A stretch of DNA of 64,000 bases from an uncultured Gammaproteobacteria bacterium (GTDB taxonomy: Bacteria > Pseudomonadota > Gammaproteobacteria > Steroidobacterales > Steroidobacteraceae): NCBI GenBank assembly GCA_963764065.1, contig CAVXRM010000001.1, positions 58 through 64,057 of the forward strand, read 5' to 3'. This document shows, piece by piece, positions 1-64,000 of this stretch. The position numbers and the translations under genes were made by a program. Positions within the stretch are counted from its first letter, which is position 1, and the number at the start of each line of letters is the position of its first letter. The notes below the pieces were generated by a model that was not told the DNA's origin, did no database searches, and saw nothing but the letters and a program-made list of their open reading frames with translations.

Positions 1-323
1 TTGGTTGGCATCGCCCTTTCTAGCTCTGCACTCGCCGTAGACGCTAGTGGTAGCCTCAAGCAGTGCAATGGTGGCAAGCCCGTTGCCAATGTCGGCTTCT
101 ATTTATCACAAGCGCGCCGACATCTGAAGATATTGCATGGCGTTGGACAGGGTTAGGTCATGATGACTATAGACTTGACTCTGTGTGCATCGATCTGACC
201 AAGCGAGTAACTTGGGTGGTGCTGTTTGTGGGGCGTGGGATACACTCCCCGCCGTGGTCACATTCCGGTTGCGATTGATGACAGAGTCGACGATTGAGAC
301 TGTTGTCGGGCACTAATGCGCTG

Positions 324-407
324 CCTAACTACGCGTTCGAGCGGACGGTGAAATCGCCACGCAATCATTGGCGTTTGCGCGCCGCCGCTCAACGCGAGCG
401 TTAGGCG
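324..407 (+). repeat. attC site 1 (short class, 84 bp)
   Basis: GCCTAAC-TACGCGTTCGAGCGG ... CCGCTCAACGCGAGC-GTTAGGC. Confidence 0.75.
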
Positions 408-839
408 ACTCGACGCCACAATAGACAAAGTTGGCAGCCTAGCTGCTAAGAAGCAAAACCTTTAGGGTGTCGCGGGTGTTGCGGCAAGTGGGCGGTGGTG
501 GGCTTGACAGCTGACGAGAGGTTGGGTCAACACAGTTGAGGTCATCCGTTTCGAGCATCACTTCGGGTGCTAGGCTAGCTGCGTGAACCGCCAGCGTTCA
601 TGTGATCATAAAGTGCCGCGCCGCCGCGCGCTGATCACCGTTGTGTTGCGTGGTTCCGCACGGTGGCATCCGCCCGCAGGTTCATCGGTCAAGGGCTGTG
701 GCGTGTGCCGCTCTACCTGTGGCAAGCCCAGAAAGCAGGCGAGTCTTCAGCGCTGCGCTTCGGCGGCGGTTGCCGATACTAATCGGCGCCGTGCGGCGCC
801 GCATGTTAGCAGCCCGTCACGCACGGCTGGCATGCGGCA

Positions 840-965
840 CCCTAACAACGCGTTCGAGCGGTCCGTGAAACGATATCGTGTGCGCGCCGCGAACGCGGCG
901 CGCCATCATGTGCCGCCGGCGCGCAGCCGCGCTCATCGCGCGGCCGCTCAACGCGAGCGTTAGGT
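840..965 (+). repeat. attC site 2 (126 bp)
   Basis: CCCTAAC-AACGCGTTCGAGCGG ... CCGCTCAACGCGAGC-GTTAGGT. Confidence 0.8.
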
Positions 966-977
966 GACTGGCTGCAC

Positions 978-1223
978 ATGAACCAACCAACGCCAAGCGA
1001 ATTCACTGTGGGATTTGGGCGCATTGCCCGAACTCTTGATTACGCCGATCAAATTGGGCATCTGGTGTTCACATTTGATCTATCGGGCAAGGGCCCCAAA
1101 TCGTTCCACCTGGAGCATGGGGCCGACCGATCGCAGAGAGACGCTCGATACAGCGTGGCCTATAAGCGCACAATGGTCTTTCTCAAATCTCGAGGGTACG
1201 AGGTTGACGAGTTTGTGGCGTAG
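978..1223 (+). CDS. cassette ORF, hypothetical protein (81 aa)
   Basis: ATG ORF that fills the cassette between attC2 and attC3. No motif recognised. Confidence 0.5.
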   Translation: MNQPTPSEFTVGFGRIARTLDYADQIGHLVFTFDLSGKGPKSFHLEHGADRSQRDARYSVAYKRTMVFLKSRGYEVDEFVA

Positions 1224-1235
1224 CGTGGGCCTGTC

Positions 1236-1361
1236 ACCTAACAACGCGTTCGAGCGGTCCGTCATGCCTGGTCGCAGGCGCGCCGCGAGCGCGGCACGCC
1301 ATCATGCGCCTCCGGCGCGCAGCCGCGCTCATCACGCGGCCGCTCAACGCGAGCGTTAGGG
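1236..1361 (+). repeat. attC site 3 (126 bp)
   Basis: ACCTAAC-AACGCGTTCGAGCGG ... CCGCTCAACGCGAGC-GTTAGGG. Confidence 0.8.
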
Positions 1362-1685
1362 GGCACAGTCGGGCGCGAATGTTGGGCCGCATGCCAAGCT
1401 AACGCGGCACACCTTGTTCGATCGTCCGCGTCGACAAGCCCCGACCGCTCAGTCAGTGCCTTCGCTTCCGCGGCGTGACCCATCACCGCAAGCCCATGTT
1501 TGGCTCCCAAGGCCTGGGTAGCGTTTCGGGCTCTACAAGTCCCGAAAATCCGTGATCTCTCTGACTCCTGCGGCCACCCGCTTGCGCCGCTACGAATGAG
1601 GGGGCATTCTTAGGCGGCGAGTCAATGGCATCGATCTCGCGACAGCGGCAACTCTGGAGGCATAGGAAGTGTCATCTGCTGCGCC

Positions 1686-1811
1686 CCCTAACAACGCGTT
1701 CGAGCGGTCCGTGAACCGTCATTGCGTGCGCGCCGCTAACGCGGCACGCCATCATGCGCTTCCGGCGCGCAGCCGCGCTCATCGCGCGGCCGCTCAACGC
1801 GAGCGTTAGAC
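1686..1811 (+). repeat. attC site 4 (126 bp)
   Basis: CCCTAAC-AACGCGTTCGAGCGG ... CCGCTCAACGCGAGC-GTTAGAC. Confidence 0.8.
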
Positions 1812-1820
1812 CCACGCTTT

Positions 1821-2351
1821 ATGGACACCGTTGTTCATGCCACGCAGGAGTCGGAGTTACCTCGGCGCTTCATCAAGGTAAACCACGCCGGCGAGCACGG
1901 TGCCGTCAATATCTACAGGGCGCAAGCTTTAGTGTGCAGGTTGACGGCACCAGACTTAGTGCCGGTGCTGCAAGAGTTTCGAGCACATGAGGAACGGCAT
2001 AGGGCACTCTTCAGTCATTACCTCTCGAAGCACAAGTCAAGGCGATGTCGCAGCTACCACCTCTGTGGCATTGGCGGCTTTGTTCTTGGGGCCATAAGTG
2101 GGCTGTGTGGGCGCGCAGCCGTTGCCGCAACTACCATTGCTGTTGAGAAAGTGGTTCTAAGGCACCTCAACGAGCAGCTCGTACAAATTGCCAACGACGC
2201 TGACGCGCACGCGGCAGTCTCAGCCATTATTCGCGACGAGACAGAGCATCACGATCGCGCTAGTCTTGATGTAAAGCAGGGGACCTTCTGGCCGAGACTG
2301 TTTATGCCGTTGGTCAGCGGTGCTACCGAGGCGGTGATCTGCTGGGGTTAA
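1821..2351 (+). CDS. cassette ORF, demethoxyubiquinone hydroxylase (COQ7)-like di-iron protein
   Basis: VNHAGEHGA..., EERH, VEK..., ETEHH form a duplicated E...ExxH di-iron carboxylate pattern typical of COQ7. Confidence 0.7.
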   Translation: MDTVVHATQESELPRRFIKVNHAGEHGAVNIYRAQALVCRLTAPDLVPVLQEFRAHEERHRALFSHYLSKHKSRRCRSYHLCGIGGFVLGAISGLCGRAAVAATTIAVEKVVLRHLNEQLVQIANDADAHAAVSAIIRDETEHHDRASLDVKQGTFWPRLFMPLVSGATEAVICWG

Positions 2352-2369
2352 AGTTGTGAGCATGCTTGG

Positions 2370-2495
2370 GTCTAACAACGCGTTCGAGCGGTCCGTCATG
2401 CCTGGTCGCAGGCGCGCCGCGAGCGCCCTGGTACATTGTGCGCCCGCGGCGCGCGTCATGCGGCATCGCGCGGCCGCTCAACGCGAGCGTTAGAT
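2370..2495 (+). repeat. attC site 5 (126 bp)
   Basis: GTCTAAC-AACGCGTTCGAGCGG ... CCGCTCAACGCGAGC-GTTAGAT. The central part is nearly identical to attC 6. Confidence 0.8.
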
Positions 2496-2500
2496 TCCGA

Positions 2501-2812
2501 ATGTATCGGGCGTTTCTACTTCTCCTGGTTCTTGCCCTCGCGTCGCGGCCTGATGTTTTGTACGCTCAGACACACGCAGGAATTACCATCGACGTGGCCA
2601 CGGACGGCACTTGCCGTGCCGCGGGCTTGCATGTTTCGTGTCGCGACATCGGAGCAAAGCTTCGCGAGTCGCGGGCTCCACTAGACACATGGTTGACGTT
2701 CTCCGGAGACGGCGCTCTCAACTACCCATTGTTGAAATCAACTATTGACTCACTCGCGCACGCGGGCTTTAGTAAAATGAAGATTGGATTCCTTGTGGAG
2801 CCGGTTCACTAA
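2501..2812 (+). CDS. cassette ORF, small secreted protein (103 aa)
   Basis: ATG 6 nt after attC5. N-terminal signal peptide MYRAFLLLLVLALASRPDVLYA. Confidence 0.55.
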   Translation: MYRAFLLLLVLALASRPDVLYAQTHAGITIDVATDGTCRAAGLHVSCRDIGAKLRESRAPLDTWLTFSGDGALNYPLLKSTIDSLAHAGFSKMKIGFLVEPVH

Positions 2813-2831
2813 TGTACGGCGCGCATTCGAA

Positions 2832-2957
2832 ATCTAACAACGCGTTCGAGCGGACCGTCATGCGTCGTCGCAGGCGCGCCGCGAGCGCCCTGGTACATTG
2901 TGCGCCAGCGGCGCGCCTCATGCGGTATCGCGCGGCCGCTCAACGCGAGCGTTAGGC
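2832..2957 (+). repeat. attC site 6 (126 bp)
   Basis: ATCTAAC-AACGCGTTCGAGCGG ... CCGCTCAACGCGAGC-GTTAGGC. Confidence 0.8.
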
Positions 2958-2961
2958 GGCC

Positions 2962-3348
2962 ATGACCTACCCGAGTCTCGTGCGTCGCTACGTCGCAACC
3001 ACCGTTGACGTTATAGCGATCATCTTTATCTTCTATATCTACGCCCAGAGCCCCTTGTACATTGCTCACGATGGTGTCACTGCTGTATGGCCGCTGTGGT
3101 TGTTTGTCCTATATGAGCCCATATGCAATCGATACCTCACAACGCTAGGGCAGTTCGTAATGCATTTCAGGGTACGTACGTACGTAGGACATAAGCGCGT
3201 ACCCGTGTGGAGAGGTATCGTTAGAGTGCTCGCCAAGTATGCGCTGGGCGCGCTGTCGTTCTTTCGAATGCCAATGCAAAAACAACGCAGAGCACTTCAC
3301 GACATCATTTCTGGCACGATCGTAATCGAAGCGGGAGGGCCTGTATGA
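2962..3348 (+). CDS. cassette ORF, RDD-family membrane protein
   Basis: N-terminal RRYVATTVDVIAII and C-terminal HDIISGTIVI are RDD-like, with hydrophobic helices. Confidence 0.55.
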   Translation: MTYPSLVRRYVATTVDVIAIIFIFYIYAQSPLYIAHDGVTAVWPLWLFVLYEPICNRYLTTLGQFVMHFRVRTYVGHKRVPVWRGIVRVLAKYALGALSFFRMPMQKQRRALHDIISGTIVIEAGGPV

Positions 3349-3364
3349 ATGCGTGTGCGCGGCC

Positions 3365-3490
3365 GCCTAACAACGCGTTCGAGCGGTCCGTGAAGCGTCA
3401 TCGCGTGCGCGCCGCGAGCGCGGCACGCCATCATGCGCCGTCGGCGCGCAGCCGCGCTCGTCGCGCGGCCGCTCAACGCGAGCGTTAGGT
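3365..3490 (+). repeat. attC site 7 (126 bp)
   Basis: GCCTAAC-AACGCGTTCGAGCGG ... CCGCTCAACGCGAGC-GTTAGGT. Confidence 0.8.
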
Positions 3491-3493
3491 TGC

Positions 3494-4048
3494 ATGCGCG
3501 CGCACTTCGTCTTGCTGATCCTCGCAAGTGCCGCATGCTCGGCGCAGCCCTACACCTTTCGAGGTATCTCTCAAAACCTCACTTGCGAGGAGGCCCGTGC
3601 GAAAGAAGCCGCACTGGGTAGCGTATTCGTGCGCGAAGTAACTCCGAACGCATCCGAGCCGCAGTATAAGCATTACCTGTTCACTGGCACTCTCTATGAC
3701 GCACCGGTGGAGATCAAGTTGGGGTGTCTCACGTTGCAAGGGTCCGGGCGACAAATTCTCTACGACGGGTTCTACATCTTCCACTCGCCCGAGTCGGTTC
3801 CAGCCAACGCATTCCTGGATCGCATCATCCGTGAACTCACGCCTACGTACGGTGCACCCAGAGAAGTTGCGGACATCTGGAACAAGGCAGACGGTACAAG
3901 CACGATCATTGGAAAGAGAGTTCTGTTTGCCTGTGTCAATGACGCCCGTTCGGGCTATTCCCTGATGGCCTTGCTTCGTAACCCCGCGCAGGCGCAACTT
4001 GACTACCAAGTGGTGTTAGACATGCGTTACGTTAATGGTCCATGCTAG
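3494..4048 (+). CDS. cassette ORF, secreted hypothetical protein (184 aa)
   Basis: Starts 4 nt after attC7. Signal peptide MRAHFVLLILASAACSAQ. Confidence 0.55.
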   Translation: MRAHFVLLILASAACSAQPYTFRGISQNLTCEEARAKEAALGSVFVREVTPNASEPQYKHYLFTGTLYDAPVEIKLGCLTLQGSGRQILYDGFYIFHSPESVPANAFLDRIIRELTPTYGAPREVADIWNKADGTSTIIGKRVLFACVNDARSGYSLMALLRNPAQAQLDYQVVLDMRYVNGPC

Positions 4049-4064
4049 AGCAGCCGCGCATGCA

Positions 4065-4148
4065 AACTAACTACGCGCTCGAGCGGACAGCTAAACAGCA
4101 ATGCAATCTTCGGCGTGGTCGCGCCGCCGCTCAACGCGAGCGTTGGGC
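4065..4148 (+). repeat. attC site 8 (short class, 84 bp)
   Basis: AACTAAC-TACGCGCTCGAGCGG ... CCGCTCAACGCGAGC-GTTGGGC. Confidence 0.7.
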
Positions 4149-4170
4149 GACCCCGCAGCAGGTAGCGCAT

Positions 4171-4464
4171 ATGACACCGCGCGAGGAGACTTTTGTTAGA
4201 CGCTGGGCAGTTCAAAGGGCGCGGGGTCGGCGTCACTACGTACTCATGGCCGGCGTGGTTGGCTACGGCGTACCAATGTTTGTGGTAATGACCTGCGTTG
4301 TAAATAGGCCTGCCCATCTGACGATTGGCGAACTCGCTGGCGCGGCTGCGGTGTGGGCTATTGCAGGGTTGGGCTTTGGCGCAACTGTCTGGTACTTCTC
4401 GGAGCGACGCTACAGGCGATTGGTCCCGAGTGAAGGAAGTGGGGTTAAAAGTGGGATCGCCTAA
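4171..4464 (+). CDS. cassette ORF, small two-helix membrane protein (97 aa)
   Basis: First ATG after attC8. Two hydrophobic segments. Stop lies within the R'' of attC9. Confidence 0.5.
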   Translation: MTPREETFVRRWAVQRARGRRHYVLMAGVVGYGVPMFVVMTCVVNRPAHLTIGELAGAAAVWAIAGLGFGATVWYFSERRYRRLVPSEGSGVKSGIA

Positions 4465-4584
4465 CGACGCGTTCGAGCGGTCCGTGAAACGATATCGCGA
4501 GCGCGCTGCGAGCGCGGCGCGCCATCATGTGCCTCCGGCGCGCGGCCGCGCTCAACGCGCGGCCGCTCATCGCGAGCGTTAGAC
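4459..4584 (+). repeat. attC site 9 (126 bp)
   Basis: GCCTAAC-GACGCGTTCGAGCGG ... CCGCTCATCGCGAGC-GTTAGAC. The TAA stop of the preceding ORF lies inside R''. Confidence 0.8.
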
Positions 4585-4587
4585 CAC

Positions 4588-5043
4588 ATGAATGCACCAT
4601 TTCTGTATGCGTTAGTGATAGCGATGGCGGGCGTTGCGCCGCTCAGCGCGTTCTCTGCGGAGTCGCAGTGCGGCGGCAACGCGATTGACGTAGGCAGATG
4701 TCAGGATAGTGCACTTCGTGCCGCTAACGAGCGGCTCAACGCGGTTTACTCCATGGTTACAAAGATGTTTGATGCGGGCGAGGTTGATTCCGACATCTCG
4801 TACTTTCCCATCAAGAAGGCGAAAGCGATTGCTGCCGAGCGCTCGTGGATCCGGTATAGAGACGCACAGTGCGGGGCCGAAGGCGCGATGATTATCCCTG
4901 GATCTGGTGTCGCCACTGTAACGGGTAGGTGCCTTTTGTTGCTGACGCAAGAGCGCATAGGCTATTTGGAAAGCCTCGCTGATGAGCTTAGGGGAGAGTC
5001 AAAGCTGTGCGAGAACGACGCCTCCGCGTGCAAGTTGAAGTGA
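4588..5043 (+). CDS. cassette ORF, LprI/DUF1311-family (lysozyme-inhibitor-like) secreted protein
   Basis: Signal peptide, conserved Cys pairs and the ERSWIRYRDAQC motif typical of DUF1311. Confidence 0.65.
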   Translation: MNAPFLYALVIAMAGVAPLSAFSAESQCGGNAIDVGRCQDSALRAANERLNAVYSMVTKMFDAGEVDSDISYFPIKKAKAIAAERSWIRYRDAQCGAEGAMIIPGSGVATVTGRCLLLLTQERIGYLESLADELRGESKLCENDASACKLK

Positions 5044-5077
5044 ATAGGAGTCACGAGAGGTGGCAGGGCGGAATGTG

Positions 5078-5203
5078 GTCTAACTACGCGTTTGAGCAGA
5101 CCGGGGAGCCGTCCGCGCGGGCGTGCGTCCGGCAATCACAACCATTGAGGCCGGCCGCGCGCTTGAAGCGCTTGCGGCCGGCCGCTCAACGCGAGCGTAA
5201 GAC
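5078..5203 (+). repeat. attC site 10 (126 bp, degenerate R')
   Basis: GTCTAAC-TACGCGTTTGAGCAG ... CCGCTCAACGCGAGC-GTAAGAC. R' reads GTAAGAC, not GTTRRRY. Confidence 0.65.
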
Positions 5204-5244
5204 GTCAGACTTGACGTGCACTACGTTGTACGTACACTGTAAGA

Positions 5245-5538
5245 ATGGATGGCATCCGCTTCGAGTGGGACCCCAAGAAGAACCGGCTCAACAAGGCTCG
5301 GCACGGGGTGTCGTTTGAAGAGGCAAAAACAGCCTTCTTTGACGAACACGCACGGATCATTGCTGATCCCGAGCACTCTGACGATGAAGACCGGTTGATT
5401 CTCCTCGGTCTGAGCATTGACTTGCGTGTTCTGGTGGTCTGCCACTGCTACAGGGAGTCAGACCGCATCATTCGCATTATATCCGCCCGAAAGGCCGACT
5501 CATCTGAACGAAGCGAGTACGCAGGGTTCCTACCATGA
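5245..5538 (+). CDS. brnT: BrnT-family (DUF497) toxin
   Basis: FEWDPKKNRLNKARHGVSFEEAKTAFFD...IRIISARKA is the DUF497/BrnT signature. Confidence 0.8.
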   Translation: MDGIRFEWDPKKNRLNKARHGVSFEEAKTAFFDEHARIIADPEHSDDEDRLILLGLSIDLRVLVVCHCYRESDRIIRIISARKADSSERSEYAGFLP

Positions 5539-5747
5539 AGAAGCACTACGATTTTTCCAAGTCGAAGCCCAACCCCTATGTGGGTAAGGCTAAGCGTTCC
5601 ATTACTATTCGCCTCGATCCCGGTACCATCGATTACTTTCGCGATTTGGCCGGCACAACCGGCATCCCATATCAGAATCTGATAAACCTGTATCTTCGGG
5701 AATGTGCGTCGGAGAAAAAGCGCTTGCGGCTTGAGTGGGCGGCCTGA
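5535..5747 (+). CDS. brnA: BrnA-family antitoxin
   Basis: 4-nt ATGA overlap with brnT. YDFSKSKPNPY...ITIRLD...IDYFR...GIPYQNLINLYLRECA. Confidence 0.8.
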   Translation: MKKHYDFSKSKPNPYVGKAKRSITIRLDPGTIDYFRDLAGTTGIPYQNLINLYLRECASEKKRLRLEWAA

Positions 5748-5748
5748 C

Positions 5749-5836
5749 GCCTAACAACCGCATCGAGCGCGCGCGTGAACGATAGAGTGCCAAGCTCGAG
5801 CATGGGTGCCCGCGGCGCTCATGCGGAGCGTTAGGC
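5749..5836 (+). repeat. attC site 11 (short class, 88 bp)
   Basis: GCCTAAC-AACCGCATCGAGCGC ... GCGCTCATGCGGAGC-GTTAGGC. Both arms changed together relative to the other copies (compensatory covariation). Confidence 0.75.
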
Positions 5837-5840
5837 ACCC

Positions 5841-6350
5841 ATGGAACCGAAGACACTAGCATCAGTTGTCGTCGTCGCCCTAAGTTCGCTCTCGGCGGTC
5901 TCTATAGCTGCTGCCCCAGAGACGGACGAACCGATCTCGGGGGTAACCGTATCCAGCTCGGGCCACGGTATTCCATACGGAACCAGCGCTGGCAAAGATT
6001 ACCTTCCATGGTTGAAGCCCACGAATGACCCAGAATATGGCTACTCCAAGAGCAAGCCCATTGAGATTGGGGGGTTTCTCGAAGGCAGGGGCAATGATTG
6101 GCCCGATCAGTATTTCAGCTCACTACTTGGCCCGAATGGTGAGCCGACCAGCTTTGAGCGAGTCGGGAGCTGCTGCGCCTTTGAGACGAAGAACCCTAAG
6201 ATCGTCCAGGCAGGCATGAAAGTTGGTTTCCTCGATGTCTTCAAAGTCACCATCCTGGGGCGAGAGCCGGTCCTTATCTATGTGACGCTATATTCAGAAG
6301 GGCGCATCTCGGCGCCAAAAGGGTTCACTACGCGAGGAAGGGGTGCCTAA
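5841..6350 (+). CDS. cassette ORF, secreted hypothetical protein (169 aa)
   Basis: Starts 5 nt after attC11. Has a signal peptide. Stop TAA lies inside the R'' of attC12. Confidence 0.55.
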   Translation: MEPKTLASVVVVALSSLSAVSIAAAPETDEPISGVTVSSSGHGIPYGTSAGKDYLPWLKPTNDPEYGYSKSKPIEIGGFLEGRGNDWPDQYFSSLLGPNGEPTSFERVGSCCAFETKNPKIVQAGMKVGFLDVFKVTILGREPVLIYVTLYSEGRISAPKGFTTRGRGA

Positions 6351-6470
6351 CAATGCGCTCGAGTGAACCGTGATCCGCTGTCGCAGGCGCGCCGCCGGCG
6401 CGGCACGCCATCAAGCGCCGCCGGCGCGCAGCCGCGCTCATCGCGCTGCCGCTCAACGCGGGCATTAGGT
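6346..6470 (+). repeat. attC site 12 (125 bp, degenerate R')
   Basis: GCCTAAC-AATGCGCTCGAGTGA ... CCGCTCAACGCGGGC-ATTAGGT. R' has lost its G. Confidence 0.65.
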
Positions 6471-6476
6471 CTCTGC

Positions 6477-6971
6477 GTGGGCATCATCGCGATTCGGGAT
6501 GCGACTCGAGACGACTACGAGGTCATTCTCGCGCTCAACCTTGCTGACGTGACGCACACGAGCCCAATGGACTCAGCACGGCTGATCACCCTCAGTGGTA
6601 TATCGTGCTATCACCGCGTTGCGTGTATGGACGGCCAGGTATTGGGCTTCCTCCTAGCGATGCGCAGCGGCGCTCCCTACGAGAATGACAATTTTGCGTG
6701 GTTCAGCCGCAAGTACCCAAGCTTTGTGTATGTGGACCGTGTCGTTATCTCAAATGCTGCGCGAGGGCAACGCTTAGGGTCACTGCTGTATGAAGACCTG
6801 TTCGGTTGGGCCCGACAGAACGGCATCCCGCATGTGACGTGTGAATACAATATTGTTCCTGCCAATGAACCATCACGACTGTTTCACGAGAAATTCGGAT
6901 TCAAGGAGCAGGGGACCCAGTGGGTATCAAATCGTACTAAACTCGTCTCGCTGCAAGCGGCACAGACCTGA
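6477..6971 (+). CDS. GNAT-family N-acetyltransferase (last cassette or first core gene)
   Basis: GTG start just after attC12. VDRVVISNAARGQRLGSLLYEDL is an acetyl-CoA-binding Q/RxxGxG/A-like motif. No attC follows it. Confidence 0.65.
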   Translation: MGIIAIRDATRDDYEVILALNLADVTHTSPMDSARLITLSGISCYHRVACMDGQVLGFLLAMRSGAPYENDNFAWFSRKYPSFVYVDRVVISNAARGQRLGSLLYEDLFGWARQNGIPHVTCEYNIVPANEPSRLFHEKFGFKEQGTQWVSNRTKLVSLQAAQT

Positions 6972-7013
6972 CAGCCGCATGGACCGATCGGGTTGCTACC
7001 GCCTCAGTTCATG

Positions 7014-7616
7014 TCACTTTGGTTGCATGTTCAAAGTGCCGCAAAACGCCGAGGCATCATGAAAATCCGGCTGCTCCCGCGGATGATTCAACGCCCAGTA
7101 TGAGTGCTGCCCATTGTTCGCTTCGATTACCGCCGCCACGCCCACCTGCCACCCGGCAATGCCCGAGCCGGCCGCCATCGCAGGCACGACAATACTGGCG
7201 CAGACCAGCAGATCCCGTTCGGCTTCATGGCGCAGCTCGATCTTGCAATGACCGGCCTCGAGATCGCGCTGACCACGACGGTAGTCTTCGAACTCGTATG
7301 CAGCCCAGGCGCCCCCGGGCGCGAAATTGAATTCCAGGTAGCGCGGCGAATCACCGGCGCGCGCAAATAGCTCCAGGCAGGTGTGGCGCCACAATTGATC
7401 ACGGCGGGCAGCGCCGCGTGCCTTGCCGCCGGAATGTTCCGGCATCCGCACAAGCTGCAGGTTGCCATGCAGTCGGTATTCAAGAGCCAGTACGCCATCG
7501 CCTCCCAGCGACCCCGACACCATGATGGAGGTCAGCGGTGCGCTGCGCGCAGTCGTACCACGCACGGCGCCGCCCGGATGGCAGATCAAGGGCAGATCAT
7601 CGAAGCGTGCAGTCAT
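7014..7616 (-). CDS. conserved hypothetical protein (possibly DOMON-like fold)
   Basis: 200-aa ORF with the WRHTCLELF...YLEFNFAPGGAWAAYEF motif. Assignment is from memory only. Confidence 0.45.
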   Translation of the reverse strand: MTARFDDLPLICHPGGAVRGTTARSAPLTSIMVSGSLGGDGVLALEYRLHGNLQLVRMPEHSGGKARGAARRDQLWRHTCLELFARAGDSPRYLEFNFAPGGAWAAYEFEDYRRGQRDLEAGHCKIELRHEAERDLLVCASIVVPAMAAGSGIAGWQVGVAAVIEANNGQHSYWALNHPREQPDFHDASAFCGTLNMQPK

Positions 7617-8092
7617 TTAGTCCGCGGGCCGGTCGGGTATTCGCTGCCGTCACGATGCCGGTAGACACTCTCGCCCTTCAGTATCTGCAGGTCGATGTCC
7701 GGATAATCCACGGCCTCTTCGGTCGGACGCCGCGAGCCTACTTCAAGCACCAGCGCATCGGCGTTCGAGCGATTCTGCAACTGGTGGCCGTCGGCCACAC
7801 CGGCCTTGAATCCGGCGCAGTCGCCGGCGCGCAGCACTTCCTCACCCTGGTTGGTGACCAGGACGACTTCGCCAGCCAACACGTAGACGAATTCGTCCTC
7901 GGCGGCGTGCCAGTGCCGCTGGCTCGACCAGGTGCCCGGCGGCAGGCGCAGGCGATTGACGCCGAACTGCGTGAGTCCGGCCGCATCGCCGAGTCGCGAG
8001 CGATGTCGCTCCCGGCAGGGCACATCGTAGGGTGGCGGATAGCGGGTGCCCGTCAATACCTGAACCTGGTCTTCATTGATCTTCGCGCTCAT
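7613..8092 (-). CDS. cupin domain protein
   Basis: HWHAAEDEFVYVLAGEV...GDCAGF is a cupin motif. Start taken at MSAKINED. Confidence 0.75.
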   Translation of the reverse strand: MSAKINEDQVQVLTGTRYPPPYDVPCRERHRSRLGDAAGLTQFGVNRLRLPPGTWSSQRHWHAAEDEFVYVLAGEVVLVTNQGEEVLRAGDCAGFKAGVADGHQLQNRSNADALVLEVGSRRPTEEAVDYPDIDLQILKGESVYRHRDGSEYPTGPRTK

Positions 8093-8108
8093 ACCGTACT
8101 CCGATGAT

Positions 8109-9329
8109 TCATCGCGTTGCCGATTGCGTCGCAGGCAGCACCTGCGCGCGCGCCACCGCCGGCCGCGCATCGCGCTGGTAGGGCCAGGGCAGGGTGTCCA
8201 GTGTAGCGAGCAGCGCATGCACGAAAGCGTCCTGGCGACGCCGTGCAGTGCGCACCGGCACGCCATGATTCAGGATCGCGAAGTAGACCGTGCCGCGATC
8301 GCGGGTGGCGATCGCGCCGATGAGTGCGCTGGCGCCATAGTCACCGAAGGTGCCGGTCTTGCCAACCACGCGACCGCTGTCGGTGCTGCTGTTCAGGCGA
8401 TCGCGCAGCGTGCCATCGTCGACGCCGGCAACGGGGAGGATATCGACCAGCGTATGGCCGCTGCGCGCGAGTTCCTGCTCGAGCGCACGCAGCAGTTTGA
8501 CCGCGACCCTGGGGCTGAGCCGATTGCGCGCGTCGGTGCCGGCGCCATCGCCGAGGATGATCTCGCCGCGCATGTCGGCCGGTACCACATCGCACGCCAA
8601 TGCCTGTACGGCAGTGGCGCCGCCCGCGGCATCGGCGAGCGGCTTGAAGATGTTGTTGGAGTAATCGTTCAGCCCCTTGACCAGGGGTATCAGCGGTTGC
8701 GAGCGATGCAGCAGGAGCGGTGCGACGCTGGCCGCAGCTTCGGTACTCGCGGCATCGCCGAACACCAGCGCCGGGGCGCGGCTGCTCGCGGTGGCGGGCA
8801 AGTCGGGAAAGGCGGCGCGCACCTCGTCCCACGCGGCCTGCGGAGCGCGGCCCTCCAGTGAGGCGCGCAGCCGCGGCGCCAGTGTGTCATCGCGCCAGTT
8901 GAACATCAGCGGACCTGTGAGCCGCAGCGTGCCGCTGACCCGCTGCACGCCCAGGTCGCGCAGCGCGGCGCCTACCAGCAGCGCGTTCTCGTCCACGAAG
9001 TAGGGATCGCCGCTCCCTTCGATCAGCAGATCGCCCTGCAGGATGCCAGCACTCACGGGGCCCGTGGCCGCGATCGTGGTAGTGAACCGGTAGTCGGGCC
9101 CGAGCCTGCGCAACAGTGCCAGCGTGGTGGGTACCTTGGAGACCGAAGCCGGATGTACCGCGCGGGCCGCCGCTTGTGCCAGCAAGACAGTGCCATCGCC
9201 CGCCTCCACGTAGACTCCCTGGCCGGCGCCCAGCAGGCGTTGCGCCAGCGAGGCGAGCGCGTCCGTGGCGCCGGCGGGTAGGCTCGCGCAGCACAACAGC
9301 AGCAAGATTGCAGCGGGCTTGCGGGTCAA
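8109..9329 (-). CDS. dacB: D-alanyl-D-alanine carboxypeptidase/endopeptidase (PBP4, peptidase S13)
   Basis: Signal peptide, SVSKV (SxxK) active site, and KTGT near the C-terminus. Confidence 0.8.
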   Translation of the reverse strand: MTRKPAAILLLLCCASLPAGATDALASLAQRLLGAGQGVYVEAGDGTVLLAQAAARAVHPASVSKVPTTLALLRRLGPDYRFTTTIAATGPVSAGILQGDLLIEGSGDPYFVDENALLVGAALRDLGVQRVSGTLRLTGPLMFNWRDDTLAPRLRASLEGRAPQAAWDEVRAAFPDLPATASSRAPALVFGDAASTEAAASVAPLLLHRSQPLIPLVKGLNDYSNNIFKPLADAAGGATAVQALACDVVPADMRGEIILGDGAGTDARNRLSPRVAVKLLRALEQELARSGHTLVDILPVAGVDDGTLRDRLNSSTDSGRVVGKTGTFGDYGASALIGAIATRDRGTVYFAILNHGVPVRTARRRQDAFVHALLATLDTLPWPYQRDARPAVARAQVLPATQSATR

Positions 9330-9400
9330 GCTTTTCTCCGATCGGCGCAGCTTGGTTTGGAAATGCGATAATGCCTCAATAAATCCCCGGGGGACATGAC

Positions 9401-11653
9401 ATGTCGGAACACCATTGGCGGCGCGTGGGTCTCCCCGCGGCGCTGGTCATTTTGCCACTGCTGGCGGTCGCAGTGAGCACGACCTCGACCACAGATGCGA
9501 GTGAAGTCACGGCTGTCGCGACAGCGCTTGACCCGGCCAATCCCTTTGCAGCCCCGAGCAGCTTGCCCTACCAGCTGCCGCCCTTCGATCGCATCCACGA
9601 TGGCGATTTCATGCCGGCTTTCACCGCCGGCATGGCCGAGCAGCTGCGTGAAGTGCAGGCGATCACCAGCAATCCCGAGCCTGCCAGCTTCGAGAACACC
9701 TCGCTGGCGCTGGAGAAAACCGGGCGCCTGCTCGGGCGCGTCGGCCGGACCTTCAATTCCCTCAATGCCTCGCACGGGAGCGAGGCCACGCAGAAGATCG
9801 AGGCCGACACGGCGCCACTGCTGGCCGCGCACAGCGATGCGATCAACCTGGATGTGGCGCTGTTCAAGCGCATCGACGATTTGTACCAGCGACGCAGCAG
9901 TCTCGGCCTCGATGCCGAATCGCTGGCGCTGCTCGAGCGGCAGCACCTCGACTTGGTGCGTGCCGGGGCGATGCTGCCCGAAGCGGCCAAGGCGCAGCTG
10001 CGTCACTACAACACGGAGATCTCGACGCTGGCATCGCAGTTCGGCCAGAATCTGCTCAAGGAGGCACGCGATGGCGGCGTGCTCGTCGACCAGCTGAGCG
10101 AGCTCGACGGACTGTCGGCGGCGCAGGTCGCTACCGCGGCCGAGGTGGCCAAGGCGCACGGCATGCCGGGCAAATGGATGCTGCCGCTGCAGAACACGAC
10201 CACGCAGCCGGTACTGGCGCAGCTGAAGAATCGCGCGCTGCGCGAGCGCATCTACAAGGCATCGGTGACACGCGCCAGCAGCGGCGCCACCAACAACCTG
10301 CCGGTGTTGCTGCAGCTGTCGAAGCTGCGCGCCGAGCGCGCGCAACTGCTGGGCTACGCGAGTCATGCGGCCTACACGCTGGAAGACGAGTCCGCGGGCA
10401 CACCGGCCGCCGTCGACGCCATGCTCAAGCAGCTGGCCGGACCGACACGCGCCGCGGTATCGCGCGAGACGGCGGCGATCCGCGCGTTGATTGCGCAGCA
10501 GGCGGCCAAGGCACACACCCGGCCCTTCGAGCCGCAGGCCTGGGACTGGGATTTCTACGCCGAGCAGGTGCGCAAGGCGCGCTATGACTTCAATGAAGAA
10601 GAGGTCAAGCCCTACTTCGAACTGAATCGCGTGCTCCAGGATGGCGTGTTCTACGCGGCGCACGAACTGTTCGGGCTCACCTTCAAGGAGCGCAAGGATC
10701 TGCCGGTCTACGGCCCCGACGTCGGTGTCTACGAAGTCTTCGATGCCGATGGCTCGGCGCTGGCGCTGTTCTACACCGATTACTTCGCGCGCGACTACAA
10801 GAACGGCGGCGCCTGGATGAGCAATTTCGTCGAGCAGTCGCAGCTCTTCGGCTTGCGGCCGATCGTCGTCAACAACGTCAACATCGACAAGCCCGCGCCC
10901 GGGCAGCCGGTGCTGCTGAGCTTCGATGAGGTGCGCACGCTGTTCCATGAATTCGGCCACGCCCTGCATGGCATGCTCTCGAACGTGAAATACGAGAGCC
11001 TGGCAGGCGCCAACACCACGCGCGATTTCGTCGAGTTCCCCTCGCAGTACAACGAGATGTGGGCGCGCGAGCCGGTGGTGCTGGCACACTATGCGCGCCA
11101 CTACCAGACCGGCGCACCGCTGCCGCCGGCGCTGCTGCAGCGGATCCTCGCCGCGCAGAATTTCAACCAGGGTCATGACACGGCGGAGAAGATCACCGCC
11201 GCGGCGATCGACATGGCCTTCCACCAGCTGAAGCCCCAACAGGTGCCGGCACCCGACGAGGTTGCCGCCTTCGAGCGGCAGACCATGAAGTCGCTGGGGC
11301 TGGACCTCGATGCGGTGCCGCCGCGCTACTACGCCCCGTATTTCCGCCACGTGTTCGCCGATGAGTATTCGGCCGGTTACTACGCCTATTTGTGGAGCGA
11401 GGTGCTGGCGCGCGATACGGGTCAGTGGCTGCATGAGCACGGCGGCCTGACGCGCGCGAACGGACAGATCCTGCGCGACAAGGTGCTCTCGCGCGGCCGT
11501 ACCCAGAGTCCCCAGCAGCTGTTCCAGGATTTCTACGGACACGCACCCGATGCCGGTCCGCTGCTCGAGTACCACGGACTCAAGCCCAGCGCGGCGCCCA
11601 AGTCGAAGCTCACGCCCAGCGCGCGCGCCGCGCCGCAGTCTGGCCAGCATTGA
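9401..11653 (+). CDS. dcp: M3-family peptidyl-dipeptidase
   Basis: 750 aa with a signal peptide and the HEFGHALH zinc motif. Confidence 0.85.
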   Translation: MSEHHWRRVGLPAALVILPLLAVAVSTTSTTDASEVTAVATALDPANPFAAPSSLPYQLPPFDRIHDGDFMPAFTAGMAEQLREVQAITSNPEPASFENTSLALEKTGRLLGRVGRTFNSLNASHGSEATQKIEADTAPLLAAHSDAINLDVALFKRIDDLYQRRSSLGLDAESLALLERQHLDLVRAGAMLPEAAKAQLRHYNTEISTLASQFGQNLLKEARDGGVLVDQLSELDGLSAAQVATAAEVAKAHGMPGKWMLPLQNTTTQPVLAQLKNRALRERIYKASVTRASSGATNNLPVLLQLSKLRAERAQLLGYASHAAYTLEDESAGTPAAVDAMLKQLAGPTRAAVSRETAAIRALIAQQAAKAHTRPFEPQAWDWDFYAEQVRKARYDFNEEEVKPYFELNRVLQDGVFYAAHELFGLTFKERKDLPVYGPDVGVYEVFDADGSALALFYTDYFARDYKNGGAWMSNFVEQSQLFGLRPIVVNNVNIDKPAPGQPVLLSFDEVRTLFHEFGHALHGMLSNVKYESLAGANTTRDFVEFPSQYNEMWAREPVVLAHYARHYQTGAPLPPALLQRILAAQNFNQGHDTAEKITAAAIDMAFHQLKPQQVPAPDEVAAFERQTMKSLGLDLDAVPPRYYAPYFRHVFADEYSAGYYAYLWSEVLARDTGQWLHEHGGLTRANGQILRDKVLSRGRTQSPQQLFQDFYGHAPDAGPLLEYHGLKPSAAPKSKLTPSARAAPQSGQH

Positions 11654-12465
11654 ACGGCGGGCGTTTCGCGGGCCGCACGGTACTGATCACCGGTGCCTCC
11701 TCCGGCATCGGCACGGCGCTCGCGCGCGAGTTCGCCCGCCAGGGTGCGGTGCTGGTGCTGGCAGCGCGACGCCTGGAGCGGCTTGAGTCGCTCGCGCAGG
11801 AGCTGCGCGCCCACGGCACCGAGGTGCTGGCGCTGGCCTGCGATGTCACGCGCGACGGTGATTGCGAGCGCGTCGTGGCCGAGGTGCACAACGCCGGCCG
11901 CCGGCTCGATGTCGTGGTGGCGAACGCCGGCTTTGGTGTGGCTGGTGCCTTCAGCAAGCTGACGCTGGCCGACTACCAGCGCCAGTTCGACACCAATGTC
12001 CATGGCGTGATGCGCACGCTCCGTGCGGGCCTGCCCGATGTGCTGCAGCAGCGCGGGAGCCTGGTGATCATCGGCAGCGTCGCGGGTCATGTGGCGATGC
12101 CGGGGAATTCCGCCTACGCGATGAGCAAGTTTGCGGTGCACGCGCTCGCCTACGCATTGCGCGGCGAGCTGCGTCGCCACGGCGTGAGCGTCACGCTGAT
12201 TTCACCGGGCTTCGTGCATTCGGATATCCGCCGCGTCGACAATCTCGGCCAACTGCATGCCGGGCTGCCCGATTCCATGCCCGACTGGGTGCTGGCCGAT
12301 CCTGCGCGGGTGGCGCGCGTAGTAGTGCGCGCAGTGCACCGTCGGGTGCGCGAGCGGGTCGTGACCGGTCACGGCCGGGCGCTGGTGTGGGTCTACCGCC
12401 ATATGCCCTGGCTCTTCAATGCCGCGCTGCGCGTCTGGCATCCGGTGCGCAAAGTGGTGCGCTAG
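11650..12465 (+). CDS. SDR-family oxidoreductase
   Basis: TGASSGIG Rossmann motif and YAMSK catalytic motif. Overlaps the dcp stop. Confidence 0.85.
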   Translation: MNGGRFAGRTVLITGASSGIGTALAREFARQGAVLVLAARRLERLESLAQELRAHGTEVLALACDVTRDGDCERVVAEVHNAGRRLDVVVANAGFGVAGAFSKLTLADYQRQFDTNVHGVMRTLRAGLPDVLQQRGSLVIIGSVAGHVAMPGNSAYAMSKFAVHALAYALRGELRRHGVSVTLISPGFVHSDIRRVDNLGQLHAGLPDSMPDWVLADPARVARVVVRAVHRRVRERVVTGHGRALVWVYRHMPWLFNAALRVWHPVRKVVR

Positions 12466-12574
12466 CAACTGCCCGTGACGGCATGAGCGGCTGCTTTTGC
12501 GGCATGAGCGGGCGATAAGGAGGCGCTGGGCGACGCGTCTTGATTTTTGGTGCGCCCAGCCATCAGGATCCGGC

Positions 12575-13720
12575 ATGGAAGCAGCAGAGGAATCACTCGA
12601 CGCCAGTGCGGAAACGCCCGATGTCCCCTGGTCGCTGATCCTGCTGGCCGGTGGTGCAGGCTGGCTGGTCGTCACCGTGCTGGCGCTGCTGTGGATGTCC
12701 CCGATGAGCGGCCGGATGGTCGGCAACGTGTACTACGTGAGCACGGGTGCGCGCGCGGTGCAGCACCTGATGGTGTTCGGCCTGTCGGTGCTGGCCTACC
12801 GCGTGAGCTTCTGGCGCGGCACGCCCACCTACCGCACGAGGCCGCTGGTATTCATCGCCATGCAGATCGTGCTGGCGGCCATCGTGGTGAGGCTGGCGCC
12901 GTTCACCACGGCGCTGGCTGGCGGCCTCGTCGATCACCGCTACGCAGACATGCACGACACCATCAAGGGCTGGCTGCCATTCGCGCCCAGCTTCTGGGAA
13001 TGGCTGTTGCCGCTGCAGTTCTTCATGGCGCCCTACCTGCTGGGCCTGGCGATGATCGGCATGGTGCAGATGGCGCGCGATTATCATCGCGAGTCGCTGC
13101 GTTCGGCGCGCCTGTGGGCGGCCTATGCGGAGACGCGATTGAAAATGCTTTCGACCCAGCTGCAGCCGCATTTTCTCTTCAATGCGCTGCATGCCGTCAG
13201 CGAACTGATCCACGAAGATGCCAACCGCGCCTCGATCATGCTGGCACGGCTCGGCGATTTCCTGCGCCACGCGCTCGAGAGCAGCCAGCAACCCTGGGTC
13301 AGCGTGTCAACGGAGATCGCCGGACTGGAAGCCTATCTCGCCGTGCAGCAGGCCCGCTTTCGCGATCAGCTGCGCGTCAGCATCACGATCAACCCGGAGG
13401 CCGCCCATTTGACGATACCCTCGATGCTGCTGCAACCATTGGCCGAGAACGCCATTGAACATGGACGCGCCGGTCCGTCGGCAGCGCTGGATGTGAGCGT
13501 GGCCGCGGCGGTGGTCGGTGAGCGCCTGCGCTTCACGATCCGCAACAGCACGCCACAGATGGCGGCACCGCTGTCACCCGAAAGCTATGGCAATGGACTG
13601 CGGAACGTACAGTTCCGGCTGCGCGCGGCCTACGGCAATGACGCGCAGCTGCTGGTCGGCCCCAATCCGGCGGGCGGCACCATCGCGACGCTGGACCTGC
13701 CAGCCCGGCGTGCCCAATGA
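12575..13720 (+). CDS. LytS/YehU-type sensor histidine kinase
   Basis: Multi-pass N-terminus, LQPHFLFNALH His-kinase box, and a C-terminal ATPase. The start is uncertain; the ORF opens at 12497. Confidence 0.8.
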   Translation: MEAAEESLDASAETPDVPWSLILLAGGAGWLVVTVLALLWMSPMSGRMVGNVYYVSTGARAVQHLMVFGLSVLAYRVSFWRGTPTYRTRPLVFIAMQIVLAAIVVRLAPFTTALAGGLVDHRYADMHDTIKGWLPFAPSFWEWLLPLQFFMAPYLLGLAMIGMVQMARDYHRESLRSARLWAAYAETRLKMLSTQLQPHFLFNALHAVSELIHEDANRASIMLARLGDFLRHALESSQQPWVSVSTEIAGLEAYLAVQQARFRDQLRVSITINPEAAHLTIPSMLLQPLAENAIEHGRAGPSAALDVSVAAAVVGERLRFTIRNSTPQMAAPLSPESYGNGLRNVQFRLRAAYGNDAQLLVGPNPAGGTIATLDLPARRAQ

Positions 13721-14499
13721 ATAGCGCACCAATCACCACGCTGGTCGTGGACGATGAACAGCTCGCGCGCCAGCGGTTACTGCGGCTGCTGGCCGGCAAT
13801 GCCGCGATCCGCGTGGTGGGCGAGTGTGCCTCGGTGGCCCAGGCGCTGGAGCTGGAAGTCGACGCGCCGGAACTGATCCTGCTGGACGTCAACATGCCAG
13901 CCAGTGATGGCTTCGAGTTGCTGCGCCGCTGGAACGATCGCGGCGTCGAGCCCTTCGTGATCTTCGTGACCGCATACTCGGAACATGCGATCAAGGCCTT
14001 CGAAGTGCATGCGGTCGACTATCTGCTGAAGCCCTTCGATGACGAGCGCTTCCACAAGGCCATTGCACGTGCACGGATGGCGATCGACGCGGAGCGCGCC
14101 GGCAATGGTGCCGTTGCCGAACGCGAGGTCAGGCTGGAGGAGCGCGCCGGATCCGCGGCCGTGCCATTCCCGAAGCGCCTGCTCATCGCCGAAGATGGCA
14201 AAGTGCTGTTCCTGCCGACCCGCGAGGTCGAGTTCGTCCAGTCGGCGGGCAAGTACGTGAAGGTATTCGCGCAGGGGCGCTGCCACCTGCTGCGACAACC
14301 CATGCATGAGCTGGAGTCGCGACTCGACCCCAACCAGTTCGTGCGCGTGCATCGCTCCAGCATCGTCAATGTGGACCAGATCGTGGAGATGCATCCACTG
14401 TTCCACGGCGACTACGAACTGGTGCTCAAGCGCGGCACTCGCCTGCCGATGAGCCGGCGCTTCCGCAGCCGCTTCGATCGCTTCCTGACTGATAACTGA
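13717..14499 (+). CDS. LytR/AlgR-family response regulator (REC + LytTR)
   Basis: LVVDDE...LLDVNMP receiver and a C-terminal LytTR domain (FVRVHRSSIVN). Overlaps the kinase stop. Confidence 0.9.
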   Translation: MNSAPITTLVVDDEQLARQRLLRLLAGNAAIRVVGECASVAQALELEVDAPELILLDVNMPASDGFELLRRWNDRGVEPFVIFVTAYSEHAIKAFEVHAVDYLLKPFDDERFHKAIARARMAIDAERAGNGAVAEREVRLEERAGSAAVPFPKRLLIAEDGKVLFLPTREVEFVQSAGKYVKVFAQGRCHLLRQPMHELESRLDPNQFVRVHRSSIVNVDQIVEMHPLFHGDYELVLKRGTRLPMSRRFRSRFDRFLTDN

Positions 14500-14626
14500 A
14501 CGCGCCCGTTCGCGCCCGACACCGTCCGCTCGTTGACCGCCTGCGGGCCGTCCACGCCGCATGCGTTGCCGCTGCGGTTGAGCCCCGGCACTGTCGCGCC
14601 GATGCCAGACTGCCTGTTGAAGACAC

Positions 14627-15619
14627 GTGCGACTGCTTGACCTCATCGCGCAGCACCCGGAACCCTTCCTGGTGCAGCAGGAGGACGGGCAGGTCGTGCA
14701 TCTTAGCGGCGCGGCGGACTTCGCCGGCGCCATTCGCACCTGTCCGCTGCGTTACGTGCTCGCCGACCAGCTGGTGCGCGACTGCACGGCGCTGGCGTAT
14801 TCCGATGGCGTGCAGATGGCCGAGTGCCTGGATCTCGTGCGCCTGCCGGCGCAGGAGTGGTGGGTGGAATGGAACGATGCTGCGCGGCTGGCGGAGTACT
14901 GTCGCGCAATGGACATTGCCGCGCCCGCGGATGCAGCCTCGGCAATCGCGCGCGCCGGCGTGCTGATCAGCGCCGCCGCTGGTGGCCGCCGCGGCACGAT
15001 GCGCAGTTTCTGGTGCAGCAAGGATACGCAGCAGGAGCCGCTGCTGGCGCCGCTGGAAATTCACTTCGATCTGGATGCCATCGCCACCGAGCATGGGAGC
15101 CTCGATGCGCTGCTGCAGGGCGCCTGCACTGCAGTGCCGATCGCGGCTGAGCCCGGTGTCAGCGCCGTACTGCAGCGGGCGCGCTACCGCTTCGATCGCA
15201 GCTGGCTCGACTACTACCGGAACAATGCGCGGGACAGCGGCGTCCGGCAGCAGCTGCTGCAGGAATCACTGGGTACAGTCGCCACGGATTTTCCGCTGGT
15301 GATCGCACTGCTGCTGATGATGACGGTGCGCGGTGGACTGCCGCAGCGCCAGGAAAACCTGGCGCAGCTCAACGCCAAGCGCATGCGGCTCGGCCGGGCA
15401 CCGCTACTCGAGCACATCGAAGTGTCATCACCGCTCGTGCCACAGCATTGGGCAGCGCAGTTCGCGTTCGCCGACAGCGCGCGTCGTGCGCCACGCCTGC
15501 ACCATGTGCGCGGACATCTGGTGCGACGTGCGAACGCGCTGTTCTGGCGTACGCCTCACTGGCGTGGACATCTGCGCATGGGGCAGGTGCGCACCCGCAC
15601 GGTGATGCTGCATTCCTGA
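14627..15619 (+). CDS. hypothetical protein (330 aa)
   Basis: Long GTG-initiated ORF with codon usage like its neighbours. No motif recognised. Confidence 0.4.
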   Translation: MRLLDLIAQHPEPFLVQQEDGQVVHLSGAADFAGAIRTCPLRYVLADQLVRDCTALAYSDGVQMAECLDLVRLPAQEWWVEWNDAARLAEYCRAMDIAAPADAASAIARAGVLISAAAGGRRGTMRSFWCSKDTQQEPLLAPLEIHFDLDAIATEHGSLDALLQGACTAVPIAAEPGVSAVLQRARYRFDRSWLDYYRNNARDSGVRQQLLQESLGTVATDFPLVIALLLMMTVRGGLPQRQENLAQLNAKRMRLGRAPLLEHIEVSSPLVPQHWAAQFAFADSARRAPRLHHVRGHLVRRANALFWRTPHWRGHLRMGQVRTRTVMLHS

Positions 15620-15808
15620 GCACATCGGCGGCGCGGGCAGCCGCTGTTGGATTTTCTCCACACGCTATCCCGACCGCGACACACACGCGCCGCTGGCGCA
15701 TCACCGGCTCCTCCGGTACCGGAACCGCACCCGCTGGCGCCGAGTGCGTTGCGCAGGCGGGTCATTGGTTTTTAGTCTGCTGCGATCGCACACCAGGGGG
15801 ATCCCAAG

Positions 15809-18800
15809 ATGCTCAGCAATTTCAAGAGAGGCAGCCTCATCGGTCTGATGCTGGCCGCCAGCCAGTGCCTGACAGCAATCAGCTACGCGGCCGACCAGCC
15901 CGCCAAAGTGGATAGCGGCGAGCTCGAGGAGGTCATCGTCACCGGCTCGCGTATCGCCACGCCCAATTCCACCAGCACGAGTCCGATACAGGTGGTGACC
16001 TCGCAGGACATCCTGGTGTCCGGCAAGTCCGACATCAGCGACATCATCAACCAGCTGCCGCAGAACTTTAACAACGACCTGGGCCAGGACCTCGGCAATC
16101 GCACCTCGGGCCTGTCGACCGCGGGTGGCGTGGCAACGGCGGACCTGCGTGGCCTGGGCCCGAATCGCACGCTGGTGCTGGTCGATGGCCGACGCCTGGG
16201 CGTGGGCTCGCCGAACACCGCCATCCAGTCGCCGGGACCTGACCTCGACCAGATTCCGGCGGCGCTGGTCGAGCGCGTCGAAGTGGTCACCGGCGGCGCC
16301 TCGGCGACCTATGGCTCCGATGCCATCGCCGGTGTCGTCAACTTCATCATGAAGAAGAATTTCCAGGGCCTGCAGATCGATGGCAACCTGAGTGAGTACT
16401 GGCACAACAATCACAATACCTTCGTGCAGAATGCGATGACTGCCGTAGGCGAAACGCCCGTGACCGGAAGCTCGATGGATGGGCGCAGCCGCAACTTCAC
16501 GATCACCGCTGGCGCCAACTTCGATGACGGCAAGGGCAATGTCACCGCGTATTTCGGTTACCTGAAGTCCGATCCGGTCGCCAGCGGCGACCGTGACTTT
16601 GGCGGTTGCCAGTTGAGTTCCGCGCCGACCAGCCTGCTCGATCCGCCGGTCTGCCTGGGGTCTTCGAACTCGAACTACTTCCGGCCGGATTCGCCGGGCA
16701 GTCCGAATGCGGGCGTGGCCTTCAGCGTGTTGGGCACCGACTTCATTCCGCGCGGATCGCAGCCCACCACGCCGCCGTCGCTGTTCAATTCTCAGCCGTA
16801 CATCTACATGAACCGCGGCGACCAGCGCTACACGGCCGGATTCAGTGGACATGTGGACCTGCAGGATTACGTCAGGCCCTACGTCGAATTCAATTTCATG
16901 AATGACCGCAGCCACCAGCAGATCGCGCCGGCGGCGCTGTTCCGCGACAGCAATCCCAACGATCCGACCGGCGCCGGCGACTACTACATCAACTGCAGCA
17001 ACCCGCTGATGAGCGCGCAGGAGCAGCAGACGCTGTGCACGCCGGCACAGATCGCCGCCGACCAGGCGGCCATTGCCGCTGGCCAGAATCCGGTCACGGT
17101 GCAGATGCGCATCGGCCGTCGCAACGTCGAAGGCGGCGGGCGTTTCTCCGACTATGAGCACACCAACTATCGCGCCGCCTTTGGCGCCAAGGGCGACCTC
17201 GGCGATGCCTGGACTTACGACGCCTATGGCCAGTTCTACTACACCACGTTCTACAACTCGAACAGCAAGTACCTGAGCTTCGCGAACATCGACAAGGCGC
17301 TGCTGGTGACCACCGATGCCGCCGGCAATCCGGTCTGCATCAGCGGCGGTTCGTGCGTACCGTACAACATCTTCCAGGATGGCGGCGTGACCGATGCGGC
17401 GCTCAACTACCTGTATCTGACGGGTACCGCGTATGGCTCAACCACGCTGCGTACCGTGCATGCCGACATGACCGGCCAGCTGGGCAAGTACGGCATCAAG
17501 CTGCCCACGGCCAGCGACGGCGTGGCGGTGAACATCGGCTATGAAGCCCGCAATGAGCATCTGCAGTTCGAGCCCGACTCGGCGGAAAAGAGCGGCCAGC
17601 TGTCCGGTGCCGGCAGCGCCGCGGTCGCCATCAATCGCAGCGTCTCGGTGAACGAGCAGTTCATCGAGGTGCGGGCACCGCTGGTGCAGGACAAGACGGG
17701 AATCAAGGACCTGCTGTTCGACACCGGCTTCCGCCGTTCCGACTACTCGACCTCGGGCCCCGTGAATGCCTACAAGTTCGAGGTGCAGTATGCGCCGACC
17801 GATTCGGTGCGCTTCCGGGCCTCCTACCAGCGCGCGATCCGCGCACCCAGCATCATTGAACTGTACAACCCGATCAATGTCGGCCTGATCCAGCTGGGCA
17901 ACGATCCTTGCGCGCCGCCCGCGAGCCGCTCGCTGGCCGATTGCCTGCACACGGTCTCGGCAGCGCAGGCGGCGGCGTTCACCGCGGCCTACAATGCCGG
18001 CACCATTCCGCAGGCGACGTTGGGCCAGCTCTCGCAGCTGACCGGCGGAAATCCCAATCTCAAGCCGGAGCAGGCTGACACCTATACCTACGGGTTGACC
18101 TTCAAGCCTTCGAAGCTGCCCAACTTCACCGGCAGCATCGACTACTACGACATCAAGCTCAAGGACACGGTGGGCGTGTTGCCGGCCAATATCATCCTGG
18201 CCAACTGCCTCGATACCGGAGATCCGGGGTACTGCAACAAGATCGTGCGCACGGCCAGCACCTTCGGCCTGGTAGGCAACAGCCTCAACTCACTGGGCTA
18301 CATCGAGCAGACCAACGTGAACGTGGGCGCCAACCAGGTCAGCGGCGTCGATCTGCAGGGTGGCTACAAACTGGCAATGCGTTCCGGCTGGGGTTCGCTG
18401 GCATTCACGTTGAATGGCGCCTACCTGCTGAAGAGCACCACCACGCCCACGCCGGTCTCGCATACCTACGACTGCGCCGGCTTGTTCGGATCGACCTGCC
18501 AGACGGTCAATCCGAAGTGGCACCATATCGTGCGCACCACCTGGCTCACGCCCTGGGATATGAATGTTTCGTTGACCTGGCGCTACATCGGCAGCGTCAA
18601 GCTCGACAACAACGACCCGGATCCCTCGCTGCACAACGCGGTGACCGGCTGGACCTTCCTGCCTCCCGGCTACAACGCCTTCGATGCCCGCTTCCCCTCG
18701 TTCAGCTACTTCGACCTGGCGGCGACCTGGGATGCCAGGAAGAGCCTGCAGCTGCGCGCCGGCATCAGCAACATGTTCGACAAGGATCCGCCGCTGGCAA

Positions 18801-18895
18801 GCTACGAGATCATTTCGGGTGGTGCCGCCAACACCTACTCGACCTACGATCAACTGGGACGCCAGCTGTTCGTGTCATTCACCGCGAAGTTCTGA
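15809..18895 (+). CDS. TonB-dependent receptor
   Basis: Signal peptide, plug motif EEVIVTGSRI, 1028 aa, and a terminal aromatic residue (F). Confidence 0.9.
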   Translation: MLSNFKRGSLIGLMLAASQCLTAISYAADQPAKVDSGELEEVIVTGSRIATPNSTSTSPIQVVTSQDILVSGKSDISDIINQLPQNFNNDLGQDLGNRTSGLSTAGGVATADLRGLGPNRTLVLVDGRRLGVGSPNTAIQSPGPDLDQIPAALVERVEVVTGGASATYGSDAIAGVVNFIMKKNFQGLQIDGNLSEYWHNNHNTFVQNAMTAVGETPVTGSSMDGRSRNFTITAGANFDDGKGNVTAYFGYLKSDPVASGDRDFGGCQLSSAPTSLLDPPVCLGSSNSNYFRPDSPGSPNAGVAFSVLGTDFIPRGSQPTTPPSLFNSQPYIYMNRGDQRYTAGFSGHVDLQDYVRPYVEFNFMNDRSHQQIAPAALFRDSNPNDPTGAGDYYINCSNPLMSAQEQQTLCTPAQIAADQAAIAAGQNPVTVQMRIGRRNVEGGGRFSDYEHTNYRAAFGAKGDLGDAWTYDAYGQFYYTTFYNSNSKYLSFANIDKALLVTTDAAGNPVCISGGSCVPYNIFQDGGVTDAALNYLYLTGTAYGSTTLRTVHADMTGQLGKYGIKLPTASDGVAVNIGYEARNEHLQFEPDSAEKSGQLSGAGSAAVAINRSVSVNEQFIEVRAPLVQDKTGIKDLLFDTGFRRSDYSTSGPVNAYKFEVQYAPTDSVRFRASYQRAIRAPSIIELYNPINVGLIQLGNDPCAPPASRSLADCLHTVSAAQAAAFTAAYNAGTIPQATLGQLSQLTGGNPNLKPEQADTYTYGLTFKPSKLPNFTGSIDYYDIKLKDTVGVLPANIILANCLDTGDPGYCNKIVRTASTFGLVGNSLNSLGYIEQTNVNVGANQVSGVDLQGGYKLAMRSGWGSLAFTLNGAYLLKSTTTPTPVSHTYDCAGLFGSTCQTVNPKWHHIVRTTWLTPWDMNVSLTWRYIGSVKLDNNDPDPSLHNAVTGWTFLPPGYNAFDARFPSFSYFDLAATWDARKSLQLRAGISNMFDKDPPLASYEIISGGAANTYSTYDQLGRQLFVSFTAKF

Positions 18896-18934
18896 ACGCA
18901 ATCGGGCGGGGGCGATGCGGCGCGCACGGCACAG

Positions 18935-21900
18935 CTAGTGCTTGAACGCCGCATCGCCCACCCGGTGATAGTTGGCCGGGTGCGAGGTGACGAGGCTGCG
19001 TTGCGTGGCATCGCTGTACACGTGGCAGGCGCCGGTACAGTCGTGTAGTTCGGCCACCGTATACAGCAGCCCATTGCTGGTCTTCGGATGCTGTGCAGCC
19101 TGGTAACGCGCGGCATGGCATCCGGCACAGCTGCCGGCGTAGGCCGCCGCGGGCCAGGGGATCTGCTCGCTGTTGCTGGTGTGGCAGCTGTTGCAGGTGA
19201 GCGCAGCGCGATGCTGGCCGGGGAAGGCGCCAGCACTGTGCACGAAATGCCAGGCGCTCCAGTCCGGATAGCTGTGGCAGGTGGCGCAGTCGAGCCGCGT
19301 GCCCAGGTGCGTCGTCGTCAGGCCCGTGGCCACGCTGTTGTTGTGGCAGCTGACGCAGTTGGCCGTCAGCGTGCTGTGATCCATCAGCGCCGGCTTCCAT
19401 CCGAGCGTGCCGTGGCAACTGTCACATTGTGCCGTCGTGGGCACGTGGTTGACGGGCAGGCCCATTGCCTGCAGGCCGTTGTGGCAACTGCGGCAGCTGT
19501 GCGCGGCAATGGCGCTGTGCTCGAAGCGCGCCGGCGTCCACGCGTTGCTGGTATGACAGGCCTCGCAGCTGTTGTTGCTGGCGATGTGATGGGTACCTTT
19601 GCCGCGCGCCACGCTGCCGTTGTGGCAGCTGCTGCAGCTGCCCTTGACCTGCAGGTGATCGACGCTGCTGACTGGCAGCCAGGCCAGGGTGGTGTGGCAA
19701 GTTCCGCAACTGTCGCTGCTGGCGATGTGGGTGACTGGCTTGCCGATGCCGCTGGCCGCGCCGTGGCAACTCTGGCAACTGCTTCCCACCACGCGCCGAT
19801 GATCGAAGCCCGCCGTGCGCCCCAGCGTTGCACCGCCACCCAATGAGGGCACTGCAGTGAAGTTGCCGGCTCGTTGCGCGGGCGTGAGCGGCGCGCCGCG
19901 GCGTGCACCGAACTTGTCGCGGGTGGAATGACAGCCCGAGCCGCCGCAATCCACGCCTTTGTGATGATTGGCGGAATCGCGCACCCACAGTCGCACGCCG
20001 GTGTTGGTCTTCCAGGTCATCCCGATTTCATGACAACTCATGCAGGTCATGGCGCGCACCGCGGCGTGCTTCATGATCGTGCCGGAGAAAGTAGTGAACA
20101 CCGTGGCAGAGTGGCACAGCTCGCAGGCGATGTTGTTGGTGCCGTTGGGCGGGTTCGAGGGGATGTGCCCCGTGGCGCCCGAGGGCGGTGCCTTCAGGGT
20201 CGGCGCCGCCATGTTGGCGAAGGCCAGGCCGTAGGCGTGGCATTGTGCACAGTTGCTGCTGATGTTCACGTGGTTCATCGTCGCCACGCTGTAGTTGCCG
20301 GCTGTGGTGTGGCACAACGCGCAGTTGTTGGCGTCGGCCGCCGGCAGCGGGATGTGGTTGGCCGGCAGATCGGTCGCGCCCTTGAAGCTGGTGGTATTGA
20401 AATGGCAGGTGGAGCACTCGCCGGCTGCCACGTGCGCAGTACCGTCGGCCTTCTTCGCCGGGCGCACCTTGGTCGCTGGTGTACCGATGAAGGTCTTGCC
20501 GGCTTCATGGCAGCTCGAGCAGACGATCGCCGTCACCAGGCTGTGCACCATCGATGGCGGCGCCGTGCCGCTCGCATTGCTGATCAGGAAAGTGCTGAAG
20601 TTGCTGGCCGAGTGGCAGCCCTCGCAGGCTATCGTGCCCGTCGGGATGTGATTGCCCGGTAGCAGCTTGGTGGCCGGCGTACCCACGAAACTCTTGCCGG
20701 CGCCATGGCAGTTGACGCAACCCGTGGCGAAGCCCGTGTGCACCATCGAGGGCGGCGTCGTGCCACTGGCATTGGTGAACGCAAAGCTCGAGAAATTGGT
20801 CGGCGAGTGGCACTGCGTGCACACCACGGTGCCGATCGGGATGTGATTGCCTGGCTCGACCACAGTGGCAGGCGTGCCGACGAAGCTCTTGCCCGGGCCG
20901 TGACAGGTAGTGCAGGCAGTGGTCGATACCACGGCATGGTTCATCGGCGGGCTCTTGTTGTTGATCACGAAACTCGTGAAGCCCGTGGCGCTGTGGCAGC
21001 TCTCGCAAGCCGCAGTCCCAAAGGGCACGTGGTTCGCCGGCGGCAACTTCAAGGTCGGCGGCGCCATGTTGGCGAAGCTCTTGCCCGTGGCATGGCACTG
21101 CGCACAATTGCTGGCGATGTTCACGTGGTTCATCGTCGCCACGCTGTAGTTGCCCGCCGTGGTGTGGCAGAGCGCGCAGTTGTTGGCGTCGGCGGCCGGC
21201 AGCGGAATGTGATTGGCCGGCAGGTCGGTGGCGCCCTTGAAACTCGTGGTATTGAAGTGGCAGGTAGAGCACTCGCCCGAAACCACGTGCGCTGTGCCAT
21301 CGGCTTTCAACGCGGGGCGCACTTTGGTGGACGGCGTGCCCACGAATGACTTGCCGGCCTCGTGGCAGGTGGAGCACACGATCGCCGTAACCAGGCCGTG
21401 CACCATTGAGGGCGCCGCGCTGCCACTGGCATTGGCAAAGGCGAAGCTGCTGAAAGCCGTGCTGGAGTGGCAGCCCTCGCAGGCCATGCTGCCAGTGGGA
21501 ATGTGGTTGGCAGGCAGCGACTTCACCGCCGGCGTGCCCACCCAGCTCTGGCCGACACCGTGGCAGGTCACGCAGGCTCGTGGTGAATCCCGCGTGATTC
21601 ATCGGCGGCACCGCGTTGGCGATCACGAAGCTGCTGAAGTTGCTGGCCGAATGACAGTTGGTGCAGGCCGTGGTGCCGATGGGCACGTGGTTGCCGGGTT
21701 CGACGACCGTGACTGGCGTGCCGATGAAACTCTTGCCGGGGCCGTGACAGGTACTGCAGGCGATGGTCGTGACCACCGCATGGTTCATCGGCGGGCTCTT
21801 GTTGTTGATCACGAAACTCGTGAAGCCCGTGGCGCTGTGGCAGCTCTCGCAAGCCGCAGTCCCAAAGGGCACGTGGTTCGCCGGCGGCAACTTCAAGGTC

Positions 21901-24900
21901 GGCGGCGCCATGTTGGCAAAGCTCTTGCCGGTGGCGTGGCACTGCGCACAATTGCTGGCGATATTCACGTGGTTCATCGTCGCCACGCTGTAGTTGCCTG
22001 CTGTCGTATGGCACAGCGCGCAGTTGTTGCTGTCGGCCGCCGGCAGTGGAATGTGATTGGCCGGCAGGTCGGTCGCCCCCTTGAAGCTCGTGGTATTGAA
22101 GTGACAGGTGGAGCATTCGCCGGTCGTCACGTGCGCCGTGCCATCAGCCTTGGTGGCCGGGCGCAGGCGCGTCGCCGGCGCACCCGCCCAGCTGTGGCCG
22201 GCCTCATGGCAGGCCGAGCAGGCCATGCTGCTCACCACGCTGTGCACCATCGCGGGCGGCGCTGTGCCCGTGAGGTTGCTGAAGCTGAAGCTGCTGAAGT
22301 TCGCCGGCGCGTGACAGCTTTCGCAGGCCGCCGTGCCGAAGGGCACGTGATTGCCAGGCGGCAGTACGGTGACTGGCGTACCCACCCAACTGCTGCCGCT
22401 GGCATGACAGGTGGCACAGGCTACACCCGCCACGGCCGCGTGGTTCATTGGCGGGCTCTTGTTGCTGATCACGAAGCTCGTGAAGTTACTCGCGCTGTGG
22501 CAACTCTCGCAGGCTGCCGAACCCGTGGGCACATGGTTCGCCGGCGGCAGGCGCAGGGCAGGTGGCGCCATGTTGGCGAAGCTCTTGCCGGTCGCGTGGC
22601 ACTGCGCGCAGTTGCTGGCGATGTTGACATGATTCATCGCCGCCACGCTGTAGTTGCCCGCCGTGGTATGGCACAGCACGCAGTTGTTGTTGTCGGCGGC
22701 TGGCAGCGGAATGTGGTTGTTCGGCAGATCCGTAGCGCCCTTGAAGCTGGTGGTATTGAAATGGCAGGTAGAGCATTCGCCAGTCAGCACGTGCGCGGTG
22801 CCATCGGCCTTGGTGGCCGGGCGCAAACGCGTCGCCGGCGTGCCAGCCCAGCTGTGCCCAGCCTCGTGGCAGGCCGAGCAGGCCATGCTGCTCACTACGC
22901 TGTGCACCATCGCGGGCGGCGCCGTACCGCTGGCATTGCCGAACAGGAAGCTGTTGAAATTGGCCGGCGCGTGACAGCTCTCGCAGGCCGCCGTGCCAAA
23001 GGGTATGTGATTGCCAGGCGGCAATACCGTCGCTGGCGTACCCACCCAGCTGCTGCCGCTGGCGTGGCAGGTGGCGCAGGTCACGCCGGATACCGACGCG
23101 TGATTCATCGGCGGGCTCTTGTTGCTGATCGCAAAGCTCGTGAAGCTGCTCGCGCTGTGGCAGCTCTCGCAGGCTGCCGTGCCGATCGGAATGTGATTGG
23201 CGGGCGGCAGTTTGAGCGTCGGCGGCGCCATGTTTGCAAAACTCTTGCCGCCCGCGTGGCACTGCGCGCAATTGCCGGCGATGTTCACATGATTCATCGT
23301 GGCAAGGCTGTAGTCGCCGGCATTGCTGTGGCAGAGCGCGCAGTTGCCGTTGTCCGCAGCCGGCAGCGGAATGTGGTTGTTTGGCAGGTCGGTCGCGCCT
23401 TTGAAGCTCACGGTATTGAAATGGCAGGTGGAGCACTCGCCCGCAGCCACGTGCGCACTGCCATCCGCCTTGGTGGCGGGCCGCAACAAGGTCGCCGGCG
23501 CGCCGAGCCAGTTATGGCCCTGCTCGTGGCAGCTCGAACAGGCCGCACTGGCGACCGCGCTGTGCACCATGGCCGGTGGCGTAGTGCCGCTGGCATTCAC
23601 GAAGCTGAAGGCATTGAAGTTCGACGCGCTGTGGCACAACGCGCAATCAGCGCTGCCCACCGGCACGTGGCCCGCCGGTAGCGTCACGACCGGCGGCGTG
23701 CCGACGAATGCCAGGCCCGAGCCGTGGCATTGCGCGCAGCCCAGCGCGCTGACCGCCGCGTGATTCATCGGCGGGCTTTTGTTGCTGATCACAAAGTTCG
23801 TGAAGTCGGTCGCGCTGTGGCAGCTCTCGCAGGCTGCGCTGCCGATGGGGATGTGATTGCCTGGCGGCACCTTCAGCACGGGCGGCGCCATGTTGGCGAA
23901 ACTGCGGTCCGCGGCATGACACACCGCGCAGGCGCTGGTGCTGACGACGGTGTGATCCATTGTGTAGCTCGAGTAGTCCGCGGCATTGCTGTGACAGGCG
24001 GAGCATTGACTCGATGAGCCGCTGGGCAAGGGTATGTGGTTGCTCGGCAGGTCGGTCGCGCCCTTGAAGCTGGTGGTGTTGAAGTGACAGGTGGAACATT
24101 CGCCCGCAGCCACGTGCGCGCCGCCGCTGGCCTTCAGCGCTGGCCGCAGCACGGTCGCAGGTGCGCCGGCCCAGCTGTGGCCCGCCTCATGGCAGCTCGA
24201 GCAGGTGGCGCTGCTCACCACGCTGTGCACCATCGACGGTGGAGCGCTGCCGCTGATGTTGCCGAACATGAAACTGCTGAATGTCCCTGGCGCATGGCAG
24301 CTCTCGCAGGCTGCCGTGCCGATCGGTACGTGATTGCCGGGTGGCAGCACCGTGGCAGGCGTGCCCACCCAGCTGCTGCCCGTCGCATGACAGGCAGCGC
24401 AGGGGAGACTGGCGACCACCGCGTGATTCATCGGCGGACTCTTGTTGCTGATCGCGAAGCTCGTGAAGTTGCTGGCACTGTGGCAGCTGTCGCAGGCGGC
24501 GGCATCAAACGGGATGTGATTGGACGGTGGCACCTTGAGGGTCGGCGGCGCCATGTTGGCAAAGCTGCGGTCGGCTGCGTGACACGCGGCGCAGGGTGCA
24601 CCGCTGACGACAGTGTGATTCATCGCGTAACTGGAGTAGTCCGCGCTGTTCGCATGGCAGGCGCTGCAGGCCGTCGCCGAGCCATTGGGCAGCGGGATAT
24701 GATTGCTGGGCAGGTCGGTGGCGCCCTTGAAGCTGGTGGTGTTGAAGTGGCAAGTGGAGCATTCGCCCGCCGCCACGTGGGCCGCGCCATCAGCCTTGAC
24801 GGCGGGGCGCAACAGTGTGGACGGTGCACCGGCCCAGCTGTTGCCCTGCTCGTGGCAACCCGAGCAGGCGGCAGTGCCCACGACACTGTGCACCATCGAG

Positions 24901-26138
24901 GGTGGTCCGCTGCCGCTCGCATTGGCGAACATGAACGTGGTGAAGTTCGAACTCGAGTGGCAGTTCTCGCAGGCGCTGGCACCGAAGGGCACGTGATTCG
25001 CCGGCGGCACCTTGAGCTGCGGCGGCGCGAGGTTGGCGAAGCTGCGGTCGGCTGCGTGGCACAGCGCGCAGCCGCTGCTGATGCCATCGTGCCGCATCAG
25101 GTACACACTGAAATCCGCCGGGTTCGAATGACAGAGCGTGCAGGGCTGCGCGGTGGGTATGTGTCCGCTGGGTTGTACGGTGCCGTTGGTAAACGAGACT
25201 GTGGACAGGTGACAGGTGCCACAATCGCCCTGTGCCGGATGTGGCGCTGCGGGCCGCGTCACCATCGTCACGCCGAAGAAGTTCCTGCCGGCCTCATGGC
25301 AATCCGCGCACGGCATGGGCGGTGTCACGGCGGTGTGATTCATCAGCGCGCCACTGAAGCTGGTGTACTGCGTAGGGACATGGCACGCCTCGCAGGCTGC
25401 GCCGTCCGTCGGTAGGTGCGTGGATGGCATGCCGCTGGCCGAAATGCCGTTGTGGCAGCTGGCGCAACCGCTCACTACGCCCGAGTGGTTGAAGACCGCG
25501 CCGCCCCAGTTGAAGGTGGAATGGCAGGCATCGCACTCGAGATTGGTCTCGATATGTTGCGGCCCCTTGCCCTGGGCCTGCACGTTGTTGTGGCAGGAAG
25601 AGCAGCCGCCACGCACTTCCGCGTGATCGAAATTCACCGCCGGACTGAACGCCACGGGTGTGTGGCAGCTCTCGCAGCGGTTGGAGCTCAGGATGTGGTT
25701 GAGCGGCTTGCCGGTAGCGTGCACCTGCGTGCCCAGGCCGTGGCAACTCGCGCAGTCGCGCGGCGTGCCCTTGAACACTGCATTGAAGTGACAGGTTTCA
25801 CAGGGCAGATCGCGATGCTTGCCGATCAGCTCGAAGCCGGTGGTCAGGTGATCGAAGGGCGTGCGCTGCACTTTGGGTGACTGTACGGGCGCGGTCGCGG
25901 CTGCCGCCGCTGTCGCAGGTGCCACTGCCGCTGTCGGCGCCTGGCCTGGCACCGACGCCGGTGCCGCAACTGCCGGGCACGTGGCCCACAGCAGCAGCAC
26001 TGCGAGCAGCATTCGCCCACTGACGCCGCGCGCGCGCGGCGTGCTGAGCGTGTTCAGCTTTGCCACTCTGGCAGTGGCCTGCCGGTGCGGCAGTGTGAGT
26101 GCAGATGCGCGCCGCTGCGTAAACGCCGCGAGTCGCAC
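18935..26138 (-). CDS. giant secreted multihaem c-type cytochrome (~2360 aa, ~74 CxxCH), interrupted by one frameshift near 21578
   Basis: The two ORFs 20505-26138 and 18935-21571 join into one reading frame if one base is removed at ...FTT|ACVTCH. Signal peptide LLAVLLLWATCPAVAA; the likely start is GTG 26066 or ATG 26012. CxxCH occurs on average every ~32 aa, with conserved distal His in NH[IV]P, MNH and MVH. Confidence 0.8.
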
Positions 26139-26303
26139 ATGGAAAGAATGGCTGTGCGCATGTCGAACCCCGCTCCCCGTTCTGACCGGCGCGCATTGTT
26201 GGCCACATGCAGACGGCGCACATCATGTCGCGCTCGTCAGACAGCAATTTAACTTAGGTCTTTTATTAAGAGCGCACAGGGAGCGCGCAAAGCGCGCGCG
26301 GAG

Positions 26304-26621
26304 TCAGTCGCGCGCGCGCCGCTCGCCAGGACGCCGCCGGTTTTTCGCGGGCGCAGCGCCAGTGCCCGCGCCGCCGCCAGTGTCATCGTTGCGGCGTGGC
26401 CCGGCGCGCCGGTCGGCATGATGTTGATAACGGCACTGGCAGTGCTCCGGATCGCTGCAGCCCGCCACCGGCAAGCGCGGTGCATCGCGCGAGAGCGTGC
26501 GGCGGCGGGGATTCGCGAGCACCGCATCGCATGGATTCTTGCCGGGAACGATGCTGACCGAGTGCCAGGGTTCCCGGATTGCCTTGCTGGTCGGTTTGCT
26601 GCGAATGACCATGTTTCGCAC
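26304..26621 (-). CDS. small basic Cys/His-containing hypothetical protein
   Basis: 105-aa ORF between yceH and the cytochrome gene on the same strand. No family recognised and coding status is uncertain. Confidence 0.3.
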   Translation of the reverse strand: MRNMVIRSKPTSKAIREPWHSVSIVPGKNPCDAVLANPRRRTLSRDAPRLPVAGCSDPEHCQCRYQHHADRRAGPRRNDDTGGGAGTGAAPAKNRRRPGERRARD

Positions 26622-26714
26622 CCTCGCGGCCTGGAGATTGCGGAGCAGGCCGTCACCCGGAGGTTAGCAGAAATCCCGCACTATTTACGCCTCGCGCTCG
26701 TACCTCGCAGGCCC

Positions 26715-27425
26715 TCAGTCGCGTGCCGCCGCTGCGTCGCGCAGCTGTTCGATCTGGGCGCGCAATTCGCTGACCGCCAGCTCCAGCTGCGTCAGTCGCG
26801 CATCGAGGTCGCTGCCGGCCGCGGCGGGTGCGTGTTCTGCCGCCGCTGCGTAGCTGTGGCTTACCGACGCTGACACCGGCGCTGGCGCCAGCAACTCGGC
26901 GGCTGGCGGGCCCGTGAACAGCTGCAGGTAGCGCGAATCGCGCCGTCCGGGCTCGCGCGGCAGCTGCACCACGAGTGCACCATCGGGCCGGTTGGCCAGT
27001 GCGTCGAGCGCATTCTGCACTTCGCTGGCATCGGCAAAGGGTGTCATGCGTGCCGCGCGCGTGCGCAGCTCTCCCGGGGTTTGCGGGCCGCGCACCAGCA
27101 ACTCGCAGACGATGGCCAGTTCCTGCAGGCTGAATTTCAGGCCGGAGAACTCGGTGTTGCAGAAGCAATGCTGGTATTTGGCCACGCGGCTGCCAAAGCC
27201 GCTGCGCTCGATCATCACGTGTTTGCGCACCAGGCCGTCGACCAGCTGCTGCACTTCGGCTTCCGCGAGATTCAGCACCGGGTCGCGATTGCTTTTCTGG
27301 TTGCAGGCGTTGGTGAGTGCATTGATCGACAGCGGATACTGGTCAGGCGTCGTGATCTGCTTTTCGATCAGGCAGCCGATGACCCGGGCTTCGGGCGCAC
27401 TCAAAGTGAACTTCAAGCTCATCAC
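26715..27425 (-). CDS. yceH: YceH-family (DUF480) protein
   Basis: [25 protein letters not shown]-type N-terminus. Confidence 0.85.
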
Positions 27426-27847
27426 CAGCTCCCGGTGTTCGGCATCGAAGCCCAGGGCTCGCGCGGCGGCAGGTTCGGCCCCTGCTGCAGCAGCTCGACC
27501 GAGATCGCATCGGGCGAGCGCACGAAGGCCATGTGGCCGTCGCGGGGCGGTCGCAGCACGGTGACGCCGTGATCGAGCAGCCGCTGGCAGGTGGCGTAGA
27601 TGTCGCTGACCTCATAGGCGAGGTGCCCGAAATTGCGCCCGCCGGTGTACGGCTCCGGATCCCAGTTGTGGGTGAGCTCCACCTGCGCCTGCTCGTCGCC
27701 CGGTGCCGCGAGGAACACCAGCGTGAAGCGCCCCTTCTGGTTTTCCATGCGATGCGTTTCATGCAGGCCCAGTGCATCGCAGTAGAAGCGCAGCGAGGCT
27801 GCAAGATCGCTGACCCGCACCATCGTGTGCAGATACTTCATGGTCAT
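27422..27847 (-). CDS. VOC-family protein (glyoxalase I-like)
   Basis: [12 protein letters not shown]...ELTHNW...FGHLAY pattern. Confidence 0.8.
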
Positions 27848-28539
27848 TTCACGATTTCGAGCAGCTCGACCGTGAAGTCCAGTGTGCTGCCGCCCGGAAT
27901 GGAAGGCGGCTGGCCGCGATCGCCGTAGGCCACGTCCGACGGGCAGAGGATGCGGCTCTTGCCGCCGACCTTCATGCGCTGCACGGCCTCGGTCCAGCAG
28001 GGCACCACGCCCGAGAGCGGGAAGGTGGCCGGCTCGCCGCGCTTGATCGAGCTGTCGAACACAGTGCCATCGATCAACTTGCCTTCGTAGTGCACCTTGA
28101 CCTTGTCGGCCGAGGTCGGGATGGCGCCAGTGCCTTCGCTGAGCGTGGTGATCACGATGCCGGTCTTGGTGGTCTCGGTGTTCTTGGCGGTAGCCGCCTT
28201 GTCACGGAAGGTCTTGCCCGCTTCCTTGGCCTTCGTAACCATTGAGTTCGCGCGTTCCTGTTGCAGCGCCTGCGCCTTGGCACGATAGGCGTCGATGTCG
28301 ACGGCCGGCTTGGTTCCCGCCAGCCCCGCGGCGAAACCCGCCTCGGCCATTTTCATTTCCTCTTTGGTGAAGGCGAAGCTCTTGTCCAGATTGGTGCCGA
28401 CGATCTGCCCGATGGCGTAGGCGGTCTTATCCTCTTCAGTCTGCGGACCGGCAGCGCCCGGCGCAGCGGCAGCCGGCGCGGCTGACCAGGCGGCGGTACT
28501 CGTGGCACAAAGCAGCATCACGGCAAGAAAACGCGACAT
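27844..28539 (-). CDS. FKBP-type peptidyl-prolyl cis-trans isomerase (Mip/FkpA-like)
   Basis: Signal peptide and a C-terminal FKBP domain (VHYEGKLIDGTVFDSS...). Confidence 0.9.
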   Translation of the reverse strand: MSRFLAVMLLCATSTAAWSAAPAAAAPGAAGPQTEEDKTAYAIGQIVGTNLDKSFAFTKEEMKMAEAGFAAGLAGTKPAVDIDAYRAKAQALQQERANSMVTKAKEAGKTFRDKAATAKNTETTKTGIVITTLSEGTGAIPTSADKVKVHYEGKLIDGTVFDSSIKRGEPATFPLSGVVPCWTEAVQRMKVGGKSRILCPSDVAYGDRGQPPSIPGGSTLDFTVELLEIVK

Positions 28540-28569
28540 GTAGCTCTCCAGGGTTGCAGATCGTAGGGT

Positions 28570-29208
28570 GTGATCCGGCAGTGCGGATCTTGGCGCGCTA
28601 TTCTAGCGCCCGTGCCCGCAGCGCGCCGCAAAACCCCTGTGAAGTCACGCACGGTCCCGCCGTCGCAACGTCCCATGCGAACGCATTCCGAGTCGCAGCT
28701 GCAGGAACAGCTGCAGGCGGCCTGCGCCGCTGGGGACGGGTTGAGCGGCGCGCACTGCATCCACGAGCTGTGGATGCGCGGCGCCATGGCCGTGCATATT
28801 GAGAACTGGCTCACAGTTCTGTGGCAGCAAGCCGGCGCGAGCGTGCCTGAGTGGCTGCCGATGCGCCACATCGAATGGCTGCCGCTGCTCTACGAAGTGA
28901 CGGCGCGTTTCCAGGCACGGCGACGCGGGCGCTCCAACCTCTACCTGGTATTGCTCGATTACAGTGACTCACGTCCCGAGCCCTACGGCATCTACGTAGG
29001 CATGACGGGCTTCACACCGGCGCAGCGTTTCGATCAGCACAAGGCCGGCATTCGCGCTGCCGGCAGCGTGCTGCGCCGGGGCCTGGAGCTGCTTGCCGGC
29101 CCGACCCTGCACCTGCAGGGTATAGCCCGCGGTGAGGCGGCCGATATGGAAGAGCGGCTGGCCGAGGCCCTGCGCCTCGAGGGCCTGTTTGTACAGGGCG
29201 GCCACTGA
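28570..29208 (+). CDS. hypothetical protein with GIY-YIG-like C-terminal segment
   Basis: YGIYVGMTG...PAQRFDQHKAG resembles the GIY-YIG core. The start is uncertain. Confidence 0.4.
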   Translation: MIRQCGSWRAILAPVPAARRKTPVKSRTVPPSQRPMRTHSESQLQEQLQAACAAGDGLSGAHCIHELWMRGAMAVHIENWLTVLWQQAGASVPEWLPMRHIEWLPLLYEVTARFQARRRGRSNLYLVLLDYSDSRPEPYGIYVGMTGFTPAQRFDQHKAGIRAAGSVLRRGLELLAGPTLHLQGIARGEAADMEERLAEALRLEGLFVQGGH

Positions 29209-29280
29209 CACCAGGCCTTCAAGTTCCGCGGCCGGCGGACGATATGTCATGCAGGTCTTTCTCGCTGACAGGGATGTTTC

Positions 29281-30318
29281 ATGCGTTATCGGCAAACCCC
29301 AGCACAGAGCGCCGAATTGCTGCGGCTGGTGCTGCCGCGCATTGCCGCGCATGGCGGGCATTACGGGCCGGCTGCTTATTCCGTCTGGTATGAGTATCTG
29401 GCTGGACTGAACCAGCCGCTTAACGCGGAACTGGACAAGCGCCTGCAGGAGCCCGACTCGCTTGCTCCCCCGGATATCGACAAGCTCTACCAGCAATTCG
29501 TCTCCGGACGTGAGCAGCGCGAGGCCGCGAAGATCCAGAGCGGACTCAGTGAGTTGCTGGGCAAGCTGGCCGGCGTCGCCGCAGCCACTGGCCAGGGCAC
29601 CGCCGATTACGCGCGCGCACTCGAGGAATGCGAGCGCGAACTCGCCTCGATCGGCGATGCCGAAGGGCTGCAGCGCGTGCTCAAGTCGCTGGTGCAATCC
29701 ACGGCCGCGGCGCACAGCGCTGCGGAAAAAGTGCAGACCGAGCTGCAGTCCAGTCGCACGGAATTGCAGCAGCTGCGCGACAGCGTCGGCAACCTGCAGA
29801 GTGAAGCGCAGAGCGACCCGCTGACCGGGCTGCTCAACCGCCGAGGCTTCGAGCGCACGGTCGCGGAACTGTATGGTGAGGGCAGCGATGGGCTCGGCAA
29901 GTGCGCCCTGCTGATGGCCGACATCGATCACTTCAAAAAGGTCAACGACACCTATGGTCACCTGATCGGCGACCAGGTGATCAAGGCCGCGGCGCAAGTG
30001 CTGAAATCCGCGATCAAGGGCCGCGACATCGTGGCGCGCTTCGGCGGCGAGGAGTTCGTGGTGCTGCTGCCTGATACGCCGGCGAAAGGCGCGCTGGCGC
30101 TGGCCGAGCAGATCCGCACGGCCTTCGGCAAGCTGCGCATCCGCCGCCAGGGAAGCGATGAACTGATCGCCCAGGTCTCGATCTCGATCGGCGTGGCAAC
30201 GCCGCTCGCCGGTGAAAGCGTGGAACACGCGATCGATCGCGCCGACCAGGCGCTCTACCGCGCCAAGAACGAGGGGCGCAATTGCGTACGGCTTGCGGAC
30301 AGCGCCGTCGCCGCCTGA
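29281..30318 (+). CDS. diguanylate cyclase (GGDEF domain)
   Basis: Coiled-coil N-terminus, then DPLTGLLNRR and RFGGEEFVVLL (GGEEF). Confidence 0.9.
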   Translation: MRYRQTPAQSAELLRLVLPRIAAHGGHYGPAAYSVWYEYLAGLNQPLNAELDKRLQEPDSLAPPDIDKLYQQFVSGREQREAAKIQSGLSELLGKLAGVAAATGQGTADYARALEECERELASIGDAEGLQRVLKSLVQSTAAAHSAAEKVQTELQSSRTELQQLRDSVGNLQSEAQSDPLTGLLNRRGFERTVAELYGEGSDGLGKCALLMADIDHFKKVNDTYGHLIGDQVIKAAAQVLKSAIKGRDIVARFGGEEFVVLLPDTPAKGALALAEQIRTAFGKLRIRRQGSDELIAQVSISIGVATPLAGESVEHAIDRADQALYRAKNEGRNCVRLADSAVAA

Positions 30319-30358
30319 GTTCCGCGCCTGGTTCCGCCGCCTGGGTTAGGATGGCGGC

Positions 30359-30856
30359 ATGAGTTTCACCCTGACTGCGCCCACTGGTGCGACCGGCGCC
30401 GCGCGCTATGCCGACCTGCACCAGGCCCTGCAGGGCCTGCTGGCCGGCGAGCGCGATCTGCTCGCCAACACGGCCAACATGGCGGCACTGGTGTTTCACC
30501 TGCTTCCTGATCTGAACTGGGCCGGCTGGTATTTCCTGCGTGGCCAACAACTGGTGCTCGGTCCCTTCCAGGGCAAGCCGGCCTGTGTGCGCATCGACAT
30601 GGGTCGCGGTGTCTGCGGCACTGCTGCGCTAAGCCGTCAGTCGGTACGGGTAAGCGACGTGCATGCATTCCCCGGCCACATTGCCTGCGATGCGGCATCG
30701 CGCTCGGAGCTGGTGGTGCCGGCATTGCGCGCCGATGGCAGCCTGCTCGGCGTCTTCGATCTCGACAGCCCGTCGCTGGCGCGATTCACCGCTGAAGACC
30801 AGCAGGGCATCGAGAACGCAGTGCGGGCGCTGATTCTCGCCAGCGACTGCAGTTGA
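30359..30856 (+). CDS. GAF domain protein (free methionine-R-sulfoxide reductase-like)
   Basis: NWAGWYF...LGPFQGKPACVRI..GRGVCGTAA signature. Confidence 0.8.
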   Translation: MSFTLTAPTGATGAARYADLHQALQGLLAGERDLLANTANMAALVFHLLPDLNWAGWYFLRGQQLVLGPFQGKPACVRIDMGRGVCGTAALSRQSVRVSDVHAFPGHIACDAASRSELVVPALRADGSLLGVFDLDSPSLARFTAEDQQGIENAVRALILASDCS

Positions 30857-31235
30857 TTCGATCCTCAGCGGTCAAATTCACCGGCAGCGGTTAAATCGTG
30901 CGCATAGCTGCGGGGTTTATCCGGGCATAATCGCCGTGCTTATTCCATAACGCTGCAGCGCGCATTGCGTTGACAGACTTCTGCGCGATTTGCGTGAGCG
31001 CCATCATGGAAAGCCGGGGCATGCAGACGGCATGCTGTAACCATGGAAACCAAAGACACGTTCATGCGCTTTGTCGTCATCGGCTCGATCGTCGTGGTAG
31101 GCGCGCTCGCGTTTATCGTACGCATGCATGCCTGATGAGAGTGGGCCGCGCCGCTAAAGAACTTTTCCAGCGGCCCCGGACTCTATACTAGGATAGAAGA
31201 CCAGATCCGGGCTGTCGTCCGGGCAGGAGGGGTCA

Positions 31236-31847
31236 ATGTCAGCGTATAGAATTCCGGGAATACTGGCCGCCGCCGTTGCTGTAGCGCTCAGCGGTTGTGC
31301 CTTGCAGGCGCGCACCGATAGCGATGCCAAAGCTTCCGTGGGCATGTGCCACACCTACACTTTTGGCGATACCGAGCAGAAGCATCCCGATTCCGCGCCG
31401 GCCTTTGGCAATCCCCTGAATGAGAAGCGCCTGCGCGAAGCCATCCAGGCGAAGCTGAACGAGCGCGGCATGCAGCCCGCCACGGAATCCGCGGCCGATT
31501 GCGCCGTGGGTTATGCGATCGGCTCGCGCCTCGCACTCGATGATGCCTATCCGCGCGCCGGCTGGGGCTGGAGCTGGGGCATGGGTTGGGGCTGGGGCCG
31601 ACGCGGCAGTTTCGGTTCACTGGCCTGGGATTCCGGCCCGCGTGATTACCGTGAAGGCCGGGTATCGGTGAATCTCTTCAACGCCCACAGCCATGAAGCC
31701 CTCTGGCATGCCTATGTCGATGTGGACGTCACACGCCTGACCGGTGCCGAAGCCGAAAAGCGCATCAATGAAGCGGTCACGGCCATCTTCGCCAAGTTTC
31801 CCGCTGCTGCAGCGGTAGCTCCGGCCGCGCCGGCGGTGAAGAGCTGA
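31236..31847 (+). CDS. DUF4136-like lipoprotein
   Basis: Lipobox ALSGCA and an AGGAGG RBS. The Gly/Trp-rich GWGWSWGMGWGWG segment is unusual. Confidence 0.7.
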   Translation: MSAYRIPGILAAAVAVALSGCALQARTDSDAKASVGMCHTYTFGDTEQKHPDSAPAFGNPLNEKRLREAIQAKLNERGMQPATESAADCAVGYAIGSRLALDDAYPRAGWGWSWGMGWGWGRRGSFGSLAWDSGPRDYREGRVSVNLFNAHSHEALWHAYVDVDVTRLTGAEAEKRINEAVTAIFAKFPAAAAVAPAAPAVKS

Positions 31848-31978
31848 GCCAAGGCCGGCGCATGACGGCGCGCTGATTACGGCGCCGTCATGATTAAGCG
31901 CATGTCACGAACGGATTGCTCCTGGCGGGTAATACTTTGCGCCGCCCGCAAGGGTTCAATCAATTCAGGAGCAATGCA

Positions 31979-32203
31979 ATGAAATCCCAGATCGCCGTTG
32001 TCGCAGCTGCCGTGGCTGCACTGTCCGCTGCCCCCATGTTCGCCCTGGCCGCTGACGCCGCGGCTCCGGCTGCAACGGCTCCCGCCGCCAAGCCGGCCGC
32101 TTCGGCCGATGCCAAGAAGAGTGGCCACAAGGGTCACCACCACCACCACGCTCATGCCAAGGGTAGTGATACCAGCGCGGCGCCGGCCAGCCCGACCAAG
32201 TAA
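31979..32203 (+). CDS. small secreted Ala/His-rich protein (74 aa)
   Basis: AGGAG RBS, signal peptide, and a KKSGHKGHHHHHAHAKG tract. Followed by a strong terminator. Confidence 0.55.
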   Translation: MKSQIAVVAAAVAALSAAPMFALAADAAAPAATAPAAKPAASADAKKSGHKGHHHHHAHAKGSDTSAAPASPTK

Positions 32204-32231
32204 GACATCCCCCTTACAGACTGGTTTGGAG

Positions 32232-32260
32232 CAGGGCGCCATGGGGCGCCCTGTTTTTTT
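32232..32260 (+). terminator. rho-independent terminator
   Basis: CAGGGCGCC-ATGG-GGCGCCCTG hairpin followed by TTTTTTT. Confidence 0.85.
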
Positions 32261-32332
32261 GCGGCACTATATGCACGCCGAAGGATCACAATAGGCGTAG
32301 GGAATGAATCGCTGACCAGCGAGGGTAACAAG

Positions 32333-34333
32333 ATGGAACCTGCTCGACCGGTTGTAACTGCACGGCCCATGCGCTTGGCGTGGCCGGCACTGCTGCTGTT
32401 GTGTGGCGCACTGCTGTGCGCCGTGCGCGCGAGCGCCGATAGTGGTGACATCGACGACCCGCCGGGTCGCGTGGCGCGCGTCAATCTGCTCGATGGCCAC
32501 GGCTCGGTGCAACTCGCGGGCAGCGAGAGCTGGGTCGATGACCTGGTGAACCGCCCGCTCACCGGCGGCGACAAATTGTGGATCGAATCGGGCGCGCGCG
32601 CCGAAGTACATATTGGCTCCGCGGTATTGCGCCTGGGCGCCAGCACCGCGCTGCAGCTCATCACCATCGACGATCGCACCATCCGCCTGCGCGTGACCGC
32701 TGGCGCGCTGAGCGTGCGGCTGCGCCAGCTCGATACCGACGAAGTGTTCAACATCGAAACGCCGGCCGGTGACATCGAACTGATGGAGCCGGGTGGCTAT
32801 CGCCTCGATGTCGCCGATCGCGACGAGCGTGCGCGCATCGCCGTGTGGAGCGGACGCGCGCGCGTGCAGGGCGATGGTGGCATGCAGATGCTGCATACCA
32901 ACGAGAGCGCCGAGATTTTCGGCGGCGATCAACCGGGCATCGAAGTGGCCGCGGCCGGCGCCACCGACAGCCTCGACCTGTGGGCCGAAGATCGCGACCG
33001 GCGCGAAGATGAATCGCGCTCGGCGCGCTACGTCTCGCGCGATGTGGTGGGCTACGAGACCCTGGATGGCTATGGCGACTGGGTGGTCGATCCGAGCTAT
33101 GGCTCAGTGTGGGTGCCGCAGCATCTGGCCTACGACTGGGCGCCTTTCAGGTTCGGCTACTGGACCTGGGTCGGCCCCTGGGGCTGGACCTGGATCGACG
33201 ATGCGCCCTGGGGTTTCGCACCCTGTCACTACGGTCGCTGGATACATCGTCGCGAAGGCTGGGGCTGGGTGCCGGGCCCCGTGCATGGGCACCGGCCGAT
33301 CTTTGCGCCGGCACTGGTAGCCTGGGTTGGTGCGCGTCCCGATCGTTACACCGATCCGCGCCATGCGCCGCGCGTGGGCTGGGTGCCGCTGGGCTACAAC
33401 GAAGTGTACCGGCCGCCCTATCACGCGAGCCGCAACTACCTGCAGAACACCAACGCCAGCAATACGCACCTGGAGCGCGGCGTGCTGACGCGCACGCTCG
33501 ATCAGATGCGCGACGACGACGCGCACGATGGCCAGCGCGGGCAGCATCGTTACATGCATCAGGACGTGCCGGGCGCCGTGACCACCGTGTCGCGCGATAC
33601 CTTTGTCTCGGCGCGCCCGGTGGGGCGGAACCTGCTCAAGCCGAGCGCCGAGGATTTGCGCGGCGCCAATGTGCGTACTGGTCCGATCGACATCAAGCCC
33701 GGCGCACAAAGCTTCGGGCGCGAATTGCCGCGCGACCGTCCGGTCTCGCGTCCCGATCGCGCGCTCTTCGAGCGGCCGGTGATGTCATCGAATCCGGAGG
33801 TGAGTCCGCGCGGCACGCCAGTGCGCGTACCGGGTACGCTGCCGCAACGGCGCGTGGAAGTATCGGATACGCCGGCGCGTGCGCCCGCACCTGCGCCCGA
33901 ACGGCCCGGCGCCTTTACGCCGCGCAGTGCGCCGCAGCCGCCGCCGCCCGTGCGGGAAGCGCCGGTGCGCCAGACGCCAATACGCGAAGTGCCGGTGCGC
34001 GAAGTGCCATCGATACGCGAGGTGCCGTCAACGCGCGAAATGCCGCCGGCACGCTCAGGCTCTCCGGTACGCGAAATACCGCCACCGCGTGAGATGCCGC
34101 CGCAGCGCGAACAGCCACAGCACCGTGAAGTGCCGCCACCACGTGAAGCGCCGCCAGTAAATCTGCCACCGCCGCGCCCGGTGCAGGTGACGCCGCGCCC
34201 CACGTACACGCCGCAGCCGCCGCCCGTGCAACACACGGAGCGCCCGCCGCCGCAGTCATCGCCGCCGCCAGCGCATGTGCATCAGGATCACGCCGACCGT
34301 TCCGATCACGGGCGCGGTCACTATCGCGACTGA
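32333..34333 (+). CDS. FecR/DUF6600-like secreted protein with Pro-rich repetitive C-terminus
   Basis: Signal peptide, a FecR-like beta region, a W-rich YGxW/WGW block (GYWTWVGPWGWTWIDDAPWGF), and C-terminal REVP/REMPP repeats. Confidence 0.6.
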   Translation: MEPARPVVTARPMRLAWPALLLLCGALLCAVRASADSGDIDDPPGRVARVNLLDGHGSVQLAGSESWVDDLVNRPLTGGDKLWIESGARAEVHIGSAVLRLGASTALQLITIDDRTIRLRVTAGALSVRLRQLDTDEVFNIETPAGDIELMEPGGYRLDVADRDERARIAVWSGRARVQGDGGMQMLHTNESAEIFGGDQPGIEVAAAGATDSLDLWAEDRDRREDESRSARYVSRDVVGYETLDGYGDWVVDPSYGSVWVPQHLAYDWAPFRFGYWTWVGPWGWTWIDDAPWGFAPCHYGRWIHRREGWGWVPGPVHGHRPIFAPALVAWVGARPDRYTDPRHAPRVGWVPLGYNEVYRPPYHASRNYLQNTNASNTHLERGVLTRTLDQMRDDDAHDGQRGQHRYMHQDVPGAVTTVSRDTFVSARPVGRNLLKPSAEDLRGANVRTGPIDIKPGAQSFGRELPRDRPVSRPDRALFERPVMSSNPEVSPRGTPVRVPGTLPQRRVEVSDTPARAPAPAPERPGAFTPRSAPQPPPPVREAPVRQTPIREVPVREVPSIREVPSTREMPPARSGSPVREIPPPREMPPQREQPQHREVPPPREAPPVNLPPPRPVQVTPRPTYTPQPPPVQHTERPPPQSSPPPAHVHQDHADRSDHGRGHYRD

Positions 34334-34342
34334 TCGCTGCCC

Positions 34343-34891
34343 TCAGCGCGACGGCCTGGCGGCGGTGCGCCAGGCGTCGCGATCGATCGCGTAGATCACG
34401 TTGATGTTGGCGGTCTCGCCGTAGTACGCGACCGGCGCCGAGCCGATGTACACACCGCCCAGCCGTTCCATCGCGACGCGCGAGCGCCGGTTGTTCTCGC
34501 CCACATGAAACACCACGCGCTGCAGTTGCCCGAAGGCGTGATCGAGCATCAGTGTCTTCATCGAACGGTTGCTGCCACCGCCCCAGTGACTGCGCGCCAG
34601 GAAGGTGTAGCCGATGGCCACGGTGCCAGCGCTCTCGTCGAGCTCGTAGTAGCGCGTGCTGCCGATCACCTCGCCCGAGCTGGCATCGCTGACCAGGAAT
34701 GCACCGCCCGATTGCATCGCGCCCTGGAAAAAAGTGCTGAATACTTCGTGACGATAGCGATCCCGATTGGGGTGTTGCTCCCAGATCAGGGGATCACTGG
34801 CTACCGCGTAGAGCGCGGGAAAATCTTCGGCCTGCAAGGGGCGCAGGCGCACCAGCGCATCTTCCAGTCGGGGTTGCAGGTTGAAAGCCAC
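34343..34891 (-). CDS. GNAT-family N-acetyltransferase (RimJ/RimL-like)
   Basis: 182 aa. LRPL..EDFP..Y N-terminus and an HWGGGSNRSMKTLML core. Confidence 0.8.
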   Translation of the reverse strand: MAFNLQPRLEDALVRLRPLQAEDFPALYAVASDPLIWEQHPNRDRYRHEVFSTFFQGAMQSGGAFLVSDASSGEVIGSTRYYELDESAGTVAIGYTFLARSHWGGGSNRSMKTLMLDHAFGQLQRVVFHVGENNRRSRVAMERLGGVYIGSAPVAYYGETANINVIYAIDRDAWRTAARPSR

Positions 34892-34951
34892 GGCGCTACT
34901 GGGACAGTGTGCGGCTGAGTCTTTGCGCGGCTGCGTCGGAGTGCGACAGCG

Positions 34952-35761
34952 TCAGGGCTTGGCGGCCGCACTGTACAGCGGCAGCACGCGCGGCAACAAC
35001 GCCTGCAGGTCCGCCTGGCGGGTGCTGCTGGAAGGGTGCGTGCTCAGGAACGGCGGCGTGCTGCCACCGCCAGCCTGGGCCATCTTCTGCCACAGCGTCA
35101 GCGCAGCGTGCGGATCGTAGCCGGCGCGCGCCATCAGTTCGAGGCCGACGCGATCGGCTTCGGATTCCTGCACGCGGCTGCGCGGCAGACCGAAGGTGAC
35201 CTGCGTGATCATGCCGGCGAGCTGCACGCCCGAATCGCCGATGCCCGTCAACGCGCCCAGCGCGCCCAGGCCAAGCTGCTCGGCATAGGCGCGCGATACC
35301 GCTTCGCGGCTGTGCTCGCGCAGGGCGTGGGCCATTTCATGGCCGATGACCGTGGCGAGTTCGGCGTCGCTGAGTTTCAGTTTGTCGATCAGCCCGCTGT
35401 ACACCATGATCTTGCCGCCCGGCATGCAGTAGGCGTTGAGCTCGCTGGTGGTCTGGACGTTGACATCCCATGCCCATTGGGCCGCGTCGGGCCGGAACAC
35501 CGTGGTCTGCTTGATCAGTCGTTCGGAGATCGTGCGCACGCGCTTTGATTGCGCAGCATCGGTATTGAGCTGGCCCTTTTCGCGCGCCTTGCCCAGTTCG
35601 TCGGCATAGGATTTGAGCGCACCCTGTTCGACGTCGGCTTCGGAAACCAGCATCACCTGTTTGCGATCCACGCCCACCGCACCTGGCGCTGTGGTGTGCA
35701 CAGACTGGCAGCCGCCCAGCAGCAGGGCCGCGCAGGTCGTAGCAAAGATGAGGTATTTCAT
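34952..35761 (-). CDS. M48-family metallopeptidase lipoprotein
   Basis: Lipobox LLLGGCQ and the HEMAHALREH (HExxH) motif. Confidence 0.85.
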   Translation of the reverse strand: MKYLIFATTCAALLLGGCQSVHTTAPGAVGVDRKQVMLVSEADVEQGALKSYADELGKAREKGQLNTDAAQSKRVRTISERLIKQTTVFRPDAAQWAWDVNVQTTSELNAYCMPGGKIMVYSGLIDKLKLSDAELATVIGHEMAHALREHSREAVSRAYAEQLGLGALGALTGIGDSGVQLAGMITQVTFGLPRSRVQESEADRVGLELMARAGYDPHAALTLWQKMAQAGGGSTPPFLSTHPSSSTRQADLQALLPRVLPLYSAAAKP

Positions 35762-35888
35762 ACAGACATCATAGCTGCTGCATGACAGGAGTTTCATCCT
35801 CTGGAAATCAGCGTCCGACTAGGATACCGGCCAGCCCGGTGGCCACGGTGGCCTGCCGGGAACCCAATAACACTCAGGAGCAGAGGCT

Positions 35889-36647
35889 ATGAAGATGTAC
35901 CGTACGATTCTCGGACTCGGCGTCGGCCTGCTGGCGGCGTTGGTGGTCCAGGCGCAGGCGCCCGCGGCTGCGCCGGCTGGTACGACCGGCCTGTGCAAAG
36001 ACGGCAGCTACTATTCTGGCGCCAGCAAGCAAGGCGCCTGTCGTGGACACAAGGGCGTGAAGGATTGGTACGGCGCGAGCGGCGCTGCAGCTGCAGCGGC
36101 TGCACCCGCGGCTGCGGCGCCTGCCAAGGCCGCATCGCATCGCACCTCAAAGAAGGAGCGCGCGGCGGCTGAAGCGGCTGCGGCACCTGCCGCTGCGTCC
36201 GCCACTGCTGCCGCCGGGCCCGCGCCCGCCGGCGCGACTGGCCTGTGCAAGGACGGCAGCTACTACACTGGCGCCACCAAGCAGGGCGCTTGCCGCGGCC
36301 ACAAAGGCGTGAAGGATTGGTACGGCGCCGCGAGCGCCGCTGCCGCGCCTGCCGCTGCCGCCAGCGCGCCACGTGCGGCAGCGCCCGCAGCGCCCGCTGC
36401 TGCAGCGCCCGCCGCCGCAGCCCCCGCGGCTACCGCCGCGGCAGCACCTGCTGCGCCACGTTATGCACCTCCGGCAACGGCTGCCCCGGGCGGCGGTGCG
36501 GGCCAGGTGTGGGTCAACACCAAGTCGAAGGTCTATCACTGCCAGGGTGACTTCAACTACGGCAAGACCAAGGAAGGCGAGTACATGACCGAGGCCGCTG
36601 CCAAGGCGGCCGGCGCGCGGCCGGCGCGCGGCAAGGCCTGCCAGTAA
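35889..36647 (+). CDS. DUF3761-repeat secreted protein with poly-Ala linkers
   Basis: Signal peptide. GLCKDGSYY[ST]GA[ST]KQGACRGHKGVKDWYGA occurs twice, separated by Ala-rich spacers. Confidence 0.7.
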   Translation: MKMYRTILGLGVGLLAALVVQAQAPAAAPAGTTGLCKDGSYYSGASKQGACRGHKGVKDWYGASGAAAAAAAPAAAAPAKAASHRTSKKERAAAEAAAAPAAASATAAAGPAPAGATGLCKDGSYYTGATKQGACRGHKGVKDWYGAASAAAAPAAAASAPRAAAPAAPAAAAPAAAAPAATAAAAPAAPRYAPPATAAPGGGAGQVWVNTKSKVYHCQGDFNYGKTKEGEYMTEAAAKAAGARPARGKACQ

Positions 36648-36686
36648 ACCCGTCGGCAGGCGAGAGCAGTCTCGCCAGCACCGCTA

Positions 36687-37331
36687 TCAGGCGGTGCTGG
36701 CGGGCGCCGTGAAGTCGAGGCGCGAGGCTGCGAATTCCGGCAAGGCTTCGCAGCGTTTCACCAGCGCCCTCAAGGCCGGATAGCGCTGCGGCTCTGCAGC
36801 CAGGGCCACCGCGCCATCGAGAAACGTGAGCGCGCAGCTCACACTGATGTCGGCCTGCGTCATGCGATCACCCACCAGCCATTGCCCGTTGCGGGCCGCG
36901 CAGCGCTGCTCGAGTTCCGTGAGCGCACCGGCGACCTGCGTACGCAGCCGCGCCAGCCAGGGCTCGTGCGCCTTGTCCTCGGGGCGAAACACGCGCTCGT
37001 AGACCTGCAGCGCACCCTTCTCGGCCGCGCCCGTGGCCAGCGCCATCAGGTGCAGCGCAGCGCGTCGTGCAGTACCGCTGCGCGGCAGCAGTGCGCGCTC
37101 GGCTCCGGCCAACTCATCCAGGTAGTCGAGTATCGCCGCCGACTCGATCAGGGCGCTGCCATCCTCGAGCAGCAGCACGGGCACCCGGCCCAGCGGGTTG
37201 TGCGCGCGGATGCGCTCGAAATCGCGCCCCACCGACCAGTCGCGATGCTCGAAGGGAATGCCGAGCAGACGCATGCTCACGGCCACGCGGCGCACGAAGG
37301 GCGAATCGAACATGCCGATGAGGATCTTCAT
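36687..37331 (-). CDS. glutathione S-transferase
   Basis: MKILIGMFDSPFVRRV...VPVL..EDG..L.ES.AI is a thioredoxin-like GST N-domain. Confidence 0.85.
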   Translation of the reverse strand: MKILIGMFDSPFVRRVAVSMRLLGIPFEHRDWSVGRDFERIRAHNPLGRVPVLLLEDGSALIESAAILDYLDELAGAERALLPRSGTARRAALHLMALATGAAEKGALQVYERVFRPEDKAHEPWLARLRTQVAGALTELEQRCAARNGQWLVGDRMTQADISVSCALTFLDGAVALAAEPQRYPALRALVKRCEALPEFAASRLDFTAPASTA

Positions 37332-37413
37332 CAGGCGATTATGGCAGAGCAGGATGCCGGCGGGGCAAAGCACTGTGCTTGCGCGCGCGCCCGCAGCGAT
37401 TGCATCATGAGCC

Positions 37414-38284
37414 ATGGAGCATCTGATCAGCACAGCCGCGCTCGAGAGCCAACTGGGCGCGGACGATCTCGTGGTCTGCGATGCCACGCTCTATCTGCCC
37501 GGCGATGCGCGCGTGGCGCGTCCACTGTATGAGGCGGCGCATATTCCTGGCGCACTCTTTTTCGATATCAACGCGATTGCCGATACCGACAGCAGCCTGC
37601 CGCACATGGTGCCCGCCGTGAGTCGCTTCGAGCGCCTGGTGACTGAACTCGGCATCGCCAATGACAGCAGGCTGGTGTTCTACGACCAGCAGGGCCTGTT
37701 CTCGGCGGCGCGGGCCTGGTGGCTGATGCGCCTGTTCGGCCATCGCCAGGTGGCCGTGCTCGATGGTGGCTTGCCGAAATGGCAGCGTGAAGGGCGCGCG
37801 GTGCAAGTCCACTGCCGCATCGACAGGCACGCCGCCGGCCACAGCAACGCAGCGCACTGCGCGTCCACGCTACCAGGCCACGCTGCACGCGCAACGCCTG
37901 CGTGGCATCGGCGACCTGCTCGACAACCTGCACACCCAGCGCGAACTGGTGCTCGACGCGCGCTCCGCGGACCGCTTTCACGCGCGCGCGCCCGAGCCGC
38001 GACCGGGTCTGCGATCAGGCCATATTCCAGGCGCGCGCAGCATTCCCTTTGGCGAGCTGCTGGCGCCCGACCAGACGCTGCTGCCGCGCGGCGCTTTGCT
38101 CGAGCGCTTCGCGCGCGCCGGCGTTGCTGCGGACACTGCGGTCGTGACCAGTTGCGGGTCGGGTGTCACCGCCGCGGTGTTGACGCTCGGACTCGCGGTT
38201 GCCGGATTGCCCGAGGGCGCGTTGTACGACGGCTCGTGGTCCGAGTGGGGCGCACGCATCGACACGCCAGTGCAGGGTTCCTGA
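37414..38284 (+). pseudogene. sseA: 3-mercaptopyruvate/thiosulfate sulfurtransferase (rhodanese), one frameshift near 37807
   Basis: The N-terminal half is in the frame of ORF 37414. The C-terminal half (EPRPGLRSGHIPGA...CGSGVTA) is in the frame of ORF 37763. Confidence 0.8.
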
Positions 38285-38320
38285 GCTGCCGGAGTTACCG
38301 ATACTTGCTGGAGTCGCGCG

Positions 38321-38935
38321 ATGATCACTTTGTATGACTATCTTGATTCGGGCAACGGCTACAAGGCGAGACTGCTGCTCTCGCAACTGGCGATGCCCTA
38401 TCGCTACGTGGAACTCGACATCCTGCAGGGCGCATCGCGCACGCCGCAGTTCCTGGCGAAAAACCCCAATGGCAATGTGCCGGTGCTGGAATTGGCAGAC
38501 GGCCGCTGCCTGCCCGAGTCCGATGCGATACTGTGGTATCTGGCCGAGGGCAGCGCCTTCCTGCCAGCCGACCGTTTCGATCGTGCGCAGGTGCTGCGCT
38601 GGCTGTGCTTCGAGCAGTACAGTCACGAGCCCTACGTGGCCACGCCGCGTTTCATCGTGCGTCACCTGGCCGTCGATAGTCCGCGTCGTGCTGAATTGCC
38701 GCAGCGCCTGACGCGCGGCCGCGCGGCACTGCAGGTGATGGAAGGCCACCTGGCGACGCGCGCGTACTTCGTGGCCGAGCGTTACAGCATTGCGGACATC
38801 GCGCTCTACGCCTACACCCATGTGGCGCCCGATGGCGGACTGGATCTCGAGCCTTACCCGATGGTGCGCAACTGGCTGGCGCGCGTGGCCGCGCAACCAG
38901 GCTACGTGGGTTTGCTCGATCGCCCGCGCGCCTAG
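38321..38935 (+). CDS. glutathione S-transferase
   Basis: GNGYKARLLL...NPNGNVPVLEL..G..L.ES.AILWYL. Confidence 0.85.
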   Translation: MITLYDYLDSGNGYKARLLLSQLAMPYRYVELDILQGASRTPQFLAKNPNGNVPVLELADGRCLPESDAILWYLAEGSAFLPADRFDRAQVLRWLCFEQYSHEPYVATPRFIVRHLAVDSPRRAELPQRLTRGRAALQVMEGHLATRAYFVAERYSIADIALYAYTHVAPDGGLDLEPYPMVRNWLARVAAQPGYVGLLDRPRA

Positions 38936-39759
38936 AGCGCGAGCTGCCACTGCAGCAGGTAGCCGCCAGTGGTCGGCACTACGGCCAGTTGCTGGCGCGC
39001 ATTGGCAGTTTCGCCCATGAATGCGCGCTTGAAGAAATTGGCGCTGAAATTGCCGATCGCGATGCTGACCAGCGTGTCCGCCGGGTAGTGTGCGCCCGCT
39101 TCAACGCGCGCCCATGCAGTGCCGAAAGTAACCGCATTCAGGCCATAGTCGAGTGCGCGGCGGCTGCCCACGCTCATCGGAATGTCATCGAGGTTGCGGG
39201 CCGCGAGGCGATCGTAGACGGCGGCAGTCACCGCATGGCCCGAGGGAAAACTCTGATCGTCGATGCCTGAGGGGCGCGTGCGGTGTGTGGTCTTCTTCAG
39301 CAGTACCGTGCTGCCAATGGCTGCGCTGCCCGCGGCCAGATCCACTGCGTAACCCTGCAGTTTGCTGCGCCACCACTGCGCATCAAAATCGCCACTGGGA
39401 GTGAGCAAGACCGTGGCGAAGTCAGCCACGGCTGCCGTGCTGCGCAGGCCATCGCTCCAGCGAGCGGCTTGCGCCTGCGAACCGAACAGCGGTGTCTCGC
39501 GCCGCGCCCAGCTGGAAATCCTGCGATCGAAGCCATCGATCTGCAGCCCCGCGGCGCCAACCAATGGCGCCCACACCCAGGGATCGGTGGCTGCCTCCGC
39601 AGCGGCACCGCGGATGCGGCTCCAGCCTGGCGCAGCCCTGACATCTTCGCCCCAGCGTCGGCCATCGGGGAGCGTGGCGCAGCCCGTGAGCAACGCGGAT
39701 GCTGCAAAGATTGCGGCCGCGGTGAGCAGCGACGATGGAAGTTTGATGCTCCGGATCAC
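38932..39759 (-). CDS. PAP2-family phosphatase lipoprotein
   Basis: Lipobox LLTGCA, with KKTTHRTRPSG, PSGH and EAGAHYPAD motifs. The start is uncertain; the ORF extends to 39870. Confidence 0.7.
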   Translation of the reverse strand: MIRSIKLPSSLLTAAAIFAASALLTGCATLPDGRRWGEDVRAAPGWSRIRGAAAEAATDPWVWAPLVGAAGLQIDGFDRRISSWARRETPLFGSQAQAARWSDGLRSTAAVADFATVLLTPSGDFDAQWWRSKLQGYAVDLAAGSAAIGSTVLLKKTTHRTRPSGIDDQSFPSGHAVTAAVYDRLAARNLDDIPMSVGSRRALDYGLNAVTFGTAWARVEAGAHYPADTLVSIAIGNFSANFFKRAFMGETANARQQLAVVPTTGGYLLQWQLAL

Positions 39760-39817
39760 CCGGGCGAATCTACGCCCACCGCATTTGCCGACGCTTAACT
39801 CGCAGGAGCAGCCGGGA

Positions 39818-40402
39818 TCAGAAGCTGAAAGGACCATGGCAGATCGACTGCGCGAGCGGCCGCCGGTCACTCGGCGTTTCGCGACGTCGCAGGTCTTCCG
39901 GCAGCACGTCAGGCCTAGCGGGCTTGCCGAGGACGATCATCGCCTCCACGGCAAACTGCGCGGGCACGCGCAGCACGCGCCGCGCGCGCTCGTAGTCGAA
40001 GCCCTGGATGCCGTGTGCCACGATGCCACTGAGCGAAGCCTGCAGCGCCAGGCTCATCCAGGCGGCGCCGCTGTCGTAGGAATGCGTGATGCAGGGGCGC
40101 TGCTCATCGGACTGCAGTCGCGAGATCACCAGCACCAGTGCACCCGCGCGCTCGGCCCAGACCCGATTGCCGGGCGCGAGCAGATCGAGGAACGCCGGCC
40201 AGAACTCGCTGTCGCGGCGCGCATACAGGAAGCGCCAGGGCTGGAAGTTCGACGACGAGGGCGCCCAGCGTGCCGCTTCGAACAGCATCAGCATTTCCGC
40301 CTCGCTCAATGACTCGCCGGAGAACGCGCGCCTCGACCAGCGATCCAGGAACTGCGGGTTTACTTCATGCTCGCGGTGACGCTGAGTGCTGTCCTTGATC
40401 AT
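39818..40402 (-). CDS. nitroreductase-family protein
   Basis: RWSRRAF...ARWAPSSSNFQPWRF motif. Confidence 0.85.
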   Translation of the reverse strand: MIKDSTQRHREHEVNPQFLDRWSRRAFSGESLSEAEMLMLFEAARWAPSSSNFQPWRFLYARRDSEFWPAFLDLLAPGNRVWAERAGALVLVISRLQSDEQRPCITHSYDSGAAWMSLALQASLSGIVAHGIQGFDYERARRVLRVPAQFAVEAMIVLGKPARPDVLPEDLRRRETPSDRRPLAQSICHGPFSF

Positions 40403-40494
40403 CTGCCTTGTCCTTGTGAGCCCTGGTGCGGACGCGTAATCTGCGCTGTGCCAGTTGACAATTCTATAAGCAAAACACCAGGAGTGATCGCACC

Positions 40495-40698
40495 ATGTCC
40501 GTAGCCAGAGTGACCGAACTGACTTCTTCCTCGAAGAAGAGCTTTGATGATGCCATTACCAGCGGACTCAAGCGCGCCACCAAGACGCTCAAGAACGTCG
40601 CCTCGGCCTGGATCGCCAGCCAGGAAGTCGTGCTGAAAGATGACAAGGTGGTCGAATATCGGGTCCGCATGAAAGTGACCTTCGTGCTCTCGAAATAG
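40495..40698 (+). CDS. dodecin-family protein
   Basis: 67 aa. VARVTELTSSSKKSFDDAI...YRVRMKVTF. Confidence 0.85.
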   Translation: MSVARVTELTSSSKKSFDDAITSGLKRATKTLKNVASAWIASQEVVLKDDKVVEYRVRMKVTFVLSK

Positions 40699-40821
40699 TC
40701 AATGCTGTCCGGCCCGGGGCGTGCTGCGCACCCGGGGTGGACGGCATTTTGAGTATTATGAGGTTGCCAGAGTGCAACCCGCTCCGGATAATCCGCGCCC
40801 TTTGGATTTCGCGGAGCAATC

Positions 40822-41553
40822 ATGACTTTGAGCAGACCGATTATCGCCGGCGTACTGTTGACGCTGGCTTCCATGGCCACACACGCCGACCCGGCAGCTG
40901 CTGCACCGGCGCCGCCGGCGGGCTGGCAGGGCAAGGGCGAAGCCGGCATCGTGTTCGCGCGCGGCAATACCGTCGCCGACACCATCAACTTCAAGCTCGG
41001 CATGAGCGAAGTGGTCGACCAGTGGAAGCATTCACTGGAGATGGCGGCGCTGCGCGCCACCAGCAATCACATCAAGAGCGCCGATCGCTACATGGCGGGC
41101 TGGCAGTCGGATTACAAGCTCAGTGCGCGCAGCTTCTGGTTCGGCGCGCTGCGCTACGAGAATGACAAGTTCAGCGGCTTCGACTACCAGACCAGTGCCA
41201 GCACCGGTTACGGCTACAAGTTCTACGACACCGACCGGGTCAAGCTCTCGGGCCAGGCGGGCGTTGGCTATCGCCGTTTCAAGGAAACGCTGACGGGCGA
41301 CTCCAAGGGTGATGCGGTATTCGTTGCCGGCATGGACTACGAGAACAAGCTCACGGCCACGACCAAGGTGGTGGACAAGTTCCATGCGGAGGCGGGCTCG
41401 AACAATGTCCTGCTCGCGAACTTCCTCGGCCTCGAGGTCAAGATGAGCGATGCGCTGGCGCTGTCGGTCGGTTTCGACGTGCGTGACAACACCAAGAGTC
41501 CGAACAAGAAGGTCGACACGATCAGCACCGTGAACCTGGTGTTCGCGTTCTGA
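40822..41553 (+). CDS. DUF481-family outer-membrane beta-barrel protein
   Basis: Signal peptide, GEAGIVFARGNT, alternating beta-strand pattern, and C-terminal F. Confidence 0.75.
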   Translation: MTLSRPIIAGVLLTLASMATHADPAAAAPAPPAGWQGKGEAGIVFARGNTVADTINFKLGMSEVVDQWKHSLEMAALRATSNHIKSADRYMAGWQSDYKLSARSFWFGALRYENDKFSGFDYQTSASTGYGYKFYDTDRVKLSGQAGVGYRRFKETLTGDSKGDAVFVAGMDYENKLTATTKVVDKFHAEAGSNNVLLANFLGLEVKMSDALALSVGFDVRDNTKSPNKKVDTISTVNLVFAF

Positions 41554-41573
41554 ACTGTCGCGTTGGAAGAAAA

Positions 41574-41601
41574 GGGGCCCGCACTACGCGGTGCGGGCCC
41601 C
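41574..41601. terminator. bidirectional hairpin terminator between convergent genes
   Basis: GGGGCCCGCAC-TACGCG-GTGCGGGCCCC with a preceding A-run. Confidence 0.6.
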
Positions 41602-41637
41602 TGCTTCCTGAACTTGGCGCGTCAGTGCTTCAGCGCA

Positions 41638-43564
41638 TCAGTCGTTGAGCAGCACCACCAGGTGCGCGGCGCTGAAGCTGTTGCCGCCAGCGTCGTAGCT
41701 GCCCGCACCGGTCAGGGCCAGCGCCGTGGTAGCACCCTGCATGTCGCCGGCCAGTGCCGTGATGAAATCGCCGAAGTTCGAGTAGTTGTCGATCGCATGA
41801 CTGTGGGCGTGGCCGATCGCGTACCAGTTGTCGGTTCCGTTGGCCGCCACGATCTGCGGCGTCGCCGCCAGCGACAGCAGGTTGATGCGACCCGGCCCGA
41901 CCTGCAGGAAATGCAGTGCGCCGACACCGCTCAGGTCGAGACTGAGCGCAGTTGATGACATGCTGAGGCCCGGGAAGGCAGCGCCTGATCCGCCATGCGA
42001 CCAGTTCACGGCCAGCTCGCTGCCCACATCGGCGTAGCTCACCACGCTCAGTGCGCGAAAATCAGTGTTGGTAGCGCTGCCGAAAGGCAGGACGAACCCG
42101 AAGGCGCGCGCCGGTGCGCCGACCGCCAGACCGGTGAGCGGAATCGAGCCGGTGTCAATCGCATAGGCGGCCGGATTGGCATCGCTGGCCGGGCTGGCGC
42201 CGGTGCCGCTGAAATCGAAGTGCGCGGGATCGCGGCCATCGATGGCCTGCAGGTCGAGCACCAGCGGACTGGCGACGGCGCCCGTGACCATGCCCCACAG
42301 CGGCGTGATCTCGAGACGCACGCGACCGGCGCTGGCATCGAGCGTCGCTCCACCGCTGGCGGCATCGATCGTCACCGTGCCCGCGGCATTGATGTGCTGG
42401 CCGACCGAAATGTCGCCGCTGCCAAAGCTCCCCATCTGGCCGGCTTCGGTGACCTTCGTGGTGTCGGCCACTGTCACCGTTACGGGGCCGCGCAGGAACA
42501 CGAAGCTGCCGTCCTGTCGATCGAGCGTCGCACCGCGCACGCTCAGCGAGTTGCCATTGCGCGCAACCACTACGCCGTGCACCCGATCGGCCAGGTTGCT
42601 CGAGGCTGCTGCCGGCCAGTACGCGCCTGGCCGTGAAACTGAAGTCGCTGGTCGAGAGCGTACCGAAGGCCGCGGTCAGCGTGCCCGCGCTCATGCTGGC
42701 CAGTTGCGCGAGACCGGCAGCGCCGCTGTAGGCCACGCCATCGATCTCGTAGTTGGTGTTGGTGTCCGTGTGCACCACGACCTGGCCGACATCACCCTGC
42801 TGCAGGTAGAAGGGCCGCACATTCACGGTGTAGGTCGAGCTGGCAGTATCGGTGCTGACCAGCGCGCCGCGCACGCGGATATCCAGGTTTGCGGGCGGCA
42901 CCACGCTCGCCTGGATCACCGGCGACACCTGTACGGTGGCCGTGCCAAGCTCGACGATGTTCGAGGCCGCGAGGTTGAAGTCGAAGGCCAGGCGTGAAGT
43001 GCGCGCCCGCGTGATCAGCAGATGATGGCGATTGTCGAGTTGTACGGCGAGCTCCACCTGGCCACTGAGCGCGTTGCCCTGCGAGTCGACCGGCGTCAGC
43101 GCAACGCTGCCGCCATTGCCATCATCGGCCGTGATGCTGGCATTGGAATAGTCGAGCGTGATGGTCGCGCCGACATACTCGCCGGAAGGAATCTGCCCGG
43201 CGCTGATCAGCTCGGAGAGCGAGACCAGTTGTTCGAAGTCGATGCGCGTGGTGGCCGGTACGGTTTCGACCACCGCGCCGCTGGCCTTGCGCAGCTTCAA
43301 TGACACCACATCGACGGTGTAGCTCTGGAAGTCGCCGGCGGCATCCTGCAGCGTGATGAGTGCAGTGCCACAGTCGCTCCCGCAGGTGCCGGAGCCGCCG
43401 CCTCCGCCGCCGGCAGACATGCCGGAACCGCCGCCACAGGCGAGCAGCAGTGCGGTGCAGGTCGTAGCCAGCAGTGCGTTGCGCAGTGCCGGCAGGCTGG
43501 CCATGAAACGGGTGATCCAGGCGCGCGGCGCACTGGATGGGAGGCGTTGCGGTATCGTGTTCAT
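41638..43564 (-). pseudogene. large DUF4382-like lipoprotein, one frameshift near 42598
   Basis: Lipobox LLLACGGG. The N-terminal part is in the frame of ORF 42155-43618 and the C-terminal part in the frame of ORF 41638-42582. Confidence 0.6.
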
Positions 43565-43688
43565 TGGGCACTCCATCGGGTCGGTTGCAGCGTGGGAGAC
43601 AGTTCCTGCCTGCCACAACGTTGCCGGGGGAGTGGGGTTGACGGCCGCGACTGGCGCTGCGCGGCGACAAAGACTATGTCGGCCGTGC

Positions 43689-44471
43689 TTATGTCACCAA
43701 TACCAGCAGCACGATGCCGGCGACGATGCGATACCACGCGAACACGGTGAAGCGGTGGCTCTGTATATAGTGCAACAGCCACTTCACTGCGGCGAAGGCC
43801 ACCAGGCCCGAGACCACGAAGGCCACGGCCAGTGCAGTCCAGTCCTCGCGCGCGGCTTGCGCATGGGGCTGCTGCATGAATTCAAAAGCCGTGGCTGCCA
43901 GCATGGTCGGAATGCCGACCAGAAAGGCAAACTCGGTTGCCGCGGCGCGCGCAGTCAGGCCAGCGAGCATGGCAGCGAAGATGGTCGCAGCCGAACGCGA
44001 AGTGCCGGGAAATACGGCCGCGAGTATCTGGCAGGCACCGACCCAGAAGGCGACCGACCAGGTGACTTCGGCACTGAGGCGCCGTCCTGCCACCAGCCAC
44101 TCCACGATCAATATCGCGACGCCGCCGATGATCAGGGCCCAGGCCACCGGATACACGGTGGCGGGCAGTGCCGCGCCGAGCTTCTTGGCCAGCAGACCAC
44201 CGACACTGGTAACGGCGAAGGCGAACAGGAGCTTCTGCAGGTAGTCGCGTTGCGCGGCAACGCCAAGGCCCGTGGCCAGCTCGCGCACGCGCGGCCAGAA
44301 CACCAGCACGGCCGCGAAGATCGCGCCGGCCTGGATGGCCACGTTGAACAGCTCCGAGCGCGGACCCAGCCAGTGTTCGGCGATCAGCAGGTGGCCGGTA
44401 CTCGAAACCGGGATGAACTCGGTCAGGCCCTCGATGATTCCGAGCAACACCGCCGCCAGTAGATCGTGCAC
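43689..44471 (-). CDS. uppP: undecaprenyl-diphosphate phosphatase
   Basis: GIIEGLTEFIPVSSTGHL N-terminal motif and an 8-helix profile. Confidence 0.9.
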   Translation of the reverse strand: MHDLLAAVLLGIIEGLTEFIPVSSTGHLLIAEHWLGPRSELFNVAIQAGAIFAAVLVFWPRVRELATGLGVAAQRDYLQKLLFAFAVTSVGGLLAKKLGAALPATVYPVAWALIIGGVAILIVEWLVAGRRLSAEVTWSVAFWVGACQILAAVFPGTSRSAATIFAAMLAGLTARAAATEFAFLVGIPTMLAATAFEFMQQPHAQAAREDWTALAVAFVVSGLVAFAAVKWLLHYIQSHRFTVFAWYRIVAGIVLLVLVT

Positions 44472-44579
44472 TCCCGCTCCTCATTCCCTGGTTCAGCAGG
44501 CATATTAGCCCGCCGGGGCAGCGCGGACTGTGCCTCGCAGCAGCCACTAAGGGCTCGTTAAGATACGGCTCTTTATAGC

Positions 44580-44897
44580 ATGAGGGTTATGACCAGCGCG
44601 TTGCGCAGCCGGTGTGCAGCGCATTACTCTATGGCCCCGGACATACTTACCGAGAACGGAGACGCCAGGATGGCAGCGATTCAGAAAACCGATCTGACCA
44701 CCGTCAAGAAAGTGCTGACCAGTTTTGCAGTGGGTCGCATGCAGGATTCGACGGTGCAGCTCGAAGCAGAGTTCGGCGACCTGTTGTTGTTCATGATCAG
44801 CCTGGCCGACAAGCAGGGCATAGACCTGCTGCGTGCCGGTCAGCGTCAGGTAGAACGCCGCGCCAAGACCATGCCTCGCGCGGTGCGCGGCAGCTGA
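44580..44897 (+). CDS. MazG-like pyrophosphohydrolase fragment (uncertain)
   Basis: The EAEFGDLLLFMISLADKQGIDL helix resembles MazG. The N-terminal part is atypical. Confidence 0.3.
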   Translation: MRVMTSALRSRCAAHYSMAPDILTENGDARMAAIQKTDLTTVKKVLTSFAVGRMQDSTVQLEAEFGDLLLFMISLADKQGIDLLRAGQRQVERRAKTMPRAVRGS

Positions 44898-44920
44898 AAG
44901 TTGCGGTCAGACGGTGCCGG

Positions 44921-45448
44921 CTATTTGACCACCTTCAGCGTGATCGGGCACTGCTTCTGCGGGCAGACCGCTTCATCGCAATAACGGCACATCGCCTCGG
45001 CGTGTTCGCTGCAGGTGGTGATGTCGTACAGCAGCGTTTCGATCGTCGCGGTGAACTGTTGTTGCTGGCGTGTATCGAGTGATTGCATAAGCCCATCGAG
45101 ATATTTGCTGCGCGTGCGCAGCACCACCTGCATGCGCCGCTGTCCGGCCGCCGAGAGGTGCAAGGCCACGACGCGCCGATCCTTGCCCTCGCGCCGCTGT
45201 ACCAGGCCGGCCTGTTCCAGCTTGTCGACCACGCGTACGCAGCCTGAATGGCTGAGCTGCAGCGCGCCACTCAGGAAGTCGACGCTGCGACCCTGGTTGA
45301 AGCCGATGACCACCAGCGCCGCGGCGGCCTGACCGCTGAGGCCCAGCTCCGACTCGATGCGTTCGAGCATCTGGTCGTGGACGGCGACGACAAAGGCTCC
45401 AAGCAGGTTGGAGCTTCGGGAAAATTGCAGTTTGGTCGATGGCAGCAT
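44921..45448 (-). CDS. MarR-family transcriptional regulator with Cys-rich C-terminal tail
   Basis: Winged-helix core (SHSGCVRVVDKLEQAGLVQRREGKDRR) plus a CSEHAEAMCRYCDEAVCPQKQC tail. Confidence 0.8.
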   Translation of the reverse strand: MLPSTKLQFSRSSNLLGAFVVAVHDQMLERIESELGLSGQAAAALVVIGFNQGRSVDFLSGALQLSHSGCVRVVDKLEQAGLVQRREGKDRRVVALHLSAAGQRRMQVVLRTRSKYLDGLMQSLDTRQQQQFTATIETLLYDITTCSEHAEAMCRYCDEAVCPQKQCPITLKVVK

Positions 45449-45522
45449 CCGTGCACCTCGCAGGGGGATGGAATTATACGCTGTGATCTCAGGACTGGTG
45501 CTACTCGCCTAGTTTAACTGGT

Positions 45523-45552
45523 TTGACATATGCATGTAGCATACAGTATATC
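45523..45552 (+). promoter_or_regulatory. sigma70-like promoter in AT-rich divergent marR intergenic region
   Basis: TTGACA, 17 nt spacer, GTATAT(C), about 85 nt upstream of ORF 45634. Confidence 0.45.
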
Positions 45553-45633
45553 ATTCCAGCATAGAAAATTCAGCAGCTGCAGCAGCGGCGGTGCCTGAAA
45601 AACCAGAACGGATCGAGCAGCAGGAGGCAGGCC

Positions 45634-46644
45634 ATGATCAGCGCACCCGAACCGCCAAAAGCTCTGGAAGCGGCGCGTTCGCGGCCATTCGTGCCAGCCA
45701 AGAATCATCAGGTCAAGTGTGGCCAAGCCAGCAGTATACTAAGTGACGACCTGCAGACCTGGTTTCGTCATTCGCTGGGCTGCGTAGCCGGCCGGCGCGA
45801 GTTCGCCGCCGATCGCTATTTCGCCGTCGAGGTGCACAGCCTCAGCGATGTCGTGATCGGCTGGCGCCGCTTCCTCGGTGCGCTCGAGCGTCGCGAGTCG
45901 ATCGCCTGCATGTACGTGATCCGCGATCCTGCCAGGACGCTGGCAGCTCCACACGTACGCGGCCCGCTGGTGGGTGTGCGCCCCGCGATCTCGGCGCTGG
46001 CTGAAATCATGAGCACACTCTCGGAGGAGGCGCCGGGCGAGCTGGCCGCCGGCGGCGCGCTCAATTTTGTGATTAATCTGATATGTCCCGTGACCGCCTG
46101 TCGCACGGCCTTCTTTGACTTCGATGCGGTGGCTTTCGTGCCCGGAGCCGAAAACCTGGCCGACCCCCTCTATGACCCGCTGATGTCGGCACCCGTACCA
46201 CTGGTCAATATCACTTCTGATATCTACGCCTTCTCGATGTTCACCCGCGACCAGGGCCTGAGCCGCTTCGATTGCGAGATCACACAGCTCACCCGGCGCG
46301 AACGCCGCTACCTGTTCGAGCAGTCCAGCGTGGCCTGGCAGGCGATGGCCGAAATGACCATCCGCAACTATGCCGCCCAGGTCGACCAGAACCGCTGCCC
46401 CACCCACCTCACGGAAGACCGCCGCTCCTGGGTGGCCAATCATCGCGACCCGGCCTTTGCGGAAATGGAAAAGCGTCCGTTCCTGCACGAAATGCCGGTG
46501 CAGTACACCGCGAGGATCGTGGCCACCTGGCAGCGCTACTTTGACCGTGGCACCTGGCCCAGCTATGGCGATATCGCCGCCGCGGGCGACAAGCTGGTGG
46601 CGCACTGCCCGTTGGGAGTGCGACTGTGCGCGTCGAACGCGTAG
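45634..46644 (+). CDS. hypothetical protein (336 aa)
   Basis: AGGAGG RBS and ATG start. First gene of an operon divergent from marR. No family recognised. Confidence 0.5.
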   Translation: MISAPEPPKALEAARSRPFVPAKNHQVKCGQASSILSDDLQTWFRHSLGCVAGRREFAADRYFAVEVHSLSDVVIGWRRFLGALERRESIACMYVIRDPARTLAAPHVRGPLVGVRPAISALAEIMSTLSEEAPGELAAGGALNFVINLICPVTACRTAFFDFDAVAFVPGAENLADPLYDPLMSAPVPLVNITSDIYAFSMFTRDQGLSRFDCEITQLTRRERRYLFEQSSVAWQAMAEMTIRNYAAQVDQNRCPTHLTEDRRSWVANHRDPAFAEMEKRPFLHEMPVQYTARIVATWQRYFDRGTWPSYGDIAAAGDKLVAHCPLGVRLCASNA

Positions 46645-47828
46645 CTGAGCGACTCGGCCCGCGGGTCCTCGGGCGACTGGTGCGCATCAATGCCGTGTCC
46701 TTCCTGGCGCAGATCGTGCAGATCGGAACGGTCCCGGCACTCATGGCCTTGCGACTCAACGCGGCCCATCATTCACCGCTGATCGTCGGAGTTGTCGCCG
46801 GCGCCCCCTGGCTCGCGATCCTGCTGCTGGGCGGCTGGGCACCCGCGCTGCTGCGCCGTTGCGGGTTCGTGACAACAAATCGCATCGGCCTGGGGCTGTC
46901 GATCCTGGCGCTGGCGAGCGCACTGCCCGAGACCCGGCCGCTGGCGCTGTTCATCTCGAACTTCGTATTTGGCATCGGCCTGATCCTGCGCTGGGTGGCC
47001 TGCGACACCTGGATCGTCAGCGTTGCGCCCGAGTTCATCCGCGGGCGAGCGATCGGCACCCACGAGACACTGATGGGCTGCGGCATTGCGGCCGGTCCGC
47101 TGCTGATATTGCTGACCGGCTTTGACGGCGCCTTGCCGTTCCTGGCGTGCATCGGCTTGCTGCTGTGCAGTGCAAGCGTGCTGTTCTTCCTCGGTGACTG
47201 CGATGGACATCCGGAGGCGGCCAGCCGCTCGCAGCGGCTGGCGATGGTACGCATCGTGCCCGCAGCGCTGATGGCCGGTTTCGTGGCCGGCGCGGTCGAG
47301 ACTTCCTCGATCTCCTTCCTGCCGGTGCTGAGCGAGCGGCACCTGTTCGTACTCGGTGTAACCGCGGTCCTTGGCGGCTTTGGCGCCGGCGGCACGCTGC
47401 TGCAGATACCACTGGGCTGGCTGGCTGACCGGGCCGGCTTCCGCCTTGCGCAGCTGCTCACGGCGTTCACGATCGTCGCCTGCGTGCTGGTATTGCCCTG
47501 GGTCGCTACGTTCCCGGCGCTGCTGTTGGCGCTGTTGTTCCTCTGGGGCGGCGCCGCCGGCGGAATGAATACGCTGGCGGTCATCGAGGTCGGCCAGCGT
47601 ATTGACGGTGCCGGCATGTCGACAGGGCTGATGGCCGTGGCTTTGGCGTATACAATCGGCAGCGTGACAGGTCCCGTGTTGACCGGATGGGCTACCGAGA
47701 TTTTCCACGGCCGCGGCTTGCCGATCGTCGTGGCCGCTTCGGTGTCGGCATTCATTGCGGTGTGGGCTGCAACCGCATTGAGGTTTCCCCAACTACATTT
47801 CAAGGGTGCGGCGGTGACACGAGAATGA
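46626..47828 (+). CDS. MFS transporter
   Basis: About 12 hydrophobic helices. Overlaps the upstream ORF. Confidence 0.85.
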   Translation: MRVERVAERLGPRVLGRLVRINAVSFLAQIVQIGTVPALMALRLNAAHHSPLIVGVVAGAPWLAILLLGGWAPALLRRCGFVTTNRIGLGLSILALASALPETRPLALFISNFVFGIGLILRWVACDTWIVSVAPEFIRGRAIGTHETLMGCGIAAGPLLILLTGFDGALPFLACIGLLLCSASVLFFLGDCDGHPEAASRSQRLAMVRIVPAALMAGFVAGAVETSSISFLPVLSERHLFVLGVTAVLGGFGAGGTLLQIPLGWLADRAGFRLAQLLTAFTIVACVLVLPWVATFPALLLALLFLWGGAAGGMNTLAVIEVGQRIDGAGMSTGLMAVALAYTIGSVTGPVLTGWATEIFHGRGLPIVVAASVSAFIAVWAATALRFPQLHFKGAAVTRE

Positions 47829-48454
47829 AAACTGCTATCGACCTGAAGTTCAACCGCGGTCTGGTGTGGGCGACACTCCATTGTCCTGTGACGCAGCCAG
47901 GCAGCGAGCCACTCAACACGCGCGTGCAGGCCTTCGCTCGCCTGGTGTCGTGCTGGCGCATCCTGATCGACTGTCGCAAGCTCGGCGCGACTGAAGTCAC
48001 TGAAGCACCCGATTGGCACCAGACACTGCTGGGTCAGCTGCGCTTGCCGGAAGGCTCGCGCGCCGCGCTGGTGTTCGATGATACCCGTGCCGTCAACATG
48101 GCCCAGCTGCGCACGCGTCTGGTACACGGACAAACCACTGCGGTATTCAGCGAGCTGCGCGCCGCGGTGCGCTGGTTGCGTGCCGTCGATGCGCCGCTGA
48201 CGCGACGGCGCCAGCCCTTGCCGCTCGGCGCGATCAAAGAGCTGCTGCATCAGTATGCACACGCGCGGCGCGATGGCGATCGCGCGCAACTGGGCAGCGA
48301 TCTGGCCGAGCTGTACCGTTTCCTGCTCGAGCAGGCGGACCAGATGGGCATCGATCCGCAGCGTGCCATCGAACTGAATCGTGCGCGCGCGGCGCGCTGG
48401 CGGCCGCGGCTGGTGCACTCGCGCGATCCGAAGCTGCGCAACACGCGTCACTGA
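47825..48454 (+). CDS. hypothetical protein with MazG-like C-terminal helix pair
   Basis: ATGA overlap with the MFS stop. LGSDLAELYRFLLEQADQMGIDP resembles MazG. Confidence 0.5.
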   Translation: MKTAIDLKFNRGLVWATLHCPVTQPGSEPLNTRVQAFARLVSCWRILIDCRKLGATEVTEAPDWHQTLLGQLRLPEGSRAALVFDDTRAVNMAQLRTRLVHGQTTAVFSELRAAVRWLRAVDAPLTRRRQPLPLGAIKELLHQYAHARRDGDRAQLGSDLAELYRFLLEQADQMGIDPQRAIELNRARAARWRPRLVHSRDPKLRNTRH

Positions 48455-48527
48455 GGCACGCGCACCGGGTGACTCGCGACACGCGCCGTGCTGACGGCGC
48501 AGATGCAGCTCGGTCTATACTTGCCTG

Positions 48528-49433
48528 ATGACTAGCAGAGCGTGGATGGCATTCGCGGCCCTCGGCCTGATCTGGGGCTTGCCGTACTTCTTCATCAAGG
48601 TTGCGCTGCAGGAGCTCTCGCCACTCGTGGTCGCCTGGGGGCGATTGGCGCTGGCGGCGCTGATCCTGCTGCCGGTGGCCTGGCGGCGCGGTGCACTCGG
48701 CACTATCGGCGGCCACTGGGGCGCGATCACGGCATTCGCGCTGGTGGAATTCGTAATCCCCTTCACCGCGATCTCGGTCGGCGAACGCTGGATCAGTTCT
48801 TCCGTGACGGGCATCCTGATCGCCCTGGTGCCGCTCACCGTGGTGCTGATCTCGCGCTTCTTCGCCTTGCATGAGCCTCTGAGTTTATGGCGCGGCGTCG
48901 GCCTGGCCACGGGTCTGCTGGGTGTGGTGTCGTTGCTGGGTTTCGGCACCGTTTCCGGTCCCTTGGCCTGGGCCGGTGTGGCCTGCATGCTGCTGGCTAC
49001 CGTGGGCTATGCCACCGGGCCGCTGATCGTGCAACGTTACATGACCGGGCTTGAATCGATTGGTCCGGTGGCGGCGAGCGTGGGTGTTGCCGCACTGGTG
49101 CTGACGCTCCCGGCAGCACTGAGCTTTCCGCGCCAGTGGCCCAGTACCCAGGTGCTGGTGGCGCTGCTGGTGCTCGGCGCCGTGTGCACGGCGGTGGCGA
49201 TGCTGTTGATGGTCTACCTGATACGCAGTGCCGGCGCGGCGCGCGCTTCGGTGATCACCTACATCAATCCGGCGGTGGCGACGCTGCTCGGCGTGATGGT
49301 ATTGAACGAGCATCTGGGAGTCGGTGGCGTGCTGGCCTTCGCACTGATCCTGCTCGGCTCGTGGCTGTCGACCCGTGGCAAGCCGCGCGCCGTGAGTGCA
49401 GTCACGGAGGAGTTGGCACATGAGCGCGGCTGA
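48528..49433 (+). CDS. DMT (EamA) family transporter
   Basis: 10-helix profile with duplicated EamA halves. Confidence 0.85.
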   Translation: MTSRAWMAFAALGLIWGLPYFFIKVALQELSPLVVAWGRLALAALILLPVAWRRGALGTIGGHWGAITAFALVEFVIPFTAISVGERWISSSVTGILIALVPLTVVLISRFFALHEPLSLWRGVGLATGLLGVVSLLGFGTVSGPLAWAGVACMLLATVGYATGPLIVQRYMTGLESIGPVAASVGVAALVLTLPAALSFPRQWPSTQVLVALLVLGAVCTAVAMLLMVYLIRSAGAARASVITYINPAVATLLGVMVLNEHLGVGGVLAFALILLGSWLSTRGKPRAVSAVTEELAHERG

Positions 49434-49896
49434 TATCGAAGCGATGTGGCGCCTGCTGCTGGCGCTGGGCTGTGGCACCTGCCTGGGTCTCAATCGCGAC
49501 CTGCACCACAAGCCCGCAGGCGTGCGCACCTTCAGCCTGGTGAGTGTCGGCGCAGCAATGGCAACCTTGGCGGCGACTCATCTTTCGCCGGGCGACGCTG
49601 GCGCGGTGGGTCGCGTGATCCAGGGCGTGCTGACCGGCATCGGCTTCGTTGGCGCCGGCGTGATCTTCCACAACGACAAGGGCAAGGCGGTGGCGGGGCT
49701 CACCACGGCCGCCGCGATCTGGTTCACCGCCGCACTGGGCGTGGCCTGCGGGCTGGGCCACTACTCACTGGTGCTGATGGGTCTGTTCGCGTCGCTGGTG
49801 ATACTGGTGATCGGCCGTCCGCTCGAGCGCCTGGCGGAAAAACTGACCACGGAGAAATCGCCGCCTGACTCAGGCGCGGAACCGCCCACTCAGTGA
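49420..49896 (+). CDS. MgtC/SapB-family membrane protein
   Basis: RLLLALGCGTCLGLNRD...GVRTF motif and a GGAGG RBS. Confidence 0.85.
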   Translation: MSAADIEAMWRLLLALGCGTCLGLNRDLHHKPAGVRTFSLVSVGAAMATLAATHLSPGDAGAVGRVIQGVLTGIGFVGAGVIFHNDKGKAVAGLTTAAAIWFTAALGVACGLGHYSLVLMGLFASLVILVIGRPLERLAEKLTTEKSPPDSGAEPPTQ

Positions 49897-49903
49897 GGCG
49901 TGC

Positions 49904-50668
49904 TCAGTGATGCGTGGCCGGCTTGGCGGCGCTCGCAGGCTGCGACTTCTTCACCAGCCAGGTGGCCAGCGCAATGAAATCATCGTCGCTGCCCGCCGTA
50001 TGTGGTGATAGCCGGTAGGTGCCGTTGATGATCAGCGTGGGCGTCGAGTCGGCCTGATAGCCTTTGATCTGCTCGTCGGCCTGGCGCATCTTCGCATCGA
50101 CACTGAATGATTGCGCGGCGGCCAGGAAATCCTCGGCCTTCACCGGAGTGAGCTTCGCGTAGTAGCGCGCGATGTCGGCAATCGTGGGCATCAGCGCCTT
50201 GGGGCGGTTGGTTTCGGTGTCCATGGTGGCCAGCTCGCCGGTTTTCCAGATGGCATCGAAGATGGCATCGTGGGTCTTCTCGGCCAGGCCCAGGTTCTGC
50301 GCCGCGAAGAAGGCGCGCTGGAAGTTCTTCCAGTCTTCTTCCGGGTGCCATGACGCGGGCAGGAAACGCAGCTTCGTCGTCGCCGGCAGGCTGGCCTTGA
50401 GCCTGTTGATCAGCGGGTAGCTGCGATAACAGGCCGGGCAGGCGTAGGAGAAGATCTCGAGCACCTCCACTTTGCCGGCAGGCACTTCGGTAGCCTTGGG
50501 CGGCTGCACCAGGAAATAGTGCTGGCCTTCGACCCAGGTGGTCTCGGCCGCCCGCGCGCCGAAGGCTGCGAATGCAGCCAGCAGCAACAGCGTGCCGCGC
50601 ACGACCACGGTGTGGCGCGGGCCGGCCCAACGCGAGCCCGCTGTCGCCGGTGCCGGAACCCGACTCAT
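49904..50668 (-). CDS. dsbA: thiol:disulfide interchange protein DsbA family
   Basis: Signal peptide and the FSYACPACY (CPAC) active site. Confidence 0.85.
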   Translation of the reverse strand: MSRVPAPATAGSRWAGPRHTVVVRGTLLLLAAFAAFGARAAETTWVEGQHYFLVQPPKATEVPAGKVEVLEIFSYACPACYRSYPLINRLKASLPATTKLRFLPASWHPEEDWKNFQRAFFAAQNLGLAEKTHDAIFDAIWKTGELATMDTETNRPKALMPTIADIARYYAKLTPVKAEDFLAAAQSFSVDAKMRQADEQIKGYQADSTPTLIINGTYRLSPHTAGSDDDFIALATWLVKKSQPASAAKPATHH

Positions 50669-50868
50669 CCGGCCTTGGGTTCCTTGTTCTGCTGTATCCA
50701 CAGCAAGGCTGCTTCCACGTCGGCCAGTTCGCTCGCATTGAAGCCGGCCACGCGACCGCCACCTGCGGCTGCCTTGTTGCGCTCCAGTTCGGCGTTCGCC
50801 TGGGTATAGACCCACACCAGGCCGCGCCGCACCTTGGAAGTGAATTTCTGCTGCTTGTCTTCAGTCAT
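50665..50868 (-). CDS. small hypothetical protein (67 aa) translationally coupled to dsbA
   Basis: ATGA overlap with the dsbA start. No motif recognised. Confidence 0.4.
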   Translation of the reverse strand: MTEDKQQKFTSKVRRGLVWVYTQANAELERNKAAAGGGRVAGFNASELADVEAALLWIQQNKEPKAG

Positions 50869-51188
50869 GATCGTCCTCGCTGGCAGTAGTCGTCGGGGTC
50901 GGGAGCGAATAGGGCGGATCGCTACCAACTAGCGATCCGTCCCGAATTGCTCAATGAGCATGCCTCGGGTTCTAGACGTCGAGGTCATCGACAGGCAACG
51001 CGGACTAACGGAAGCGCGCCCATCTGCTTCAAGCGGAGCGAAGCCTACGCTGAAAAGGCGTTGTTCGGCAACCTCTTATTACAATATCGCCTCCGCGTCA
51101 CCCGCAGCAATGCGAATGCTGTCGCGTGCTATTCGATTGGCATAGCATTGAACACTGCGGTTCGTGACAAATATCGGGGTCGGGCAAG

Positions 51189-52559
51189 ATGACGACGAAG
51201 AATCAAGCTACCCAGCGGAACACAGGTCTGCTGGCCAGGGCGACTGCAATGACGCTGTCGTGCGCACTGCTTCTGCACCCGCTCAGCTCGCGCGGTGCTG
51301 CTGCGGCCACGCCGGCGGCCAGCGCTCCGCTCATCATTGTCACCGCAGCCACGCTGATCGATGGCGTTGCGGATCAACCCCGCCACCATGTGGCGGTGGT
51401 CATCCGCGGTAATCGCATCGAAGCGATCCGCGATCGCGACAGCAAGGATCTGCCCACCGACGCGCAGCGCATCGATCTTGGCGATGCGACTCTGCTGCCT
51501 GGCCTGATCGATACGCACACGCATATCTTCCTGCAGGGCGAAGTGCCCGCCGAGGGCGGCTACGATGTGCAACTGCTCAAGCACCCGCTTTCCTACCGCG
51601 TGGCGCGCGCGGTGGTCGCGGCGAAACGCGCGCTCGACCAGGGCTTCACCACGCTGCGCGATGTCGAGACCGAGGGCGCGGGGTACGGTGATGTGGGCAT
51701 CAAGCAGGCCATCGAGGCTGGCATCATTCCCGGGCCCAGGATGTTCATCTCCACGGTGTCGATCTCCAGCACCGGCGGCTATGCACTCGAAGGTTATGCG
51801 CCGGAGCTGACGCTCCCCAAGGGCTCACAGCTGATCGATGGCCCCATCGAAGCGCGCAAGGCCGCGCGCGAGCAGCTCGACCACGGCGCCGACTGGATCA
51901 AGGTCTACATGACGCATCGCTCCTGGGTGGATCGCGCCGGCAAGCTGGTCTCGCAACCCACGCTCACCACCGAGGAGCTGCGCGCGGTGGTCGATGAAAC
52001 CCACGGCTGGGGCCGCAAGGTCGCCTGCCATGCCTACAACGGCATTGGCTTGCAGCGCGCGCTCGATGGCGGCTGCGATTCGATCGAGCACGGCCTGGAA
52101 ATCACCGACGAGCAGATCGCGCAGATGCGCCGCCAGGGCACCTGGTACGTGCCGACCATGGCGGTCTATTACAAGGACTGGGATCCGGCCGAAACGCCCT
52201 CGGGCCAGCGCGATCGCGCGCGCGTCGCCGCGCATGGCGTGTCCTTCGCCAAGGCGCTGAAGGCCGGCATCCACATGGCCTTCGGCACCGATGTCGGCGG
52301 ATTTCCCTGGAGCGAGCCGATCGCGCAGGAGTTCGCGCGCGAAGTGGAATTCGGCATGACGCCGATGCAGGCCATCCAGTCGGCGACCGTGCGTGCTGCC
52401 GAATTGCTGGGCATGTCAGGACAGATCGGCGCGGTGGTGCCCGGTGCCTACGCCGACCTGATGGCGGTGCGGGGCGATCCGCTCACCGACGTGTCGGTGC
52501 TCGAGCAGGTGCAGTTCGTGATGAAGGATGGCGTGGTCTATACGTCGGCTGCACACTAG
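51189..52559 (+). CDS. amidohydrolase-family metallohydrolase (secreted)
   Basis: Signal peptide, LPGLIDTHTHI (HxH), and later H and D ligands. Confidence 0.85.
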   Translation: MTTKNQATQRNTGLLARATAMTLSCALLLHPLSSRGAAAATPAASAPLIIVTAATLIDGVADQPRHHVAVVIRGNRIEAIRDRDSKDLPTDAQRIDLGDATLLPGLIDTHTHIFLQGEVPAEGGYDVQLLKHPLSYRVARAVVAAKRALDQGFTTLRDVETEGAGYGDVGIKQAIEAGIIPGPRMFISTVSISSTGGYALEGYAPELTLPKGSQLIDGPIEARKAAREQLDHGADWIKVYMTHRSWVDRAGKLVSQPTLTTEELRAVVDETHGWGRKVACHAYNGIGLQRALDGGCDSIEHGLEITDEQIAQMRRQGTWYVPTMAVYYKDWDPAETPSGQRDRARVAAHGVSFAKALKAGIHMAFGTDVGGFPWSEPIAQEFAREVEFGMTPMQAIQSATVRAAELLGMSGQIGAVVPGAYADLMAVRGDPLTDVSVLEQVQFVMKDGVVYTSAAH

Positions 52560-52593
52560 CGCAGCTGCGGCAGGGCAATAGCGCCGCCGTGGC

Positions 52594-53079
52594 TCAGGCC
52601 TGGCCGAGCTCGCGGCGCGCAAAGCCGTCGAAGCGCGCGCCCTGCTTACCGTAGGCGGGCTCGACCGAGCCGCCGCGCAGCGTTGCGAGCAGTTGCTGCA
52701 CCTGGCCGAGTTTCAGCGCCACGACTGCGCCGTTGCGGTCGTTCAGATCCTTGCAGCGGCCCGCGACCTCGAGGTTGCGTTGCCAGCGTGCACGGAGCTT
52801 GCGATCGCTATCGCACCAGGCCAGCAGTTTTTCAAAACCCGTGCGCCCTTCGCCGAAGGACAGCATCCGGCAGGTGGTGGTGCGCTCGGCATCGAGTCGC
52901 CCCAGGCTGTCGACGCAGTGCTGGCGTGAGCCGCCGATATTTTCAATGGCAGTGGCATCGTCACTGCGCACCACCTCGGATTCGCGCCTGAGGATCTGCT
53001 CGAGTTCGCCGAGCAGGCGCGCTTCATCGCCCAGTATGCGATCCAGGTGCCGCCGGATGTCGGCAGGCTGCACGCCCAT
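52594..53079 (-). CDS. flgN: flagellar export chaperone FlgN
   Basis: Position downstream of flgM, helical protein of about 160 aa. Confidence 0.7.
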   Translation of the reverse strand: MGVQPADIRRHLDRILGDEARLLGELEQILRRESEVVRSDDATAIENIGGSRQHCVDSLGRLDAERTTTCRMLSFGEGRTGFEKLLAWCDSDRKLRARWQRNLEVAGRCKDLNDRNGAVVALKLGQVQQLLATLRGGSVEPAYGKQGARFDGFARRELGQA

Positions 53080-53082
53080 GGA

Positions 53083-53418
53083 TCAGGACTTGCGGCGCTG
53101 GCTCGCGTCGGCGAGGTCGCGCTCCAGTTGCATCAGGCGGTCGGCGATCTTTTCCGGATTGGCATGGTACTGGCCGCGCTCGATGGCCTGGCGCAGCTCG
53201 GTAACGCGCGCGGCATCGACATCAGGCATGCCGGCAATGGTTTCCTGCAGCGCCGCGAGGCGACGCGCGGTGTCCGTGATATTGATGCTCTCGGTGCTCG
53301 CGCCGGTCGCCGTGCTGGTCGCCGAGCTCGCAGGCGCTGCGCGACTCACGCGCTCAAGTGCACGGCTGCTGCCAGTTTCGACGGCGCTGGTATCGCCGCC
53401 TTTGATACGGGTGGTCAC
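53083..53418 (-). CDS. flgM: anti-sigma-28 factor FlgM
   Basis: GGAGAG RBS plus GTG start. C-terminal VDAARVTELRQAIERGQYHANPEKIADRL. Confidence 0.8.
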   Translation of the reverse strand: MTTRIKGGDTSAVETGSSRALERVSRAAPASSATSTATGASTESINITDTARRLAALQETIAGMPDVDAARVTELRQAIERGQYHANPEKIADRLMQLERDLADASQRRKS

Positions 53419-53452
53419 GGGGCTCTCCTGCCTGGGGTTCTCACAACTCGCT

Positions 53453-53479
53453 GTAACGGCACGCCGTGCCGCAACTTGA
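53453..53479 (-). promoter_or_regulatory. sigma28 (FliA)-type promoter upstream of flgM
   Basis: The minus strand reads TCAAGTTG-N11-GCCGTTAC against the consensus TAAAGTTT-N11-GCCGATAA. It lies 35 nt before the flgM GTG. Confidence 0.55.
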
Positions 53480-53491
53480 ATGCCGCGTTTG

Positions 53492-54214
53492 TCATAAGGA
53501 TATCTCAACCAGCTGCGCGCTGCGCACGGTGGCTTCGACGATGCGCTGCGAGGCCGGGTTCTGCACCTTGATCAGCTCGTCGGGCCGACCATCGGCGAGT
53601 GCGATCACCGTCACACGCACATCCATGCCGCTGGTGTGGGCCAGCAGGGTGAGTTGCTGACCGCGACGCACGATGGCGGCGATCGCCAGGGCATCGGCCG
53701 TCAAGGCTTCGCCTTGAGCGAGTGGTCGGCGCAGATGCTGACCCGCGAGTCGCGTGGCGTCGCTGACATAGTTGCTCGAGAGGCCAGGCAGACGGCGCGT
53801 CACGGTCTCGAAATCAGAGGCGAGCGGCGCGGCACCACGCGCCAGTGCGTGTTGCGCGACCAGCACCGGAAATTCGCTGGCCAGCGCTGCCGAGAGATAG
53901 ATCGCCCAACGCGTACCGGCTTCGCAGCGCACGCCTACGGTAGTGCGATCGCGCAGCTGGCCGTCGCCGGCAATGCTGGCACTGAGTGGTACCGGGCAAT
54001 TGGCCAGGCGCAGTCGCGCGTCGGGCATGCCCACCTCGACAATCAGTTGCGTGCCTGCCGGGCCAGCGGCTTCGCGCACTGCATGCTCCGCCGCGGCGCG
54101 AATGCTGTTCAGATCGGTGTAGGTACTCTCGGCCGCATGCAAGGGCTTGAGCAGCACCATCGCCACCGCGGTCGCGGCAAAGCGGTAGAAGGCTCTATTG
54201 ATCTTCGCGGACAT
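53492..54214 (-). CDS. flgA: flagellar basal-body P-ring formation chaperone FlgA
   Basis: Signal peptide and a C-terminal SAF-like domain (IKVQNPASQRIVEATV). Confidence 0.85.
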   Translation of the reverse strand: MSAKINRAFYRFAATAVAMVLLKPLHAAESTYTDLNSIRAAAEHAVREAAGPAGTQLIVEVGMPDARLRLANCPVPLSASIAGDGQLRDRTTVGVRCEAGTRWAIYLSAALASEFPVLVAQHALARGAAPLASDFETVTRRLPGLSSNYVSDATRLAGQHLRRPLAQGEALTADALAIAAIVRRGQQLTLLAHTSGMDVRVTVIALADGRPDELIKVQNPASQRIVEATVRSAQLVEISL

Positions 54215-54409
54215 GGGCAATCTCCTGCTGCACCAGCCAGAGGAGCAAGGCTCATGCCAGCCCTGGCGCCAGAAGACTGACGCCTGCGATGCCGGCAGCG
54301 GCAAGCCTGCGCCAGCAGACGGCAAGCGCTTGCCGCTGGCAGTGCGCAGCGCCGCGGGTTTGCGACGCCGATCACGCTTTGCGGGTGCTTTTGCAGCGGT
54401 GCGGGCGCA

Positions 54410-54424
54410 TGGCACAGCACTTGC
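54410..54424 (+). promoter_or_regulatory. sigma54 promoter for flgB operon
   Basis: TGGCAC-AGCAC-TTGC is an exact -24/-12 consensus. It lies 48 nt upstream of the flgB ATG. Confidence 0.75.
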
Positions 54425-54471
54425 TCCTTCATCCCGCGAGCGAAGTGCTCATTGGCCCACCAGGAGGCCGC

Positions 54472-54879
54472 ATGGCAAGTGCAATAGACAACTTTCTAGG
54501 CGTACACGCGCAGGCGCTCGGTATCGAGTCGCGCCGCGCACAGTTGCTGGCCTCGAATCTTGCCAACGCCGACACACCGAACTTCAAGGCGCGCGACCTC
54601 GACTTCAAGGCTGCGCTGGCCAGTGCCGGTGAGACGCAGGGCGGCACGCTGCCGCTGCAGCTCACGCAAAGCGCGCACCAGCAGGCCGCCGGTGGCGTGG
54701 CCGACAACGATCCCACTCTCTTATACCGCGTGCCGCTGGCGCCGGCGCTGGATGGCAACACCGTGGATCCGCAGCTCGAGCAGGCTGCCTTCGCCGAGAA
54801 CGCGGTGCGCTACCAGGCCACGCTCACGATGCTCAACAGCCGCCTGCGATCGCTGATGACAGCGATCACCGGGCAATAA
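54472..54879 (+). CDS. flgB: flagellar basal-body rod protein FlgB
   Basis: AGGAGG RBS and NLANADTPNFKARD. Confidence 0.9.
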   Translation: MASAIDNFLGVHAQALGIESRRAQLLASNLANADTPNFKARDLDFKAALASAGETQGGTLPLQLTQSAHQQAAGGVADNDPTLLYRVPLAPALDGNTVDPQLEQAAFAENAVRYQATLTMLNSRLRSLMTAITGQ

Positions 54880-54899
54880 ATCGCGCGAGGGCAATCATC

Positions 54900-55313
54900 A
54901 TGTCCAGCTTCAGGATCTTCGATATCGCCGGTGCCGGCATGAGTGCGCAGTCGGTGCGCCTCAACACCGTAGCCAGCAATCTCGCCAACGCCGACAGCGT
55001 CAGTGGCAGTGCCGCCGGCGTGTATCGCGCGCGCCATCCGGTCTTCCAGGCTACGCAGGCTCCGGCCAGCGACCCTTCCGGTGCCGGCGTCGAAGTGCGC
55101 GGCATCATCGAAAGCCAGGCGACGCCCGAGAAGCGCTACGACCCCGCGAGTCCGCTGGCCGACAGCAACGGCTATGTCTACGCGCCCAACGTCAACACCG
55201 TCGAAGAGATGGTGGACATGATCTCGGCCTCGCGCGCCTATCAGAACAATGTCGAGGTGATGAACACCGCCCGCGGCATGATGCTGGCCACGCTCAAGCT
55301 CGGCCAGGGTTGA
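54900..55313 (+). CDS. flgC: flagellar basal-body rod protein FlgC
   Basis: SNLANADS...YVYAPNVN..EEMVDMISASRAYQNN. Confidence 0.95.
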   Translation: MSSFRIFDIAGAGMSAQSVRLNTVASNLANADSVSGSAAGVYRARHPVFQATQAPASDPSGAGVEVRGIIESQATPEKRYDPASPLADSNGYVYAPNVNTVEEMVDMISASRAYQNNVEVMNTARGMMLATLKLGQG

Positions 55314-55339
55314 TTGCCCGCCTACTGGAGTAATACACG

Positions 55340-56014
55340 ATGAGCACTACTGATCCCGTAACACAGAACAACGCCAGTGCCGCGGCCAGCGCTGCGAGCA
55401 GCACGCGCAAGAGCGCCAGCAACCTCGGCGTCGCCGATTTCCTGACGCTGATGACCACACAGCTGAAGAACCAGGATCCCTTCAAGCCGCTGGATGGCAC
55501 CGAGATGGTGGCGCAGCTGGCGCAGTTCGGCACCGTGTCGGGTGTGCAGCAGATGAACACCACGCTGGGGACGCTCTCCGATTCGCTGCGCTCCTCGCAG
55601 GCGCTCTCGGGTGCGACCATGGTCGGGCACGAGATCATCGCGCCTGCCAGCAGCGCAAGTTACAACGGCCAGCAGCCGCTGGTGTGTGCGGTGCAGGTGC
55701 CCACGGGCACGAGCAGCGTCACCGCCACCGTTACCGACAACAGTGGTCAGGTGATCCGCCATATCAGTGTGCCGGCCGACAGCGGCCAGCAGGGTTTCGT
55801 GTGGGACGGCAAGACCGATGGCGGCGCCCAGGCGGCCGCCGGCACGTACGCCGTGGCCGCGATCGCCAACACCGGCGGGACCGGCGTCTCGCTGGCCACT
55901 TCGGTGGCGGCACGCGTCACCAGCGTCAGCCTCGATGCCACGGGCGCAGGCCTGACCCTGAATACACCGGAGCTGGGCGCGGTCGCGCTCAGCAAAGTCA
56001 CACAGATTTACTGA
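55340..56014 (+). CDS. flgD: flagellar hook assembly (cap) protein FlgD
   Basis: DFLTLMTTQLKNQDPFKPLD motif. Confidence 0.9.
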   Translation: MSTTDPVTQNNASAAASAASSTRKSASNLGVADFLTLMTTQLKNQDPFKPLDGTEMVAQLAQFGTVSGVQQMNTTLGTLSDSLRSSQALSGATMVGHEIIAPASSASYNGQQPLVCAVQVPTGTSSVTATVTDNSGQVIRHISVPADSGQQGFVWDGKTDGGAQAAAGTYAVAAIANTGGTGVSLATSVAARVTSVSLDATGAGLTLNTPELGAVALSKVTQIY

Positions 56015-56035
56015 TCTTCAAGCAGGAGCAACACC

Positions 56036-57254
56036 ATGTCATTCGGCATCGCCCTCAGCGGCATCAACGCAGCCCAGAGCGACCTCAACGTCACGGCCAA
56101 CAACATCGCCAATTCGAACACCAACGGCTTCAAGCAGTCGCGTTCGGAGTTCGCCGAACTGTTCGCAGTCTCGCCGCAGGGCGTGAGCAAGGCCCAGACC
56201 GGCGCTGGCGTGAAGATCTCGAATGTCGCCACGCAGTTCTCGCAGGGCAACATCGAGACCACCAACAACAGCCTCGACCTGGCGATCAGCGGCCAGGGCT
56301 TCTTCATACTCAGCGACAATGGCGCTTCGGCCTACACCCGGGCCGGCGCCTTCGAGACGGACAACTCCGGCTACGTGGTCAATGCCGAGGGCCAGCGCCT
56401 GCAGGTGTATCAGCCCACGCTCGGCGGCGCCTTCAACACCACCTCGCTCACCGACCTGCGGTTGGTGACCGGCGACAGCGCACCGCAGGCCACGACCAAT
56501 GCGAACATCGTCTTCAATCTGGCCGTCGAATGTCGCGCCGCCTTCGGTCGCGGTGTTCGATCCGGCCAACACCAACAGCTACAACAACTCCACCTCGCTG
56601 ACGGTGTACGACTCGCTGGGCGCGGCGCACACCGCCAGCATGTATTTCGTCAAGACCGCGACCGCCAACACCTGGGATACCCACATGTATATCGATGGCG
56701 TGGCGGTGGGTGGTGCGCAGACGCTGCAATACACCAACACCGGCGCACTGGCCGTACCGAGCCCGGGCAAGATCACTTTTCCGGCATACCCGCCCGGCAC
56801 CGGCGCACTCGCCATCAACCTGACGGTCGATTACTCGAGCACCACGCAGTACGGCGACACCTTCGGCGTCACCTCCGTGTCGCAGGACGGCTTCACCACC
56901 GGCCGGCTGATCGGCATCAGCGTCGGTTCAACCGGCGTCGTGCAGGCGCGCTTCACCAACGGCCGCTCGGTGTCGCTCGGCCAGGTGGCGATGGCGAACT
57001 TCGCCAATCCGCAGGGCCTGCAGCCGCTCGGCAACACCAACTGGTCGGAGACCTTCAACTCGGGCCAGGCGCTGCACGGCCAGGCCGGCAACTCGGGCTT
57101 CGGTCTGATCCAGTCCGGCTCGCTCGAGCAGTCGAACGTCGATATCACCGCGCAGCTGGTCAACATGATCACCGCGCAGCGCAACTTCCAGGCCAACGCG
57201 CAGATGATCTCGACCGAGAACCAGATCACCCAGACCATCATCAACATCCGCTGA
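56036..57254 (+). pseudogene. flgE: flagellar hook protein FlgE, one frameshift near 56525
   Basis: The N-terminal 163 aa are in one frame. The remainder (SNVAPPSVAVFDP...QRNFQANAQMISTENQITQTIINIR) is in the frame of ORF 56499-57254. Confidence 0.9.
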
Positions 57255-57276
57255 GCAACGGATCAGGAATTCAACC

Positions 57277-58025
57277 ATGGACCGTCTGGTGTACGTGGCG
57301 ATGTCGGGCGCCAAGGAAACGCTGCGCGCGCAGGCCGCCAACAACCACAACCTCGCCAATGCCAGCACGACCGGCTTTCGCGCCGACCTGCTCGGCGTTC
57401 CAGAGCGCAGGCCGTGCAGGGGGCCGGGCTTCGCCACGCGCGTCTACGCCACCGATCACTCGGTGGGCTGGAACGCGAGCAGCGGCGAGCTGCAGCAGAC
57501 CGGGCGCGATCTGGATGTGGCGATCAAGGGCCGGGCTGGATCGCCGTGCAGGGCAGCGATGGGCAGCGAGGCCTACACCCGCGCCGGCGATCTGCGCGTC
57601 GATGCCAACGGCCAGCTGGTCAACCGGCGACCGGCCTCCCGGTGCTCGGCGACGGCGGACCGATGGCGGTGCCGCCGCACTGCTTCGATCAGCGTGGCGG
57701 CGACGGCTCGATGTCGATCGTGCCGCTGGGCCAGGCCGCGAACACCGTGGCCACCGTCGGGCGCATCAAGCTCGTCAATCCGCCGCCGGAGACCGTTGAT
57801 CGCGGCGCCGACGGCCTGTTCCGCCTTCGCAACGGCGGCGATGCCCCGGCGGATGCCGGCGTGCAGCTCACCTCGGGCGCGCTCGAGAGCAGCAACGTCA
57901 ACGTCGCCGACGCCATGACGCAACATGATCGAGCTGGCGCGCCAGCTTCGACCTGCAGGTCAAGGCGATGCGCACCGCAGAGGAAGACGCCGCTTCGTCG
58001 GCGCGCGCTGCTGCAGGCCGGCTGA
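57277..58025 (+). pseudogene. flgF: flagellar basal-body rod protein FlgF, ~11 single-base indels
   Basis: Conserved FlgF blocks ([67 protein letters not shown]) appear only by switching frames repeatedly. Confidence 0.85.
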
Positions 58026-58053
58026 ACGCACTCAACGTCATTCAGGAGCAGTC

Positions 58054-58842
58054 ATGAATCCAGCACTGTGGGCCGCCAAGACCGGACTCGACGCGCAGCA
58101 GACGCGCATGGCTGTGGTCTCGAACAACCTCGCCAACGTCAACACCACCGGCTTCAAGAAGAGCCGCGCGGTGTTCGAGGACCTGCTGTACCAGAACGTC
58201 ACGCCAGGTCGGCGGCGCGACCTCGCAGGACACGCAGGCACCCACCGGGCTCTCGCTCGGCACCGGCGTGCGCGTGGTGGCGACCGAAAAGACCTACACC
58301 CAGGGGAATCTGAGCCAGACCGGCAACTCGCTCGATCTGGCGATCAGCGGCCGCGGCTTCTTCCAGGTGCTGATGCCCGACGGCACGCTCGGCTACACGC
58401 GCGACGGGCGATTTCCAGCTCAACAGCCAGGGGCAGCTCGTGACCTCGAGCGGCTACGAGGTGCAGCCCGGCATCACCATTCCGCAGGGCGCGCAGAGCG
58501 TCACCATCGGCACCGACGGCATGGTCACGGTGCAGCTGGCCGGCCAGTCGGCGCCGCACGCAGGTCGGCACGTTGCAGCTGGCCGATTTCGTGAATCCCG
58601 CCGGCCTGCAGCCGCGCGGCGAAAACCTGCTGGTGGAATCGGCATCGAGCGGCACTGCGCAGTCGGGCAACCCTGGCCAGTCGGGCCTGGGCACGCTGCA
58701 GCAGGGCTCCGTCGAAGGCTCCAACGTCAACGTGGTCGAGGAAATGGTGAACATGATCGAGACGCAGCGCGCCTACGAGATGAACACCAAGGCCATCCCG
58801 ACCACCGACCAGATGCTGCAGTACCTGAGCAACAACGTCTGA
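58054..58842 (+). pseudogene. flgG: flagellar distal rod protein FlgG, 3 frameshifts
   Basis: Four consecutive ORF pieces (58054, 58268, 58440, 58573 frames) together spell a full FlgG. Shifts lie near 58204, 58407 and 58558. Confidence 0.9.
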
Positions 58843-59526
58843 TGGGAGTCATCGTGAAGAATCGCTATCTGCTGTTGTTGCCCGTTGCGCTGCTGGCCGC
58901 CTGCGCCAGTACGCCCTCGCGCATGGAGAATTTCGATGCGGCGCTGCCGGTCAACGCGACGCCGCCGCCGCGCTACCGGCGGCGCGATCTACCAGGCCGG
59001 CCACGACGTGCCGCTGTTCGAGAATTCCGTGGCGCATCGCGTCGGCGACGTGCTGACCATCGTGCTCGAGGAAAAGACCGACGCCAGCAAGAGCGCCAGC
59101 ACCACCACGGCCAAGAAGACCAAGGCCGACCTGCCGGGGCCCACGATATTCGGCGCGCCGGTCACGCTGCACGGCAACGAGATACTCGCCGGCAGCATGA
59201 ACAACGCCAGCAGCTTCGACGGCTCGGGCGACAGCAAGCAGAGCAATCTGCTGCAACGGCAACATCACCGTGACCGTCGTCAAGCGACTGGCCAACGGCA
59301 ATCTGCTGGTGCGCGGCCAGAAAGTGGATCAGCATCAACCAGGGGAGCGAGTACGTGCGCCTCCAGGGCATCGTCCGCCCCATCGATATCGCACCGGACA
59401 ACACCGTGCCTTCCTCCAAGGTCGCCGACGCCTCCATCTCCTACGGATCGCAGGGCGTACTGGCCTCGGCCAACAGCAAGGGCTGGCTGGCGCGCTTCTT
59501 CGATTCCAAGTGGACTGCCGTTCTGA
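58842..59526 (+). pseudogene. flgH: flagellar L-ring lipoprotein FlgH, 4 frameshifts
   Basis: Lipobox LLAACA. Shifts lie near 58977, 59257, 59324 (aaa-g-tgg restores GQKWISINQGSEYVRLQG) and 59514 (restores ...SKWLPF stop). Confidence 0.85.
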
Positions 59527-59536
59527 GGGTTCATCC

Positions 59537-60667
59537 ATGTTCAAGCATCGTTCCAATGTCGTGACGCCACCGTTCTGGGCGGCCATGATCCTGGCTGCAC
59601 TGCTGCTGCCCGGCCGGGCACGCCGAGCGCGTCAAGGACCTCGCCAGCGTCGCCGGCGTGCGCGGCAACCAGCTGGTGGGCTACGGCCTCGTGGTGGGCC
59701 TCGATGGCACGGGCGACCAGACCAGCCAGGCGCCGTTCACCGTGCAGAGCATCATCAACATGCTGGCCAAGTTCGGCGTGACCATTCCGGCCAACGTCAA
59801 TCCGCAGCTGAAGAATGTGGCCGCGGTCACCGTGACCGCCGACCTGCCGGCCTTCTCCAAGGCCGGCCAGACCATCGACGTGACCGTGGCTTCGATCGGC
59901 AACGCCAGCAGCCTGCGCGGTGGCACGCTGCTGATGACGCCGCTGCGCGGCGTCGACGGCGAGGTCTACGCGATGGCGCAGGGCAGTGTGATGGTCAGCG
60001 GGTTTCGGTGTCAGCGGCAAGGACGGTTCGCGCGTCAGCGTCAACGTGCCCAGCGGCGGCCGCGTGCCCAATGGCGCGACGGTCGAGCGCGAAGTGCACA
60101 GCGACTTCAATGCCACGCCCTTCGTGGTGCTCAACCTCAACACGCCGGACTTCACCACCGCCACGCGACTGACCAGCGGGATCAACGCGCTGCTGGGTGA
60201 AGGCACGGCAACCGCGCTCGATGCCGTCTCGGTGCGTGTGTCCGCGCCCGCTGACCGAGACCGCGCATCGGCTTCATCTCGGCGCTCGAGGAAATGGAGA
60301 TCGAGCCGGGCGAGGCGCCGGCGCGCGTGATCATCAATTCACGCACCGGCACCGTGGTGATCGGCTCGCATGTGCGCGTGATGCCGGCTGCGGTTGCGCA
60401 CGGTTCGCTGTCGGTGACCATCACGCGAACGCGAGGACGTCAGCCAGCCCAATGCCTTTGCGTCGGGCACCACCGTGACTTACGCCGCGCAGCGATATCT
60501 CGATCGAGCAGCCGCCGGCACGCATGTTCGTGTTCAACGCCGGCGTCGATCTCAACGAGATCGTGCGCGCCGTGAACCAGGTGGGCGCGGCGCCGGGTGA
60601 CCTGGTGGCGATACTCGAGGCACTGAAGGAAGCCGGCGCGCTGCGCGCCGAGCTGATGGTCATCTGA
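59537..60667 (+). pseudogene. flgI: flagellar P-ring protein FlgI, 5 frameshifts
   Basis: Pieces in the frames of ORFs 59537, 59658, 60046 and 60294 plus a terminal frame spell a complete FlgI (…[37 protein letters not shown]). Confidence 0.85.
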
Positions 60668-60699
60668 GCGCCGGATCGATCCGCTGCGCGTTCACGCCC

Positions 60700-61670
60700 A
60701 TGAGTTCCGCTCCCGTCAACACCAGCTACTACGCCGACTTCGGGCGCATGGAGGCGTTGAAGCAAGACGGCCCGCGCAGGACCAGCCGGCGGCAATACGC
60801 GAGGCTGCGCGCCAGTTCGAAAGCCTGTTCACACACATGCTGCTCAAGAGCATGCGTGAGGCCAACCTCGGCGAGGGGCTGGGCGACAGCGAGCAGACGC
60901 AGTTCTACCAGGACATGTTCGACCAGCAGCTCTCAGTGCAGATGTCGCAGGGCAAGGGCCTCGGGCTCGCCGAGCGCCTGGTGCAGCAGCTGCAACGCAC
61001 GGGGCTGACGCCGACTACGGCGGCAGAGGCCCCGCCCGCGGGCACCGCCGCGGGTACGATCGCGAGTCCGGCAGCGAGTCCGGCAGCGGGCGCGACGGGC
61101 GCCGCCAGTGCCGGCGGCAACACGCCGCCCACCGCAAATCTTACGCACACGCAATTCATCAACGGCATCTGGCCCTATGCGGAGCAGGCCGCCAAACGCA
61201 TTGGTGTCGCCATCGAAACCGTGATCGCGCACGCCGCGCTCGAGACCGGCTGGGGACGTCACCTGCCCGCGGCCGGCACTGCGGCGGCGACTGCAGACGG
61301 CAACAATCTCTTTGGCATCAAGGCGGGCAACGGCTGGCGCGGCACTTCCGGTGATTCGGCCACCACGGAGTATGTGCGTGGCAGCGCGAGCACAGTGCAG
61401 GCGCCGTTTCGCAGCTACGCCTCGATCGCCGCCGGCTTCAACGACTACGCTGACCTGTTGACCGGCAATCCGCGCTTCGCCACCGCGCTCAACCAGGGCA
61501 ACGATGCGGCGGCTTTTGCACAGGGCCTGCAGCGCGGCGGCTACGCCACCGATCCGGCTTATGTCCACAAGCTGGTGGCGACGGTCGGTGCGGTGCGCGA
61601 GCTCACTGCACATCCGGCGCTCAAGAACGCAGCAGCACTGCCGACATCTACCGGCGCAGGCACCGCCTGA
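60700..61670 (+). pseudogene. flgJ: flagellar rod assembly protein/muramidase FlgJ, one frameshift near 60773
   Basis: The N-terminal rod-binding part (AAIREAARQFESLFTHMLLKSMR) needs a frame change. The C-terminal glucosaminidase domain (NNLFGIKA...TEY) is intact. Confidence 0.85.
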
Positions 61671-61706
61671 TGAACAGTTACCGGAACCGCCGGTGCGGGA
61701 GTCGCA

Positions 61707-63605
61707 ATGGCTGACATGCTCACTACGGGCGTTTCCGGGCTACTCGCTTTCCAGCGATCGCTCGATACGACCAGTCATAATATCGCCAACGCCAGCACCG
61801 AGGGCTACAGCCGGCAGCGCGCCGAGCTCATTGCCCGGCCGGCCGACGCCCTTGGCATCGGCTGGGTCGGCACCGGCGTTGACGTAGCCACCGTGCGCCG
61901 CATGTACGACGACGTGCTGGCGGGCCAGGCGCGCGGCGCCGGCAGCAATTTTCAGCAGCTCGATACCGTCAGCACCTACGCCGGGCGACTCGACAACCTG
62001 TTCAGTGACACCGGTACCGGACTGGCGACCACGCTGCAGAAATTCATCAACTCGGTGCAGGCGGTGGCGGATGCGCCGGCGTCCATCACTTCGCGACAGG
62101 TGCTATTGAGCCAGGCCGGCGCACTGACCGACCGGCTCAAGAGCTACAACGCCACCCTCGACAGCATCAGCACTCAATTGAGTTCGCAGCTGAGCAGCGA
62201 GGCGAGCACGATCTCAACGATAGCCAGCAACATTGCCGCGCTCAACCAGCGCATCGTGGCCGCCCAGGGCGTCAACGAGCAACCGGCCAATGACCTGCTC
62301 GATCAGCGCGACAAACTGCTCAGTGACCTGGCCACGCACGTCACGGTCAGCACCGTGACGCAGAGCGACGGTTCCCTGAACGTCTTCATCGGCAGTGGCC
62401 AGGTGCTGGTGATGAATAGCGCAGCCGCCAAGCTCACGGTCGGCGGTGACCAGTATTCCCCCACGCGCACGCGCCTGCTGCTGCAGAATCCGACCGGCGC
62501 GGTGGACATCACCGACGCCGTGAGCGGCGGCAAAGTGGGCGGATTGCTGCAATTTCGCAGCGAAATGCTCGACCCGACGCGCAACACGGTCGGCCAGGCG
62601 GCGGTCACGCTCGCCAGCCTGGTCAACAGCCAGCAGGCCGCGGGCCTGGACCTGCGCGGCCAGATCGGCAGCGCCATGTTCGCGGTCGGTGGCGTCGCAG
62701 TCAGTCCTTCGAATCTCAATGCGGGCAGCGCAACGGCCAGTGTGACGCGCAGCGATCCCACCGCGCTCACCACCGCCGACTACCAGCTGCTCTACAACGG
62801 CAGCGCCTGGCAGCTCAGTCGTACCGATACCGGCGCCGCCATCGCCATGAGCGGCACCGGTACCGCCCTCGATCCCTTCGTCGGCGACGGCCTGTCGATC
62901 GTGCTGAGTGGCGCGCCACAGGCGGGTGACCGGCTGCTGATCGAGCCGACCCGTGCCGCGGTCGCCGGCATGTCGGTGCTGTTGAACCAGCCGGAAAAAG
63001 TTGCCGCGGCCGCACCGCTGCTCACCAGCAGCGCCGCTGCCAACAGCGGCAGCGCCAGCATCGATGCCGGTTCGGTGCCGGACACCGCGGCCTGGGTACG
63101 CGGCGACTACACCCTGAGCTTCAACACCGCCACCACCTGGCAGGTCACCGACGCCGCCAGCACCGTTATTGCCAGCGGCAGCTACAGCTCCGGCACGCCG
63201 ATCAGTTTCAACGGCATCCAGGTCGCCGTCAGTGGTGCGGTGGCCAGCGGCGACAGTTTCCAGATCAAGGACAACGCCAGCGGCAGCGGCGACAATCGCA
63301 ATGCGCTGCAGATCGCGGCGCTGCTGACCAAGCCGATTCTCAATGGCGCGACGGTGTCGCTCAGTGACACCGTGGGTCGCCTGGTCGGCAACATCGGCGT
63401 GCAGACCAGCCAGGCGCAGAGCGGCCGCGATGCGCAGCAGCTGGTGATGAACGATGCCAACACCGCGCTGAGCAACCTCTCCGGCGTCAACCTCGACGAG
63501 GAGGCGGCCAACCTGGTGCGCTACCAGCAGGCCTATCAGGCCGCCGCCAAGGTGATCAGCGTCGCCAACAGCCTGTTCCAGTCCCTGCTCGATGCCACCA
63601 GGTAA
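61707..63605 (+). CDS. flgK: flagellar hook-associated protein 1 FlgK
   Basis: 632 aa and intact. N-terminal SHNIANASTEGYSRQR and C-terminal EEAANLVRYQQAYQAAAKV. Confidence 0.9.
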   Translation: MADMLTTGVSGLLAFQRSLDTTSHNIANASTEGYSRQRAELIARPADALGIGWVGTGVDVATVRRMYDDVLAGQARGAGSNFQQLDTVSTYAGRLDNLFSDTGTGLATTLQKFINSVQAVADAPASITSRQVLLSQAGALTDRLKSYNATLDSISTQLSSQLSSEASTISTIASNIAALNQRIVAAQGVNEQPANDLLDQRDKLLSDLATHVTVSTVTQSDGSLNVFIGSGQVLVMNSAAAKLTVGGDQYSPTRTRLLLQNPTGAVDITDAVSGGKVGGLLQFRSEMLDPTRNTVGQAAVTLASLVNSQQAAGLDLRGQIGSAMFAVGGVAVSPSNLNAGSATASVTRSDPTALTTADYQLLYNGSAWQLSRTDTGAAIAMSGTGTALDPFVGDGLSIVLSGAPQAGDRLLIEPTRAAVAGMSVLLNQPEKVAAAAPLLTSSAAANSGSASIDAGSVPDTAAWVRGDYTLSFNTATTWQVTDAASTVIASGSYSSGTPISFNGIQVAVSGAVASGDSFQIKDNASGSGDNRNALQIAALLTKPILNGATVSLSDTVGRLVGNIGVQTSQAQSGRDAQQLVMNDANTALSNLSGVNLDEEAANLVRYQQAYQAAAKVISVANSLFQSLLDATR

Positions 63606-63610
63606 CCGCC

Positions 63611-64000
63611 ATGCGCATTGCCACTGCAACCATGTATCAACTCGCCACGCAGGCGCTGCTCAGCCAGCAGGCGGCGCTGGCGAAATCCCAGAACCAGGTC
63701 GCCACCGGCAAGCGCGTGCAGACGCCCTCGGACGATCCGGTGGCTGCCGTGCAGCTGCACGAGCTGGCGCGCGCGCAATCGGAGAACCAGCAGTACGACA
63801 AGAACAGCACTGCCGTCACCGGGCGACTGCAGCTCGAGGAGCAGGCGCTGGCCGATGCGGGCACGGTATTGCAGCGCGCCCGTGAGCTGGTGGTGCAGGC
63901 CAATACGGCCACCCTGAGCGACGGCGATCGCAAGTCCATCGCCACCGAACTCCAGGCGCGGCTCGATGAGCTGCTCAGCATCGGCAATCGCCAGGACTCC
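63611..64000 (+). CDS. flgL: flagellar hook-associated protein 3 FlgL (5' partial in window, runs off the right edge)
   Basis: MRIATATMYQLATQALLSQQAALAKSQNQVATGKRVQTPSDDPVAA. The frame stays open to the window end. Confidence 0.85.
   Translation, partial: MRIATATMYQLATQALLSQQAALAKSQNQVATGKRVQTPSDDPVAAVQLHELARAQSENQQYDKNSTAVTGRLQLEEQALADAGTVLQRARELVVQANTATLSDGDRKSIATELQARLDELLSIGNRQDS

Follow-up and report, generated by a model that had tools for sequence, protein, structure and literature searches.

The first 7,013 positions of the analysed window (64,000 nucleotides, from a contig of 64,313 bp) are, with high confidence, the attI-distal end of a cassette array of the sedentary chromosomal integron type, carried by an uncultured Steroidobacteraceae-like gammaproteobacterium. 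With equally high confidence, this stretch contains 11 complete cassettes, another that the contig end interrupts and, last, a GNAT unit that lacks a site. Chromosomal integrons are well known and this is a genuine, ordinary instance of one. The present analysis demonstrates the attC architecture of the sites and shows that the array was built by recombination at G|TT. The 12 repeats lie between 323 and 6470, all on the plus strand, and have lengths of 84, 88 or 126 nt; they are spaced 396-684 nt apart, with a single site closing each gene-sized unit. Given the orientation of the sites, the integrase end is on the left, outside the window, and the first-pass annotation, which had described the distal part of an attC array, was therefore correct on this point. 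The GC content is 56.3% in the cassette bodies, 69.3% in the attC sites and 65.7% in the other 57 kb, in agreement with the earlier observation that the DNA between the repeats is less GC-rich. The other 57 kb is ordinary chromosome with Dcp, a TonB-dependent receptor and flagellar genes.

The sites differ in length and in the preservation of their boxes. The general pattern is CTAAC to the left and GTTAG to the right. The first site, attC1 (323-406, 84 nt), has GCCTAAC as R'' and GTTAGGC as R' and scored 78.8 bits with a covariance model derived from the 12 sites themselves. Sites of 126 nt are attC2 (840-965; 139.8 bits), attC3 (1236-1361), attC4 (1686-1811), attC5 (2370-2495), attC6 (2832-2957), attC7 (3365-3490; the top score, 140.3 bits), attC9 (4459-4584), attC10 (5078-5203), which is a divergent subtype with R' GTAAGAC, and attC12 (6345-6470). 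The last of these is the most degenerate 126-nt site, and its R' (ATTAGGT) has the crossover G changed to A. The R box of attC8 (4065-4148, 84 nt) is degraded (AACTAAC / GTTGGGC), and attC11 (5749-5836) is 88 nt long. The claim that every repeat carries RYYYAAC and GTTRRRY held only in part: CTAAC is present in all 12 sites and GTT in the R' of 10, sites 10 and 12 being the exceptions, while the strict consensus fits nine of 12 left boxes and nine of 12 right boxes. The variable central regions reported earlier were recovered, as the 84-, 88- and 126-nt classes have an identical arm layout.

With filters off, the covariance model gave the 12 sites at 66-140 bits and the next best match at 20 bits. 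A generic RYYYAAC...GTTRRRY grammar, which is independent of these sites, matched six times in 64 kb, each time among the attC sites. The 20-mer CCGCTCAACGCGAGCGTTAG, with up to three mismatches, had 11 matches, all on the plus strand at 385-6468, where 0.01 is expected by chance. The Rfam scans (whole window at the gathering threshold, and 1-7100 by E-value) returned nothing; attC is not an Rfam family. The 20-bit match at 8675-8776 contains neither CTAAC nor GTTAG and was rejected as an attC site, being a GC-rich chance match.

Folded as DNA, the bottom strand gives an R helix of 6-7 bp, an internal loop of 2/3 nt, a 6-bp helix and a bulged G, followed by a second 6-bp helix, a bulged A/T and a variable centre. 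The first-pass annotation had proposed an imperfect inverted repeat with an extrahelical base and had suggested bottom-strand folding as a check; the folds show R and L helices with bulges on the R''-L'' arm, the full arrangement was found in 10 of 12 sites, and z-scores were between -2.9 and -4.9 for nine of 12. The exceptions to the full arrangement are attC8, in which the R helix is lost and the fold is no better than that of shuffles, and attC12; both have poor folds and damaged R boxes. The spacer between the R and L helices is unpaired and short, with 2 nt opposite 3 nt. Two positions of the R''-L'' arm, 16 and 23, hold the extrahelical bases, and position 16 is a bottom-strand G in 11 of the 12 sites. 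The mean stability advantage of the bottom over the top strand is only 1.1 kcal/mol.

Standard pairs occupy 93.5% of the pair cells of the model in the 12 sites; for 150 related sites the figure is 95.7%. Double changes occur at 12 of 22 pairs. None of 500 shuffles attains such values, and sliding of the partners reduces pairing to 20-39%. At the level of sequence, the covariation across the 150 related sites supports the pairing. In attC11 the L helix is preserved by compensatory changes, CCGCAT:ATGCGG replacing CGCGTT:AACGCG.

The boundaries of the cassettes carry a further signature. When R'' is compared with the R' tail that opens the cassette to which it belongs, there are 5 mismatches in 77 positions, against 15 in 77 for the array neighbour (permutation p ~1e-5). 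Judged from the sequences, this own-cassette match is the mark of cassette circles made by an integrase. Stop codons lie within R'' in two ORFs only (ending at 4464 and 6350), so that the earlier mention of several such stop codons was overstated. The repeats could in principle be intergenic palindromes of the REP/BIME or MITE kind, clustered by chance and having no relation to integrons, and they are indeed GC-rich imperfect palindromes between genes. This explanation is scarcely credible, since it accounts neither for the cassette-circle complementarity nor for the linkage to IntI and attI described below, and since orientation is uniform both here and in 71 of 71 related loci (224 sites, with no locus having sites on both strands). 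Dispersal of the repeat outside arrays had been named beforehand as the sign of such elements; each gene-sized unit has a single site, all of the sites lie in one cluster, and the other 57 kb has no copy.

The integron array continues beyond the left end of the contig. No integrase, attI or Pc was found in the 64-kb window (best tblastn E-value for IntI 0.12), in line with the first-pass annotation, which had seen no integrase. The contig breaks off within the array at the end expected to carry intI, and the absence is therefore uninformative. A unique 34-mer from the left end had no match in a metagenome scan. Exact-protein look-ups for five genes of the window and for P0001 gave none recorded as placed genes, which made leftward extension of the contig impossible.

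Arrays of the same attC family in related genomes are linked to an integrase. A divergent integron integrase heads the array in at least 11 related loci. Full-length IntI (TIGR02249, 459-464 bits, cutoff 265) is divergent at the R''-upstream end in L006 (4635-5693) and L004, and a shortened IntI (377 bits with TIGR02249) was found in L053; IntI homologues also flank the arrays in L005, L009, L035, L040, L041, L058, L069 and L071. A conserved attI ending in ...CTTATAG|TTAGGC is common to the three loci compared. The IntI and attI adjoining the arrays of relatives give indirect support for recombination of this attC family by an integron integrase. One relative has at least 55 exact matches to the attC 20-mer across ~34 kb.

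A cluster of attC sites without an integron integrase is termed a CALIN in the terminology of IntegronFinder. The window likewise has attC sites and no integrase, an absence that the contig end can explain. According to this alternative, the array would be a relic or relocated piece of an integron with no adjacent intI, and its cassettes would be mobile only with an integrase supplied in trans. We regard this as unlikely, though it deserves serious consideration: there is no intI within 64 kb, the related genome CAWGKS010000007.1 has a second cluster (L052) ~100 kb from its integrase-linked one, the distal end shows decay in the lost crossover G of attC12 and in the GNAT unit without attC, and the syntenic locus of a relative (see below) has no array. 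Against it, the break of the contig inside the array means that the missing intI says nothing either way, intI occupies the expected end in the at least 11 related loci, and seven 126-nt sites resemble one another closely and have good folds, consistent with recent activity of the system.

The distal boundary of the integron array could be placed within a short interval. The terminal unit (6465-7013, plus strand) has a GNAT acetyltransferase ORF (6477-6971) and a cassette-like GC content of 55.4%, and homology to the GNAT locus of L010 ends at the stop codon. A 13th attC beyond this gene was sought with the covariance model and none was found in 6471-7013. As no attC follows the GNAT ORF, the final attC stops at 6470, and the array boundary falls within 6972-7013, a correction to the first-pass annotation. 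The terminal unit is probably the final cassette, its site having been lost. The first conserved chromosomal gene (7014-7616, minus strand) forms the outer boundary of the array; it encodes a 200-aa protein, a distant homologue of which is named 'DOMON-like' by NCBI. Synteny with the closest syntenic relative, the gammaproteobacterial MAG GCA_025350055.1, begins at this gene, and the syntenic locus of the relative is the one that has no array. Covariance-model matches of 16-18 bits in that locus were rejected, like the chance match at 8675-8776.

If the junction at 6972-7013 were an assembly or binning chimera, the array would not truly lie beside these genes. The contig is of metagenome type and ends in repeats, a different gene (NamZ) follows the 200-aa gene in the relative, and another contig with the same attC family (L044) is clearly mis-binned, being labelled Nitrosocosmicus with a GC content of 70%. 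The junction lies, however, in unique, non-repeated DNA between convergent ORFs, which is not the usual place for a mis-join, and the composition of the flank is like that of the genomes of related array hosts; a chimera is thus very improbable. Spread of the attC family across domains, as the label of L044 would imply, was rejected because that contig is mis-binned.

The distribution of the attC family was examined by scanning for the exact attC pattern in one genome per species. Matches were restricted to Steroidobacteraceae-like, unclassified gammaproteobacterial and some Burkholderiales MAGs, and no Xanthomonas was among them. Integrons of Xanthomonas and the Xanthomonadales are likewise gammaproteobacterial, GC-rich and chromosomal, with taxon-specific attC sites. 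The parallel with Xanthomonas drawn in the first-pass annotation stands as regards family-specific chromosomal attC sites, but not as regards the hosts, which are Steroidobacteraceae-like MAGs. Classic Xanthomonas integrons adjoin ilvD, whereas intI adjoins glmS in two of the relatives found here. The arm layout of the present sites, R''-AA-6 nt-bulged C-6 nt, resembles the presumed layout of attCaadA7, a 'Xanthomonadales-like' site. In attC sites of mobile integrons the unpaired central spacer is longer than in the present sites. The extrahelical bases of attCaadA7 are G16/T23 (PMC5027507), position numbers identical to those found here, which would denote the same positions if the numbering convention is shared. 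'Xanthomonadales-like' attC sites are a described category (PMC8352920).

The superintegron of Vibrio cholerae likewise is chromosomal, has long (~120-130 nt) attC sites specific to the species family (VCR), numerous small cassettes in one orientation, most of them with no known function, and toxin-antitoxin cassettes with their own promoters (see PMC5027507, PMC5371416). It has a divergent integrase at one end, a feature seen here in the relatives. The present host differs in being Steroidobacteraceae-like with ~66% GC, its attC sequence is unrelated, and the 84-, 88- and 126-nt classes are mixed within the array; the VCR has three bulged bases, compared with two in the present sites.

From established integron biology, the minus (bottom) strand of each attC would fold into a hairpin, and the IntI tyrosine recombinase would bind the R and L boxes, read the strand through the bulged bases and cut at the AAC triplet. 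Recombination between attC sites would release cassettes as circles, and these would re-enter at attI beside the integrase gene, where the Pc promoter would drive expression. The integrase gene and attI are predicted to be on the minus strand leftward of position 1, past the contig end. Distal cassettes such as these would be a mostly silent stock; the BrnT/BrnA cassette is the exception, having a promoter-like site of its own, and it probably stabilises the array.

Steroidobacteraceae-like gammaproteobacteria of soil and freshwater are a further lineage hosting large chromosomal integrons, and the attC type of the lineage, now defined, could be used to trace environmental cassettes to their source. 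The practical significance is modest, a reservoir of small genes of unknown function, because no resistance or known defence genes and no tie to plasmid-borne mobile integrons were found: PADLOC and NCBIfam scans of the cassette proteins gave no defence or resistance family above threshold, and searching plasmids with a single attC and with the complete array as queries gave no similar attC or cassette.

The cassettes, all on the plus strand, are for the most part single small genes. Cassette 1 (1-400) is truncated by the start of the contig and window and consists of a partial ORF (1-156) with attC1 at its end. No family match was obtained for the ORFs of cassette 3 (960-1355; ORF 978-1223, 81 aa), cassette 6 (2490-2951; ORF 2501-2812, 103 aa) and cassette 8 (3485-4142; ORF 3494-4048, 184 aa). 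Cassette 5 (1806-2489) encodes a COQ7-like di-iron protein (ORF 1821-2351; PF03232, 128 bits), cassette 7 (2952-3484) an RDD-family membrane protein (ORF 2962-3348) and cassette 10 (4579-5197) an LprI/DUF1311-like protein (ORF 4588-5043). The ORFs of cassette 9 (4143-4578; ORF 4171-4464, 97 aa, stop TAA) and cassette 12 (5831-6464; ORF 5841-6350, 169 aa) are the two that terminate within R''. Judged by eye, the ORFs of cassettes 6 and 12 have a hydrophobic, signal-peptide-like N-terminus. Cassette 11 (5198-5830) contains a toxin-antitoxin pair, BrnT (5245-5538) and BrnA (5535-5747), and the promoter-like site is at 5211-5238.

Four cassettes recur in other arrays. The BrnT/BrnA cassette is also present in L052, L025 and L023 with 88-90% nucleotide identity, the COQ7-like protein has a homologue with 60% identity in the array locus L065 and the 97-aa ORF one with 58% identity in L045. 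The fourth is the ORF-less core of cassette 2. The earlier statement that each repeat lies 3' of an ORF holds for gene-sized units in general, but not for cassette 2 (401-959), which has no convincing ORF, or for cassette 4 (1356-1805), which has none on either strand. At least four other arrays have cassettes in which the core of cassette 2 (~530-765, ~230 nt) is conserved with 70-84% identity, and this core contains the invariant CATAAAGTGCCGCGC.GCCGCGC. It has no match to an Rfam family, and RNAalifold of five sequences of the core gave no convincing covariation. The suggestion that this cassette serves as a non-coding mobile module with a function of its own, for example a small RNA or a promoter/terminator element, is a doubtful one. 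In L053 the core occupies the first position after attI.

The first 7013 nt of the window contain twelve direct repeats, identified with a repeat finder between positions 323 and 6470, all on the plus strand and spaced 396-684 nt apart. Delimited by a CTAAC box on the left and a GTTAG box on the right, and numbered attC1-attC12 from left to right, they form classes of 84 nt (323-406 and 4065-4148), 88 nt (5749-5836) and 126 nt (840-965, 1236-1361, 1686-1811, 2370-2495, 2832-2957, 3365-3490, 4459-4584, 5078-5203 and 6345-6470). Both arms are common to the aligned sites, which differ in the centre. An identical 25-mer lies in the left half of the centre in attC3 and attC5 (1266-1290 and 2400-2424) while attC5 and attC6 have the right half in common; the centres are therefore mosaics, a pattern suggestive of sites having exchanged sequence by homologous recombination and not through the integrase.

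Allowing up to three mismatches, 11 matches to the 20-mer CCGCTCAACGCGAGCGTTAG were found in the window, all of them within 385-6468 on the plus strand (0.01 expected by chance). The 12 sites themselves served to build a covariance model, which was scored at all window positions with filters off and gave them 66-140 bits. The best other match (8675-8776, 20 bits) is without either core box and was dismissed as a GC-rich chance match. A generic grammar, requiring a strict RYYYAAC, a strict GTTRRRY 50-150 nt away and an inner helix of 6 bp or more, gave six matches in the 64 kb, all among the 12 sites, against an average of 0.16 in mononucleotide shuffles. The clustering of the sites, the lack of core boxes in the best other match and the use of one strand per locus in all 71 related genome stretches (224 sites, no mixed locus) argue against a dispersed repeat of the REP or MITE type, in agreement with the first-pass annotation, which had read the repeats as attC sites.

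Integrase recombination at G|TT makes an attC within an array a hybrid, the final six bases of which come from the next cassette. The left core box, R'', is thus expected to be closer to the TTRRRY that opens its own cassette than to the adjoining one. Five mismatches in 77 positions were found within cassettes compared with 15 in 77 within the array, where random pairings give a mean of 14.4 (p ~1e-5). This is the strongest evidence in the window that the array was built by site-specific recombination, because a dispersed-repeat model does not predict it.

Folding every bottom strand as DNA, a check already proposed in the annotation, gave a common arrangement in 10 of the 12 minus strands. 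Outermost is an R helix of 6-7 bp (CCTAAC:GTTAGG), separated by a small asymmetric internal loop from a 6-bp helix (CGCGTT:AACGCG). Inwards of these come a bulged G, another 6-bp helix (GAGCGG:CCGCTC), a further bulged base, three more pairs and the variable centre. Nine of the 12 folds had z-scores of -2.9 to -4.9 relative to shuffles; sites 8 and 12 folded poorly and site 9 had a weak z-score. The bulges lie at positions 16 and 23 of the R''-L'' arm, counted from the first R'' base, compared with the extrahelical bases on the same arm named G16 and T23 in attCaadA7 (PMC5027507), although numbering conventions may differ. Standard pairs fill 93.5% of the cells in a 22-pair model of the 12 sites, with double changes at seven pairs; site 11 has CCGCAT:ATGCGG in place of CGCGTT:AACGCG. 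Sliding the partners reduced pairing to 27-37%. Among 150 related sites from other genomes, in an alignment fitted to the model, 95.7% of cells pair and 12 of the 22 pairs show double changes, values equalled by none of 500 shuffles. As a criterion, strand bias is weak here, because the mean gain in stability of the bottom strand over the top is only 1.1 kcal/mol.

The 71 related stretches were obtained by scanning one genome per species for the exact 20-mer, and the covariance model found 332 sites across them. Most belong to MAGs of Steroidobacteraceae, unclassified gammaproteobacteria and, in some cases, Burkholderiales. The scan gave no match in Xanthomonas, the genus to which the annotation had looked for a precedent, and the host of the window is not Xanthomonas either. 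One MAG contig, CAVPPC010000005.1, has at least 55 exact matches to the 20-mer over about 34 kb. The 20-mer was also found on contigs binned as Nitrosocosmicus (an archaeon), Anaerolineales, Nitrospiraceae, Deinococcota, Chloroflexota and Acidobacteriota (L001, L016, L036, L044, L048 and L054). At 70% GC, the Nitrosocosmicus contig (L044, DASRWT010000136.1) almost certainly sits in the wrong bin.

No integrase homologue was found in the 64 kb (best E-value 0.12), as the annotation had noted. The array orientation would place intI to the left of the window, on the minus strand. A 200-aa protein encoded next to the array has a record at 100% identity on a 64,313-bp contig, so the window leaves out at most 313 nt of it and the contig end falls within the array, on the expected intI side; the array may belong to a complete integron or be a CALIN. 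Two relatives, L006 and L004, have full-length integron integrases (TIGR02249, 459-464 bits, cutoff 265) at the R''-upstream end of the array, transcribed divergently from the cassettes. The glmS gene adjoins the integrase in both (L006 5744-7732, L004 4576-6030), which suggests that the place of this integron lineage in the chromosome is conserved; the window has no glmS. Integrase homologues flank arrays with the same geometry in L005, L009, L035, L040, L041, L058, L069 and L071. A shortened integrase in L053 (147-995, minus strand, 377 bits) lacks about 39 residues relative to the L009 homologue, to which it is 81% identical; this looks like an internal deletion, and the enzyme is therefore probably inactive. 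The spacer between integrase and array is conserved in three loci and ends in ...CTTATAG|TTAGGC, an attI-like junction.

The sequences show an attC architecture, cassettes bounded at G|TT and, in relatives, this type of attC linked to IntI and attI. From general integron biology (PMC5027507, PMC5371416), IntI would bind the folded bottom strands, attC x attC recombination would excise cassettes, and these would be re-inserted at attI and expressed there from Pc, while distal cassettes would be largely silent. The annotation's observation and its reading both stand, with minor corrections, and the array is a further example of a well-known type of element. No paper combining integron, attC and Steroidobacter was found in the literature, which reflects sampling and not a new principle.

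Family matches were obtained for a COQ7-like protein (1821-2351), an RDD-family protein (2962-3348), an LprI/DUF1311-like protein (4588-5043), BrnT (5245-5538), BrnA (5535-5747) and a GNAT acetyltransferase (6477-6971), and five array ORFs had none. In three loci the BrnT/BrnA cassette recurs with 88-90% nucleotide identity. This toxin-antitoxin cassette probably stabilises the array; it has a predicted promoter-like TTGACG-16-TACACT at 5211-5238, in a scan that overall was not above chance. No PADLOC defence or NCBIfam resistance family reached threshold in the cassettes, and the plasmid search gave nothing similar to the array. One ORF or two-gene unit per repeat, as first described, holds for most cassettes, but no ORF is convincing in cassette 2 or cassette 4; stop codons do occur inside R'', though in two cases rather than several. 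In seven of the ten ORF-bearing cassettes the ATG is only 3-12 nt past the preceding attC (for example 2958-2964, 3491-3496, 4585-4590 and 5837-5843), so the sole available Shine-Dalgarno-like element is the AGG of the right core box, GTTAGG.

Cassette 2 (401-959) contains a conserved non-coding core at about 530-765 with an invariant CATAAAGTGCCGCGC.GCCGCGC. Four other loci (L053 1257-1489, L025 1140-1372, L023 1407-1642 and L009 2-237, minus strand) have cassettes with versions of this core at 70-84% nucleotide identity, the one in L053 being the first cassette after attI. Rfam gave no match to the core, and covariation across five sequences was not convincing. Other arrays contain homologues of the COQ7-like gene, of a 97-aa ORF and of this core.

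At the distal end, attC12 (6345-6470) is the most degenerate of the 126-nt class, with the crossover G changed to A. The GNAT ORF that follows is cassette-like in composition (GC 55.4%, compared with 65.7% for the chromosome), and contrary to the expected order no attC comes after it; the covariance model finds no site in 6471-7013. In L010 a 66% identical GNAT gene likewise lies beyond the last recognisable attC, and nucleotide homology ends at its stop codon. The MAG GCA_025350055.1 has Dcp, peptidase S13, a cupin and the 200-aa protein (7014-7616, minus strand, in the window) in synteny with 7014-11653, then runs into NamZ without attC, and its homology to the window goes no further than the end of the 200-aa gene, at the stop codon. 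From the GNAT end, the absent attC and the end of synteny, the array-side boundary is therefore placed, on sequence grounds, within 6972-7013. The most likely reading of the GNAT gene is a terminal cassette whose attC has been lost.

The window outside the array is ordinary chromosome, with Dcp, a TonB-dependent receptor, multihaem cytochromes and flagellar genes. Two overlapping giant ORFs at 18935-26138 (minus strand; 878 and 1877 aa) match DmsE/OmcA-like decahaem families and have 26 and 47 CXXCH haem-binding motifs, repeated regularly every 31-35 residues or so. Their overlap at 20505-21571 suggests a single, very large multihaem cytochrome with a start called wrongly or a frameshift.

Follow-up and report, generated by a model that had tools for sequence, protein, structure and literature searches.

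The definition of the PCC3 porin-cytochrome clusters and the accompanying wire hypothesis come from He et al. 2017 (PMC5566968) and a survey of the Gallionellaceae (PMC9900912). These clusters were described mainly from aerobic or microaerophilic Proteobacteria and reach up to 85 haem motifs, with 63 counted in Amphritea atlantica and 85 in Agromonas oligotrophica S58 (PMC5566968). Their inner-membrane protein is ~300 aa long and carries two WX3HX13H motifs and SGXXG, their periplasmic cytochrome has ~21 haems, and the extracellular position of their large cytochrome is a software prediction (PMC5566968); no purified or functionally tested PCC3 protein is reported in either paper (PMC5566968, PMC9900912). 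Giant cytochromes of the Desulfuromonadia have up to 87 motifs, and none of the solved structures of multihaem cytochromes is above 16 haems (PMC11492766). The gene described here lies on a 64,000-nt stretch of DNA (the window) from an uncultured member of the Steroidobacteraceae. It is a further member of the cytochrome family already described from genomes (PCC3) and is therefore interesting rather than unprecedented; its product appears to be a paralogue, longer and encoded away from any PCC3 cluster, of the large ("extracellular") multihaem cytochrome of PCC3. The features of the locus are as follows.

18935..26066, minus strand: giant multihaem cytochrome gene, in one frame after repair, with Pfam multihaem domains
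25965..26066, minus strand: Sec-type signal peptide, VAKLNTLSTPRARGVSGRMLLAVLLLWATCPAVA before the cleavage point and AP after it (sequence features; N-termini of P0001-P0003, P0124 and P0125)
24762..25964, minus strand: N-terminal domain with 13 CxxCH motifs (~69% identity to the N-terminus of P0023, locus L027)
22116..24761, minus strand: four tandem modules of ~220 aa; 7 CxxCH motifs and 7 further invariant His in every module
20417..22115, minus strand: two nine-haem modules in tandem, 281 and 285 aa long, with the frameshift in the first
18938..20416, minus strand: C-terminal region of 493 aa, with 15 CxxCH motifs, CGGSGCH and CTGACH
21575..21578, minus strand: 1-nt insertion (frameshift) splitting the cytochrome gene (alignment to L004; tblastn)
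26304..26621, minus strand: short ORF (105 aa) upstream of the cytochrome gene, with many Cys, His and Arg residues, kept beside the orthologues in L003 and L004

Two minus-strand ORFs, 20505..26138(-) (1877 aa) and 18935..21571(-) (878 aa), overlap here in different frames. The first-pass annotation had joined them into one protein of ~2360 aa, and the join holds: both belong to a single gene broken by one extra base, and deletion of one base restores a continuous reading frame, free of internal stops, that ends at the stop codon 18935-18937. In the sense strand the frame changes at ACCACG[A]GCCTGC (window ~21575-21578), where the window has TTCACCACGAGCCTGCGTG and L004 has TTCACCACC-GCCTGCGTG; tblastn with an intact orthologue as the query places the switch at 21576/21577. 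Counted from the ATG at 26012, the repaired cytochrome has 2358 aa. An alternative start, the GTG at 26066, gives 2376 aa and is probably the true one, because the peptide VAKLNTLSTPRARGVSGR is kept in L003-L005. The first-pass annotation was silent on the frameshift, which formally breaks the gene in this assembly. Programmed frameshifting was ruled out, as the site has no slippery heptamer and every orthologue is in frame.

An indel introduced in assembly, or else a very recent mutation, is the most likely origin of the frameshift. The dN/dS of the gene is 0.10 upstream and 0.13 downstream of the frameshift; values of ~0.1 on either side imply that the break is recent or an assembly error, and the gene is under purifying selection in this lineage. 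Elsewhere on the contig, the flagellar genes contain at least six frameshifts within 4.8 kb while still giving strong HMM matches, and such indel-type breaks clustered in highly conserved genes look like consensus error. If the insertion is real, the gene would be a true pseudogene in this strain, leaving an N-terminal cytochrome of ~1,500 aa with a junk tail, or no product. This is a possibility of some weight but an unlikely one. In its favour, the frameshift is present in the assembled sequence, a repetitive gene of such size offers mutation a large target, and each of the 18 flanking genes is intact in comparison with L004, so the region is not generally error-ridden and the lone frameshift could be a genuine inactivating mutation. 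It is opposed by the similar dN/dS on the two sides, the absence of a second lesion across 7.1 kb, the intact orthologues in four other assemblies and the cluster of indels in the flagellar genes.

Tandem repeats of 660-855 nt are a classic risk for assemblers, and the length of the gene might on that account be an artefact, a much shorter gene with repeats having been expanded in assembly. At the DNA level, however, the repeat copies share only 62-88% identity, so that the assembler neither collapsed nor expanded them. Four further assemblies, produced by different projects, contain intact orthologues in a syntenic position that are 2350-2404 aa long and keep the order of the modules (P0124 in L004, P0125 in L005 and L006, and P0001 in L003, with 74-76 motifs), more distant relatives are also long (2407-2535 aa), and over 7.07 kb the gene aligns collinearly with L004, at 93.5% identity and with 7 gap positions. 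The mis-assembled expansion that the first-pass annotation had allowed for is thus not borne out by the divergent repeats and full-length orthologues, and the artefact reading, which has hardly any probability left, is effectively refuted.

A regular-expression count gave 74 CxxCH motifs together with one CGGSGCH and one CTGACH, equal to the hand count made in the first-pass annotation, and a median motif spacing of 31 aa, in keeping with its figure of about one haem site per 32 residues. The conserved extra His that it noticed beside the motifs was also found. Each 220-aa module has as its invariant residues, in an alignment of 43 sequences, seven CxxCH and exactly seven other His, and 82 of the 89 non-motif His in the protein are kept in four orthologues, alternating with the motifs (ChChCh...), which points to bis-His-type sites. 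The product is accordingly described as a predicted Sec-exported c-type cytochrome with 76 covalent haem-binding sites; the mature protein would have ~2,340 residues and a mass of ~238 kDa without haem and ~285 kDa with haem. Its membership of the multihaem c-type cytochromes follows from the CxxCH repeats and from Pfam scores above the gathering thresholds. In these profile searches, which the first-pass annotation had proposed, the multihaem families came out far above their cutoffs: Cytochrome_C7 at 300 bits (cutoff 24.8; matches in 19 stretches), Cytochrom_c3_2 at 257 bits (cutoff 25), Cytochrom_CIII at 99.6 bits (cutoff 22.9) and Paired_CXXCH_1 at 93.9 bits (cutoff 20.6), with MtrC/MtrF domain II/IV also above cutoff (196 bits).

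Attachment of haem c takes place outside the cytoplasm, hence an export signal is expected. The N-terminus has a positively charged region, a hydrophobic core and a cleavage-like site between AVA and AP, all kept in orthologues, and as the first-pass annotation had it, this signal peptide is the sole hydrophobic stretch of the protein. Lipoprotein anchoring was ruled out, because the Cys in the signal peptide varies among homologues. The N-terminal domain shows similarity, below cutoff, to decahaem proteins of the DmsE/MtrA type, and the last ~300 aa of the C-terminal region form the domain that defines the family, ending in ...NYHRVGDAAFKH.

The two atypical motifs of the C-terminal region (C542/C547/H548 and C845/C849/H850) are invariant in an alignment of 66 family members, and this CX4CH and CX3CH pair could make special haem sites, as might be expected of a catalytic multihaem enzyme such as a reductase of a soluble substrate. 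A catalytic rather than a conducting role is nevertheless very improbable: each canonical motif has its own conserved distal His, so that no coordination site is obviously open, the protein has no CxxCK motif and no above-noise match to families of the NrfA, HAO, OTR or MccA type, and catalysis would leave 76 haems unexplained (an argument made in PMC11492766).

Structure prediction of one 220-aa module, asked for in the first-pass annotation, was made without haems; the AF2 model of module 4 has a pLDDT of 78 and a pTM of 0.66. The AF2 model of the 878-aa C-terminal ORF (66-sequence alignment; mean pLDDT 52, pTM 0.31) was too poor for use. Foldseek returned 0 matches for the module model against the PDB; folds made up largely of haem, with few helices or strands, probably escape this method. 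A phmmer search of PDB sequences with the 878-aa ORF likewise gave no match.

The cytochrome gene is convergent with a TonB-dependent receptor gene (15809-18895(+)), and no porin, ccm or reductase genes were found in Pfam scans of ~50 ORFs (four batches) across the 64 kb; both points agree with the first-pass annotation. The small 105-aa ORF has no Pfam or NCBIfam match. A promoter and terminator scan of 18.7-26.8 kb and an Rfam scan of the window found nothing. When the proteins of the PCC3 operon in L027 were compared with the window by tblastn, the cytochrome itself was the only match, and PCC3 cluster genes were found neither in the window nor beside the orthologues in L003-L007. Since the gene lies outside a PCC3 cluster, it is classed as a paralogue of a PCC3 subunit and not as part of a cluster.

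The relationship of the window gene to PCC3 is drawn from the shorter paralogues with 35-52 haem motifs. Their operon encodes an inner-membrane protein of ~280 aa (a putative dihaem-b protein), a 21-haem cytochrome, the large cytochrome, a putative outer-membrane barrel protein and a CycH-like protein (PF23892). All 49 inner-membrane proteins (49/49) have two WX3HX13H motifs and SGXXG, and 21 CxxCH motifs were counted in 36/38 of the neighbouring cytochromes with lengths of 480-560 aa. The putative barrel is a secreted protein of ~820 aa (821 aa) with a signal peptide; it is Phe-terminated in 29/62 ORF calls, ...YRIGF being the commonest end (17/62), and Pfam and NCBIfam gave nothing for it beyond weak SPOR, TPR and BamD-like matches. 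The operon thus appears to match the published hallmarks of PCC3, the barrel being putative; the label is taken from the make-up of the cluster and the published motifs. Other accessory proteins of the operon have no Pfam or NCBIfam name, and among the best 120 database matches of the inner-membrane protein only close relatives, MAG-derived or unnamed, occur, with no cultured PCC3 host linked.

The product of the window gene has 69% identity to the operon member P0023 (L027) in the N-terminal domain and 69% in the C-terminal domain; the two differ in the number of central modules, of which the window gene has twice as many. A neighbour-joining tree built on the C-terminal domain places the long genes within the operon-encoded PCC3 cytochromes. 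All intact genes with 74-78 haems are without PCC3 neighbours and all intact genes with 35-52 haems have them, and both types, a long gene without such linkage (L007) and a PCC3 operon (L027), are present in one MAG, GL140_3_metabat_371. The first-pass annotation regarded the protein as isolated and unexpected; this view did not survive, given its paralogy to the PCC3 large cytochrome and the occurrence of PCC3 in aerobes (PMC5566968). Its statement that partners are absent is right for the adjacent genes only, as in related genomes they are encoded at a second locus with the shorter paralogue. At that locus lie genes for a putative porin, a 21-haem periplasmic cytochrome, a putative dihaem-b inner-membrane protein and a CycH-like protein. 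The three points that had set the find apart, namely an unprecedented haem count, an unexpected host and absent partners, fail.

Composition and the gene neighbourhood of the paralogues together suggest a function for the window cytochrome. The best explanation as a whole, and a fairly probable one, is that it is a PCC3-paralogue haem wire or store working with a PCC3 conduit encoded elsewhere. Each haem would be bis-His ligated by the His of its CxxCH and the conserved His next after it, and the close-packed haems would make up an unbroken chain for the movement or storage of electrons over tens of nanometres; with the spacing of MtrA or OmcS, ~0.7-0.8 nm per haem, ~76 haems would span ~55 nm if extended. 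The shared end domains could let the long cytochrome dock on the PCC3 machinery, which, like ccm genes and a secretion route, is assumed to be present in the host genome from the related MAG. Docking targets would be the inner-membrane dihaem-b-like protein, the 21-haem periplasmic cytochrome and the outer-membrane barrel; reach or charge storage would thereby increase.

The protein may instead be a periplasmic electron store (a capacitor) or redox buffer, bridging for example oxic and anoxic fluctuations in soil, and not an outward wire attached to a porin. Its export signal is of the Sec type alone, with no lipobox and no adjacent porin or secretion genes, its 76 low-spin haems could carry up to 76 electrons per molecule, and both storage and conduction have been proposed for long multihaem cytochromes (PMC11492766, PMC9900912). 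A molecule of ~285 kDa, possibly more than 50 nm long when extended, is however a poor fit to a periplasm of ~20-30 nm unless folded back, and its closest paralogues are the operon member placed extracellularly by He et al., itself a prediction; a periplasmic store is accordingly judged improbable, though worth keeping in mind. It is more doubtful still that the unlinked 74-78-haem genes form a distinct functional class of free-standing, secreted, fixed-length cables of ~50 nm or high-capacity electron stores, and are not redundant copies of the PCC3 subunit. If they did, the abundant, nominally aerobic Steroidobacteraceae of soil might in anoxic spells pass electrons to minerals and humic matter or take them up from there, and length might be tuned via gain and loss of 7- and 9-haem modules.

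The family is a large one of uncultured soil Steroidobacteraceae, in which PCC3-type conduits are common, and judged from database matches it is very common in soil metagenomes. Species-representative genomes gave 338 matches, of which the best 80 are all from uncultured Steroidobacteraceae or other Proteobacteria, and 722 representative proteins match the family at E <= 1e-30. Should electron conduction or storage indeed be the role of these proteins, widespread "aerobic" soil heterotrophs would have a built-in route of extracellular electron exchange, with a bearing on iron, manganese and humic redox cycling. Short operon copies and long unlinked copies in one genome offer a natural experiment on module number and wire length.

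With MtrCAB of Shewanella the window protein shares predicted bis-His haem chains for carrying electrons across or beyond the outer membrane, and the above-cutoff match to MtrC/MtrF domain II/IV. Profile searches against the PDB matched MtrC structures weakly (E = 3e-7), as they did 6R2Q chain A (E = 5e-4 and 8e-5); that chain we take to be MtrA, the label in the search results reading differently. It differs in having 76 haems against the 10 of MtrC, OmcA, MtrF and MtrA, in lacking a lipoprotein signal and an adjacent MtrB-type porin, and in lacking the beta-barrel-rich domains I and III of MtrC. Membership of the OmcA/MtrC family (TIGR03507, 123.4 against a cutoff of 209.3) or the DmsE/MtrA decahaem family (TIGR03508, 166.7 against 192.2) was rejected on the scores below both curated cutoffs, the 76 haem sites and the missing lipoprotein signal. 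The OmcS, OmcE and OmcZ filaments resemble the proposed arrangement in their continuous stacked-haem chain and long-distance conduction outside the cell, but reach their length by polymerising 4-8-haem subunits, whereas the window family would use one polypeptide of fixed size. These filament proteins were absent from the PDB sequence and profile matches and from the Foldseek result, and with neither a sequence nor a fold match found, membership among them was rejected. The first-pass annotation was correct that MtrA, MtrC, OmcS and OmcZ have far fewer haems, but the contrast is weakened by the 85, 87 and 131 motifs already seen in genomes, the last in relatives within the protein library searched.

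Like the GSU1996-type c7-repeat proteins and the giant cytochromes of the Desulfuromonadia, the window protein has tandem haem units of the c7/c3 type in one polypeptide, with elongated haem chains predicted and conduction or storage as the proposed roles; solved c7-type structures gave no sequence-level match below E = 1e-4. It differs from them in its lineage (Gammaproteobacteria from oxic soils), in its repeat units of 7- and 9-haem modules of 220-285 aa and in its family's own C-terminal domain ending in ...HRVxDAAFKH. From the PCC3 systems the window gene is set apart by its position alone between housekeeping genes, outside any PCC3 cluster, by a host family, the Steroidobacteraceae, that is not named in the main text of PMC5566968 or PMC9900912, and by the 74-78 motifs of the unlinked genes against the 35-52 of intact operon copies in the same bacterial family. 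With the PCC3 large cytochrome it has in common ~32 residues per haem, a composition rich in Ala, Ser, Thr and Gly, haem-bearing internal repeats and hosts among the aerobic or microaerophilic Proteobacteria.

The giant multihaem cytochrome gene of the window is spread over two minus-strand ORFs, which lie in different frames and overlap by approximately 1 kb:

20505..26138, minus strand: ORF 1 of the cytochrome gene, 1877 aa
18935..21571, minus strand: ORF 2 of the cytochrome gene, 878 aa

ORF 1 is cytochrome-like up to ...PPMNHAGFTT, and the cytochrome sequence resumes in the other frame as CVTCHGVGQSW.... Removal of one base at approximately 21575-21578 yields a single uninterrupted frame, and a regular-expression count on the repaired protein returned 74 CxxCH motifs, one CGGSGCH and one CTGACH, figures identical to those counted by hand in the first-pass annotation. 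The two atypical motifs are probably true haem sites, as they are invariant in an alignment of 66 family sequences. The gene is real and its earlier description correct. Its start is likely the GTG at 26066: the peptide VAKLNTLSTPRARGVSGR, N-terminal to the ATG at 26012, is kept in three related loci, with one homologue being called from there, and the GTG start gives the protein a typical Sec signal peptide, which is its only hydrophobic segment. The mature protein is predicted to consist of 2342 aa, with a mass of 238 kDa without haem and approximately 285 kDa with 76 haems.

The sole frame-breaking difference between the window gene and L004 (locus of the orthologue P0124) is ACCACGAGCCTGC in the window versus ACCACC-GCCTGC in L004. 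Comparison with L004 and L005 (a locus of the orthologue P0125) gave dN/dS values of 0.10 for the part of the gene before the frameshift and 0.11-0.13 for the part after it; with both sides low, the whole gene must have been under purifying selection until very recently, and the downstream value argues against a true pseudogene in the source strain. A pseudogene would fit the integrity of the flanking genes, 18 of 18 of those common to the window and L004 being intact, so that the stretch of contig around the cytochrome is not generally error-prone. However, indel-type breaks are clustered elsewhere on the same contig, where flgE, flgF, flgG and flgI (56000-60800, plus strand) are each split over two to three frames, possibly with flgH too, amounting to at least six frame changes in 4.8 kb. 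Despite the splits, the Pfam matches of the fragments remain strong (FlgI 200 bits, Flg_bbr_C 81 bits), a pattern typical of consensus indel errors, and flgN, flgA, flgC, flgD, flgJ and flgK around them are apparently intact; this patch looks like assembly indel errors or a flagellar operon that began to decay very recently. The frameshift of the cytochrome gene is probably an artefact or a very recent mutation, with a true pseudogene in this strain being less likely. Programmed frameshifting was rejected because a slippery site is absent and all orthologues are in frame.

The gene itself is not an assembly artefact. Its internal repeats, with periods of 660-855 nt, have a DNA identity of only 62-88% and so could be separated by an assembler; with repeats this diverged and intact orthologues in four other assemblies, the mis-assembled expansion of a shorter gene that had been raised as a possible refutation is not supported. 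The 878-aa ORF corresponds to P0091 of a public collection, which derives from a contig of 64,313 bp and whose 90% identity cluster holds the full-length orthologues P0124 (2360 aa) and P0125 (2350 aa). The genes of these two proteins were located on contigs of three other assemblies in the same neighbourhood as the window gene (FKBP, glyoxalase, DUF480, cytochrome, then a convergent TonB-dependent receptor), and P0001 (2404 aa, locus L003) is a further syntenic homologue from a fourth assembly. P0124, P0125 and P0001 possess 74, 74 and 76 CxxCH motifs, respectively, and the window gene is collinear with L004 across 7.07 kb at 93.5% identity. The TonB-dependent receptor beside the cytochrome is 1028 aa in the window and L004; in L005, the closest species-level genome, it was called at 766 aa and is followed by a gene-free gap of approximately 1 kb (17093-20370), probably the result of a frameshift in, or a truncation of, the gene as assembled there.

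A 105-aa ORF (26304-26621, minus strand) with a high content of Cys, His and Arg (…REPWHSVSIVPGKNPCDAVL…CSDPEHCQCRYQHH…) lies immediately upstream of the cytochrome gene. It is conserved in the corresponding place in L003 and L004 and has no match in Pfam or NCBIfam. The more distant long homologues L001 and L002 have a different small secreted protein of 112 aa upstream instead. Window positions 1-8000 have a G+C content of 58-61%, compared to approximately 66% across the remainder, with few ORFs of high third-position GC, and may have been acquired from elsewhere. The genes of this region include those for an LprI-like protein, a GNAT acetyltransferase and COQ7, a ubiquinone hydroxylase whose dependence on oxygen fits an aerobic lifestyle.

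With residues numbered from the ATG at 26012, the window protein is laid out as follows:

Residues 1-417: N-terminal region with signal peptide, 13 motifs
Residues 418-1299: four modules, each of approximately 220 aa and with 7 motifs
Residues 1300-1865: two longer modules (281 and 285 aa), each with 9 motifs
Residues 1866-2358: C-terminal region, 15 CxxCH and two atypical motifs, ending NYHRVGDAAFKH

Across 43 aligned sequences of the 220-aa module, seven CxxCH motifs and exactly seven further His residues, in the contexts NH[IV]P, MNH, MVH and AHV, are among the invariant columns. Along the window protein, 82 of the 89 non-motif His residues are conserved across four orthologues, and these alternate one-to-one with the haem motifs. 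Both patterns support the earlier suggestion of one distal His per haem, on which basis the haems can be read as bis-His, low-spin and of electron-transfer type. The gene is predicted to encode a protein exported via Sec, in which a conserved His accompanies every one of the 76 attachment sites for haem c. Apart from short helices at the CxxCH sites, a structure model of a single module (pLDDT 78, pTM 0.66) showed little secondary structure, which would be expected for multihaem proteins of this sort, and no structural neighbour of the model was found in the PDB.

By Pfam analysis the protein clearly belongs to the c7/c3-type multihaem cytochromes, and at the level of domains it also matched MtrC/MtrF domains II/IV; the NCBIfam decahaem families DmsE/MtrA, OmcA/MtrC and GSU2203 were matched only with scores under their cutoffs. 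In profile searches of the PDB, MtrC (E = 3e-7) and 6R2Q chain A were matched weakly; we take the latter to be MtrA although the search label differs. A protein database search returned 990 matches, many of them 1400-2500 aa in length and from Steroidobacteraceae MAGs, and most with a C-terminal ...HRVxDAAFKH in common. Scanning one genome per species identified 338 loci with relatives; the best 80 of these are all from MAGs of uncultured Steroidobacteraceae, Gammaproteobacteria or other Proteobacteria, mostly from soil surveys, with Danish and glacier-forefield samples among their sources, and several genomes have two copies.

Clustering of the ORFs around 86 related loci showed most members of the family to be located in a conserved operon, encoding:

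CycH-like protein (Pfam Ig_CycH)
Membrane protein, approximately 280 aa
Cytochrome, 521 aa, 21 CxxCH
Large cytochrome, homologue of the window gene
Secreted protein, approximately 820 aa, commonest ending ...YRIGF
Small protein, approximately 196 aa

The membrane protein has two WX3HX13H motifs and SGXXG in 49 of 49 copies, exactly 21 motifs occur in 36 of the 38 neighbouring cytochromes of 480-560 aa, and the ...YRIGF ending is typical of outer-membrane barrels, making the secreted protein a putative barrel. These are the hallmarks of the published porin-cytochrome cluster type PCC3 (He et al. 2017, PMC5566968). PCC3 was described there as a porin with an "extracellular" cytochrome (median 34 haems), a periplasmic cytochrome (median 21 haems) and an inner-membrane protein of five helices, whose WX3HX13H/SGXXG motifs were proposed to bind two b haems; its cytochromes have approximately 30 residues per haem, a repeat structure and a composition rich in Ala, Ser, Thr and Gly. 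They were modelled as long and mostly linear in a later survey (PMC9900912). Upstream of the operon, and divergent from it, are two conserved genes (L027 3-2251, minus strand, and the equivalent position in approximately 40 other loci), one for a 436-aa ferredoxin-flavoprotein oxidoreductase (4Fe-4S ferredoxin domain fused to pyridine-nucleotide-disulphide oxidoreductase) and the other for an ankyrin/Sel1-repeat protein. Through this pair, electrons could enter or leave the PCC3 system on the cytoplasmic side; ferredoxin-NADP+ reductase genes beside some porin-cytochrome clusters have been reported from a cave metagenome (2026, PMC13264449).

The window gene lies outside any PCC3 operon, and no PCC3 partner genes were found in the 64-kb window. 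The end domains of its product are homologous to those of a PCC3 subunit: the N- and C-terminal domains are each approximately 69% identical to those of P0023, the large cytochrome of the PCC3 operon at L027, whereas the central modules number six in the window protein and about three in P0023. MAG GL140_3_metabat_371 contains L027 together with L007, which at species level is the nearest orthologue of the window gene. Intact genes split cleanly by motif number: PCC3 neighbours accompany those with 35-52 motifs and are absent from those with 74-78. A simple NJ tree of the C-terminal domain, built without support values, puts the long unlinked genes into two or more groups that arise among the operon-encoded genes, the group of the window gene being sister to L027. 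The simplest reading is that a PCC3 large cytochrome was duplicated and its 7- and 9-haem modules then amplified in tandem. A related unlinked gene at L008 879-10906 (MAG MFD02134.bin.1.43, contig_14932) is present as four consecutive ORFs with 35, 26, 13 and 25 CxxCH motifs (99 in all), and would, should the breaks be frameshift errors, encode a cytochrome of >3,300 aa; a normal PCC3 operon (L012) is present in this MAG as well.

The haems of the window protein may form a continuous bis-His chain that conducts electrons, stores them, or both, and the end domains shared with the PCC3 paralogue could let it use PCC3 machinery encoded elsewhere. Haems in MtrA and OmcS are spaced at 0.7-0.8 nm per haem; assuming this spacing, the extra modules would lengthen the reach of the protein, to approximately 55 nm if extended, or else raise its storage capacity.

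The haem count, first regarded as exceptional, is not new: 63 motifs are known in Amphritea atlantica and 85 in Agromonas oligotrophica S58 (PMC5566968), and 87 in a further cytochrome (PMC11492766). Well above these, the related cytochromes P0135 (3592 aa), P0134 (3274 aa) and P0183 (3949 aa) of the representative library have 131, 129 and 120 CxxCH motifs, respectively. Nor is an aerobic host unexpected, as the first-pass annotation had it, since the literature already describes both the PCC3 architecture and giant cytochromes in aerobes, with PCC3 hosts being largely aerobic or microaerophilic Proteobacteria (PMC5566968). No description of the spread in Steroidobacteraceae or of the pairing of copies was found in open-access papers and preprints. 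Relative to the known PCC3 systems, what may be new, if modest, is the very wide distribution of the family among uncultured Steroidobacteraceae of soils and the recurrent pairing of an operon-encoded copy of approximately 40-50 haems with an unlinked copy of 74-78 haems.
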